Assembly (NCBI GenBank): GCA_964430605.1
Contig: CAYSGX010000002.1
Location: 1 to 38,159 of the forward strand
DNA: 38,159 nucleotides
DNA from: an uncultured Chitinophagaceae bacterium
Lineage (GTDB): Bacteria > Bacteroidota > Bacteroidia > Chitinophagales > CAIOSU01
Direction of reading: 5' to 3'
This document shows, piece by piece, positions 1 through 38,159 of this stretch; positions within the stretch are counted from its first letter, which is position 1; each line of letters opens with the position of its first letter. Under the pieces are notes generated by a model. That model worked only from the letters and a program-made list of their open reading frames with translations. It did no database searches and had not been told where the DNA came from. Made by a program: the position numbers and the translations under genes.

Positions 1-687
1 AGATAAGGTTGAAAGCGAACGATTACATTCAATATTTAATGACCCGTGATAAGCGACATCATTGTCAGTATCTGCTTCATCATTATTCACCAAAACATCT
101 ATCAAAGAACTGGCATCTTGCCCGTCATCGAAAGGCGCATCCATAGAAACATGCCAGAATGAAACGTCAAGAGTGGTTTGCACCTGCTCTAATTCCAAAT
201 CCAGTAATTCTGCCAATTCTTCAGGTGATGGTTCCCGCTCATATTTCTGCTCAAGTTCGGCAAAAGCTTTATTAATTTTTATGAGCGAGCCTACCTTATT
301 CAGAGGTAAGCGAATCAGGCGAGATTGCTCAGCCAAAGCCTGAATAATGGATTGACGAATCCACCATACCGCATAAGAAATAAACTTAAAGCCTCTGGTT
401 TCGTCAAATTTTTGTGCTGCCTTTACCAAGCCCAAATTGCCTTCGTTAATAAGGTCGTTTAAAGACAGGCTTGAGTTTTGATATTGCTTCGCGACAGAAA
501 CTACAAACCGCAAATTGGCATTTACAAGCGTTTCTAATGCTTTTTCATCGCCTGCTTTAATTTTTTTTGCTAAAGTTACTTCCTGTTCGGCCGTGAGCAG
601 TGGCAGTTTACCGATTTCCTGCAAATACTTTTCAATAGACTGGCTTTCTCTACTGGTAATAGATTTTGAAATTTTCAGTTGCCTCAT
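1..687 (-). CDS. rpoD: RNA polymerase primary sigma-70 factor (RpoD/SigA type); first 229 codons, 3' end lies beyond the window start
   Basis: Absent from the ORF track because no stop lies in the window. My reverse-strand translation from the ATG (complement of 685-687) reads [107 protein letters not shown], matching sigma-70 regions 1.2/2. The + strand ORFs 62-343 and 515-721 are shadow ORFs. Confidence 0.9.
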
Positions 688-988
688 GGTTTTTGGTTTT
701 AGTTGGTTAAGAAAAATCTGAATGCTATTTTTTTAGTATTTCTCTTTAATAAGTTGTTTGAAGCTACATACTTCAATATAGAACTAAAAAATTTTTGAGG
801 CAAATTTTTATTCACAATGGTTAAAAATGGTTGGCACTATATATGATAATAGTTTTGCACTTCTTTCATCCCCTCTACAAAATAGTTCAGTCTGTTTTTT
901 CAAATATCAGGAGCTGTTAATCTTAGTTAAGTTGTGGGCAAATTCTATACGCTCATTGATTTTAGAAATATCTTGTGCTTTAATATTA

Positions 989-1042
989 TGCCACTGTAAA
1001 ATTCTAAATAGTCCAAAGACTATTTAGAATTTTACAGTGGCA
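989..1042. repeat. Perfect 24-25 bp inverted repeat (stem-loop) in the divergent intergenic region; function unknown
   Basis: GCCACTGTAAAATTCTAAATAGTC (990-1013), loop caaa, GACTATTTAGAATTTTACAGTGGC (1018-1041). The arms are exact reverse complements, and T989/A1042 add one more pair. Confidence 0.9.
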
Positions 1043-1162
1043 AATGCCGTTACTAAATATGTTTAGTAAATTGAGGCAAAGCCGAAAATGGACTATTACA
1101 TATTTGTAAACGGTATTAAACCTTTATTGACCCACACTGTCTATTGTACATTGCTTTTTACT

Positions 1163-3634
1163 ATGAGAAAAAATATCGGCCTGTCATTTATTTGTATTTT
1201 TCTATTTTTCGCCATATCAAATACCTATTCACAAAACACTTCTGTATCAGGAAAAATAACTGCCGCCTCTGACAAATCACCTGTAGCATTCGCGGCAATT
1301 GCGTTATTGAGCCTGCCCGATTCTACTTTAGCAAAAAGCGCTACAACAGATTTTGACGGGTTGTATAAAATAGAAAATGTTCCGGCAGGAAAATATATCC
1401 TTAAAGTTCAGGTTTTGAGTTTTAAAGATTATTTCGTTGCGCCTTTCACCATTCAGCCTGATGAAGCAGAGAAAAAACTGGACAACATTATTTTACAAGC
1501 CGATGTGCAACGCATAAAACAAATAGAGGTTACAGCGGAAAAACCTTTTATGCAACAACAAGCCGACAGAAAAGTATATAACGTAGAAAAAAATATTACT
1601 GCTACCGGTGGCACCGCGACAGATGTGTTGCAAAACATTCCATCGGTTGCACAAGATGCCGATGGCAATATTAGTTTAAGAGGAAGCGAAAACGTGAGTA
1701 TATTGATTAACGGAAAGCCTTCTACCATTGCCGGTGGCGATAAAGCGCAGATACTTCAGCAAATTCAGGCAAACACCATTCAAAGCATAGAAATCATTAC
1801 CAACCCATCTTCTAAATATGATGCTGAAGGTTCGGCAGGAATTATAAATATTATAACAAAAAGAAACGAGAAAGAAAATATCAGTGGCAATGTAGGTGTC
1901 AACTATACCATCTACAATAAAGCAGGAACAAACGCTGCATTGAATTATAAGAACAAGCGCATAAGTGTGGGCGCGAGCTATTCTGTAAATTATAATCCAA
2001 GATTTAATGAAGGTTCTAACAACCGTAAAAATATTTTTGCCGACACTACTTTCTTTTCAGAACAAATTAATAATGGCGACAGAATACAATTCAACCAGAA
2101 TGTAAGGGGCAATTTTGATTATTTCATTAATGACAAAAATACTATTGGTACAACTTTTTCTTTCAACAAAAATAAAAATGAAAACCCTGAAACTATTCAA
2201 TTTTTAAATTATGACAACAACAATATATTAGGCGATAAAAGAGTAAGAACCGTAGAAAATATTCGTAATTCTACAAATTATGAAACCGGCCTGAATTACA
2301 GAAGAACTTTTAAAAAGCCGGGAAGAGAGTTAATGGTTGATGGCACATTTTCTAATAATAACAGAAAAGAGTTTTCAGAATTTAATGACAAATATGAAGT
2401 GCTGAATTATATTAAGGATGATTACGATTATCGGTTTAACCAAGTTAATAATGATGGAGGCACCACCAAGCAGTATATTGCACAAGCCGATTATACTCAT
2501 GCCATAAATAAAAACAGCAAGATTGAAACCGGCCTGAAATCATCTGTCAGAGATATTTCAGGCAACTATACTTTAGATAATTTAGACACGCTTACTAACC
2601 TTTACATTCCCGACTCGCTAAACGGCAGCCGGATATTTAACTACGTAGAACAAGTGTATGCAGCGTATATCAACTACAATAATAAAATTAAAAATTTCAG
2701 CTACCAGTTTGGTTTGCGCGGAGAACAAACGGTAATTAACGGAAGCGGAAAATCATTTACCACGCCCGATGCTTCAATCAAAAACAATTATTTCAATCTG
2801 TTTCCTACCGGATTTTTGGCCTATACTTTTGAAAAGCAACATCAATTACAATTGAGTTATTCCAAAAGAATAAGCCGCCCGTGGTTTAGGCAATTAATGC
2901 CTTTTGTAGATGTAAACGACCCTTATAACCTTCGCATCGGAAACCCGAATCTGAATCCTGAAATATTTCACTCAGTAGAATTTGGATGGAGCAAATCATA
3001 TAACAAGCACTTCGCTTCAGCAAACGTGTACTACAGGCACACCAATAATAGTATTGGCAGAATAAGAACTATTGATGAAGCAGGAATTTCTACTACTACA
3101 TTTGAAAATCTGAATCAGGAATATTCTTATGGAGTAGAATTAATTGTAAGAAATAACTGGTATAAATGGTGGGATGTTACCACCAGTGTAAACGGTTATC
3201 AAACTTTTGTTAATGGCAATAATTTAGAAGCCGGATTATCAAACAGCGGCTTTGCTTATGTCATCAAAAATTCTCAAAATTTTCGTTTCTGGAAAAACGC
3301 GGCATTTCAGTTAACAGGTTTTTATAACAGCGCAAGGCCCACCGCGCAAGGCAGAATAAGAAGTATTTGGGGAATAGACCTTGCATTGAAAAAAGATGTA
3401 CTGAAAGGCAAAGGCACTGTAACTGTAAATGCACAGGATATATTTTTCTCGCGCAGATTTGCATTTACGCAAGACCAACCTAATTTTCAACAGGAATTTT
3501 ACAGAAGAAACGAATCGAGAGTTGTAACCATTTCATTTAACTATCGTTTTGGCAGCAGTGAAAACTGGAGCAACCGAAAAAAATCGGGCAGAAGCAGCGC
3601 ACCCGATGGCGGCAATATGATGGAAGATTATTAA
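1163..3634 (+). CDS. Outer-membrane beta-barrel receptor (TonB-dependent-receptor-like, carboxypeptidase-regulatory-like N-domain)
   Basis: Track ORF 1088-3634. The likely true start is ATG 1163, giving the signal peptide MRKNIGLSFICIFLFFAISNTYSQ. It has a CarboxypepD_reg-like segment (VSGKITAASDKSPVAFAAIALL..DFDGLYKIENVPAGKYILKV) and a plug-like segment (DVLQNIPSVAQDADGNISLRGSENVSILINGKPS). A long N/Y/F-rich beta-strand body ends in ISFNYRFG. Confidence 0.85.
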   Translation: MRKNIGLSFICIFLFFAISNTYSQNTSVSGKITAASDKSPVAFAAIALLSLPDSTLAKSATTDFDGLYKIENVPAGKYILKVQVLSFKDYFVAPFTIQPDEAEKKLDNIILQADVQRIKQIEVTAEKPFMQQQADRKVYNVEKNITATGGTATDVLQNIPSVAQDADGNISLRGSENVSILINGKPSTIAGGDKAQILQQIQANTIQSIEIITNPSSKYDAEGSAGIINIITKRNEKENISGNVGVNYTIYNKAGTNAALNYKNKRISVGASYSVNYNPRFNEGSNNRKNIFADTTFFSEQINNGDRIQFNQNVRGNFDYFINDKNTIGTTFSFNKNKNENPETIQFLNYDNNNILGDKRVRTVENIRNSTNYETGLNYRRTFKKPGRELMVDGTFSNNNRKEFSEFNDKYEVLNYIKDDYDYRFNQVNNDGGTTKQYIAQADYTHAINKNSKIETGLKSSVRDISGNYTLDNLDTLTNLYIPDSLNGSRIFNYVEQVYAAYINYNNKIKNFSYQFGLRGEQTVINGSGKSFTTPDASIKNNYFNLFPTGFLAYTFEKQHQLQLSYSKRISRPWFRQLMPFVDVNDPYNLRIGNPNLNPEIFHSVEFGWSKSYNKHFASANVYYRHTNNSIGRIRTIDEAGISTTTFENLNQEYSYGVELIVRNNWYKWWDVTTSVNGYQTFVNGNNLEAGLSNSGFAYVIKNSQNFRFWKNAAFQLTGFYNSARPTAQGRIRSIWGIDLALKKDVLKGKGTVTVNAQDIFFSRRFAFTQDQPNFQQEFYRRNESRVVTISFNYRFGSSENWSNRKKSGRSSAPDGGNMMEDY

Positions 3635-3676
3635 CTACCTTCTAAAATATGCTGTCAACAGACACCCGTGTTATCA

Positions 3677-3745
3677 GCAGCTCTTCTTTCAGTCGTTCGT
3701 TGGCTTTGTGTGGCTTGCAAATGTGTGTGCTTGTGTGTTGGCGTT
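3677..3745. repeat. TG-rich intergenic repeat, copy A (left border of island 1)
   Basis: Contains GTTGGCTTTGTGTGGCTTGCAAATGTG (3699-3725) followed by TGTGTGTTGGC (3732-3742), which abuts the R-M stop codon at 3744. Matches copy B. Confidence 0.8.
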
Positions 3746-6700
3746 AATTCAGATACTTTTTTAATATTTGCTCTTTCTGTTTTGGGATGTCAGCTAACTG
3801 TTTTTGCAATACAGCTATTTTTGTTTCAATCTTTTCTATTGCTGCAACTATTTTTTTTTGTTCTTCGATAGATGGTAAAGGGATTTTAAATTCTTCTAAT
3901 TGCAGTTTTGTAATTGCTTCTCTTGAAGTAGCACCGTCCCCAATTTCTAAAAGTTTCGTTTTATATTCTGAACTAACCAATATTGTCTGAACATATTTGG
4001 GTAATGCTTTTTCATTTGTCCGAATTATAGAAACGTGTTGATTTACTCTTGCAGGTAAATATTTATCTTCTACTATACAGCATCTTGCTATGGAAGCACC
4101 AGTAATATTGAAAAGAATGTCATTTTTCTCAACGGTGACATTGTCTAACTTTTTAGCTTGTTCATCACTAATAAAAGCAAGACCTTTTTCTATAAATTCA
4201 GAATCATAAATGTTTTGACTTCTTATTAAGCTAATCCCACTCGTTCGATAAGAACCCTTACCTCCCAAAGGCGTTGCCCCGCTGCCTATTTTGGTCGTAA
4301 TTTCTTCAAGTTTGGTTAAAGCACCTTTTGAAGTATTGATAGTTGTTCCAAAATTTTCTCTTAGTTTTTCAATTTCCTCAATCGCTTTTTGTTCTTGCTT
4401 TTCCAATGCTTCGATTTCAGCAACTATTTTTTGCTGAATGTTGATTGGTGGAAGTGGAATTTTAATATCCAATAAGTTGCCTCGATTAAGTCCACCTTGA
4501 GCTTGACCTGTAATATTTGCTTTTAATAATTGTTGACCTTTTTTTGAAAGCAACAAATTGAATAGAAACTTTTGATGAGATTTCTTATTAGTTCTTAGTA
4601 GAAAAACGTGTTCATTAATAATTGAACTTTCATAACCTAAATCGTTAGTTCTAAATAATGCAACCTTACCTGTCAACGCTCCATCTTTGCAAATAAGAAT
4701 ATCTAAATCATTTAAAATTCCTTGTTTTGAAGATTTGAAAAATTCAACAGGTACAAATTTTAGATTACTTTTACTAATATAAATCTTACCATTTAAGCCA
4801 ATGTGTTCACCTCCTAAACTTGGTATACCTTCTTGATATTCACTAACACCACCTTTGGGTCTATTTCCGCTTTCTAATACTTCTAAGATTGTAGAGAGTT
4901 TTGTTTGGTCGTATTTACTTTCGATTACTATTTTTTTTTTAGCCGAAAGCGATATGTTCTTTTCAAAATCTACACGGTCAAAAGTGAACATATCTACCAA
5001 GTTGCGGTAGCTTAGATTTTGATGTAAGATTTCTGGAATGCCTAAATCAAACTCACCTAAAAATGCTTTGTAAATATAGTAGCTTGCTTTTTCGGGGTTG
5101 GTAAAGCTATCCGCATCATACAATTGTGTGCACTCGTCTATACTTTTACTTCGTTGAATAGGATGTATGCCTTCGCTACCTCTACGGTTACTAAACTCAT
5201 ATCCTAAAAAGCGTTTTTCAGCATCTTTTTCTCCTGTTTTTACCAACACCAACTTTTGAGGGTATGCCAATATAAAATAAAGCAACTTGTCTTGTTCTAC
5301 TGCTAAGATATTCGTCCAATGTTCTTGTTCATTTTTGGCTTTAATCTTCTTGGTATATTCTTTATAAATTTCGTGTTGCTCAATAGCGGCATTGGGCTTC
5401 TGTTGCAACAACGTTTTGTAATCATCAAAAGAAATATTGTCCCAAACGTGGGCTACATATTTTTTGAGTGGTTTTTCAATGCCGTTTATGGTTACATCTT
5501 GTAGCGATACAAAACATTTTTTTATTGCTTCTGTTATATTGTAAGCATCCGCATTGTTTCTGCGTCTTAAAAATAATGTAACGGTATTTGTTCCCGTTGC
5601 CATAAAGGTATTTGAGCCTAATTCTGCAATACCTAAAATTTCAAAGTGCTTTAATAGAATTTCTCTTGTTTGAGTGTAAATGCCTGTATTGCTCAAAATA
5701 CTACTTGGCAAAATGATACCTGCTACACCACCATCTTTTAATAGCTGTTTAGTACGTTCAATAAACAAACATTCTATTTCAGAACTTTGGTCGGTTAGTC
5801 GGTTGTATAAATCAAAGCCCAACTTCGCTTTTTCTTCATCCATTAAACCCTTAAAAGCGGATACGGAATAAGGCGGATTTGAAATAATAATATCAAATTC
5901 TTTATTGTCTTGCGGATAGGTTTTATCGGTTTCTTTCAATAAATCTTTAAACTCTTTTGAAGTGCTAAAATCTCCCAAACCATCACCGTGAATTACTTTT
6001 GCCAAACCATCTCCGTGCAGATAGCAACTTACTTTGGCTGTCTTTACTAAACGATAATCTTTTTCAATACCATAAACGTAGGTTTCAGCCCAATCAAATT
6101 GGTCTTCTTTCCATTTTTTGATGGCTCTTTTGGTAGTAGGATTAAAAGAACTTTCATCCAAATTGTCAATGTAATTTTGAATAACTTCCATTGATTCGGT
6201 GATAAAATGCCCACTCCCCGCTGCATAATCAATTACAGTTGGTAACAAGTCATTTTTATTTCCCTGCTCAATTTTCTGTGCTGTTATTTCTTGAAATGGT
6301 AAACTTTTAATAATAAATCGAGCAATCGGAACTGGTGTGAAAAACTGTCCTGATTCTTGCTTTAATCCTGTAGTTAAAAGCAATTCAAAGAAATCACTCA
6401 AAAATTGCTGACGGTAATTGTAACGTATTTGATATACTTGAAGCAGCTCAACTACTTCTTTTACCACTTTGGCATTTTCTTCAAAAGAAGTATCATCATA
6501 CACTTCTTTTATTGCAAATTCATTATTTTTTTTAAGCCGAATTTCGGTTAAAATATCCTTGAATTTATCTCTGTACTGAATGTCAACGTGTAAAAATTGT
6601 TTATCAAATTCGCTGTCGCTAACGTCTGTAACTTTCTTTTCCAAAAGTTCGAGCATTCCTCTGTTATAAAGGTCTGTCAGTCTTTTTTGAAACGAAACGT

Positions 6701-7535
6701 GAGTATCTTCTCCTTCAAGCCATTGGAAATGCAATTGCTCGTCTGGATTTCTGTTTTCATCAACAATTTTGCAAAGGAAAAGTGTAAATATTTTGTTGAA
6801 AGCGTTCGGTTTATCAGAAACTACATTGTGTCTTAGTATTTCCAAAAAGCGATTAAAAATGAAACTACTGTCTTCTTGTTTTAAAACTTTTAAGTCGTTT
6901 TTTGTAAGTGCCTTACTTTGAAATTCATAAGGCTTTACCCAACTTTCAAAAATACCATTGGTTTTAGGTAGTTTATTCCAACGCTCGAAAAAGTCTTTTA
7001 CATTTCCTGCTTGTCGGTAATCATCTTCAATTTTTGTAATGACGTTTTTAAACTCAATGTTTTTTCCTTGAAGTTGCGAAGCGTAAAGCATAAGAATATC
7101 AGCATCCTTATCCTGTTGGAAGTAAGTAAAAAGCTGACCACCGTTTCGTTCTAAATTTTTAAATTCTTTGTCAAATTCTGCTCCCCAAGTCTTGCATTCA
7201 ATCATTAGGTAAGCCGAACCATTGTCACGAGTTACCAAAATATCTAATCGTCCGCTTGTGCCGTGTCCGGTTCGCCAAGTTTTTTCTAAAACAATATTTT
7301 GAGGTAAATAACCTTTTTCTAAAAGTCTGTCAACACATTCAAGAACAACCCAATTTTCTGCTTGTGAAAAATTTTGAGTGGTTTTGCTTTCGCCTTTTAT
7401 CTTCTTTCCAAAATCGAAAGTTGAGTTCTCAAAATCAATTTCAATGGCGTAGCCATTGTATTTTTTATGAAAAATACCTGAAGTATTTTCTTTAGGTGTA
7501 AATCCTAATGTTTGTATGAAGTTTTTGTAGTTCAT
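3744..7535 (-). CDS. Single-polypeptide restriction-modification-specificity enzyme (Type IIB/IIG architecture: PD-(D/E)XK nuclease + N6-adenine methyltransferase + two HsdS-like TRDs)
   Basis: 1263-aa ORF. N-terminal nuclease core: GRLDILV..YLMIECK (D98/E112/K114). Gamma-class N6A MTase motifs: GQFFTP, motif I VIDYAAGSGHF, and motif IV NPPY at nt 5868-5879. Two target-recognition domains follow (about nt 4461-4913 and 3891-4313), each ending in a conserved helix (IPLPPINIQQKIVAEIEALE / IPLPSIEEQKKIVAAIEKIE). Confidence 0.85.
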   Translation of the reverse strand: MNYKNFIQTLGFTPKENTSGIFHKKYNGYAIEIDFENSTFDFGKKIKGESKTTQNFSQAENWVVLECVDRLLEKGYLPQNIVLEKTWRTGHGTSGRLDILVTRDNGSAYLMIECKTWGAEFDKEFKNLERNGGQLFTYFQQDKDADILMLYASQLQGKNIEFKNVITKIEDDYRQAGNVKDFFERWNKLPKTNGIFESWVKPYEFQSKALTKNDLKVLKQEDSSFIFNRFLEILRHNVVSDKPNAFNKIFTLFLCKIVDENRNPDEQLHFQWLEGEDTHVSFQKRLTDLYNRGMLELLEKKVTDVSDSEFDKQFLHVDIQYRDKFKDILTEIRLKKNNEFAIKEVYDDTSFEENAKVVKEVVELLQVYQIRYNYRQQFLSDFFELLLTTGLKQESGQFFTPVPIARFIIKSLPFQEITAQKIEQGNKNDLLPTVIDYAAGSGHFITESMEVIQNYIDNLDESSFNPTTKRAIKKWKEDQFDWAETYVYGIEKDYRLVKTAKVSCYLHGDGLAKVIHGDGLGDFSTSKEFKDLLKETDKTYPQDNKEFDIIISNPPYSVSAFKGLMDEEKAKLGFDLYNRLTDQSSEIECLFIERTKQLLKDGGVAGIILPSSILSNTGIYTQTREILLKHFEILGIAELGSNTFMATGTNTVTLFLRRRNNADAYNITEAIKKCFVSLQDVTINGIEKPLKKYVAHVWDNISFDDYKTLLQQKPNAAIEQHEIYKEYTKKIKAKNEQEHWTNILAVEQDKLLYFILAYPQKLVLVKTGEKDAEKRFLGYEFSNRRGSEGIHPIQRSKSIDECTQLYDADSFTNPEKASYYIYKAFLGEFDLGIPEILHQNLSYRNLVDMFTFDRVDFEKNISLSAKKKIVIESKYDQTKLSTILEVLESGNRPKGGVSEYQEGIPSLGGEHIGLNGKIYISKSNLKFVPVEFFKSSKQGILNDLDILICKDGALTGKVALFRTNDLGYESSIINEHVFLLRTNKKSHQKFLFNLLLSKKGQQLLKANITGQAQGGLNRGNLLDIKIPLPPINIQQKIVAEIEALEKQEQKAIEEIEKLRENFGTTINTSKGALTKLEEITTKIGSGATPLGGKGSYRTSGISLIRSQNIYDSEFIEKGLAFISDEQAKKLDNVTVEKNDILFNITGASIARCCIVEDKYLPARVNQHVSIIRTNEKALPKYVQTILVSSEYKTKLLEIGDGATSREAITKLQLEEFKIPLPSIEEQKKIVAAIEKIETKIAVLQKQLADIPKQKEQILKKYLN

Positions 7536-7858
7536 TAGAATTTCATTTTACCTTGTTTTACGTTCTTATTTCTCAAATACTTCCACTGGCTTTCTGCTAC
7601 AGTGAACACAGCATCAGAACATTGGTATTTATGAACTTCTTCAACCAACTTGTCAGCAACATATAGGGTTTTTAACTCCACATAATCTTTCTCTAAAAAT
7701 TTTGCAAGTGCTTCAAGGCTTGTAAAGGGAAATTTTTTCTTTCCAGTTTCTATTTTGGAAATTTCGGTCATAATAATGCCGAGAGGTTGCCCAAACTCAC
7801 TTTGGTTTAACCCCTTCTTATTTCTTTCGGCTCTCAAAAACTCTCCAAATGTTGCCAT
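7535..7858 (-). CDS. XRE-family helix-turn-helix protein, probable controller (C) protein of the adjacent R-M gene
   Basis: 107-aa ORF with an HTH_XRE-like N-terminus (FGEFLRAERNKKGLNQSEFGQPLGI..ISKIETGKK). Its TAA stop shares one base with the R-M ATG (TAATG, nt 7533-7537), implying translational coupling. Confidence 0.7.
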   Translation of the reverse strand: MATFGEFLRAERNKKGLNQSEFGQPLGIIMTEISKIETGKKKFPFTSLEALAKFLEKDYVELKTLYVADKLVEEVHKYQCSDAVFTVAESQWKYLRNKNVKQGKMKF

Positions 7859-7865
7859 AATCGAT

Positions 7866-7899
7866 ACTTGCCAGTATTACACTTGCCAATATACGGCAA
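7866..7899 (-). promoter_or_regulatory. Candidate C-box-like operator: 12-bp direct repeat plus a short inverted repeat just upstream of the HTH start
   Basis: ACTTGCCAGTAT (7866-7877) and ACTTGCCAATAT (7881-7892) match 11/12 with a 15-bp period. TTGCC (7883-7887) / GGCAA (7895-7899) form an inverted repeat. The first repeat ends 7 nt from the HTH ATG at 7858. Confidence 0.4.
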
Positions 7900-7958
7900 A
7901 TATAGTCAGGGTTATTAATGTAGCAAATTTTTTCGTCTTAAAGTGCGTTGGCAAAATT

Positions 7959-8035
7959 GCAGCTCTTTTGCAAGCTTTGGTTTGTGTGTTGGCTTTGTGC
8001 GGCTTGCAAATGTGCTGCAATGTGCGGTGGGTTGT
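7959..8035. repeat. TG-rich intergenic repeat, copy B (right border of island 1)
   Basis: TGTGTGTTGGC (7983-7993) overlaps GTTGGCTTTGTGCGGCTTGCAAATGTG (7988-8014), which matches copy A at 26/27. The upstream GCAGCTCTT (7959-7967) also matches 3677-3685. Confidence 0.8.
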
Positions 8036-8196
8036 CGAGTTTTTTTTCGTCAGTTGATTGTTGTACGGTCGCTCGGTTGGAGTTGCAGATAATTTCAGAA
8101 TATACGAAACAAATACAGGTGTTTCAGAAATATTGTTTCTATGCAATGGGGAAAATACTATAAAAACTTTCCCTATTTTCGGGCAGGCAATAAATT

Positions 8197-9339
8197 ATGA
8201 AGAACCACGTTTTTCTGTCGCAAAAATTAATAGTGATAATTCGCTGCAAATTATTTTTAGTTTTAGTACTGCTCTCCTGCAACATTCAGGCACAAGTAGG
8301 TGGCAGAAGCGTGTATAGCTTCTTAAACCTTCCCGCATCGGCAAGAATTACTGCCAATGGCGGCAATTTAATTACCGTTTCAGATCATGATGTTGCTTTA
8401 GCCTTTCACAACCCTTCGTTGTTAAACTATGCTATGAATAACCGCGCATCGGCATCAACTTCAGCCTATTATGGCGGCATTAATTTCGGCAATTTCAGTT
8501 ATGCCCGCCAGGTAAAAGAACTGGCAATGTTTCATTGGGGTGTTCATTATGATACCTACGGAAAATTTACCGGTGCAGATGAAACGGGCGCGGTTACCGG
8601 AGAATTCAGGGCTAACGATATTGCCTTGTATGCCGGTGCTTCGCGCGCTTACAAAGAAAAATACAATTACGGTGTAAATGTGAAGCTGCTTTCTTCTAAC
8701 TATGAAAGCTATAATTCATTTGGCATTGCTACCGACTGGGCCGCTGCCTATAATGATACCGCAAAACAATTTACCGCTTCATTATTAATAAAAAATATCG
8801 GCTTTCAGTTTAAACCATTTATACCCGGTAACAGAGACCCTTTGCCTTTTGAAGTGCAAATTGGTTTTTCTAAAAGGCTGAAACATGTGCCTTTCAGGAT
8901 AAGTGTAGTAGCGCAAAATTTACAGCGTTTTAACCTGCGCTATGAAGGCGAAGGAGCGCAACAATCGCAAACACTTTTTGGCGACTCTACCGATAATGAA
9001 GAAAAAAAAGCCGCTGTATTTTTTGATAATGTTGCCCGGCATTTTAACATCAGTGGCGAGCTGTATTTAGGTAGATTATTTACCGTTGCTTTTGGCTATA
9101 ACCATTTACGCAGAAAAGAACTGGCTGTAGAAACCAGAAAAGGACTGGCCGGATTTTCTTTTGGCGCAGGAATAAATATCAAAATGTTTTCGTTTTGGTA
9201 TGCCAGGGGCCGCTATCATATCGCAGGCGCTTCTAACCATGTAACTGTGGGCATAGACATCAATAAGTTTATGAAAAAAAATAAGGTAGTTAAAGAATCG
9301 AAGCCATTAGAAATGCCTCCGCTACCTGTAGAAAATTAA
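8197..9339 (+). CDS. porQ: Outer-membrane beta-barrel protein, probable type IX secretion protein PorQ
   Basis: 380-aa ORF with a signal peptide (LFLVLVLLSCNIQAQ), then GGRSVYSFLNLPASARITANGG and a beta-strand-rich body, as I remember for the PorQ family. From memory, porQ-cmk adjacency is common in Bacteroidota. Needs HMM confirmation. Confidence 0.55.
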   Translation: MKNHVFLSQKLIVIIRCKLFLVLVLLSCNIQAQVGGRSVYSFLNLPASARITANGGNLITVSDHDVALAFHNPSLLNYAMNNRASASTSAYYGGINFGNFSYARQVKELAMFHWGVHYDTYGKFTGADETGAVTGEFRANDIALYAGASRAYKEKYNYGVNVKLLSSNYESYNSFGIATDWAAAYNDTAKQFTASLLIKNIGFQFKPFIPGNRDPLPFEVQIGFSKRLKHVPFRISVVAQNLQRFNLRYEGEGAQQSQTLFGDSTDNEEKKAAVFFDNVARHFNISGELYLGRLFTVAFGYNHLRRKELAVETRKGLAGFSFGAGINIKMFSFWYARGRYHIAGASNHVTVGIDINKFMKKNKVVKESKPLEMPPLPVEN

Positions 9340-9346
9340 TATTGCC

Positions 9347-10063
9347 GTGGCGAAAAAAGAAAATGTTGACGAAAAAATTATCGTTGCGATAGATGGTTAT
9401 TCTTCTTGCGGCAAAAGTACCTTAGCAAAAGACTTAGCGAAAAAGTTGCAATACGTATATATAGATTCGGGGGCTATGTACCGTGCAGTGGGCTTGTATT
9501 GCCTGCAACATAATATTGACATAAACGTTGAGGCAGATGTGGTTGCCGCTTTACCCAAAATAAAAATAAGTTTCAGGTATAACAGCGATACTAATACGAA
9601 CGAAACATACCTGAACAGTAAAAATATTGAGGCAGCTATCAGAAGTTTAGAAGTAGCGTCAATGGCAAGCACAGTAAGCAAATACAAAAAAGTGAGAGAA
9701 GCTATGGTAGCGCAGCAACAGCTTTTCGGAAAAGAAAAAGGCATTGTGATGGACGGAAGGGATATTGGCACGGTGGTATTTCCTGATGCTGAACTGAAAT
9801 TATTTATTACCGCCAGTATTGAAGTGCGCACCGAGAGAAGATTTAAAGAACTGGCACAAAAAGGCATTCTTACTACAAAAGAAAAAGTAGCCGAAAATTT
9901 AAAAGAGCGCGATGAAAATGATATTAACAGAGCAGAAAGCCCGTTAAGAAAAGCAGATGACGCTAAAGAAATTGACAACTCTTTTTTATCTACAACCGAG
10001 CAGTTAAATCTTGCCTGCTATTTTGTAAATGAAGTAATGAAAAAATATCATCAAGCTTCATAG
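9347..10063 (+). CDS. cmk: (d)CMP kinase (cytidylate kinase)
   Basis: GTG start. P-loop IAIDGYSSCGKST, plus YIDSGAMYRA and GIVMDGRDIGTVVFPDAELK. Confidence 0.93.
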   Translation: MAKKENVDEKIIVAIDGYSSCGKSTLAKDLAKKLQYVYIDSGAMYRAVGLYCLQHNIDINVEADVVAALPKIKISFRYNSDTNTNETYLNSKNIEAAIRSLEVASMASTVSKYKKVREAMVAQQQLFGKEKGIVMDGRDIGTVVFPDAELKLFITASIEVRTERRFKELAQKGILTTKEKVAENLKERDENDINRAESPLRKADDAKEIDNSFLSTTEQLNLACYFVNEVMKKYHQAS

Positions 10064-10110
10064 TAAACGGTTTGCAGATTTGCGATGGGCGGATTTTTTA
10101 AACCAATTTT

Positions 10111-10205
10111 TCTTTGTGTTGGCTTTGCAAGTTCTTATGTTCCCGATAGCTATCGGGATTGGTTTGAGTGTCAGCATTAAGCGGTTTGCAAATGTGCTTG
10201 CAAAT
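10111..10205. repeat. TG-rich intergenic repeat, copy C (left border of island 2), split by a segment holding an 18-bp perfect palindrome
   Basis: TTTGTGTTGGCTTTGCAAG (10113-10131) and GCGGTTTGCAAATGTGCTTGCAAAT (10181-10205) resemble the two halves of the A/B unit. Between them lies TCCCGATAGCTATCGGGA (10141-10158), which is self-complementary and followed by TTGGTTT. It may be a small terminator for cmk. Confidence 0.6.
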
Positions 10206-10215
10206 AGCGTTGATG

Positions 10216-11241
10216 TTATTCATTTTGGTTCATCTGCGAACGAATGAGTGCAATTTCCTGTATCAATTCTTCTTCTGTCGGAATATATAGTTTGTATTTG
10301 GTCGCAAATAATTTTTGGTTGTCGTTAAGTATTGAAAAACGCACTTCCGCACGGTCTTTTTCTTCGCAAAGAATAATTCCGATTGTCGGGTTGTCGCCTT
10401 CGGTGCGTTTCAGTTCGTCATACATACGCACATACATATCCATTTGTCCAACGTCTTGGTGTGTCAATTTTCCTATTTTCAGGTCTATCAGCACAAAGCA
10501 TTTCAGAATATAGTTGTAAAACACCAAGTCAATGTAATAATGTGAAAGTTCTGTATTGATACGTTGTTGGCGGTTTACAAACGAAAATCCTTTGCCGAGT
10601 TCCAATAGGAATTTTTGCAAGTTGTCAATAATGGCTTGTTCTACTTGGCTTTCGCTGAATTTTTGATTTTCTTTTAATTCGTAAAAATCCAACACAAGCG
10701 GGTCTTTCAAAATAAAATCCTGTGGATTTAGGGAAAGTTGGTTTGAATTTTCGGTACTTAATTCATTTAAAGTTTCTTTGTGTGTTGAAATCAAGCGTTC
10801 GTAATAGTGTTTGTCCACTTGTTCGTCTAAAAACCTTGTACTCCAAACATTTTGAGCCGCTTCGTTCATATAAAGTTCTCTGGCTTTCGGGTTTTCAACA
10901 CGCAAAAGCGAACGGTAATGTGTCCAACTTAATTCTTTACGCAGTGCGTAAACATTTGGAAATTGCAGGTAAAATTTACGCATATTGGTAAGGTTCACAT
11001 AGGTAAAACCTTTGCCAAACTCCTTTTGTAAGCGTTCAGAAACAGATTTTAGCAAACTTTCGCCATATTTAGCGTATTGTTCGCCTCCTTGTTCTTCCAC
11101 AATTTTTTGCCCAATATGCCAATAGGTTTCTACCATAGCAAAATTAGCCGCTTGAAACACTTTTTGGCGGGCATTTAGTATCAGTTCTCTTGAAAACTGA
11201 TACAAATTATTGCTGTTTTCTATGTTTTGTTGTTCAGGCAT
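10216..11241 (-). CDS. DUF1016/YhcG-family PD-(D/E)XK nuclease-domain protein
   Basis: 341 aa. N-terminal DUF1016 pattern: YWHIGQKIVE, KYGESLLKSVSERL, SWTHYRSLLRV. C-terminal nuclease core: YYIDLVFYN..FVLIDLKIGK. Confidence 0.85.
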   Translation of the reverse strand: MPEQQNIENSNNLYQFSRELILNARQKVFQAANFAMVETYWHIGQKIVEEQGGEQYAKYGESLLKSVSERLQKEFGKGFTYVNLTNMRKFYLQFPNVYALRKELSWTHYRSLLRVENPKARELYMNEAAQNVWSTRFLDEQVDKHYYERLISTHKETLNELSTENSNQLSLNPQDFILKDPLVLDFYELKENQKFSESQVEQAIIDNLQKFLLELGKGFSFVNRQQRINTELSHYYIDLVFYNYILKCFVLIDLKIGKLTHQDVGQMDMYVRMYDELKRTEGDNPTIGIILCEEKDRAEVRFSILNDNQKLFATKYKLYIPTEEELIQEIALIRSQMNQNE

Positions 11242-11250
11242 TGTTTACAT

Positions 11251-12009
11251 CTAATAATTTTGTTTTATCAATGATTTCAATTCCTCAACAGACACCAGTT
11301 CCTTTCCCCGATGGATTATAGAATGGCAATTAGGACATACCGGAATCAAATCTTTTATCGGGTCAAGAACATATTCTTTGCCGATTTTTGATAATGGAAC
11401 AATATGATGAACATGAATGAAACCTTTTCCTATTTCTCCATAAAAGTTATAAAAATCGAAACCACAAGCATTACAAACCGCTCCATAGTGTTCAATACAT
11501 AACCTTCGTGCAAGCGGATTTCTTTCAAACTTATTTATGACAACCGATTTTACAGCACCTTCGTAAATGGGAGAATCTTCGCTAACATAAGATTGTATTT
11601 CATCATCAAGCGGATAATAAAAACTTTCATTTAATTGCCAAGAGATTTTAACCGGAGTGCTATCTATAAAATCTTTAATCTTAACCGTTCCTTCAAATGT
11701 AAAAGGTTCTTTATCGTTAGTTCTGGTAAAAAGGAAAATACTTTGATTAGGTTCGGGGTTTAGCATTTTTCTTATTGAAGGTTGATTTATGTTAGAATTT
11801 GTTTTGGCTTCCCATTTAAAAATTTCCCCGTCCCAAAAGTTATTATAATCATGTCCTGTCCTTCCCGGGATTCCGACATTTGAAAAGATATAAATATTTC
11901 CTTCGTATTCTCTGTATCCTGTATCCCAAGCTCCTTTTTTCCTTTCATCAGGAACTTTTAAAAGCTCGTAAATATCGTTTTTAGTGTATGTTTTATTTAC
12001 TTCAAACAT
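11251..12009 (-). CDS. HNH endonuclease with an N-terminal DUF3427-like (putative DNA/modification reader) domain; Type IV-restriction-like
   Basis: 252 aa. C-terminal His-Me finger: CNACGFDF..HVHHIVPLS..PVCPNCHSIIH. The N-terminal ~135 aa (IYIFSNVG..HDYNNFWDGEIFKWEA..SIFLFTR..PFTFEGTV..PVKISWQL) matches my memory of the DUF3427 pattern but needs an HMM test. Confidence 0.8.
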   Translation of the reverse strand: MFEVNKTYTKNDIYELLKVPDERKKGAWDTGYREYEGNIYIFSNVGIPGRTGHDYNNFWDGEIFKWEAKTNSNINQPSIRKMLNPEPNQSIFLFTRTNDKEPFTFEGTVKIKDFIDSTPVKISWQLNESFYYPLDDEIQSYVSEDSPIYEGAVKSVVINKFERNPLARRLCIEHYGAVCNACGFDFYNFYGEIGKGFIHVHHIVPLSKIGKEYVLDPIKDLIPVCPNCHSIIHRGKELVSVEELKSLIKQNY

Positions 12010-12010
12010 A

Positions 12011-13321
12011 TTAAGGATACATAATTGCTATTCCAAGCCTTGCGGTATGGGAAGATAGTTTTTGCAGAATATCAGCAAATAATTTATCCTTCGCTTTCAT
12101 TAAGATTTTATATTTAGAAGAATCTTTTAACTCACTTTCTTTAATCGTTTGAAATCTGTAAAAATCAAAAATTATCATTTGAGGTTTTTCAAACCCCTCA
12201 ATATTTACCGGATATAAAAAAGTGTAAAAATTTTCGGCTTTAAAAAGGCTTTTATCCCCTTTCAAAATAGGTTTATCATAATCCATTTGTATTCCTCCTA
12301 CAATTCTTGAAAACGATTGCTTTTTATTTAGAGCAAAATCACAAGGCGGAGTTATTTCTACACAAATTCTACGCTTCTTTAAGTTTTTAAAGTCATCGTG
12401 AGTGTCTATATTTATTTCATTATTTTTTTTATCCAGAATTTCTTTAATGTAAAGAGGTGAATTTTCATCAGCAATCTCATATATGTTTCCCGGAATTACG
12501 GAATCTTGTGATAAGTTTTGGAAATCTAACAGTAGTAATGAGTTAAGTTTTGAGAATACTTTTGTTTTTTCTTCAGCCGATTCATTGTATGTCAGATTAT
12601 TCGGTTGTGAGAATAAATTTTGAATGTTTTGATAGTTATTGGATGTTTCAAACTGTAAAGTATCCATTAATGATTTCACTAAGTCTTTTTGTAAATCATA
12701 ATTTGCGGTACTGCTTTGAGGTATTCCGGTATAGTTACAGGCTAAAGTATATAAGACGGATTCGAGATGTTTATTTTTTTTATCATTTGTATCAAACAAA
12801 TCATACAATGTTGATATGGTACAATCCGAACCTTTCTTAACGGCTTTGTTCCACTCAATGAAAAATGAAGATGAAACATCTTTTGCTAATTTTTCTTCTA
12901 ATTCCTCTAAAACCCCTTCATAATTCCCTTTTGTTTTATATTTGTTCTTTTCCAAAGAAACAACAAATAACGGTAAAGTAAACGAGTTTGTTTTTAAGTA
13001 TATCTTATCGCAAAATTCTCCAAAATGATTAGAATGTTTAGTCCATAATACTACTCCATACGTACCAAAGTCTTTATCTATAATTGTTTTAAAATATTTT
13101 CTTATCAGTGCGATATTTTCGGTACTACTTCTTTCATCTTGCAGATATAAATCCAAAAAAATTAATTTCCTGTTGTTAAAAGAAGTACTTTTTGTTTCCA
13201 ATTCATTTGGATGATAATATTTAGTCCAAATATCTTTTTCTTCCAAATATTTTATCAAATCGTTTACTTCTTCCTTATCATCATCGATAACCAAAGCACT
13301 TGTTATAAATCCTTGTAACAT
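12011..13321 (-). CDS. Receiver (REC) domain protein with an unassigned ~300-aa C-terminal domain (candidate effector)
   Basis: Track ORF 12011-13417, but its first 32 codons overlap the upstream gene. The ATG at 13321 lies 4 nt after the upstream stop. REC signature: ALVIDDD, LIFLDLYL (candidate phospho-acceptor D57, nt 13151-13153), VVLWTKH (T94), VVSLEK (K125). I recognise no motif in residues ~135-437. Confidence 0.65.
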   Translation of the reverse strand: MLQGFITSALVIDDDKEEVNDLIKYLEEKDIWTKYYHPNELETKSTSFNNRKLIFLDLYLQDERSSTENIALIRKYFKTIIDKDFGTYGVVLWTKHSNHFGEFCDKIYLKTNSFTLPLFVVSLEKNKYKTKGNYEGVLEELEEKLAKDVSSSFFIEWNKAVKKGSDCTISTLYDLFDTNDKKNKHLESVLYTLACNYTGIPQSSTANYDLQKDLVKSLMDTLQFETSNNYQNIQNLFSQPNNLTYNESAEEKTKVFSKLNSLLLLDFQNLSQDSVIPGNIYEIADENSPLYIKEILDKKNNEINIDTHDDFKNLKKRRICVEITPPCDFALNKKQSFSRIVGGIQMDYDKPILKGDKSLFKAENFYTFLYPVNIEGFEKPQMIIFDFYRFQTIKESELKDSSKYKILMKAKDKLFADILQKLSSHTARLGIAIMYP

Positions 13322-13325
13322 ATTT

Positions 13326-15428
13326 TTATTTTTTTTCTTTCGGAAAACAGAGAGCAACAATTGCTTTATTGACTTTATTTTCTTTAACAGGTTTTGGAAA
13401 ATCAATGTCGTTTTCATCTGAAATTAATATTAGCTTACCTTTCATGGCGGTCATCATCTCATTGGCTACATGAAGTCCTAACCCCGAACCGATATTGTGC
13501 GGTTTACCTGTTAAGAAAGGCTTTACGGCAACATCAAAAGGCAAATTAAATCCCGGACCGTTATCGGAAACAATAATCGAGTTATAGCCTTGTATCTGGT
13601 CGGTGATGTATACCGAAATAAACCTGCCGGATTTTCTTGCGTAACTTAACCAATATATAGCATTATCCAAAAGATTTGTTATTACGGATATTGATTCCGC
13701 TTCTGCTAAATAAGCTTCCAACTTGTTCTCTTTCCAGTTTGAAATAACATTAATGGAATGGTCTATAAATCTGAATTCATAATTATCTAAAGCAGTGGAA
13801 ACAATTTTGCTTAAAGGATTGAGCTTAATATCGGATTTTTTAAGCATAGCGGAATAACCTCGTATTATTTTTTCCAATGACAGAGATATTCGAACTGCTT
13901 TTTCTTTTTCGTTTCGTTCAATACAGCCTGTCAATTCAGCTATAAGCTTATCTAATTCGTGTATAACGATACCTAAATTTAATCCGGCATTTGCGCTTTT
14001 TATTAAAACTTCTTTTACCTCTTTATATTGGTCATTAATCCTGTATAAATATTTCAATACTTCATCTTTAACTTCTTTTTCCTTAACTTTTTCTTCTACA
14101 ATATTCATCACCTCATTCAAATCAGATAAAACAGGTTCTACGGCTTTGTGTTTTTTATACAAAGAAGTTAATAAGGATTTATCTATATTTCTTTCTCTAA
14201 CGATTAATGATAATACGTAATCAATGGCTTCAACAAAGTCAAAATAAGATTCGTTTTCTATAAATCCTTCTCTGTTTGTTTTTTCTACCAATCCTTTACT
14301 TAAAGCTCTATCTATTTTAACCGCACCAATAATGATATTGTTGCTGACATTTCCACCTACCCGATGTACTCTTTTCAAATCAATGCCCAACCAATCATTA
14401 TCCCTTTCGCCATAATTATATACTCTTACACCGTCTCTGTAAACCCTTATACCTCCGTTTTCTTTCAAATATGTTTTCAGAGCTGTTTTTTCCGTATTTA
14501 CATAGCTGAATATTTGAGCATCCGTATCGAAAATAATTACATCAAACTCAATTGTTCCGATATTACTTTGATTCAAGTCAATATCTTCGAATTTTCGGGT
14601 ATCGTAATTCCATTTTTTAATTATTTTGTCTTCTTCAATTAAATCGTTTAGGTTTACTTCTCTGCCCTTATCTATTTTTTGTAAACTGCTCCAAGGTTTA
14701 AATTCATATTTAAACTCTATTATTTCACCGTCTTTCATTTTGCAATGTCCGAAGTAAAGAGCATTGTTTTTAATATCTTCAAAATCAGGTAAGCCTTCAA
14801 AAACATTTGTATTGCTTGTCGCTAATACATTAAATGAATCGTTATTTTCGGAAAAAGGACTGTTTAGTGAGGTAATGTTTCTGTGAACTTCCCTTAATTG
14901 TCTTCTATCCCAATCCGTTTTTAAATCTTCAATAATTATTTTTGTACCTGTTGCGTTTAGAAAAACAGTCGGTTTACTTTTTTCATTTACATCTATAGTA
15001 AAATCATCAATGTTTTTTGCAGATTTAAGTTGATTCCAATCTATCTTTAATTCAACTTCATTATCATTTTTTGTTTTGGAAACTAATGTAATTTTATTCC
15101 CCAATTTGTGTATTCCCAATCTCCCTATTCCTTTTTCTCCTAAAGGTATTCTTCCGCAAACATTAGGTTCAAGATTCTTTTTTTTATTATCAGTTCCTAC
15201 CACTAACCAAACCGTTTCAATAATGTTTTTATTCATTCCGAAACCGTCATCTTCAATAGTTAATTTAGTTAACTTATTACCGCTAAATATAAAATCAACG
15301 ATACAATGAGTTGCACACGCATCATAAGAATTTTTAATCAATTCAAATAAGGCGATACTCTCATTTTTAATTAAATCTTCTCCCAGATGAGATAAAACAC
15401 GAGGCGTTATAGAAAACTTTAATTTCAT
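13326..15428 (-). CDS. Dual GHKL protein: N-terminal MutL/MORC/Hsp90-type ATPase fused to a histidine-kinase-like module (H-box + HATPase_c)
   Basis: 700 aa. N-terminal Bergerat motifs: FELIKNSYDA (E29/N33/D36), IEDDGFGM, GEKGIGRLG. Candidate H-box: GIVIHELDKLIAEL (H490, nt 13959-13961). C-terminal kinase-type boxes: ITNLLDNAIYW (N box), VSDNGPGF (G1), GSGLGLHV (G2). The ATG overlaps the dcm stop (ATGA, 15425-15428). Confidence 0.75.
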   Translation of the reverse strand: MKLKFSITPRVLSHLGEDLIKNESIALFELIKNSYDACATHCIVDFIFSGNKLTKLTIEDDGFGMNKNIIETVWLVVGTDNKKKNLEPNVCGRIPLGEKGIGRLGIHKLGNKITLVSKTKNDNEVELKIDWNQLKSAKNIDDFTIDVNEKSKPTVFLNATGTKIIIEDLKTDWDRRQLREVHRNITSLNSPFSENNDSFNVLATSNTNVFEGLPDFEDIKNNALYFGHCKMKDGEIIEFKYEFKPWSSLQKIDKGREVNLNDLIEEDKIIKKWNYDTRKFEDIDLNQSNIGTIEFDVIIFDTDAQIFSYVNTEKTALKTYLKENGGIRVYRDGVRVYNYGERDNDWLGIDLKRVHRVGGNVSNNIIIGAVKIDRALSKGLVEKTNREGFIENESYFDFVEAIDYVLSLIVRERNIDKSLLTSLYKKHKAVEPVLSDLNEVMNIVEEKVKEKEVKDEVLKYLYRINDQYKEVKEVLIKSANAGLNLGIVIHELDKLIAELTGCIERNEKEKAVRISLSLEKIIRGYSAMLKKSDIKLNPLSKIVSTALDNYEFRFIDHSINVISNWKENKLEAYLAEAESISVITNLLDNAIYWLSYARKSGRFISVYITDQIQGYNSIIVSDNGPGFNLPFDVAVKPFLTGKPHNIGSGLGLHVANEMMTAMKGKLILISDENDIDFPKPVKENKVNKAIVALCFPKEKK

Positions 15429-16483
15429 TTCCCCCTGTTTTGTATTATTGCTTTTCCAATAGCTTGGGCATATTTTGGCGGAACGGCATTTCCTATCATT
15501 CTTGCGGTATTTGAAATGCTTGTTGTTTTAAAAATGTAATTTTTAGGAAATGATTGTAATACTGCTCCTTCTCGTAAGGAAATGGCTCTGTTTTCTTCCG
15601 GATGTGCAAATCGTCCGTTTGAAATACTGAAAAACTTTGTTGTAATTGTGGGAGAAGGTTTGTCCCACCACATTCTGCCGTATGTATCTTTAAAATTGTC
15701 TTTATCGTTTTTATGACAATTGGGTGCTAATTCGGAATTGTCGGCATAAGCTAATCTTGTTCCACCATTTTTTTTCGTTACGGCAAGCCTTTTTAAATTG
15801 ATTTCTTGTAATCCCGCCACTGTATGCAGAAAAGTAGAATTGTCTTTATACCCCGCTTTTACTTTTGGGAAACCGTTGTGTTCTCCTAAAACATCTCTAA
15901 CGGTCAGCTTTTCACCTTTAGCTTTTACAGGCTCTATTTCTGTTTTGGTTACTCTGTTGGCAATAAGCGTAAATCTTCTTCTATGTTGTGGAACACCATA
16001 ATTACTTACTTCGTGAACATCAAAATGCACTTTATAGTTATTATCCTTTAGCCACTCGATAAAATCTTCCAATCCGCTTTCAGTTTTTCTTCTCAAAACG
16101 CCCGGTACATTTTCAACAATCACATAACCCGGTACAAAATATTCTACAAAACGCCTAAACTCTTTCAATAAATCTTTTGATTTTTCCGATTTATTTTTGT
16201 CCGTGTTAATGATGCTCCAAAATTGACACGGACTGCAACCGATAAGCACCAAATTTTTATCGTTTTTCTTTAATGAAAGTTGTTTTTCTAACTCTGTTTC
16301 CTTTAATTCAAAAACATCAGCGTGAATAAATTTTGCTCCTTTTATGTTTGATATGTACGTCTCTTCGCAGGTTTTATCAAAATCTATTCCCGCAAGAATT
16401 TCTATTCCTGCTTGCTGCATTCCGTAGCTCATTCCGCCTCCGGAACAGAAAAAATCAACTGCTTTTATGTTGTTTTTTTGCAT
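15425..16483 (-). CDS. dcm: DNA (cytosine-5)-methyltransferase
   Basis: 352 aa with FCSGGGMS (motif I), GCSPCQFWS (motif IV, PCQ), IVENVPG (motif VI), QHRRRF (motif VIII) and GNAVPP (motif X). Confidence 0.93.
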   Translation of the reverse strand: MQKNNIKAVDFFCSGGGMSYGMQQAGIEILAGIDFDKTCEETYISNIKGAKFIHADVFELKETELEKQLSLKKNDKNLVLIGCSPCQFWSIINTDKNKSEKSKDLLKEFRRFVEYFVPGYVIVENVPGVLRRKTESGLEDFIEWLKDNNYKVHFDVHEVSNYGVPQHRRRFTLIANRVTKTEIEPVKAKGEKLTVRDVLGEHNGFPKVKAGYKDNSTFLHTVAGLQEINLKRLAVTKKNGGTRLAYADNSELAPNCHKNDKDNFKDTYGRMWWDKPSPTITTKFFSISNGRFAHPEENRAISLREGAVLQSFPKNYIFKTTSISNTARMIGNAVPPKYAQAIGKAIIQNRGK

Positions 16484-16886
16484 TAATTACTTCTTCAAAA
16501 GTATCGGCACAAAGTAATGAATTTTTCTCAATATCTCGACCCCAAAACCGCAAAATAATCCAACCTTCCTTTGTCAGTTGTTCGTTCACTTCCTTGTCTC
16601 GCTCTATGTTTCGCTGAATTTTCTTGTGCCAAAATTCAATGTTTGATTTGTGTTCGTGTTTTTTTGATTCCCAATTTTTACCGTGCCAAAATTCACTATC
16701 GCAAAAAACAGCGATTTTATATTTTTTGAAAACGAAATCAGGTTTACCGAAAACCGTTTTGTCATTTTTCTGATAACGATAGCCTCTTTTCCATAATTCT
16801 TTACCCAACAAAACTTCAATTTTTGAACCTTTGTTTTTTACGGCTTGCATATTTTTACGTCTTTGTTCCTTAGTCAATTTATCCAT
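16455..16886 (-). CDS. vsr: Very-short-patch repair endonuclease (T:G mismatch)
   Basis: 143 aa. RRKNMQAVKNKGSKIE..LWKRGYRY..GKPDFVFKKYKIAVFCDSEFWHG..WILRFW matches the Vsr family. The 3' end overlaps the dcm start by 29 nt. Confidence 0.9.
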   Translation of the reverse strand: MDKLTKEQRRKNMQAVKNKGSKIEVLLGKELWKRGYRYQKNDKTVFGKPDFVFKKYKIAVFCDSEFWHGKNWESKKHEHKSNIEFWHKKIQRNIERDKEVNEQLTKEGWIILRFWGRDIEKNSLLCADTFEEVINAKKQHKSS

Positions 16887-16963
16887 TTTATGTGCTACAT
16901 TTTAAAAATATAGTGAAAATATTTGCACATTTATCAAATGTTTATATATATTTGTATTCTGAA
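16887..16963. promoter_or_regulatory. 77-bp divergent control region between the vsr-led and GHKL-led operons
   Basis: This is the only non-coding DNA between two back-to-back operons. On the + strand, TTTG (16922-16925) and TATATTTG (16947-16954) fit the Bacteroidetes -33 TTTG / -7 TAnnTTTG pattern. The palindrome ACATTTatcAAATGT (16927-16941) lies between them. Confidence 0.5.
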
Positions 16964-17215
16964 ATGAAAAACAAAGTTAGCAAAATGTCTTCTGTTAAAC
17001 GAGATAGATTCGAAAAAGTGGCTTCAAACCGTGTCCAAAAAATTATAGATTTTTTGGGGTTGCTCGGTAATTGTGCCAATAAGAATAATTACGAATACAC
17101 GGAAAAAGACGTGGAATTAATGTTTAAAGAAATTAACCGTGCTTTAAAAGAAACGAAAACGCTTTATGATAAAGAATTGAACAAAACGGGAAAAGCGGGT
17201 TTTAAATTTGAATAA
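16964..17215 (+). CDS. Small hypothetical protein, first gene of the plus-strand cassette
   Basis: The track ORF starts at GTG 16892 inside the promoter region. ATG 16964 (MKNKVSKMSSVKRDRFEKVASNRVQKIIDFLGLLGNCANKNNYEYTEKDV..) or ATG 16985 is more plausible. The stop lies 2 nt before the next ATG. Confidence 0.55.
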   Translation: MKNKVSKMSSVKRDRFEKVASNRVQKIIDFLGLLGNCANKNNYEYTEKDVELMFKEINRALKETKTLYDKELNKTGKAGFKFE

Positions 17216-17217
17216 AA

Positions 17218-19209
17218 ATGGAAGTAAAAAATATGGAGAAAAATTGTACTTGGCATTTTAAAGAAGAAGGCGGACGTGATGTTGGTCCAAATGACCCGAT
17301 TGATGAAAAGTTTAAAGGTCAACCTTATTATTCAATTGTTCGGGAAGCAATACAAAATTCATTAGATGCAGTGATGAATGACCAACAACCTGTAAAGGTT
17401 GTTTTCAGTTTTTTTGAAATTGACAGAAAAAATTATCCTAACTTTTTTCAGTTAGAAAATCATATTACCCAAAGTCAGCAATACTATTCCGACAACGATA
17501 ATGCAAAACGATTATTCGGAAATATGTTGGAATACCTTAACGGAAAAGAACCCAATAAGAAAAAACTAAAAATTTCGTGTATGCGTATTTCCGACTATAA
17601 TACGGTCGGAATGAATTATGATGCATAAAATACAAACTCGCCATTTTATGCTTTTTTGCGTGCAGGTGGTGTTAGTGCCAAAAGTCAAGGAGCTGGCGGT
17701 TCGTTTGGTTTCGGAAAAGGTGCTTACTATACACTTTCTCCGATTAAAACAATTGTGGTTTCAACTCGTGATAATGATAACAATGTATTTTTTGAAGGCT
17801 CAACTATTTTGACGACTCATAAAAATGCAACCAATCAGAAATTAACGGCTTACGGATATTATGATAACAACAACGGAGAACCGACACAAAACAACGATGA
17901 TATTCCCGAAGTTTTTCAGAGAACAAAAATCGGAACAGATGTGAACATTATTGGTTTGTGGAAAGAAGATGATAGGAAAAAGCTGATGATTAAATCTGTT
18001 CTCAATAACTTTTGGTTAGCGATTTATCATAAAAAACTCGTTGTTCAAGTTGATGATGTTACGATAAGTGAAAACAACATTGAACAAATAATTGACCAAT
18101 ATTTTGAAGGCGAATTTGAAAGCGGAAAAGCAGATGAAATTGAATCGTGGAATCCGAAAGCGTATTTCAAAGCAGTAAAATATGCAGGAAACCATGACCA
18201 ATATAAAGTGTTTGAAGATGAATTGAATACTATCGGGCAAGTAAAGCTATATGTTTATTTAGAAAAAGGTTTACCGAACCGTACAGCATATTTCAGAAAA
18301 CCTAAAATGGTTGTATTCAAACGAACAAACGGAAAAGTAAAAGGATATGTTGCGGTGTTTGTTTGTGAAAATGAGAAAGGAAACGAAATGCTCCGTCTAA
18401 TGGAAAATCCTGCACACAACGAATGGAAAGAAGAAAACTATCCAAAGAATGAAGGAGATATTGATACAAATGCTCGAAGAGGACGTATAGAAATAAGTGA
18501 TTTCATAAATAGAACGCTTGAATCTTTGGCAAAAATCAAAACAGGCAACAAGATTGCATTTGTAGGTTTGGAAGAATACTTGTCCATTCCCGAAGATTTG
18601 TTGGAAAAAGACGAAGAATACGATTTTGAAGGACAGAGTACAAGTAACGTTTCAGGACAATCAAGCAATGAAAATACCGAAGATGAAACAGGAATGCTCA
18701 CAAGCGATAAAACAGAACCTGTAACCATAAAACCAACCGTCAAAACACAACAGTCGGAAGCAAAAGGAGAAACCAATATTGAAGTAACGGAAGAAGGAGA
18801 AGAAACCATAACCGTAGGTGGAGAAAACGAAAGTGAAGGTGGAGATGCTCCGCCAAGTGATTTGGGCGATAATGTAAATACTGGAAATCGAACAGATGAA
18901 AGTCCGAATAAAAGCAGAACGGTTATAAAAGTACGTTTAAGAGTTGCGGCACAAACAGAAAACGAAGTTTTATTTCATCATTTGATTGTAAATTCCGATA
19001 ACGAAATTGAAAATGCAGAATTGGAATTGCTTGTAAGTGGCGATAATGATAGAGATGACAGCATTTCAATTATATCAAGCGACAAAGGAACTGTTTCAAA
19101 AAATACAATCAAAAATCTAAAACTTGACATAGGCGTAACCAAAATAAAAATACGCTTTGCAGACAACATTAAACACTCGGTAAAACTCAAAGCGTATGAA
19201 ATTCAATGA
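17218..19209 (+). pseudogene. MutL/MORC/Hsp90-type GHKL ATPase (663 codons) interrupted by one in-frame TAA at 17626-17628
   Basis: Track ORFs 17218-17628 and 17656-19209 are in the same frame (offset 438 nt). Reading through gives ..ISDYNTVGMNYDA*NTNSPFYAFLRAGGVSAKSQGAGGSFGFGKGAYY. Motif I REAIQNSLDA and motif II DYNTVGM lie upstream of the stop; the glycine-rich lid GGSFGFGKG lies downstream. Confidence 0.75.
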
Positions 19210-20050
19210 TGTTACTTTTCCGCATCCTGTGCTTGGTGTTGGCGATGCAATTAGCGGAAAAACAGGATTTACAAAAGAACCCGAAATAAGTAAAACACAA
19301 GATAGTTACAAGGTTACAATAGAATGTAATCTTGATAATGACGATTTGAAAAAGTTTCTGCAAGAAAACAAAGTGGAGTTTTTGTGTGACGTAACTTGTA
19401 CAAATACTGTTTACAGAGAAAACATTGTAAGCAATAGTGAAAAAATTGAATTTGATATTCATAGAAAACAAGTCAAAGGAAAAGTAGAATTTACTTGTGT
19501 ACTTGTGGCAAAAGAAAATTTGCAGAACTATTCAAATTCAAAAGCACATTCAGATTACAACGGATTTACTTTTGACTTGGACAAAGGCGATGTGTTGGCG
19601 TTCTTCGGAGAATTTACATTTGATGCCGATATAAAATACGAAAAACTAAAAGCCGTTTCTTCATTTATGGAAGTGGTAGAAAACGAAGCAATAGAATACA
19701 CAAACATTGATTTGAAAAAACCGAAAATTGAAGTTCAACTTCCGCCAAATGATTACAACGCATACAAAAGCGATGCAATTTCACACGAAATTAAATTTGC
19801 TCCAATGTTTCATTCTTCGCTTGTATTAAATGCGTTGTTAATTGCTCTGTATAATTTTGAAGAACACAAAGAGTATTTGTGGGCAAAAGCAATAGAATAC
19901 CGATTAAAAAACGACAAGGAACTAAACAGTATAAATTTTCAAGAAAAAGAAAACATTCCGGAAATAGCACAACGCTTATTGGGAAATCCGTTTAGCCGTT
20001 TGTTAAACGGATTGAATGTTATTGTTGAATCATTAGAAGAAGAAAATTAA
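19196..20050 (+). CDS. Hypothetical protein (284 aa), no family recognised
   Basis: ATG 19196 overlaps the GHKL gene end by 14 nt. The ORF is long and clean, beginning MKFNDVTFPHPVLGVGDAISGK. Confidence 0.7.
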   Translation: MKFNDVTFPHPVLGVGDAISGKTGFTKEPEISKTQDSYKVTIECNLDNDDLKKFLQENKVEFLCDVTCTNTVYRENIVSNSEKIEFDIHRKQVKGKVEFTCVLVAKENLQNYSNSKAHSDYNGFTFDLDKGDVLAFFGEFTFDADIKYEKLKAVSSFMEVVENEAIEYTNIDLKKPKIEVQLPPNDYNAYKSDAISHEIKFAPMFHSSLVLNALLIALYNFEEHKEYLWAKAIEYRLKNDKELNSINFQEKENIPEIAQRLLGNPFSRLLNGLNVIVESLEEEN

Positions 20051-20051
20051 A

Positions 20052-20780
20052 ATGGCAAAGCAAATTATATTCAAAGATAAATACGTTCAAAAATTAAAGA
20101 ACGAATTAAATATTGAGTTCTACAAGGCAAATAAATTTGTTTACGATAAGAAACAAATTTTGATGTTGCCTAATATTGAGAAAACGGAAAATTTGTTAGA
20201 GAGATTAGATGTAAATGATGATTGCAAAACGGCAATCCAAATTTACGAAGCCTTTCAAAAATTAGAACCGATACAAGCCTCAGATGAGCGTTTGTGGGTT
20301 TATCTTTCTCACGTTGATTTGTACTCGTATATGATTAAACGTTGGAATACCGGACATAGCGGAACGGTGAAAGATGAAAAAGCAAAAGAATATATTTTAG
20401 AACATTGGTTTTTGATTTCGTCAGCACAAAGCAGTTTGTTACGCCACGCTTTGGCCAGACTGTGGTGGTCGGTTTATTTGTCGGTTGATGAAACAAAAAA
20501 TGACAAGTATGAACTAACTAAAATTTTGTTTCGTCAGTTAGATTTTCCTACAAGAACGTTAGGAACGTACAAACTCGGTCGCCACAAAGAAGCTGTAATC
20601 GGAATTTTAGAGTTTATCAAAGAGAACGAAAATTTATTCAAAAATAAGTTCGAAGATAAAGCTCGTTTTATTACAAAACATTTGAATGTTGTCGGTGGTG
20701 TAAAACCTATTTCATATTACAACCGTATTTTTTTTAAGTTTGAATTGAAAAAAATGTCAAACGAAATTTCCAATATTTAG
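20052..20780 (+). CDS. Hypothetical protein (242 aa), no family confidently recognised
   Basis: Starts 1 nt after the upstream stop. It has W/R-rich conserved-looking blocks: DERLWVYLSHVDLYSYMIKRWN and LLRHALARLWWSVYLSVDE. Confidence 0.7.
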   Translation: MAKQIIFKDKYVQKLKNELNIEFYKANKFVYDKKQILMLPNIEKTENLLERLDVNDDCKTAIQIYEAFQKLEPIQASDERLWVYLSHVDLYSYMIKRWNTGHSGTVKDEKAKEYILEHWFLISSAQSSLLRHALARLWWSVYLSVDETKNDKYELTKILFRQLDFPTRTLGTYKLGRHKEAVIGILEFIKENENLFKNKFEDKARFITKHLNVVGGVKPISYYNRIFFKFELKKMSNEISNI

Positions 20781-20847
20781 TTCGTATAGCGTAGAAAAAA
20801 AGAAAAAACATTAAGTCGGTCAGCGTGTCGGTTTAATTGCTGTCCGT

Positions 20848-20940
20848 TTGTTATGTATGCTTTATGTCTTTGTTCACTTGTCAAAATGGTTTGCTTTGTT
20901 TATTTGTCGTCTGTCTTGTCGGCTTGCAAGGTCGCCCTAC
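20848..20940. repeat. Diverged TG-rich segment, possible copy D of the border repeat (right border of island 2)
   Basis: TTGTCGGCTTGCAAG (20916-30) resembles TTGTGCGGCTTGCAAATG in copy B, and T/G-rich runs precede it. Similarity is weak. Confidence 0.35.
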
Positions 20941-20952
20941 CATTGCCACCAA

Positions 20953-22353
20953 CTAAAATACTTGTGTAGTTTCCACACTGTTAATGGTGTGAAAAGTTGT
21001 TTGGTTATTTTTTATTTCCACAAAACCATTCTTACTTATATTGCCTCGCTTACCCGATGTGTTTACCGTAAATTCATGTTTTCCGGCAGGTAAATTTATC
21101 CGGGTATAAAAAATATCGTGAGGCAATGTTTGCCAGTTGCGGGTATCGGCTCTTTCGGTAATAGCATTAAAAATACTAAGCGCAACACCCAATCCATCTT
21201 TATCGTTTTTACGTGCTGTTGTTTCGGCCGCTTGTTTTAAAGCCACACGCAATAGCGCGACACCCAACTCGCGCAGCATTCTGTCTTTTAAATTCTGAAC
21301 AGCAATTTTGTTGATGTCTTGTGCCAGTTCAAATGTGCTTGTTTTACCTGCCAGATTTATAGTAGCTCTATTATACATAGGAAAACGCTCGTTGAATTTA
21401 GGAATAGCCACTCTCACAATTTTTAAATCTACCAATCTGGTGCGCTCATCAGCATTGCCCACATAAAATGGAAGATTGATGCCCCACTCTTCGTTTACAA
21501 AAGTTACATAACCCACCTGCCCGGGCAAAATAGTAAAATTGATACTCCATTCAGATTTTACCGGCCCAAGCCCATTCTGCCAAAACAACACTGCTTCTCC
21601 TCCATTGTGTTTTTCTTCTACATATTTGGTATTCCATTGTTTTTCAAAAAAATCTATTTCATCCCACAAGCCTGTTTTAGCCGCGGTTCTTAAAATATCT
21701 TTCTTCAATTGTTCAGGCGCATTTACACCGTAGTCTTTACTGTAATCGTCTTTATAAACATTATAAGCATTTCGGTAGGCTATGAAAGCATTGTTGTAAT
21801 CTTTATTGGCATCGTACACCAAGCCCATCAATAAATGACCGAATGCATCTTGCTTGTAAGTAATTTTCTTTTTATGAATATCACTTATTCGGTTTAGCTT
21901 TTCATTCAACCGTTTTGCTTCTACCAATGCCGCACTGTAATCGCCTAACGCCAGATAGTTTTTCGCCTTGTAATACTGAATCATTACATTTTCAAAATCT
22001 TCAGCTTTATAAGGCTTCACCATTGGGTTTGAAATGATTGCCAGCATTTCGTAGCCATAGTTCCGCTGAAAATCTTCTATGTATAAATCGGCTTGGGTAA
22101 AATATTCGTTGCTAAGATAGTGCTTGCCAAGAATATTGCAAACTACACCTTTATCGAAATAATATAACAAGCGGTCTTTACCTTTTCCCGCTTTCTTTTT
22201 ATTCTCTAAAAAAGTAAGCGATTGCTCAAATTGTGCTTTCTGAAATTTAGACTGAAAATCATTATTCATTTGATAATAAGTAGCGCAGGAATAAAATTGC
22301 GCTACTATTATCAATGCTAAAAACAGTTTTGTGATTTTATAACAGTCTTTCAT
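20953..22353 (-). CDS. Lipoprotein with TPR-like helical repeats (COG3014-like neighbour of LpoB-like genes)
   Basis: Track ORF runs to 22434. ATG 22353 gives the lipoprotein signal MKDCYKITKLFLALIIVAQFYSC. The N-terminal half is helical and Y/A/L/K-rich. The family call is from memory of synteny only. Confidence 0.5.
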   Translation of the reverse strand: MKDCYKITKLFLALIIVAQFYSCATYYQMNNDFQSKFQKAQFEQSLTFLENKKKAGKGKDRLLYYFDKGVVCNILGKHYLSNEYFTQADLYIEDFQRNYGYEMLAIISNPMVKPYKAEDFENVMIQYYKAKNYLALGDYSAALVEAKRLNEKLNRISDIHKKKITYKQDAFGHLLMGLVYDANKDYNNAFIAYRNAYNVYKDDYSKDYGVNAPEQLKKDILRTAAKTGLWDEIDFFEKQWNTKYVEEKHNGGEAVLFWQNGLGPVKSEWSINFTILPGQVGYVTFVNEEWGINLPFYVGNADERTRLVDLKIVRVAIPKFNERFPMYNRATINLAGKTSTFELAQDINKIAVQNLKDRMLRELGVALLRVALKQAAETTARKNDKDGLGVALSIFNAITERADTRNWQTLPHDIFYTRINLPAGKHEFTVNTSGKRGNISKNGFVEIKNNQTTFHTINSVETTQVF

Positions 22354-22500
22354 GTGCGTACTGAAAGGGTAAATCTGAAATTGAACAGGTGAAAAATTTT
22401 GTTTCAAATGCCGTTGGCTAAAGCCTAACGGCAATGAATTTATTGAGTTTATTTATGTAGGTTTCTTAGCATTTCGACAAAACATCTGTAAAACATTATG

Positions 22501-22533
22501 AGACTTACCAAGTCCGGCAGACTTGGCAAGTCT
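22501..22533 (-). terminator. Terminator-like hairpin downstream of the LpoB-like gene
   Basis: 14-bp stem: AGACTTACCAAGTC / GACTTGGCAAGTCT, loop cggca. The single mismatch becomes a G-U pair on the minus-strand RNA. Only a weak U-rich tail follows. Confidence 0.35.
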
Positions 22534-22547
22534 TAAAAATATTTCGG

Positions 22548-23138
22548 TTAATTTTCGATATACTTTTTGATTTTTTTCTGGCCAATCCAGGAAATATCGT
22601 TGGTTTCCAAATCGGTCAATTTCAGATCTATTTGATAAGTAACCGTTTTTTGTTTGTTGTATTGATCAACAATAGAATTGATGGTGCCTTGCAACATAAA
22701 ATCAGCCCCTAATTCTCTCTTCCATTTTTTGGTAGTTTCGGGTGAAGCAAATTCTTGTTGGTCGCCACGCTCTTTGCGTACTTCTTCGCGAAAATCTTTT
22801 CCCTGAGCCAATTTTACCAAGCCTGAATTCAGCAACTCTCTTTCAATATCATTAATGAAAGTTTCAGAAGCAATATGCTCGCTGCTTCGGTTTACAATAG
22901 TGCCCACAATAATTCTTGGCGGCTTGTTGTTTTGCGTTTCAAAGCGGGTTCTCCAAGGGCGGGCTAAGGCATCTTTTACTATTTCTTCCGCCACTAAGCG
23001 GGCATCAGTATCGTTCCATCTGCCGCTTAAATCAATTGTTTCTTTAGGGTCAATACGTTCTACTGTGCGAGTGGTTTTGCAGGCATTAAAAGTAACAAGT
23101 ACTACCGCAAATAAAATAATGTGTTTTGTAAGTTTCAT
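22548..23138 (-). CDS. LpoB-like (COG3417) lipoprotein, penicillin-binding-protein activator family
   Basis: 196 aa. Lipobox VLVTFNAC, plus IDLSGRWNDTDARLVAEEIV and IVGTIVNRS, the pattern I associate with LpoB-type proteins. Confidence 0.6.
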   Translation of the reverse strand: MKLTKHIILFAVVLVTFNACKTTRTVERIDPKETIDLSGRWNDTDARLVAEEIVKDALARPWRTRFETQNNKPPRIIVGTIVNRSSEHIASETFINDIERELLNSGLVKLAQGKDFREEVRKERGDQQEFASPETTKKWKRELGADFMLQGTINSIVDQYNKQKTVTYQIDLKLTDLETNDISWIGQKKIKKYIEN

Positions 23139-23223
23139 AGCTGTAAATTTTATCTGTTTTCAGTGGAATCAAATATCGTTCCAATTGGTTTCAAAGTTAA
23201 TTCTATATTTTGTGAAATAAATA

Positions 23224-23354
23224 GCGTGTACGACAAATTGCACAATTCCACATGAAGATACTCTTCGACAGGCTCAGAGTGACAATAACTTCATTAGTGT
23301 CATGGTGAGTTTATCGAACCATATTTATTCTGATATGCAATTTGTCGTACACGC
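23224..23354. repeat. Nested inverted-repeat element (REP/MITE-like), 131 bp
   Basis: Outer arms are a perfect 19-bp inverted repeat: GCGTGTACGACAAATTGCA (23224-23242) and TGCAATTTGTCGTACACGC (23336-23354). Inner arms are imperfect: TTCGACAGGCTCAGAGTGACA (23264-23284) and TGTCATGGTGAGTTTATCGAA (23298-23318). Confidence 0.85.
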
Positions 23355-23368
23355 AATGAATATTTGAA

Positions 23369-24016
23369 ATGGAATCTGAAAAAGATAAACTCTTAAAAAG
23401 CGTTAAAATTCCTTTAATTCTGGTAATAGCAATGTGGCTTATAGCCATTGCTGAAGCTGTTTTGAAAACCGACTTTGGTATGTATGGTATTAAACCGCTC
23501 ACGACACAGGGTTTGGCGGGAATTATATTAGCGCCCTTTATTCATGGTGGCTGGCAGCATTTAATGTCAAATACTCCGGGGGTATTTGTGTTGGGCGTAA
23601 TGATGAATTACTTCTACCCTTCTGTCTCAAAAATTTCTATGTTGCTTATTTTATTTTTAAGCGGAATGGGTGTGTGGCTGTTTGCCCGAAACAGCTATCA
23701 TATCGGGGCAAGTGGTTTGGTTTATGGTTTTGCTTTCTTTTTGTTTTTCAGCGCAATTTTCAGAAACGATATGCGCTCTATGGCGATTAGTTTTTTTATT
23801 ATTCTTTTTTATGGCGGTATCATTTGGGGCATGTTGCCTTTAGATAATAAAGTATCTTTTGAAAGCCATATATCGGGTGCGGTAAGCGGAATAGTTTTAG
23901 CCTACTGGGGCAGGAAAAGTGATATTGTACCTAAACCTGTTTCAGAAGAAACAATTGAAAATAATATGCCGAGTTATAGGGAAATGAATGAAGAAAAAGA
24001 TAGATTTAGTGAATAA
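23369..24016 (+). CDS. Rhomboid-family intramembrane serine protease
   Basis: 215 aa, multi-pass hydrophobic. FIHGGWQHLMSN and the catalytic GASGLVYG, with a downstream histidine (SHISGAVSG). Confidence 0.85.
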   Translation: MESEKDKLLKSVKIPLILVIAMWLIAIAEAVLKTDFGMYGIKPLTTQGLAGIILAPFIHGGWQHLMSNTPGVFVLGVMMNYFYPSVSKISMLLILFLSGMGVWLFARNSYHIGASGLVYGFAFFLFFSAIFRNDMRSMAISFFIILFYGGIIWGMLPLDNKVSFESHISGAVSGIVLAYWGRKSDIVPKPVSEETIENNMPSYREMNEEKDRFSE

Positions 24017-24054
24017 ATTCTCTTTCCCGAACTTTGCGCCACAATTAACCCGAC

Positions 24055-24726
24055 ATGGAGAAAGAATTATATACCACAGCCGATGGCACACACACGCTGT
24101 TCGTTAAAGATTTAGATGAACACTATCATTCGGTGCATGGCGCATTGCAAGAGTCGATGCACGTGTTTATCAATGCGGGCTTAACTGAAGCCGAAAAGAA
24201 ATTTGATACTATTCATTTATTGGAAATTGGTTTTGGCACCGGGCTTAATTGTTTGCTCACTTATTTCAACCATCATGGTGCAATAAAATATGCAGGCATA
24301 GAAGCTTTTCCTGTAGAAGAAAGTATTTTAGGCAAACTGAATTATACCGAGTGGATGAATTACAGAGACTCTCAAAAATTATTTAATAATATTCATGCTG
24401 CCGAATGGAATAAACCTGTGAAACTAAATGCCGATTTTGAATTAATAAAACTGAATACCAAAATTGAAAATATTGCCACTACTAACTTGCAAATTTTTGA
24501 CAAACCCAATCTGATTTATTTCGATGCTTTTGCACCCTCGGCACAACCTGAATTATGGACTGAAAATATTTTCAAAGACATTTACAGCATAATGGATAAA
24601 GGTGGCATATTAGTTACCTACTGCGCTAAAGGCGAAGTGAAAAGAAATATGAAGGCAGCAGGCTTTAAAGTTGAAGCCTTGCCCGGGCCAAAAGGCAAAC
24701 GTGAAATGACAAGAGCAATAAAATAA
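24055..24726 (+). CDS. mnmD: tRNA (mnm5s2U34)-methyltransferase MnmD-like SAM-dependent methyltransferase
   Basis: 223 aa. SAM motif LLEIGFGTGLN, plus the family-typical YFDAFAPSAQPELW. Confidence 0.75.
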   Translation: MEKELYTTADGTHTLFVKDLDEHYHSVHGALQESMHVFINAGLTEAEKKFDTIHLLEIGFGTGLNCLLTYFNHHGAIKYAGIEAFPVEESILGKLNYTEWMNYRDSQKLFNNIHAAEWNKPVKLNADFELIKLNTKIENIATTNLQIFDKPNLIYFDAFAPSAQPELWTENIFKDIYSIMDKGGILVTYCAKGEVKRNMKAAGFKVEALPGPKGKREMTRAIK

Positions 24727-24782
24727 ATTCAAAATACGAAACTCAAAATTCAAAACAGGCAACAACAATTATATAAAAAGAA

Positions 24783-25211
24783 ATGAAAAAACGGCTTTTT
24801 CTTTTTTGCGCTTTCGGGTGCATCGGCATCACTACCGAAATATTTTTTACCGCCATTGTCGATTTAATAGACATGATTCAGGCAGAAAATATAAATCTGA
24901 AACTACAGGGCAAATCATACATTTGGATGTTTCCTATTTATGGCTTGGCAGGCATTTTATTTCCGTTGATCCTACCTTATTTTGAAAAATTTCCTGCAAT
25001 AATAAGAGCCGCGATTTACGCCACCGGAATATTGATTGTTGAATTTATTACAGGCGGCTTATTAGATATTTTTACAGGCTCGTGCCCGTGGGAATACAAA
25101 ACCGGTTGGCATATCATGGGTTATATTCGATTAGATTATTTTCCACTGTGGGCAGGTTTTGGCTATATGGTAGAAACTATCGTGAAGTTTTTAAGCAGGT
25201 TTGAGGTTTGA
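24783..25211 (+). CDS. Small integral membrane protein (PF06541-like 'ABC-transporter type IV' family, from memory)
   Basis: 142 aa with about four hydrophobic helices (CIGITTEIFFTAIVD, WMFPIYGLAGILFPLILPYF). Confidence 0.6.
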   Translation: MKKRLFLFCAFGCIGITTEIFFTAIVDLIDMIQAENINLKLQGKSYIWMFPIYGLAGILFPLILPYFEKFPAIIRAAIYATGILIVEFITGGLLDIFTGSCPWEYKTGWHIMGYIRLDYFPLWAGFGYMVETIVKFLSRFEV

Positions 25212-25212
25212 A

Positions 25213-25962
25213 TTATTTCCCTGCAAATAAAACATCTTCTTTCAAAACCACCGCTTCCATTTTTCGGTACACCTTTTCTTTTAAAGACTGGATATCATTT
25301 TCAGTTAATCCAATGGTAGCAATAGATTCTAAATAAATAGCCTTTAAATCTATTGGGTGAATTAAAAATTGCTCATTGCTCCACATGGCTTTTGTGTTGC
25401 ACATTACCATTGGCAAAACAGGCAATTGCGTTTCTATAGCAAGCCTGAAAGCACCATCGTAAAAATCTTTCAGCGGCTTAGTAGTCCTGTTTCTGGTGCC
25501 TTCCGGAAAAATTAATACTGAAATGTTTTCAGCAAGCAGTTTTCGTAAATCTTCTAAACTCTTTTTTCTGCTTTCAGCATCAGACCTATCTACAAACACC
25601 AGTGTCTTCTCAAAAATAAAACCCATGACAGGTATTTTTTTCAACTCAATTTTACCTAAAGGGCGGTACTTCATTTTTATTGCCATGGCAGCCGGAAACA
25701 TATCGGCCGCTGAGCTGTGATTAATGACAATGATATATGACTGGCTTTTATCAATATTTTCTTCACCGCTGACTTCAAGTTTACAGCCTGCAAAAAACAT
25801 CCAGCTACCTGCCCAAAATTGTATGTATTGATATAAAAAGACTGTTGCTTTAGATGGATAAAAAATACTAATCAGGAATGAACACGAAAAACCAATCAGC
25901 ATTAGTATCATAAACACAATGCTCAGATAGGCAGTATAAAAAATAAGCAGTAACTTTTTCAT
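25213..25962 (-). CDS. plsC: 1-acyl-sn-glycerol-3-phosphate acyltransferase
   Basis: Track ORF runs to 26013. ATG 25962 (MKKLLLIFYTAY) avoids overlapping the divergent neighbour. HX4D motif VINHSSAADM, plus FPEGTRN. Confidence 0.85.
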   Translation of the reverse strand: MKKLLLIFYTAYLSIVFMILMLIGFSCSFLISIFYPSKATVFLYQYIQFWAGSWMFFAGCKLEVSGEENIDKSQSYIIVINHSSAADMFPAAMAIKMKYRPLGKIELKKIPVMGFIFEKTLVFVDRSDAESRKKSLEDLRKLLAENISVLIFPEGTRNRTTKPLKDFYDGAFRLAIETQLPVLPMVMCNTKAMWSNEQFLIHPIDLKAIYLESIATIGLTENDIQSLKEKVYRKMEAVVLKEDVLFAGK

Positions 25963-26007
25963 TAATTTCAAAGTAACTAAACTTACACAGAATTGTAATT
26001 TCAATTT

Positions 26008-26877
26008 ATGCACAGCCGATTTATAAAAGCCAATGGTTTAAATTTTCATTTAAAAGAAAGTGGAAATGGCAGTTTAGTATTGCTGTTGCATGGCTTCCCT
26101 GAATTTTGGTATAGTTGGGTAAAAGTAATTCCGTTGCTCGATAAATATTTTAAAGTGGTAGTTCCTGACATGAGAGGCTATGGGCAAAGCGATAAACCAC
26201 AAAAAGTAAAAGACTATAATTTCAAAATATTGGCAAAAGATATTGCTGAAATTATAAAAGTTTCAGGCTATGAAAAAGCCATAATTGTGGGGCACGATTG
26301 GGGCGGTGGTGTTGCATGGGAATTTGCAAAGCTGTATCCTGAAATGACCGAAAAATTAATTGTGCTGAATTGCCCGCCTGCCATAAGATTACAAAACGCC
26401 ATACTCACCAATTGGAAACAATTTAAAATGAGTTGGTACATTTTCTTTTTTCAATTGCCTTTTATTCCTGAGTGGTGGCTACACAAAAATTTAAAAAATA
26501 TTTTCTGGCGAATGCTGAGAGGTTGGGCAATCAATAAAAATGCTTTTCAGAAAGAAGATATTGAACAATATGAAAAAGCATTTGCAAACAAAAGCGATTT
26601 CACAGGCCCGTTAAATTATTACCGTGCTGCCTCAAGAGCGTTGTTCGATAAAGATTTCAGAACCATTCCACAATATAATATGGACACGCTTATTATTTGG
26701 GGCGAATCTGATAAGGCTTTAGGTAAGTGGCTTATTGATGATTTAGAAAAATATTTTACCCGGAATTTTGAAATAAAATACATATCTAATTGCAGCCATT
26801 GGGTACAACAAGAACAACCCGAACTGGTGGCACAATATATTTTATCTTTCACAAAAACTAAAACTATACAATCATGA
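26008..26877 (+). CDS. Alpha/beta-fold hydrolase (epoxide-hydrolase-like)
   Basis: 289 aa. LLLHGFPEFWYSW, the nucleophile-elbow region VGHDWGG, and a C-terminal CSHWVQQEQP. Confidence 0.85.
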   Translation: MHSRFIKANGLNFHLKESGNGSLVLLLHGFPEFWYSWVKVIPLLDKYFKVVVPDMRGYGQSDKPQKVKDYNFKILAKDIAEIIKVSGYEKAIIVGHDWGGGVAWEFAKLYPEMTEKLIVLNCPPAIRLQNAILTNWKQFKMSWYIFFFQLPFIPEWWLHKNLKNIFWRMLRGWAINKNAFQKEDIEQYEKAFANKSDFTGPLNYYRAASRALFDKDFRTIPQYNMDTLIIWGESDKALGKWLIDDLEKYFTRNFEIKYISNCSHWVQQEQPELVAQYILSFTKTKTIQS

Positions 26878-27260
26878 ACATGAGCAACAAATTATTACCA
26901 TTAATTGCACGCATTCTGCTTTCACTGGTATTTATAAATTCAGGTATCAAGAAAATAACCGGCTTCGAATCGGTGAGCGCCAAGATGTATGAATCGGGCA
27001 TTACGTTTCAAACCGATTTATTTTTAGCCGGAGCAATATTTTTATTGTTAGCTGGCAGTTTACTATTAATCACTGGCTACAAAAGTAAAGTAGGCGCCTT
27101 TATGATTGTTCTTTTCTTAGTGCCCACCACCATTGTATTTCATTGGGATTTTGCCGACCCTAAACAAATGGGGCAACTGCTTAAAAATGCCGGACTTTTG
27201 GGTGGTTTATTAATGGTGTTATCTTATGGCACAGGAGAATTGAGTATAGGAAAGAAGTAA
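26874..27260 (+). CDS. DoxX-family membrane protein
   Basis: 128 aa with four hydrophobic helices. LIARILLSLVFINSGIKKI is a typical DoxX N-terminus. The 4-nt ATGA overlaps the upstream gene. Confidence 0.75.
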   Translation: MNMSNKLLPLIARILLSLVFINSGIKKITGFESVSAKMYESGITFQTDLFLAGAIFLLLAGSLLLITGYKSKVGAFMIVLFLVPTTIVFHWDFADPKQMGQLLKNAGLLGGLLMVLSYGTGELSIGKK

Positions 27261-27274
27261 GTACAATACAAACC

Positions 27275-27305
27275 AAAAGGCTGCCGGTTTTGGCAGCCCT
27301 TTTTG
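27275..27305 (+). terminator. Rho-independent terminator after the DoxX gene
   Basis: GGCTGCC (27279-27285), loop ggtttt, GGCAGCC (27292-27298), then CTTTTT. An upstream A-run could make it bidirectional. Confidence 0.65.
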
Positions 27306-27721
27306 GCGGTGATTTGCAACTCAGGGGCAGGAACCTGTCGGCAGCATCGGTTTTGTTACCGGTGAAGCTATAGGTGTTATGCCATTTAGACTTTAAATTT
27401 GGTTCATAAGAATAAAGGAGCTTGGTCATAGTTTACCGCACTTCCTTTCTCAATTAAATTAATTCCCAAAATTATTCTTTTGCAAGTCTAAAGGAGTTTG
27501 TTGAAGGATATAGTATTTAACGTTTTCATGGTTTGAAAAACTCCATGACAGACTTTTCCTATTGTTCGGAAACGACAAAATGACTTATGAAAAAGGTCTG
27601 ATACTAATTGTATTTCAAAAATGGTCTGATTATGCGTGATGGCTTTGAAATTTACAATAGTTTATACCGTAAGACATTATTAAACTAATATTGAAATATA
27701 AACGGTATAAGACGAGCATTT

Positions 27722-28147
27722 TTATTTTTTCCCCGACTTTTTCTTATTCGGTGCATCATCAGTTCCTGCCTTAAATATAAAAGGAACTACATACTGTACT
27801 CTCACAAGTCTTCCTCTTTGTCTTCCCGGCTTCCATGCAGGCATCTGTCTTACATGTTCCAATGCAATGTTATCTAATATTTCATCTACACCTCTTGCAA
27901 TTGCAGCATTAGTAACATTTCCTGCTGTATCAATAACAAACCGAACATATACCGTTCCTTCTTTTGTCTTATCAGGATATGGAACAGATGCGAGATACTC
28001 CTTCAATCCCTTCTCCCCACCCGGAAATTCAGGCATCTGTTCTACGATACTAAATACTACAGCAGAGTCTGCTGCATCTTTATCATGCTGCTGTGCCCAA
28101 CCTGCAATATAACAGCAACAGAGAAATAAAATCGTTCCTTGTTTCAT
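27722..28147 (-). CDS. TonB C-terminal-domain protein (energy transducer TonB family)
   Basis: 141 aa. Signal peptide, then VEQMPEFPGGEKGLKEYLASVPYP..GTVYVRFVIDTAGNV..AWKPGRQRGRLVRVQYVVPFIFK. Confidence 0.75.
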   Translation of the reverse strand: MKQGTILFLCCCYIAGWAQQHDKDAADSAVVFSIVEQMPEFPGGEKGLKEYLASVPYPDKTKEGTVYVRFVIDTAGNVTNAAIARGVDEILDNIALEHVRQMPAWKPGRQRGRLVRVQYVVPFIFKAGTDDAPNKKKSGKK

Positions 28148-28231
28148 AAAACTAAAATAAGATTATTTCTTAAATTTCGCTCTATTCATAACGCAACTCA
28201 TATCATAAAGAGCATTATGATTCCCGCTGCA

Positions 28232-29263
28232 CTAAGACATTCCCTTCATTTTCTGCTCCAATTCCCTCACCCGTTTTTCCAGTTCAGGCAGGTTGCGATA
28301 TACCGCTCTCGATTTCAGGCTGCGGTGATACTCAAATGCGGGCGAATCGAACCAAGCCTTGTTAGGCTCGGTAATAGATTTGCCAATGCCACTTTGCGCG
28401 CCAAAGCGTGAGCCATCGGCTATGGTTATATGTCCCACAAAACCTACCTGCCCGGCAACCACACAATTCTTGCCTAATTTGGTACTGCCCGAAACGCCTG
28501 TTTGCGCAGCAATAACAGTATTAGTACCAATTTCAACATTGTGAGCAATGGTTACTAAGTTATCGAGTTTCACGCCTTTGCGAATAATGGTGCTGCCCAT
28601 AGTAGCACGGTCTATCGTAGTGTTTGAGCCTATTTCCACATAGTCTTCAATAACTACATTGCCCAGTTGCGGTATTTTTTGGTAAGAACCGTCTTCCAAT
28701 GGCGCAAAGCCAAAACCATCGCTGCCCACAACCACACCCGAATGTAAAATACAGTTGCTGCCCACCACACAATCGTGGTAAATATTTACGCCTGAATGAA
28801 TAATGGTATTGTCGCCAATAACCGCATTTTCGCCCACAAAAACATGCGGCATAATTTTAACGTTGTTGCCAATTTTTGCACTGTCAGAAATGTAAGCAAA
28901 ACCCGCTACATAAACATTCTCGCCCAGCCTTGCCGAAGCTGAAACAAAGGCTTTTTCTTCCACGCCTTTTTTATCAAACCTGCCTCTCACAAACAACTCT
29001 AATATTTTAGTGAAAGCGGCATAAGCATCTTTCACCAAAATCAAAGTAGCATTTATATCATCGGTATATTGAAACGATTCGTTCACAATTAATACGCCTG
29101 CTTTAGTAGTGGCGGCATACTGCTCATACTTGGGGTTGGCTAAAAAACTTACGGCAGCGCTATCGGCTTCTTCAATTTTAGCGGGCTTGCTTACTATTAT
29201 GTCGGGGTTGCCCACTATGGCGCCCTCAACAAGCTTGGCAATTTTTGCGGCAGATAATTCCAT
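28232..29263 (-). CDS. lpxD: UDP-3-O-(3-hydroxyacyl)glucosamine N-acyltransferase
   Basis: 343 aa. Typical LpxD N-domain ([24 protein letters not shown]), followed by long hexapeptide (left-handed beta-helix) repeats. Confidence 0.93.
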
Positions 29264-30498
29264 TATAGTTGTATGTTTTTAGGATAACACAAAAAGTATT
29301 TCACCACAGGTTCTGAAAGCACATTAATATTCATTTGGTCTGAAGCAATGGCAATATCTTTTGTGGTGTCGTCTTTATATAAAATATTAATGCTGTCGTC
29401 TTTAGCGTTGTAAGCGCTGTTGAAAGCAGTTTCGGCAAAAACAAAATAAGCCGCTTCTTCAAAAGAAATATTATACTCGTTGGCTGCTTTAATTTTCAGC
29501 ATATCAATTCCGGCAGTATCAAATTCAGCATTGCTCATTTCTATTTTGTAAAGTGTTCGGTTTACCAGCATTTCGCTTAGTGTGCCCAGCACTTTGTCGT
29601 CTTCATTCATCCACATTTTTACTGCTGAAAATAAATCGAAATCATCGAGCAATGAGAACTGGTGCAGTGCTTCGCTGTTTTGCTCGAAAGTTGTTTTATC
29701 AATATTGTTTTTCAGAAAATATTGTAAAGGCTTTGAAGCAGGAAGCGTTGCTCCTTTGCCTGCCAATTCTTTAGCGCGTTTCAGAATATTGATTAGTAAA
29801 TATTCGGCACTTAAAACAGTCTTGTGTAAATACACCTGCCAGTACATCAGCCTTCTGGAAATCAAAAACTTTTCTACGGAATAAATGCCTTTTTCTTCAA
29901 TTACCAGTTGGTCGTCTTTTACATTCAGCACATTCAGTAAACGGTCTGAAGCAATAACGCCTTCATATACTCCGGTATAAAAACTATCGCGTTTCAGATA
30001 ATCTAAACGGTCAACATCGAGCTGGCTCGAAATAAGCTGATGCAGAAATTTTTTATGATAGCGGTCGTTAAAAATTTCTATGGCTAACGAAAGTTTACCC
30101 TTAAACTCTTCATTGAGCTTTTTCATGAAGCAGTTAGACAAAAACTCATGGTTCACACCTTTAATCAATACGGTTTCTAAAGTATGCGAGTAAGGCCCAT
30201 GGCCAATATCATGCATTAATATACCTATTGAAACCGCTTCTGCTTCTTCGTTGGTTATCGCAATGCCTTTCAGTTTTAATACATCAATAGCCTGCCCCAT
30301 TAAATGCAGCGCGCCTAATGTATGCTGAAAACGATTGTGCATCGCACCGGGATACACATAGTAAGTTAAGCCTAACTGGGCGATGCGCCTGAGCCTTTGA
30401 AAATAAGGGTGTTCAATCAGTTGAAAAACAATTCCTTCAGGAATTGAAATAAATCCGTAAACGGGGTCGTTTAATATCTTTCTTTTTTCAGTTTGCAA
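29263..30498 (-). CDS. HD-domain phosphohydrolase (dNTPase/SAMHD1-like superfamily)
   Basis: 411 aa. [53 protein letters not shown]. The stop overlaps the lpxD start by 1 nt. Confidence 0.85.
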
Positions 30499-30561
30499 TG
30501 ATATAAGCAGGGTAGGTGAAGATTAAATTATTCTATTTTTGTTCAAAATTAAAGTATATCC

Positions 30562-32118
30562 ATGAACTCAATTAATATATTATGGGCCGATGATGAGATT
30601 GATTTATTGAAACCCCAAATACTTTTCCTGAAAGAAAAAGGCTACGATGTTCATCCGGTTACCAATGGTACCGATGCCGTTAAGGCATGCAAAGAACAAC
30701 AGTTTGATGTGGTTTTTTTGGACGAGTCAATGCCCGGCCTTTCGGGTTTGCAAGCCCTGATGGAAATTAAAGCAATAGACAATAACCTGCCTATTGTAAT
30801 GATTACTAAAAACGAAGCTGAAGATATTATGGAAGAGGCTATCGGCTCGCAAATAGCCGATTATTTGATTAAGCCCGTTAAGCCCAATCAAATTTTACTA
30901 ACGCTGAAAAAGATAATTGACAACAAGCGTTTGGTAAGCGCTAAAACTACTTCCGATTACCAAAAAGAATTTCAGAAAATATTTGCCACCATACAAGACA
31001 GCAGCAGTTATAACGATTGGGTAGATATATACAAAACACTGGTGCGTTGGGAATTAGATTTAGGAAAATCTGATACGGCTGAAATGTCTAATGTATTACA
31101 AATGCAAAAGCAGGAAGCCAATACCGAGTTCAATAAGTTTGTAATGAAAAACTATATCAAGTGGCTCAGCAAACCCGATGATACCACACCAATACTGTCG
31201 CATAATTTATTGGCAAAAAAAGTGTTTCCGAAAGTGAATAAAGAAACGCCCACTTTTTTGGTGGTGATAGATAATCTCCGGTTAGACCAATGGAAAATTA
31301 TTCAGCCGTTAGTTAATCAGTTTTTTCGTTTTCAGGAAGAAGAATGCTTTTACAGTATTTTGCCCACTGCTACACAATATGCGCGTAATGCGCTCTTCGC
31401 GGGTATGTTGCCTTTAGATATTCAAAAGAAATATCCTGATAAGTGGAAGAACGATGACGATGAAGGGGGTAAAAATTTGTTTGAAGCCGATTTTTTGAAA
31501 GACAATATCAAACGTACCATTCACAGCGATATTAAAAGCGAATATTTTAAAATTACCAATCACAGCGATGGCAAACAATTAGAAGACAATATTCTGAATT
31601 ACCTGAATAACGATTTGGTGGTGATAGTTTACAATTTTGTAGATATGCTTTCACACGCCCGCACCGAAATGGAAGTGCTGAAAGAACTGGCGAGCGATGA
31701 AGCAGCCTATCGTTCTTTAACCCTTTCGTGGTTTGACCATTCGCCACTATTTAATATGCTAAGAAAATTAGCCGATAAAAAGGTAAATATTGTATTCACT
31801 ACTGACCATGGCACTATAAGAGTAAAACGCCCAAGCAAAATTATTGCCGACAGAAACACCACTACCAACTTGAGGTATAAAAACGGCAGGAATTTGAATT
31901 ACGAACCGAAAGACGTTTTTGAGATAAAAAAACCGGGTGAGGCTTTTCTGCCGGCACCTAATGTTAGTACTACCTATGTATTTGCCAAGGAAGATACATA
32001 TTTAGTATATCCCAACAACTACAATCACTTTGTAAATTTCTTTAAGAATACTTTTCAGCATGGAGGTATTTCACTCGAAGAAATGATTGTACCGCTTGCG
32101 TTTTATACCAGTAAGTAA
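30562..32118 (+). CDS. porX: Response regulator with PglZ/alkaline-phosphatase-like output domain, PorX-type (T9SS regulator)
   Basis: 518 aa. REC: ILWADDEIDLL..VVFLDESMPGLSG..PIVMITKNEAEDI. PglZ: VIDNLRLDQW, LPTATQYARNALFAG, TTDHGT, HGGISLEEMIVP. Confidence 0.8.
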   Translation: MNSINILWADDEIDLLKPQILFLKEKGYDVHPVTNGTDAVKACKEQQFDVVFLDESMPGLSGLQALMEIKAIDNNLPIVMITKNEAEDIMEEAIGSQIADYLIKPVKPNQILLTLKKIIDNKRLVSAKTTSDYQKEFQKIFATIQDSSSYNDWVDIYKTLVRWELDLGKSDTAEMSNVLQMQKQEANTEFNKFVMKNYIKWLSKPDDTTPILSHNLLAKKVFPKVNKETPTFLVVIDNLRLDQWKIIQPLVNQFFRFQEEECFYSILPTATQYARNALFAGMLPLDIQKKYPDKWKNDDDEGGKNLFEADFLKDNIKRTIHSDIKSEYFKITNHSDGKQLEDNILNYLNNDLVVIVYNFVDMLSHARTEMEVLKELASDEAAYRSLTLSWFDHSPLFNMLRKLADKKVNIVFTTDHGTIRVKRPSKIIADRNTTTNLRYKNGRNLNYEPKDVFEIKKPGEAFLPAPNVSTTYVFAKEDTYLVYPNNYNHFVNFFKNTFQHGGISLEEMIVPLAFYTSK

Positions 32119-32355
32119 TATTATTAGTTTTAGCTGAAACAAAATAGTTGTTTTACCGTATTAAATGCTATCACCAAAAAAATATAGATTATGAGGAAGA
32201 AATGGAATTGGGGAAGAGTAACCTTAGCATTAACCTTAGCTGTTTGTTTTTTATTCATGGAAAACACTTTTGCGTTTGGGAAAACAGTGATGTTGTAAAA
32301 GAATAACATTTCCGGTTGTTAAGGTTTCGTTAAAATCGAGTTTAATTTATTCAAT

Positions 32356-32402
32356 AAATGCCTGTTTAGAGCAATCTAAATGGGCATTTCTGTTTTGTTT
32401 AG
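32356..32402 (+). terminator. Terminator-like hairpin in the porX-gldL spacer
   Basis: AAATGCCTGTTTAGA (32356-32370), loop gcaa, TCTAAATGGGCATTT (32375-32389), which pairs 13 of 15. The tail CTGTTTTGTTT follows. Confidence 0.35.
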
Positions 32403-32519
32403 AAAAAAAAATTACTTTTATGGGTCAAAATAATTAAGTTTTAAAGTTTATTCTCTTATTTTAGCAAATCATTTTTTTAAGAAACTAATAATTTTAACCA
32501 CTAAAAAGAATATTTCATT

Positions 32520-33029
32520 ATGGCATTGGCAAAAAGAAAAGCAAGATTAAGCCCCTTAAATATGGCTTATGGTATTGGTGCTGCAATAGTACTCACCGGG
32601 GCTATGTTCAAGTTTTTAAACTGGAGATTTGCAAACGAAATGCTTTTTATCGGCTTAGCAACAGAGGCTATAGTATTCTTTATTTCAGCTTTTGAATTAA
32701 TAAAAGATGAAGATGAGTACCGTTGGGAGAAGGTATTTCCGCAGTTAACCTCTCAGGAACCAACCAACATTGAAAAAATGGAAGAGTTGTTTCAAAAAGT
32801 AAATTTAGATGCTACTGTGGTAGAAAAATTATCAAGCAGTATTGAACAGTTAGAACAAAACGTTTCTAAGCTTTCTTCTGCTTCTAACACGGCACATCTT
32901 CAGGAACAATTAGACAAGATGGCACAGACTACTCAAAGCTATGAAGTAGAATTAAGCAAACTCAATGCTAATATCGCCAAGTTAAGTTCTGTATATGACA
33001 AGATGTTAACAGCAATGCAAACCAAGTAG
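32520..33029 (+). CDS. gldL: Gliding motility / T9SS motor protein GldL (PorL)
   Basis: 169 aa. Two N-terminal TM helices (YGIGAAIVLTGAMFKF; LFIGLATEAIVFFISAFE) include the TM2 glutamate conserved in GldL/PorL. The tail is coiled-coil. Confidence 0.8.
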   Translation: MALAKRKARLSPLNMAYGIGAAIVLTGAMFKFLNWRFANEMLFIGLATEAIVFFISAFELIKDEDEYRWEKVFPQLTSQEPTNIEKMEELFQKVNLDATVVEKLSSSIEQLEQNVSKLSSASNTAHLQEQLDKMAQTTQSYEVELSKLNANIAKLSSVYDKMLTAMQTK

Positions 33030-33072
33030 TAGAAAATTATCGCCTTTATTATAACCAAGCACTAAAGAGCAA

Positions 33073-34713
33073 ATGAAATCGCAAAACCCGTTAAGGTATA
33101 AACTCATCAGTCTAATGTATCTGATATTCATTGCAATGGCGGTATTAAACTCGCCTGTTGAGTTTTTAGAAGCCTTTACAGATTTGAACAGGTCGTTGGA
33201 GCGCTCCAATTACAGATTAGATAAAGAAAATGAAAGGATTATTAATACTGTAGAAAGACTGGGTGTACAAGATTATACCAAGTATGGTGGTATTGCTGAA
33301 AAATTGAAAATGGCTAGATTTTATAGCGATAGTACAATAAGATACATTGAAGATTTAAAGTTTGATTTGATTTCAAAAACCGGTGGTTATTCTAAGTTTG
33401 GGCATTTAGTAAAAGGAATAGATGTTACCTTACCCACCAGAATTTACATCAAAGAAGGCGAGGCGGTAAAATTAAAAAACCTTCTGTCATTTACTAAAGA
33501 GCAATTAATGACACTATTAGCTGAAGCAGAACAAACTCTTTTGGACACTGTTTTAGTTACTACCGATTCAATCCCCAAAGCAAAAGGTATTTTTTACAAT
33601 TGGGAAAACTATTATTTCGATAATGTGCCATCAAGTGCGGTAGTGGCGTTGCTTTCAAAATTTCAAAATGATGTTCGGTTGGCTGAGGCTTTGGTTATTA
33701 AAACCTACTACGATAATGTTCAGGAAGGCTTTAATTATCAATATGTTGCCTCTTCCAGTACTAAAATAGATACCTTCAATTTGGAAAAAGGAGTAAAGAA
33801 ATTTGATGTATTTAATATTGGTGACGATGGTGTAGCAAGAGTAACGCTACCGTCTTCAGGTGGTGGCACTCCAACCTCTAACGCTGTTATCTATACTTAT
33901 GACGATAATAACAATATAATTGATAGTTTCCTTTTTAATAATGGTGTGGGCGAAATAAAACTGAAAACAGATCAAATCGGAGAATTCAGAATGAAAGGAA
34001 TGATAAGGTTCCGTTATCCTGAAAAGAAAGACGATAGTAACAAAACACAAAAAGATACCAAAACGTTAAGAGAGCAACCTAAAGATAAGACTGAGGATAA
34101 AAAATTTGAAATGGAGTATAAGGTGGTGAATCCTCAACCATTTATTTCGCAAAAAGAGTACAATGTTTTATATATGGGGCTTAATAACCCGTTAAACGTT
34201 TATCATCCTGAACATAAATCTGATAAATACAAGGTTTCTATTAATAACGGAAATGTAATTAAAGGAGACGATGGTTATTATGCGAGAGTAAATAATCTGG
34301 GTTATGCAACAGTAATATTAGAAGTGCCCGATGGAAAAGGTGGTTATAAAAAAGTAGCGGAAGAAGTATTTAAAGTGAAAGAATTACCTACACCAAAGGT
34401 AGTTTTGTTTAATCAAATCGGGGGAGGAATGGCATCCAGAATATTTAAGATGCAGAAAGGTTTGGAAATTGATGCCAAAAACATGGAAGTAGATAATAAG
34501 TTCAGAGTTATTGAATACAACATGACTTATATCAACGGAAATGGTTTAGGAATTTTCACTGAATCGGTTAAGGGGTCTTATTTCAGTGGAAAATCTAAAG
34601 AACTGGTTGAATTAGCATCACCGGGAGATATGTATATTTTTGATAACATCTATATCAAAGGCCCTGATGGAAAGAATAAAAAAGTAGATCCAATTGTATT
34701 TAAAATTAATTAA
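33073..34713 (+). CDS. gldM: Gliding motility / T9SS protein GldM (PorM)
   Basis: 546 aa. GldM_N-type start: NPLRYKLISLMYLIFIAMAVLNSPVEFLEAF. A long periplasmic region has Ig-like C-terminal repeats. Immediately follows gldL. Confidence 0.8.
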   Translation: MKSQNPLRYKLISLMYLIFIAMAVLNSPVEFLEAFTDLNRSLERSNYRLDKENERIINTVERLGVQDYTKYGGIAEKLKMARFYSDSTIRYIEDLKFDLISKTGGYSKFGHLVKGIDVTLPTRIYIKEGEAVKLKNLLSFTKEQLMTLLAEAEQTLLDTVLVTTDSIPKAKGIFYNWENYYFDNVPSSAVVALLSKFQNDVRLAEALVIKTYYDNVQEGFNYQYVASSSTKIDTFNLEKGVKKFDVFNIGDDGVARVTLPSSGGGTPTSNAVIYTYDDNNNIIDSFLFNNGVGEIKLKTDQIGEFRMKGMIRFRYPEKKDDSNKTQKDTKTLREQPKDKTEDKKFEMEYKVVNPQPFISQKEYNVLYMGLNNPLNVYHPEHKSDKYKVSINNGNVIKGDDGYYARVNNLGYATVILEVPDGKGGYKKVAEEVFKVKELPTPKVVLFNQIGGGMASRIFKMQKGLEIDAKNMEVDNKFRVIEYNMTYINGNGLGIFTESVKGSYFSGKSKELVELASPGDMYIFDNIYIKGPDGKNKKVDPIVFKIN

Positions 34714-34735
34714 AGCATTATAAAAGCCAACTATC

Positions 34736-37249
34736 ATGTATAATAAACTAATAACCAAAAAGAAATCTCTCATCAAGTTGATGATTGTTCTTTTAACTGC
34801 GGCTTTCTCATTCCCTGTATCGGCACAAACCGGTGATACCACCATATTAGAGGGGTTTGTAGAGAGTTCATTAACACTTCGTTCGGGCAAGGTGTATGTG
34901 GTAAACCACAACGTTAAAATCAGCAAAGGTGTTACCTTGAATATTGAAAAGAATGCTGTGGTATTATTTAACCATACTTCTACTTTGGTTTTAGAAGGCG
35001 GTATCAATGTAACCGGTGAGCCTAATGCTTTTGTAACCTTTGCCAGTAAAGACAATGAATACAGAGGTGCCGGTATAGTAATCAGAGGAAGTGAAGGTGC
35101 TGATATAAATATTAATTATGCTAAATTCTCAAAGTTGTCAATGCCTTTAAACTTTGAAATGAATTGGTACAGAGCAAATGTAAATGTTAAAAACACTTTA
35201 TTTAGAGATGTTACCACTGGTGAATCTGCCATTGTAGTTTCTATGCCTTTAGGTGCATTTTTAGGGCAAACCGATAAAGTAAGTAACTTAAACTTTACCA
35301 ATAATAATTTTATTAATAACTGGGGTTCGGTTTTCTTTGAAAATTTTCAGGATAATATCTTAAATGTAAACTTTTCTAACAACGTGATTACCAATAACGT
35401 GGTTTACGGAATAGATAAAGGTATTCCTTCAAATACCCCCGTGTTTGGCTTATATGATAATACACAAAGAAAATATTCTGCAAAAATTACTGAAAACTCT
35501 ATTTTTGGTAATTATCAGATTAATGCTTCTACCGATACTATTATAAGGGAAATCAGTTTTGGTATTCAAGGAAAAGGCGAGAAGTTATCTATTCCGAATA
35601 ACTACTACAGATCTACCGATGCTGCTTATATTTCATCAACGTTCGACCACTTTTTTCAGAATAATGAATTACCACTTTTAGTAGCCGAACCATTCTTGAG
35701 AGCTCCGTCTGCTGCCGCTCACGCGCATATCTATAAAGTAAATATGGGAGGCGGTGAAGTGAAAAACTATGATGAGATACCTCAGGTAGGCAATCAAAAT
35801 GTTGCTTTTGAAGTGTTTTTTAACAGGGCGGTTTCTCCTTTGGGAAATGCACAGTTGAAGTGGGTTTATTTCGACACTACCAATCGCTCTTTAGAGCAGG
35901 ACACCATTGTAATTTCAAATGCTCAATTAACTGCCGATAAAAAACAGTTTAACTTTGTTGTTGCCGATGCTTCTTTCCTGAAATCGGGAATTGGCTATTT
36001 GGTAATCAGCAATTTTATTGATGAAACAGGCTTTGAAGTGCCTGAATTTCCTATAGGGCAGGTTAGGGCCATCAACACCTACAATAAATTATATTATGCC
36101 GGTTTACAGTCTAAATATTTCAATCCGGCAAGTTTAATCAACAATAATCTTGGAAGCGGAAAGTTGGTTCCCGAGAAACTTGATATTGAAAAACTGGAAG
36201 AGCTTAGCGAATTGGGAGATTTATCATATTTAGGGGCTTATACATCATTAGCTAAAACTTGGGAAGTAGGAGTTTTCGGTGGCACATCAAACTATTTGGG
36301 CGATTTGGCTTTCAAATTCATGGAAAAGAGTCAATTCCAGTGGTCTTGGGGTGTTTTTGGTCAGTACAATATTTCAAAATGGTTTTCTACACGCTTAGGA
36401 TATAATATGCTAAGAATTCAGGGAGATGATATTTTTGATTCTGATCTAGGGAGAAGAGCCAGATATGCTAACTTTAGAAATAATGTTCAGGAGTTAGCCT
36501 TAACCTTACATTTCCATTTATTACAGTATGGAATAAGTAAAGGTGAAAAATTTTCGCCTTCGGTATATGTGGGTATTGCAGGTTTTCATCATAACCCAAT
36601 GGCTAGAATTGTTAGAGGCTTAGATGAATTAACCGGAGACCCTGTATATCTTAAAGATGATGCAACAGGGAAAGATTTATGGTTTCCGCTACAACCTATT
36701 GGCACAGAAGGACAAACTGCTAATGCTATTGATGCGGAATTTCCTAACAGACCTGCGCCAAAGCAATATTCTTTATGGCAAATTGCTATACCTATGGGTG
36801 TTAATTTAGACTTTATTATTAAAAAATCATGGGTAATTGGTGCTGAAATTGGTTTCAGATTGACATTTACTGATTACCTAGATGATGTGGCGGGATATTA
36901 TTACGATAGGCAAAATACTTTTCAAGCAGTTGTTGACGCAAATCCAACAATAGTTGCGGCAACAGGTTTTGGCGGAAAAACAGCATCTTATCCTGTAACA
37001 TATACTGATTTAGACGGAAATGTGAAAAACACTGCAGCCACATTAGCAACACCGTCATTAGCCAGGTCAGGAGATAGGAACAATGATGCCTTTGGATTTC
37101 CTGATGCCAGAAAAGGCGATTTGAACAGAGACTGGTATATCCCTTTAGGGTTAAAAGTGAGTAAGGTTTTTGGATATAATAAATATGAGAAGCAGGCTAA
37201 AAAAGCTATGAAAGAAGAAGAAAAATTAGCCAAGCCAAATAAAAGATAA
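34736..37249 (+). CDS. Fusion protein: signal peptide + right-handed beta-helix-like repeats + Ig-like segment + C-terminal DUF6089-like outer-membrane beta-barrel
   Basis: 837 aa. N-rich repeats: NLNFTNNNFINN, NVNFSNNVITNN, ITENSIFGN. From about nt 36257, WEVGVFGGTSNYLGDLA..WSWGVFGQYNISKWFSTRLGY resembles the DUF6089/PorT-like barrel pattern (from memory). The tail is lysine-rich. Confidence 0.6.
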   Translation: MYNKLITKKKSLIKLMIVLLTAAFSFPVSAQTGDTTILEGFVESSLTLRSGKVYVVNHNVKISKGVTLNIEKNAVVLFNHTSTLVLEGGINVTGEPNAFVTFASKDNEYRGAGIVIRGSEGADININYAKFSKLSMPLNFEMNWYRANVNVKNTLFRDVTTGESAIVVSMPLGAFLGQTDKVSNLNFTNNNFINNWGSVFFENFQDNILNVNFSNNVITNNVVYGIDKGIPSNTPVFGLYDNTQRKYSAKITENSIFGNYQINASTDTIIREISFGIQGKGEKLSIPNNYYRSTDAAYISSTFDHFFQNNELPLLVAEPFLRAPSAAAHAHIYKVNMGGGEVKNYDEIPQVGNQNVAFEVFFNRAVSPLGNAQLKWVYFDTTNRSLEQDTIVISNAQLTADKKQFNFVVADASFLKSGIGYLVISNFIDETGFEVPEFPIGQVRAINTYNKLYYAGLQSKYFNPASLINNNLGSGKLVPEKLDIEKLEELSELGDLSYLGAYTSLAKTWEVGVFGGTSNYLGDLAFKFMEKSQFQWSWGVFGQYNISKWFSTRLGYNMLRIQGDDIFDSDLGRRARYANFRNNVQELALTLHFHLLQYGISKGEKFSPSVYVGIAGFHHNPMARIVRGLDELTGDPVYLKDDATGKDLWFPLQPIGTEGQTANAIDAEFPNRPAPKQYSLWQIAIPMGVNLDFIIKKSWVIGAEIGFRLTFTDYLDDVAGYYYDRQNTFQAVVDANPTIVAATGFGGKTASYPVTYTDLDGNVKNTAATLATPSLARSGDRNNDAFGFPDARKGDLNRDWYIPLGLKVSKVFGYNKYEKQAKKAMKEEEKLAKPNKR

Positions 37250-37283
37250 CTTCAGTATTCTGTTTAGTTTCTGCTAAACCCTT

Positions 37284-38159
37284 CTAAGCGGCTTTCAGTT
37301 GCTCTAATTTTTCCTTGTTAGCTTTTTCTCTGCAAACTTCTTCAGTAATAATAAAATACTTCACGTTTTTATCTGAGGGTAATTCAAACATGATGTCTGT
37401 CATAATGCTTTCGCATATTGAACGTAAGCCCCTTGCACCCAATTTAAAATCATAAGCTTTATCTACAATAAAGTCTAAAGCATCTTTGCTGAATTCTAAT
37501 TTTACGCCTTCTAATGCAAACAGTTTTTCATACTGTTTTATTAAGGCATTTTTGGGTTGGGTAAGAATAGCAAGCAATGCCTTTTTATCTAAGGGGTTTA
37601 AATGTGTTACAACAGGTAATCTGCCAATAAGCTCGGGTATTAAGCCAAAACGCCTTATGTCTAACGGGCTAACATATTGCAGGAAGTTTTCCTTATCTAC
37701 ATTTTTCCTGCTTAGGCTACTTTTAAAGCCTATAGCCTGCGATTGTAAGCGGGAAGAAATAATTCTGCTGATACCGTCAAAAGCGCCACCGCAAATAAAT
37801 AGTACGTTACGGGTATTTACTTTTATTAATTTTTGCTCGGGATGTTTACGACCGCCATGCGGAGGCACTAATACTTCAGTACCTTCCAGTAACTTTAACA
37901 TAGCTTGTTGCACACCTTCACCCGATACATCTCTGGTTAATGAAGGGTTATCGCCTTTACGGGCAATTTTATCTATTTCATCAATATATACAATGCCCTT
38001 TTCGGCACTGGCAACATCATAATTACACGATTGCAGCAGGCGCGATAAAATACTTTCTACATCTTCTCCCACATAACCCGCCTCTGTAAATACCGTAGCA
38101 TCTACAATAGCAAAAGGTACATTTAAAAACTTAGCGATTGAGCGGGCCAGTAATGTCTT
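37284..38159 (-). CDS. clpX: ATP-dependent Clp protease ATP-binding subunit ClpX, C-terminal 291 codons; 5' end lies beyond the window end
   Basis: The frame stays open to the window edge. My translation from nt 38159 reads [62 protein letters not shown], covering the ClpX Walker B and sensor regions. Confidence 0.95.

Follow-up and report, generated by a model that had tools for sequence, protein, structure and literature searches.

Detocs is reportedly built from a kinase (DtcA), a buffer receiver (DtcB) and a receiver–effector (DtcC), and is said to use a TPR sensor and a PNP-type effector. Another kinase–receiver pair, HEF_HK with Response_reg_2, was reported from sequence analysis by Bellieny-Rabelo, Pretorius & Moleleki 2021 (PMC8011034), and these families are the Pfam entries PF19191 (HEF_HK) and PF19192 (Response_reg_2). 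The kinase of that study contains HATPase_c_3, an H-box and HATPase_c, and its partner, encoded next to it, is a receiver-like protein whose C-terminal part contains no known domain; the pairs are linked to C5 methylases, Vsr, HNH and paraMORC ATPases, and have members in Bacteroidetes (PMC8011034). Our literature searches found no experimental study of a HEF_HK-type pair. The paraMORCs have been placed in restriction-modification systems with nucleases (Iyer, Abhiman & Aravind 2008, PMC2292703), and paraMORC3, which is the GHKL–nuclease fusion VcSduA (GHKL-Shedu), is experimentally validated as anti-phage, with its ATPase required (PMC12137116).

We analysed a stretch of 38,159 nucleotides from an uncultured Chitinophagaceae bacterium (contig CAYSGX010000002.1), here called the window, in which a 700-aa kinase-like protein and a 436-aa receiver-like protein are encoded by adjacent genes. 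The preliminary description saw in them a two-component-like pair with an intact set of His, Asp and ATP-binding residues in a defence context, which stands, and a new architecture, which does not: a GHKL-on-GHKL kinase with a receiver protein carrying an unknown effector is not new, because it was already published in 2021 as ‘group 1’ (PMC8011034). The window pair belongs to the HEF_HK/Response_reg_2 family and its architecture is identical to that group, with a HATPase_c_3/H-box/HATPase_c kinase, an adjacent receiver and a C5 methylase neighbourhood. The published pairs and the window pair have in common the domain order of the kinase, the adjacent receiver, their soluble nature, neighbouring genes for C5 methylase, Vsr and in some cases HNH, and the conserved His-Glu and Asp-Asp/Asp/Thr/Lys residues. 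They differ in the third residue of the H-box, which is Leu, Ile or Val in the window family but Phe in HEF_HK. Neither PF19191 nor PF19192 matches the window proteins or 77 homologs, PF19192 being a model without a positive control here. PMC8011034 is silent on the C-terminal 300 residues of the receiver protein; what is new here is that, in structure models, these are resolved as a helical bundle and a beta-barrel.

The pair also resembles Detocs in outline, with a cytoplasmic kinase, a predicted His-to-Asp transfer, a receiver fused to a putatively non-transcriptional effector and a defence setting. However, a TPR sensor in Detocs is set against a GHKL clamp here, and the company of a methylase and Vsr is found on the side of the window pair. 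The earlier separation of the pair from Detocs is upheld, as no PADLOC Detocs model is matched and the effector has no PNP match. Among its ORFs of 60 aa or more, the operon, a run of Vsr, Dcm, kinase, receiver, HNH and YhcG, showed no receiver standing on its own.

Operon layout and related loci

The operon genes and the domains given here with coordinates lie on the reverse strand of the window. The operon starts with vsr (16455..16886), encoding a very-short-patch T:G mismatch endonuclease (Pfam Vsr, 4.8e-29; NCBIfam TIGR00632, 3.7e-44), which overlaps by 29 nt the gene of a C5 cytosine DNA methyltransferase of the Dcm type (15425..16483; Pfam DNA_methylase, 4.3e-53). The TGA stop of dcm and the ATG of the kinase gene overlap as ATGA, and the kinase gene (15428..13326) ends in a TAA stop. 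The receiver gene lies 4 nt further on, as first noted, the spacer being ATTT, and runs from its ATG at 13321 to 12011; a longer start of this ORF (468 aa) is unused by homologs, and M1 of ‘MLQGF’ is 96% conserved. One nucleotide past its stop starts the gene of a 252-aa McrA-like HNH nuclease with a DUF3427-like N-terminal domain (11251..12009; Pfam HNH, 2.8e-7; DUF3427, 1.7e-7), which also matches the PADLOC type IV methyl-directed REase model (4.6e-9) and E. coli McrA (6ghc, 3.5e-8). The same-strand run is closed by a gene for a YhcG/DUF1016 PD-(D/E)xK nuclease-family protein (10216..11241; Pfam YhcG_C, 4.8e-55; PADLOC PDC-S02, 8e-132). The proposed defence context of the pair is confirmed: the window is a defence island, with a Type IIG R-M system, PDC-S02, the McrA-like HNH nuclease and PDC-M33.

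The conserved core in 53 related loci consists of Dcm, kinase, receiver and Vsr, with no other conserved gene. At 39 of the 40 testable loci, the receiver gene directly follows the kinase gene; where there is enough flanking DNA (32 loci), a Dcm homolog is found in 26 and a Vsr homolog in 21. The HNH gene is accessory and outside this core, being found behind the receiver gene in one of the 53 loci (L005), and a YhcG gene beside the pair is absent from the other loci of this comparison. Because classical restriction enzymes (HpaII, MvaI/BcnI, EcoRII-C) are found beside the pair at some loci, and two loci (L009 and L022) have no methylase nearby, the link between the pair and methylation is not obligatory.

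The kinase is 69% identical between Bacteroidota and Haemophilus, and the receiver protein diverges much faster; neither of the two co-varies with the methylase. As the conserved sequence features of the pair are held across phyla, their conservation lies far beyond chance. The same kinase is paired with other outputs in relatives: the partner of the Acinetobacter kinase has 637 aa and a different C-terminus, and a Bacteroides plasmid encodes a protein consisting of the receiver only, behind which lie a separate gene for an HNH nuclease and one for a methylase.

The kinase-like protein

The two GHKL folds of different type that had been read from the 700-aa protein are both recovered by Pfam, as HATPase_c_3 and HATPase_c. 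The first is a MORC/MutL-type GHKL ATPase head of the paraMORC type (aa 1–185, 14874..15428; HATPase_c_3 at aa 25–143, 6.8e-19), and its PDB profile matches are the N-termini of MutL, PMS2, MORC3 and Hsp90. The key residues of the motifs reported for it (E29/N33/D36, D60/G62/G64 and G97-E98-K99-G100-x-G102) are invariant among 30 homologs, down to 33% identity. The NCBIfam BbrUII/HgiDII model NF050001 matches only aa 4–186 of the kinase (3.9e-25), and the first ~184 residues also match the PADLOC type II REase model. A full-length BbrUII/HgiDII restriction enzyme was rejected, since the NF050001 score (88.5 bits) is far under the cutoff of 550 and the match is confined to the head, covering positions 2–184 of 659. 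BbrUII and HgiDII are homologous over these first ~184 residues only, and are likewise paired with a C5 methylase; Vsr is also present in the HgiDII system.

The middle domain (aa 186–440, 14109..14873) contains many invariant residues (R331, D332, R335, E341, D345, W346, E382, K383, R386 and E387) and the motifs NGGIRVYRDGVRVYNYGERDNDWLGID and EKTNREGF, with no Pfam or PDB sequence match. Residues 120–480 had been called a linker; the region is instead the most conserved part of the kinase-like protein. By analogy with the paraMORC literature (PMC2292703), the middle domain is presumed to be an S5-type transducer or clamp domain. In common with paraMORC and MORC proteins, the ATPase motifs of the N-terminal GHKL are intact and a conserved middle domain comes after it; operons with Dcm, Vsr and HNH, and lateral mobility, are also shared. 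Those proteins have a nuclease or TIR C-terminal, whereas the window kinase has a histidine-kinase core and its output would be passed to a separate receiver protein.

The following helical region (aa 441–560, 13749..14108) contains the H-box VIHELDKLI, in which H490 (codon CAC, 13961..13959) is found 95 residues ahead of N585, in agreement with the first reading. When its conservation was checked in 30 homologs, H490 was invariant and E491 nearly so, and the region around H490 is presumed, from its sequence, to form a DHp hairpin. HK853 can be aligned with the second helix plus the kinase ATP domain (4e-11), and LvrB with the sequence from aa 471 onwards; a profile of the H-box region alone gave no significant match to any solved kinase DHp. 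The H-box also aligns with the stretch of the Acinetobacter homolog matched by Pfam HEF_HK (PF19191), a short, narrow model whose match there is weak and below cutoff (E 0.0023). On the window proteins, Pfam HisKA, HEF_HK and Response_reg are below threshold.

The C-terminal domain is of the histidine-kinase catalytic ATP-binding type (aa 561–700 plus the stop, 13326..13748; HATPase_c at aa 581–672, 1.4e-11), and its best PDB matches are histidine kinases, down to 4e-11. The N, G1 and G2 boxes, by which the catalytic domain of classical sensor histidine kinases is defined, are all present, and the key residues of the motifs given for them earlier (N585/D588/N589, D622/G624 and G647/G649/G651) are invariant in the 30 homologs.

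The receiver-like protein and its output

Based on the AlphaFold2 model and Foldseek, the N-terminal part of the 436-aa protein (aa 1–135, 12917..13321) is a true receiver (REC) fold: the model has a pLDDT of 91.4 and the (beta-alpha)5 order, and nearly all of the best 50 Foldseek matches in the PDB are receiver domains, many of them with probability 1.0. The REC residue pattern reported for this protein is seen in 77–220 homologs, where D13, D57 (codon 13151-13153) and K125 are invariant and D14 is conserved to at least 90%; position 94 is mostly Thr (T94), with 80% or more in the closer homologs and 60% or more in the set of 220 sequences. The Pfam Response_reg model stays below threshold, with one of 77 members at 0.0038, and no Pfam, NCBIfam or PADLOC model matches the 436-aa protein. 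In UniProt, ‘Response receiver domain-containing protein’ is the name of a homolog with 63% identity.

The remaining ~300 residues, which had been described as lacking a recognisable motif, indeed have none in Pfam, NCBIfam or PADLOC. The view that they are not a standard DNA-binding output is also supported, as neither sequence nor fold revealed an HTH, a winged helix or any other regulator domain; Pfam, PDB sequence search and Foldseek likewise gave no indication of a nuclease, be it in fold or motif. In the models, they comprise a helical bundle of ~5 helices (aa 136–268, 12518..12916; secondary structure from the models) and a beta-barrel with a C-terminal helix (aa 269–436, 12014..12517; pLDDT 87.9 in a domain-only model). 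No other part of the pair varies as much as the helical bundle, which has no structural or sequence match and whose identity is as low as 26% where the kinase is 85–90% identical. The beta-barrel module, a candidate effector, contains the motifs PGNIY (277–281) and E-x-TPPCDF (322–329), and R339, G343, D386, D417, Q420-K421 and R428; its own conserved set is E322, C327, D328 and R339. The barrel domain has 675 cluster representatives, and among the 150 representatives listed it is nearly always preceded by an N-terminal region of about 140–200 residues.

Concerning the fold of the barrel, a MazF toxin is the sole structural match: the best eight Foldseek matches are all M. tuberculosis MazF9 (MazF-mt1; E 3.5e-3 to 0.12, TM 0.51–0.59), and no other MazF, Kid or CcdB entry is among the best 50. 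In our reading, the order of strands and helix is the same as in MazF/PemK/Kid (and the CcdB fold), and the first-strand motif PGNIY resembles the (R/K)G(D/E)(I/V)(Y/W) of MazF. The barrel differs from MazF in a variable insertion of ~35 residues, in its conserved set and in having no antitoxin gene, so that control would be exerted via the fused receiver domain. The catalytic Arg and Thr of MazF have no conserved counterparts: in our topology mapping no conserved Arg precedes strand 2, and Gly is found at the Thr position. Alignment of the barrel with validated MazF profiles by hhalign gave a probability below 1%, and hmmsearch --max against MazF found nothing. Membership of the MazF/PemK sequence family was rejected on account of the missing profile similarity and the unmatched catalytic Arg and Thr. 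The structural likeness comes from a single protein despite the many solved MazF, Kid and CcdB structures, and both its E-value and its TM-score are modest.

Proposed relay and alternative explanations

The pair is most likely a cytoplasmic His-to-Asp relay switching an effector that is not transcriptional, within a defence module linked to restriction-modification. Taken as a whole, a His-to-Asp relay of the HEF_HK family to an enzymatic or toxic effector is the best explanation, and we judge it to be somewhat more probable than all else together. The 700-aa protein would be a soluble dimer in which the paraMORC-type GHKL and the middle domain form the sensor, possibly an ATP-gated clamp reading a DNA or nucleotide state tied to the methylase of the operon. 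Sensing would be transmitted to the kinase core at the C-terminus, with phosphorylation of H490 by its HATPase_c domain, and the phosphoryl group would then pass from H490 to D57 in the receiver of the 436-aa protein. Phosphorylation may alter the packing of the receiver against its own helical-bundle-plus-beta-barrel module. This module would be an enzymatic or toxic effector and no transcription factor; it might be a toxin of the MazF/CcdB fold whose own site is centred on Cys and Asp. Our data show the domain folds, with a DHp hairpin presumed, as well as the conservation of all catalytic residues, the linkage of the genes and the lack of a DNA-binding output; we infer what the signal is, in which direction control runs and what the effector does.

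It is possible, if unlikely, that the pair is instead the restriction half of an ATP-dependent restriction-modification system and cuts unmethylated DNA directly. The kinase would then be a paraMORC motor or clamp like HgiDII/BbrUII, the receiver a cleaving or specificity subunit, and the His and Asp residues would only tune the process. The BbrUII/HgiDII and PADLOC type II REase matches of the first 184 residues point in this direction, as do the absence of another nuclease candidate from the core of Dcm, kinase, receiver and Vsr and the occurrence of paraMORCs with nucleases in restriction-modification systems (PMC2292703). However, Pfam, PDB sequence and Foldseek searches reveal nothing nuclease-like in the C-terminal part of the receiver protein, neither of the two proteins co-varies with the methylase, and some pairs adjoin complete classical systems (HpaII, MvaI/BcnI, EcoRII-type); at L009 and L022, with no methylase nearby, a true restriction enzyme would be self-toxic.

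The lack of an HTH, winged-helix or other regulator domain by sequence or fold argues against an ordinary two-component system controlling transcription of methylase or restriction genes through a novel DNA-binding C-terminal output, which we consider quite unlikely. A regulatory role has been proposed and the Pectobacterium genes are induced in planta (PMC8011034), and a novel C-terminal fold could bind DNA; but the outputs are swapped, including for a receiver-only protein with an HNH nuclease, a pattern typical for defence effectors and not for regulators, and the pair moves horizontally with a kinase very highly conserved across phyla. Finally, there might be no phosphotransfer, with the C-terminal GHKL as a further ATPase or a Ser/Thr kinase of the anti-sigma type and the receiver as a structural or metal-binding relic. 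HisKA, HEF_HK and Response_reg below threshold, an H-box helix without a significant match to solved kinases and one source naming a homolog ‘anti-sigma regulatory factor (Ser/Thr protein kinase)’ would be consistent with this. We regard it as highly improbable, as the joint conservation of H490 and D13/D14/D57/K125 (T94 by majority), down to 20–35% identity, is hard to account for unless phospho-His to phospho-Asp chemistry takes place, and bona fide histidine kinases are the best PDB matches, including the helix ahead of the ATP domain.

A more specific form of the proposed relay, doubtful at present, is that of an immune phosphorelay, in which detection by the paraMORC-kinase would lead to phosphorylation of the receiver and thereby unleash a MazF/CcdB-like Cys-Asp barrel toxin of a previously unrecognised family. 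The trigger would be DNA that is foreign or carries the wrong methylation, or else a breakdown of the linked methylase or restriction function. If true, the pair would be an abortive-infection arm wired to 5-methylcytosine restriction-modification, with an exchangeable output module that is replaced by HNH or other domains in relatives.

Gene organisation of the pair and its defence island

Six genes are packed end to end on the minus strand: vsr (16886..16455), a C5 cytosine methylase gene (16483..15425), the genes of the 700-aa kinase-like protein (15428..13326) and of the 436-aa receiver protein (13321..12011), the gene of a 252-aa HNH protein (12009..11251), and the gene of a YhcG-type PD-(D/E)xK protein of the YhcG/DUF1016 nuclease family (PDC-S02; 11241..10216; PADLOC 8e-132). 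The methylase stop overlaps the kinase gene start (ATGA), the receiver gene starts 4 nt past the kinase gene stop, and the HNH gene starts 1 nt past the receiver gene stop. The span singled out in the preliminary description, 12011-15428, corresponds exactly to the two middle genes of this run (the pair). Promoter and terminator sites in the operon are no commoner than in shuffled sequences, in a scan whose models do not include Bacteroidota promoters.

The window, an entire NCBI contig (38,159 bases), is a defence island, comprising a Type IIG system, PDC-S02, the McrA-like HNH gene, the Dcm–kinase–receiver–Vsr module and PDC-M33. The Type IIG restriction-methylase (1263 aa with a fused specificity domain; 3744-7535, minus strand; PADLOC 6e-243) and the YhcG/DUF1016 protein flank the module, and a cytidylate kinase gene (9347-10063) interrupts the island. 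PDC-M33, a three-gene PADLOC candidate defence system, lies on the opposite strand to the module (16892-20780, plus strand). Its gene A (17218-19209; 5e-101) encodes a GHKL-like ATPase (REAIQNSLDA, GGSFGFGKG) and is followed by gene B (19196-20050; 3.5e-58) and gene C (20052-20780; 7e-36; Pfam DUF6339). One in-frame TAA (17626-17628) disrupts gene A, which is therefore either a pseudogene or affected by a sequencing error. The 252-aa HNH protein combines a DUF3427-like domain at its N-terminus with an HNH domain most similar to that of E. coli McrA (6ghc, 3.5e-8), a 5-methylcytosine-specific restriction enzyme; the presence of a methyl-directed nuclease and a C5 methylase in one operon is odd unless their specificities differ.

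Domains of the kinase-like protein and its published family

According to Pfam, the kinase-like protein contains HATPase_c_3 at aa 25-143 (6.8e-19) and HATPase_c at aa 581-672 (1.4e-11). Its homologs number 3195, and the identity between Bacteroidota and Haemophilus proteins is 69%. We aligned 30 homologs, down to 33% identity and including sequences from Verrucomicrobia, Planctomycetota and an archaeal bin; the ATP-binding residues of both GHKL folds are all invariant. The region aa 186-440, previously taken for a linker, is instead the most conserved part of the protein in this alignment. Concerning the N-terminus, the alignment profile matches the heads of MutL, PMS2, MORC3 and Hsp90 among solved structures, and the first 184 residues match the BbrUII/HgiDII restriction-enzyme model of NCBIfam, far under the model cutoff. 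Among solved histidine kinases the profile matches HK853 (4e-11 over aa 509-669) and LvrB (from aa 471); the match begins at the helix preceding the ATP domain. In a plasmid collection, 43 Campylobacter plasmids of about 50 kb encode a ‘sensor histidine kinase’ that matches the first 413 residues only, at 30% identity. This protein is a paraMORC-like relative with a GHKL head and middle domain and no kinase core.

The combination of two GHKL folds in a kinase with a receiver-linked effector had been considered a new architecture. This reading is not supported, since a family described in 2021 matches the pair (Bellieny-Rabelo, Pretorius, Moleleki, Genome Biol Evol 2021; PMC8011034). That family comprises kinase-like proteins with HATPase_c_3, a then-new H-box domain (HEF_HK, PF19191) and HATPase_c, and an adjacent receiver-like protein with Response_reg_2 (PF19192) and no other known domain; the two are linked in 91.6% of 644 regions (PMC8011034). 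The genes are associated with C5 methylases, Vsr and HNH nucleases, also in Bacteroidetes (PMC8011034), and descent from the paraMORC ATPases, the MORC/MutL-type GHKL ATPases of restriction-modification systems, has been proposed (PMC8011034; Iyer et al. 2008, PMC2292703). The pair is a member of this computationally described family. Neither PF19191 nor PF19192 matched the window proteins in the Pfam library, and the Rhizobium plasmid proteins used as a positive control gave no match either. PF19191 is a narrow model: an Acinetobacter kinase homolog matches it weakly (E 0.0023), and the matched stretch aligns with the H-box of the window protein (DIIAHELARI vs IVIHELDKL; BLASTP E 1e-35). The preliminary description was right in kind in its interpretation, which is not new, and its observation is real and well conserved.

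The receiver protein and its output domain

The assignment of a receiver domain to the 436-aa protein is confirmed by residue conservation, by the AlphaFold2 model and by Foldseek. In up to 220 sequences D13, D57 and K125 never vary and D14 hardly does; most sequences have T94 (at least 80% in closer homologs and at least 60% over 220 sequences). The AlphaFold2 model, built from a 77-sequence alignment, has a pLDDT of 91.4 and a pTM of 0.83, and nearly all of the top 50 Foldseek matches in the PDB are receiver domains (PorX, DctD, PmrA, TrrA and others), many with probability 1.0. A homolog with 63% identity carries the UniProt name ‘Response receiver domain-containing protein’. Both proteins of the pair form unnamed singleton clusters, with closest relatives in Bacteroidales, Dysgonomonas and Kaistella (74-84% identity).

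Past the receiver domain, the model contains about five helices (aa 136-268) and then a domain rich in beta strands that closes with a long helix (aa 269-436). Searches of the protein and its halves against Pfam, NCBIfam and PADLOC returned nothing, even at E up to 10, and no family recurred in Pfam searches of 77 homologs and 10 distant relatives. With a profile of aa 140-436 we retrieved 675 cluster representatives from 1.84 billion proteins; of the 150 listed among them, nearly all carry the output domain behind an N-terminal region of about 140-200 residues. The conserved residues of the output domain itself are P277, G278, Y281, E322, P325, C327, D328, R339, G343, Y366, D386, D417 and R428.

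The profile of the C-terminal domain had no match in the PDB at E up to 10. Full-length Foldseek returned receiver matches only, and the C-terminal part was therefore modelled on its own (pLDDT 87.9). The top eight Foldseek matches of this model are all M. tuberculosis MazF9/MazF-mt1 (E 3.5e-3 to 0.12, probability 1.0-0.82, TM by target 0.51-0.59), with nothing credible below them; a search against viral structures gave nothing meaningful. By our reading of the model, the order of strands and helices can be aligned one-to-one with MazF, and the PGNIY motif resembles the first MazF strand. The catalytic Arg and Thr of MazF have no conserved counterpart in the output domain. We also compared the output domain with MazF profiles of 5 and 47 sequences, validated against the PDB, with MazF sequences taken from a viral-contig scan: hhalign gave a probability below 1% with both, and hmmsearch --max found nothing. 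Membership of the MazF family is therefore rejected and the likeness is kept as a fold-level lead only; we regard a MazF/CcdB-like fold as possible and somewhat improbable.

The beta-barrel part also occurs alone, as an orphan 166-aa ORF (L043:9992-10492) with TPPCDF intact; the ORF adjoins a tRNA-like stretch, and the Bacteroidales chromosome that carries it is complete. A free toxin was considered for this stand-alone gene and rejected; it is judged a remnant, probably of a lost island.

Neighbourhood of the pair and the proposed relay

We compared 53 related loci, using one genome per species. Of the 40 loci with sufficient DNA upstream, 39 have the kinase gene immediately upstream of the receiver gene; the remaining one is a 166-aa remnant. 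Of 32 loci, 26 contain a Dcm homolog and 21 contain Vsr; the genes are usually arranged as Dcm–kinase–receiver–Vsr or, as in the window, Vsr–Dcm–kinase–receiver. Behind the receiver gene, this HNH gene recurs at a single further locus (L005) and YhcG at none of the 53, and no further conserved gene was found around the core, the neighbours being almost all singletons. Classical type II enzymes occur directly beside the pair: HpaII upstream of the kinase gene (L007:427-1500; 9e-145) and MvaI/BcnI, either between Dcm and kinase (L053:7021-7848; 4e-44) or adjoining the pair (L003:4709-6019; 5e-47), as well as EcoRII-C in a Rhizobium plasmid (L054:10483-11700; 8e-70). In some species the pair can thus supplement a restriction-modification system that is already complete. 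McrB-like, AbiV and AIPR genes also lie beside the pair in some loci. A blastn search of the pair against E. coli genomes gave no match. The family is widespread and highly mobile, and sits in defence islands.

The two proteins diverge at different rates. In two loci (L011, L023) the kinase is 72-90% identical to that of the window (90% in the DHp region of L023) and the receiver protein falls to 26-44%; in L018 Dcm is 81% identical and the receiver protein 28-42%. The helical bundle (aa 136-268) changes fastest. A role of the receiver protein as a specificity subunit is unlikely, because its divergence does not track that of the methylase and no co-variation was seen. The contrast between the unusually conserved kinase and its divergent receiver protein suggests an exchange of partners or rapid evolution of the output protein. 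Distant relatives also keep the kinase and change the partner, as in Acinetobacter (637 aa, different C-terminus). A Bacteroides finegoldii plasmid (L108:4995-10097) encodes a kinase-like protein of 774 aa, a 209-aa protein that consists of a receiver only, an HNH nuclease (193 aa) and an N6 methylase, which suggests that control by the receiver can extend to a nuclease encoded by a separate gene.

The best-supported reading of the observed folds, residue conservation and linkage is a cytoplasmic His-to-Asp relay. Three rivals were weighed. The pair could be a direct ATP-dependent restriction enzyme; against simple self-toxic restriction argue two pairs without a nearby methylase, one adjoining dnaE (L009) and the other a ThiF-family gene (L022). 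The pair could also be a transcriptional regulator of the methylase operon within which it lies; a fixed sensor kinase with exchangeable outputs is a pattern of defence systems, not of housekeeping regulators. Lastly, the pair could work without phosphotransfer. Against this speaks H490, the H-box histidine, which is invariant in the 30 aligned homologs, as the preliminary description had asked to see checked; E491 is nearly so. A profile of the DHp/H-box region only matched no solved kinase significantly in the PDB, returning designed coiled coils and a non-significant match to HK853 helix 2; the assignment as a DHp, the His-bearing helical hairpin of histidine kinases, therefore rests on position, the invariant His-Glu pair and second-helix homology.

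In the proposed relay, DNA or nucleotide state would be sensed by the ATPase head of paraMORC type together with the middle domain, the kinase core would phosphorylate H490, the phosphoryl group would pass to D57, and the receiver domain would switch its fused effector; we infer the signal, the sign of control and the effector chemistry. For the sensor half there is a validated parallel in VcSduA, a GHKL–nuclease fusion of the paraMORC3 type that requires its ATPase for defence against phage (PMC12137116). The pair shares with Detocs the logic of kinase, receiver and effector and works somewhat like it. However, it is not a member and lacks all the defining parts: it matches no Detocs model, we saw no separate gene for a buffer receiver in the operon, and a PNP effector is absent, so that the distinction drawn earlier holds.

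Literature searches found no experimental work on the pair. As the existence of the architecture is already published, the remaining value lies in the function of the family and in the output domain. The residues for mutation (E29, H490, N585, D57, E322, C327, D328 and R339) are now explicit, and the question is therefore directly testable. Should the proposed relay prove correct, it would reveal how the GHKL/MORC-type ATPases of restriction-modification systems transmit their signal; two-component immune signalling would then have a second kind besides Detocs, and a new effector domain would be defined.

Follow-up and report, generated by a model that had tools for sequence, protein, structure and literature searches.

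The four-gene cassette on the plus strand of the window (the whole 38,159-nucleotide stretch analyzed here) is a degenerate version of a widespread, horizontally mobile module, three of whose proteins, here termed A, B and C, give full-length matches, in unchanged order, to the A, B and C proteins of the PADLOC candidate PDC-M33. The cassette had been put forward in a preliminary description as an undescribed system, a claim that falls with this match to a named candidate. PDC-M33 was nominated by "guilt-by-embedding" (Payne et al., bioRxiv 10.1101/2024.01.29.577857), and in the available text of that study it is cassette CAS_00129, with three families and 98 instances in RefSeq v209; PDC systems are defined there by their embedding in BREX, DISARM or type I R-M systems, and the same text assigns no domains, mechanism or experimental test to PDC-M33. 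Our literature search also found no experimental test of PDC-M33, which stands as a bioinformatic candidate for phage defence. Relative to its three-gene definition, the loci considered here add a 76-aa gene and a C5 cytosine methyltransferase as regular partners, and the present copy differs in being broken. What is new is the invariant gene order, the small fourth component, the coupling to C5 methyltransferases and the decoupling of the cassette from methylase type.

Organization of the cassette and its four proteins

The ORF list and the sequence agree on a tightly packed unit of four genes spanning 16964/16985..20780, with successive junctions of a 2-nt gap, a 14-nt overlap and a 1-nt gap, as the preliminary description had it (Table 1). 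Other parts of that description were likewise recovered, namely the three motifs REAIQNSLDA, DYNTVGM and GGSFGFGKG, all located in the ATPase frame, the acidic linker of the ATPase, and the lack of a recognizable nuclease, methylase or helicase in the partners of the ATPase, an absence that extends to all four proteins: searches of Pfam, NCBIfam, PADLOC and PHROGs, PDB profile searches and Foldseek detected no nuclease or other effector domain in any of them. Bacteroidetes sigma-A promoters have the -7 consensus TAnnTTTG, and TATATTTG, situated about 30 nt 5' of ATG 16985, is a putative -7 element of the cassette promoter.

Table 1. Positions of the cassette genes, their motifs and the adjoining methylase genes in the window
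Feature	Position	Strand	Remarks
dcm, C5 cytosine DNA methyltransferase	15425..16483	-	Pfam DNA_methylase, E = 4.2e-53
vsr, very-short-patch repair endonuclease	16455..16886	-	Pfam Vsr, E = 1.8e-28
TATATTTG, putative promoter element	16947..16954	+	Fits Bacteroidota -7 element TAnnTTTG
Small gene, 76 aa (MSSVKRDRF...FKFE)	16985..17215	+	Ortholog-aligned start
Gene A, putative GHKL-type (paraMORC-like) ATPase, PDC-M33A, 663 codons	17218..19209	+	Pseudogene (or sequencing error) here
Bergerat motif I, REAIQNSLDA	17341..17370	+	E43, N47 and D50 fit ExxxNxxD
Motif II variant, DYNTVGM	17593..17613	+	D-x-N-T-x-G-M replaces DxGxG
In-frame TAA, codon 137	17626-17628	+	Splits A between motifs II and III
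Motif III, GGSFGFGKG (GxxGxG lid)	17695..17721	+	G161, G164 and G166 invariant across diverse family
Motif IV region, GTDVNIIGL	17932..17958	+	G239 invariant, T240 at least 90% conserved
ENPAHNEW (E396-x3-H400-x2-W403), middle domain of A	18403..18426	+	E, H and W invariant in diverse alignments
Acidic linker of A, residues 459-565	18592..18912	+	29 D/E vs 7 K/R in 107 residues
C-terminal domain of A, ~98 aa	18913..19206	+	Conserved H587, E603, DND 609-611, FADNxKH 647-653
Gene B, 284 aa, PDC-M33B	19196..20050	+	PADLOC match, E = 3.5e-58
Gene C, 242 aa, DUF6339 / PDC-M33C, W- and R-rich	20052..20780	+	Pfam and PADLOC

The small ORF was originally taken to be 16964..17215, beginning at the in-frame upstream ATG 16964. 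In ortholog alignments the starts of its orthologs coincide with ATG 16985, which is likely the true start. The gene lies 5' of a full-length A in 53 of 81 loci and its product is kept across Bacteroidota, Bacillota, Actinomycetota, Deinococcota and Patescibacteria, with residues F9, R16, N32, Y36 and F73 invariant. It belongs to no Pfam, NCBIfam or PADLOC family, and the only PDB entries matched by its profile were designed helical hairpins; a helix-loop-helix is predicted. The small gene is a conserved fourth component of the cassette that is absent from the PADLOC definition of PDC-M33.

Gene A matches PDC-M33A with E = 5.1e-101 over residues 10-660, and belongs to a family of 3888 clusters (50% identity) at E <= 1e-3. 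Its intact orthologs are 650-667 aa in length, and most of them start at the equivalent of ATG 17233 (MEKNC...). The Bergerat motifs do not vary in a family alignment spanning 27-43% identity, and at 26-46% identity motifs I-IV together with ExxxH make up the invariant columns. The E, Q, N and D of motif I are invariant in alignments of 91 and 67 sequences with 26-46% identity; in motif II T129 and G131 never vary, and conservation of D126 and N128 is at least 90% in the family alignments. The columns of the linker are mostly non-conserved. No above-threshold match to A was found in Pfam, NCBIfam or PDB-sequence searches, and HATPase_c_3 was matched by two of 67 family members, the best at E = 2.3e-4, which is below the Pfam cut-off. 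In an hhalign comparison with a bona fide HATPase_c_3 neighbour, which did not reach significance, motif II of A is paired with DDGFGM, and the motif IV region of A aligns with GTKIIIEDL of a neighbouring GHKL protein. One A ortholog bears a UniRef GHKL name. Based on the invariant Bergerat motifs, the sub-threshold HATPase_c_3 matches and this name, we tentatively assign A to the GHKL-type ATPases. The earlier designation as a MORC/MutL-type GHKL ATPase accordingly receives weak support from these motifs and matches, and reaches no curated threshold.

Gene C matches Pfam DUF6339 (E = 7.6e-55) and PDC-M33C (E = 7.1e-36), and its model (pLDDT 72, pTM 0.73) is all helices, with no match in PDB or BFVD. 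For B there was no Pfam or PDB sequence match; its AlphaFold model (pLDDT 82) shows a beta-sandwich region in the N-terminal part (residues 1-182), followed by a helical C-terminal domain (184-283), and Foldseek returned only weak FN3/cytokine-receptor matches in the PDB (TM 0.24). Judged from these models, B and C appear to be without known fold relatives.

Because the in-frame TAA, which falls after ATP-binding motif II and ahead of motif III, cuts gene A into fragments of 136 and 517 aa, the module cannot work as encoded in this window. The stop column holds E, N, D or a gap in all 19 of the intact aligned A orthologs, and the copy of A here is either a pseudogene or the product of a sequencing error. 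The public protein collection contains only the 517-aa downstream fragment (P0294, NCBI source), which fits a gene that was called in two parts. In the window the genes for Dcm and Vsr are still intact, as is the second operon linked to dcm, on the opposite side. Gene A is also disrupted in L007, L013, L020 and L023-type loci, and the methylase gene beside the cassette persists every time, a decay pattern like that of R-M systems.

Conservation of the cassette and linkage to C5 methyltransferases

We compared 108 related loci from at least five phyla, and the same gene order recurs throughout this set, far beyond chance, in support of the single operon-like cassette proposed initially. The families co-occur strictly, with B following A in 94 of 94 loci and C following B in 90 of 90. 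Plasmids of Priestia, Arthrobacter and Deinococcus carry the same four annotated genes. A search of 2.9 million viral contigs found no copy of the cassette. The defence-island setting recognized at the outset also holds, the neighbours in the window being a type IIG R-M system, YhcG/PDC-S02 and a dcm-vsr-paraMORC-HNH operon; genes enriched near cassettes are HNH_2, RE_HpaII, MutH-like, paraMORC and Schlafen, and in one locus (L041) HsdM is directly 3' of the cassette.

The dcm gene, which lies outside the coordinates first given for the cassette, had been regarded as part of a separate, facing operon, which is not borne out by the comparison. In 37 of the 39 fully flanked loci the cassette has a C5 methyltransferase gene no more than 2.5 kb away, in one of four arrangements relative to it, and in 17 loci this gene is in the cassette operon itself (within -25..+18 nt), in some of them in the order small gene, dcm, A with overlapping ORFs. 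On this proximity and these operonic loci, the "facing" dcm is a partner and not a neighbour, and C5 methyltransferases are close to being obligate partners of the cassette. In four loci (L007, L011, L015 and L018) the block of dcm and the four cassette genes sits directly between housekeeping genes. The two exceptions, L088 and L089, have intact, fully flanked cassettes with no methylase within 3-6 kb. Vsr, a frequent accessory of the methylase, is present in 18 of the 39 loci, and in about 30 loci a conventional type II endonuclease (for example RE_HpaII, HNH_2 or MutH/Sau3AI) already accompanies the linked methylase.

Within the Bacteroidota, dcm identity tracks that of A, B and C (Spearman 0.60-0.71), a further sign of coupling. 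L016 and L009 share 95% identity in the small protein, 78% in A, 69% in B and 77% in C, but 28% in dcm, and L016 and L069 share 41% in A but 72% in dcm. These two pairwise comparisons indicate that the phylogeny of the cassette is decoupled from the type of methylase.

Possible roles of the module

The reading we favour, although we would give it somewhat less than an even chance, is that the cassette encodes a MutL/MORC-like ATP clamp module acting as an effector keyed to 5-methylcytosine (5mC). Protein A would be an ATP-driven dimerizing clamp, with an N-terminal Bergerat ATPase, a middle domain bearing the invariant ExxxH, a long acidic linker and, at its C terminus, a small domain, and B, C and the small protein would be its obligate partners. 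The complex would act on DNA as an R-M-like or BREX-like effector, the decision between self and non-self resting on the 5mC made by the linked Dcm. The specificity input may be the methylase itself or 5mC as such; since the methylases paired with closely related cassettes can be unrelated, the cassette probably works irrespective of the recognition sequence. Candidates for a step that damages DNA or blocks replication would be C, the ExxxH site of A or the C-terminal domain of A. Several observations weigh against such an effector: a second one is not needed in the loci where the methylase has its own endonuclease, site-keyed restriction should co-evolve with the methylase and the cassette does not, L088 and L089 have no nearby methylase, and the proteins have neither a nuclease or effector domain nor a GHKL assignment above any curated threshold.

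An alternative that we consider unlikely, but better than the remaining ones, is that the module is a genome-maintenance accessory of C5 methylation, in which a MutL-like complex limits damage caused by Dcm, either by stimulating Vsr or MutH-type nicking at the T:G mismatches that arise from 5mC deamination, or by clearing methylase-DNA complexes that have stalled or become covalently trapped. E. coli MutL stimulates MutH. The tie to C5 methyltransferases of unrelated specificity would be expected if the chemistry of 5mC were what mattered, and the MutL-like layout of A, the frequency of Vsr, the MutH/Sau3AI-family genes adjoining the cassette in at least five loci, and the absence of a nuclease from a cassette whose methylase often has its own endonuclease all fit this explanation, as does the established stimulation of Vsr by E. 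coli MutL, cited in Iyer et al. (2008; PMC2292703). However, linkage to Dcm (95%) is far tighter than that to Vsr (46%), units of Dcm and cassette lacking Vsr sit between housekeeping genes, and the module is sporadic, mobile, plasmid-borne, repeatedly pseudogenized and found in defence islands, traits that characterize conflict systems, not repair genes.

It is improbable that the cassette is an independent, methylation-independent defence system brought beside dcm R-M genes by shared integration hot spots in defence islands. Such a system could account for the two intact cassettes lacking a methylase and for the swapping of methylase modules beside the cassette, once with the breakpoint inside A and with a B that shows 100% identity when the swapped form is compared with the intact one, and it would agree with the PADLOC definition by A, B and C alone; yet the adjoining genes are specifically C5 methyltransferases, in four arrangements, their ORFs overlap or nearly overlap those of the cassette in the 17 operonic loci, and the five-gene units occur isolated between housekeeping genes. 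Least probable, in our view, is a PrrC-like guard or back-up, a complex that a functional C5 methyltransferase or R-M enzyme keeps inactive and that causes growth arrest or abortive infection once a phage inhibits or evades the R-M system: its regular joining to complete type II R-M pairs and in places type I genes, and its independence of methylase specificity, fit the sensing of an enzyme and not of DNA sites, but no toxin-like domain (HEPN, PIN, nuclease, TIR or pore) was found in the cassette proteins, some units have Dcm only and no endonuclease to guard, and we know of no experimentally established guard for a type II C5 methylase. The embedded pattern that such a guard would show is the basis of the PADLOC nomination, for which PrrC is the paradigm in bioRxiv 10.1101/2024.01.29.577857.

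Resemblance to described systems

BREX and DISARM are methylation-dependent, multi-gene systems without an assigned nuclease, in which the methylase gives specificity and the other subunits are generic. The 5mC-keyed clamp would be comparable to them by analogy, as both bring together a methyltransferase, a large ATPase and a number of functionally uncharacterized proteins; the four cassette proteins matched no BREX or DISARM profile, and their methylase is C5, not N6, and their ATPase GHKL, not AAA+/Lon or helicase. With MutL, gene A shares the layout of GHKL N-domain, long flexible linker and small C-terminal domain, and the cassette is genomically tied to Vsr, MutH-family nucleases and Dcm. 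Unlike MutL, A has no Pfam DNA_mis_repair/MutL_C match, PDB sequence match or recognized MutL endonuclease motif.

The MORC/paraMORC proteins of R-M operons, as described in the available portions of Iyer, Abhiman & Aravind (2008; PMC2292703), also have an N-terminal GHKL ATPase followed by a further middle domain, and their neighbourhoods also contain cytosine methylases, Vsr, HNH and other endonucleases. The hallmark given there for paraMORC2, which occurs mainly in cyanobacteria and Gram-positives, is an ExxxH motif towards the C-terminal end of the S5 domain; gene A, in which such a motif is invariant, appears to have this in common with it. In contrast, A is under the Pfam HATPase_c_3 threshold, most cassette loci have no SF2 helicase partner, and the partner set of B, DUF6339 and small protein is not mentioned in those portions.

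A GHKL accessory is likewise present in the "HK-like" modules of C5 methyltransferase, HEF_HK/HATPase_c_3 and Response_reg_2 (Bellieny-Rabelo et al., 2021; PMC8011034), which attach to C5 methyltransferases, Vsr and HNH_2 endonucleases, although neither HATPase_c nor HEF_HK forms part of A, and Response_reg_2 is not related to B or C. The HK-like module and the cassette are found together or apart, and they share one dcm in this window and in six other loci (L001, L002, L006, L012, L017 and L021).

Identity and state of the cassette in the window

Four co-directional plus-strand genes were seen in the ORF list and in the sequence at the place where the preliminary description had put them: a small gene, followed by genes A, B and C. 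The junctions it gave (a 2-nt gap, a 14-nt overlap and a 1-nt gap) are those that we measured. Its start for the small gene, at 16964, was moved downstream, as ortholog alignments favor the ATG listed in the table; by alignment, the ATG equivalent to 17233 is the start of most A orthologs.

The locus belongs, as a broken copy, to PDC-M33, a candidate defence system in the PADLOC catalogue. In searches with the PADLOC profiles, A matched PDC-M33A (E = 5.1e-101, residues 10-660 against 3-624/627), B matched PDC-M33B (E = 3.5e-58, residues 1-279 against 1-285/289), and C matched PDC-M33C (E = 7.1e-36) together with three more M33C models. Protein C also matched Pfam DUF6339 (E = 7.6e-55), and Pfam and NCBIfam held no family for the small protein, A or B. 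The genes are adjacent and in the PDC-M33 order, A>>B>>C, which the PADLOC supplement gives as FAM_02818>>FAM_02838>>FAM_01881. Payne et al. (bioRxiv 10.1101/2024.01.29.577857) chose 145 PDC candidates whose genes lie embedded within BREX, DISARM or type I R-M systems and limited experimental testing to nine other candidates, the HECs; their supplement gives PDC-M33 as a cassette of three families, with 98 instances in RefSeq, and leaves it unannotated. A literature search for PDC-M33 and DUF6339 found no paper mentioning either, and one for paraMORC and GHKL proteins in anti-phage defence found only work on Shedu/paraMORC3 and CapK-type systems, which concerns other proteins. Since PDC-M33 is catalogued as a candidate, the proposal that the cassette is undescribed fails in the strict sense, although the system is uncharacterized. 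New relative to the prior work that could be found are the fourth gene, the coupling to C5 cytosine methyltransferases at the level of the class, and the lack of fold relatives for B and C.

The 663-codon ATPase frame reported for A has the extent claimed for it, but it is interrupted by an in-frame stop at codon 137, between ATP-binding motifs II and III, and as encoded is divided into pieces of 136 and 517 aa. The corresponding column of the ortholog alignment holds E, N, D or a gap, with a stop in no intact ortholog, and the public protein collection contains only the 517-aa downstream fragment of the window's A. This copy of A is most likely a pseudogene, the alternative being a sequencing error. 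With a stop codon in A, the window locus is a decayed copy of PDC-M33 in a defence island, without the status of a functional new system. The B protein of the window had no entry in the contig index, and the region between vsr and the small gene, examined for operator-like repeats, held only AT-rich imperfect ones, none of them convincing.

Identification of the neighboring genes supported the suggested defence-island setting and placed the cassette at the island's edge. The genes 3' of 20780 are housekeeping genes (a TPR lipoprotein, LpoB and a rhomboid protease). The minus-strand genes of 11251..16886 make up a second module, which shares the cassette's dcm (C5 cytosine methyltransferase) gene and resembles the arrangement of an HATPase_c_3 'HK-like' paraMORC with a C5 methyltransferase described by Bellieny-Rabelo et al. 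2021 (PMC8011034). Its 467-aa protein has no similarity to the Response_reg_2 protein of L001, one of the related loci used for comparison.

Features of the cassette and its surroundings in the window
Feature	Position	Strand	Remarks
Type IIG restriction-methylase-specificity fusion	3744..7535	-	1263 aa; further upstream
cmk	9347..10063		between type IIG enzyme and YhcG
380-aa protein			between type IIG enzyme and YhcG; no family match
YhcG/DUF1016 PD-(D/E)xK nuclease	10216..11241	-	PADLOC PDC-S02
Second module	11251..16886	-	the five genes listed next
HNH protein	within 11251..16886	-	251 aa; fragment, matches DUF3427 C-terminal half only
467-aa protein	within 11251..16886	-	no family match
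HATPase_c_3 + HATPase_c protein	13326..15428	-	700 aa; upstream of cassette
dcm	15425..16483	-	upstream of cassette
vsr	16455..16886	-	very-short-patch repair endonuclease; upstream of cassette
Small gene	16985..17215	+	76 aa; ATG start set by ortholog alignments
Gene A frame	17218..19209	+	663 codons; ORF list and sequence
In-frame TAA in A	17626-17628	+	codon 137; sequence and translation
Gene B	19196..20050	+	284 aa; ORF list
Gene C	20052..20780	+	242 aa; ORF list

The four cassette proteins

The assignment of A as a MORC/MutL-type GHKL ATPase stood at the level of its motifs, which are invariant in the family, but all curated GHKL thresholds were missed. The three motifs originally quoted for A were located at 17341-17370, 17593-17613 and 17695-17721, and Bergerat motifs I-IV occur in the expected order: E43, N47 and D50 fit ExxxNxxD, D126-x-N-T-x-G131 is a variant of DxGxG that is one residue longer, G161, G164 and G166 fit GxxGxG, and G239-T240 provides the (G)T of motif IV. 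These columns are invariant or at least 90% conserved in two family alignments (91 and 67 members, with 26-46% identity to the first sequence of each). The invariant columns (E43, Q46, N47, D50, T129, G131, G161, G164, G166, G239, E396, H400, and W403) coincide exactly with the four Bergerat motifs and an ExxxH(xxW) motif. Iyer et al. (2008, PMC2292703) gave an ExxxH motif, located where the S5 domain ends, as characteristic of paraMORC2; A has E396-NPA-H400, invariant across the family.

In profile searches the window's A matched no Pfam or NCBIfam model even at E <= 1 and no PDB sequence, whether searched as a single sequence or with two profiles. HATPase_c_3 was matched by two of the 67 family members, both below threshold (best E = 2.3e-4, with 21.7 bits where the cut-off is 25). 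The hhalign comparison of A with the neighboring HATPase_c_3 protein was not significant, although motifs II-IV were in register, and one A ortholog bears a GHKL name in UniRef. We consider A to be a probable but unproven GHKL ATPase, and its agreement with both GHKL and paraMORC2 proteins is at the level of motifs only. The ATPase and middle regions are followed by a 107-residue acidic linker and a C-terminal domain of ~98 aa in which a few polar residues are conserved.

Nuclease, helicase and methylase domains were sought in all four proteins with family profiles, and in B and C also with structure models, and none was found, which extends to the whole cassette the earlier statement that the partners have no recognizable effector motif. 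The model of B is confident (pLDDT 82) and has a beta-sandwich N-terminal region and a helical C-terminal domain, for which Foldseek returned only weak FN3-like matches. Its residues conserved across a diverse set (P9, P11, E65, C68, T71, R74, and W229) suggest no known active site. A Tet/JBP-type dioxygenase had initial appeal for B, based on a weak Pfam match (E = 0.092), a conserved H118-x-D120 pair and the link to Dcm; this candidate was ruled out because the model had no double-stranded beta-helix match in Foldseek and H118 and D120 are less than 90% conserved in the diverse set.

The model of C is all-alpha (pLDDT 72, pTM 0.73) and matched no PDB or BFVD structure; its conserved residues include W82, H87, R97, W138, W139, D146, and R177. 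Foldseek gave no nuclease-fold matches for either B or C, and assignment of either as a PD-(D/E)xK, HEPN or HD nuclease was rejected, as it had no profile or fold support and the conserved residues do not make up such motifs. Long C variants of 380-476 aa (L030 3345-4751, L032 6770-8065, L043 3779-5209, and L107 7824-8966) carry C-terminal extensions of 130-230 aa, in which a search for clues from fusions found no Pfam domain, and A is short at those loci (560-580 aa). In L048 (3317-4843) and L082 (5664-7235) two DUF6339 genes stand in tandem and are followed by an operonic dcm.

The small protein is probably a helix-loop-helix, since its profile matched only helical-hairpin proteins in the PDB. 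An HTH controller (C protein) was rejected for it, based on this profile result, on the absence of an HTH family match and on a conservation pattern like that of a structural subunit.

Conservation of the cassette and its link to C5 methyltransferases

We compared 108 related loci, from 22 species-representative genomes, six contigs that carry one identical B protein, and 80 metagenome contigs carrying distant relatives of A; their ORFs were labeled by iterated HMMs, and three annotated plasmid loci were analyzed apart from this set. The expected co-occurrence of the families elsewhere was borne out, with A followed by B in 94 of the 94 loci with room and B by C in 90 of 90. The A family comprises 3888 clusters at 50% identity (E <= 1e-3). 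A small gene lies 5' of full-length A in 53 of 81 loci and was found in Priestia, Arthrobacter, Deinococcus and a Patescibacteria MAG, with F9, R16, N32, Y36, and F73 invariant. It is a real fourth component, one which the PADLOC model of PDC-M33 omits. The cassette has a defence-island, plasmid and non-viral distribution, and a phage origin was ruled out, as searches found neither a relative on viral contigs nor a PHROG match. Two human gut metagenome loci, L078 (5719-13173) and L079, have a small-A-B-C unit in tandem with a second A-B-C in which A is split. Damage to A is recurrent: it is split in L007 and N-terminally truncated in L013, L020 and loci of the L023 type. In each of these cases, as in the window, a methylase gene is kept beside the cassette.

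A C5 cytosine methyltransferase gene lies within 2.5 kb of the cassette in 37 of the 39 loci whose flanks reach 2.5 kb or more on both sides. Among the 77 loci with a methylase at this distance, it is upstream and divergent in 40, downstream and co-directional in 18, upstream and co-directional in 10, and downstream and convergent in nine. In 17 loci a same-strand methylase gene is only -25 to +18 nt from a cassette gene, and in three of them the order is small gene, dcm, A. The preliminary description had treated dcm as a separate, facing operon; since it is beside the cassette in nearly all fully flanked loci, and often operonic, we regard it as a regular partner. In L095 (430-4379), L097 and L099 the order small gene, dcm, A, B, C is made up of abutting or overlapping ORFs, and the methylases (552-554 aa) are ~200 aa above the usual length.

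In the Bacteroidota dcm identity correlates with cassette identity (Spearman 0.60-0.71), whereas methylase and cassette are decoupled over the broader set. For example, L016 and L009 are 95, 78, 69, and 77% identical in the small protein, A, B, and C, respectively, but their methylases are only 28% identical, while L016 and L069 have methylases that are 72% identical and A proteins that are only 41% identical. The coupling appears to be to C5 methylation as a class, without a tie to a single recognition site. In one lineage a recent module swap exchanged vsr, the small gene and the N-terminal end of A for a dcm-HNH_2-73-aa unit (L023, L024, L026, and L028; also L013 and L020; dcm of 332 aa, HNH_2 of 254 aa). 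The breakpoint falls within the ATPase gene, and A has lost its initial ~120 codons; B of the swap loci and B of the intact L025 and L027 are 100% identical.

Other neighbors recur as well. The methylase often has a conventional endonuclease gene beside it: HNH_2 in 9-10 loci, RE_HpaII in seven and MutH/Sau3AI-like in at least five, with HNH, HNH_5, BpuJI, and PLD genes in fewer. HATPase_c_3 'HK-like' paraMORC genes, in the arrangement of Bellieny-Rabelo et al. 2021, are found at six loci, Schlafen/AlbA_2 (+HATPase_c_4) genes beside the cassette in five (flanks of L005, L038, L083, L087, and L089), and Hypoth_Ymh proteins in five.

Possible roles of the cassette

As in classical type II R-M, the cassette has an adjacent methyltransferase gene; none of its four proteins matched a nuclease family, and recognized endonucleases, when present at cassette loci, are separate neighboring genes. 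No component matched the named multi-gene systems of PADLOC-DB v2, including BREX and DISARM; PDC-M33 alone was significant, the other matches (Cas2d and REase_II) having E ~0.02. The cassette is not, by these comparisons, a classical type II restriction enzyme, MutL, BREX or DISARM. Functionally it would sit among the GHKL (MORC/paraMORC) accessories that Iyer et al. (2008; PMC2292703) predicted for cytosine-methylase R-M systems.

The reading that we tentatively favor, at somewhat less than even chances, is that A would be an ATP-driven dimerizing clamp, MutL- or MORC-like, with B, C and the small protein as its partners. The complex would be an R-M-like or BREX-like effector, and for its self/non-self input it would rely either on 5mC marks or on the methylase as such, which would account for its tolerance of methylase swaps. 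Against this stand the absence of a nuclease, the conventional endonuclease already present at many loci, and two intact cassettes without a nearby methylase (L088 and L089).

An unlikely alternative is that the cassette is a repair or maintenance accessory against damage from C5 methylation, acting by MutL-like stimulation of Vsr/MutH-type enzymes or by relief of trapped methylases. Vsr is present in 18 of the 39 fully flanked loci, and the layout of A (ATPase, linker, small C-terminal domain) resembles that of MutL; A has no DNA_mis_repair or MutL_C match in Pfam and none to a PDB sequence. Very unlikely is mere co-localization of cassette and dcm: L088 and L089 speak for it, and against it are L007, L011, L015, and L018, in which a dcm|small-A-B-C block is directly flanked by housekeeping genes (an MFS transporter, pyruvate kinase and DinB, a CHU_C protein, and transketolase). 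About as unlikely is a PrrC-like guard of an R-M system.

If an effector keyed to 5mC is the correct reading, PDC-M33 would be a bacterial model of the reading of DNA methylation by MORC-type ATPases and a third type of GHKL-based accessory for cytosine-methylase R-M systems. A bolder version, which we consider distinctly improbable, is a nuclease-less immunity system of five components, in which a MutL/MORC-like GHKL clamp, two partners of new fold and the 76-aa hairpin protein would use any C5 methyltransferase as recognition subunit, or read 5mC themselves, and would entrap or silence DNA without host 5mC; if true, eukaryotic silencing, in which MORC proteins are coupled to DNA methylation, would have a forerunner in bacteria. 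PDC-M33 is one among many catalogued defence candidates, and our analysis sharpens it as a target: it apparently has five components, with the small protein and Dcm added, is large and cross-phylum (~3,900 clusters of the ATPase at 50% identity), and has no recognizable nuclease and two proteins without detectable fold relatives in the PDB. It is as a family that it is an attractive candidate system, the window locus being a decayed copy only.

Two loci have further genes directly 3' of the cassette. In L054 (5912-8257) a PLD-nuclease + SF2-helicase gene follows C, and in L041 (3905-6649) a type I HsdM methylase follows the cassette, the kind of embedding behind the PADLOC nomination.
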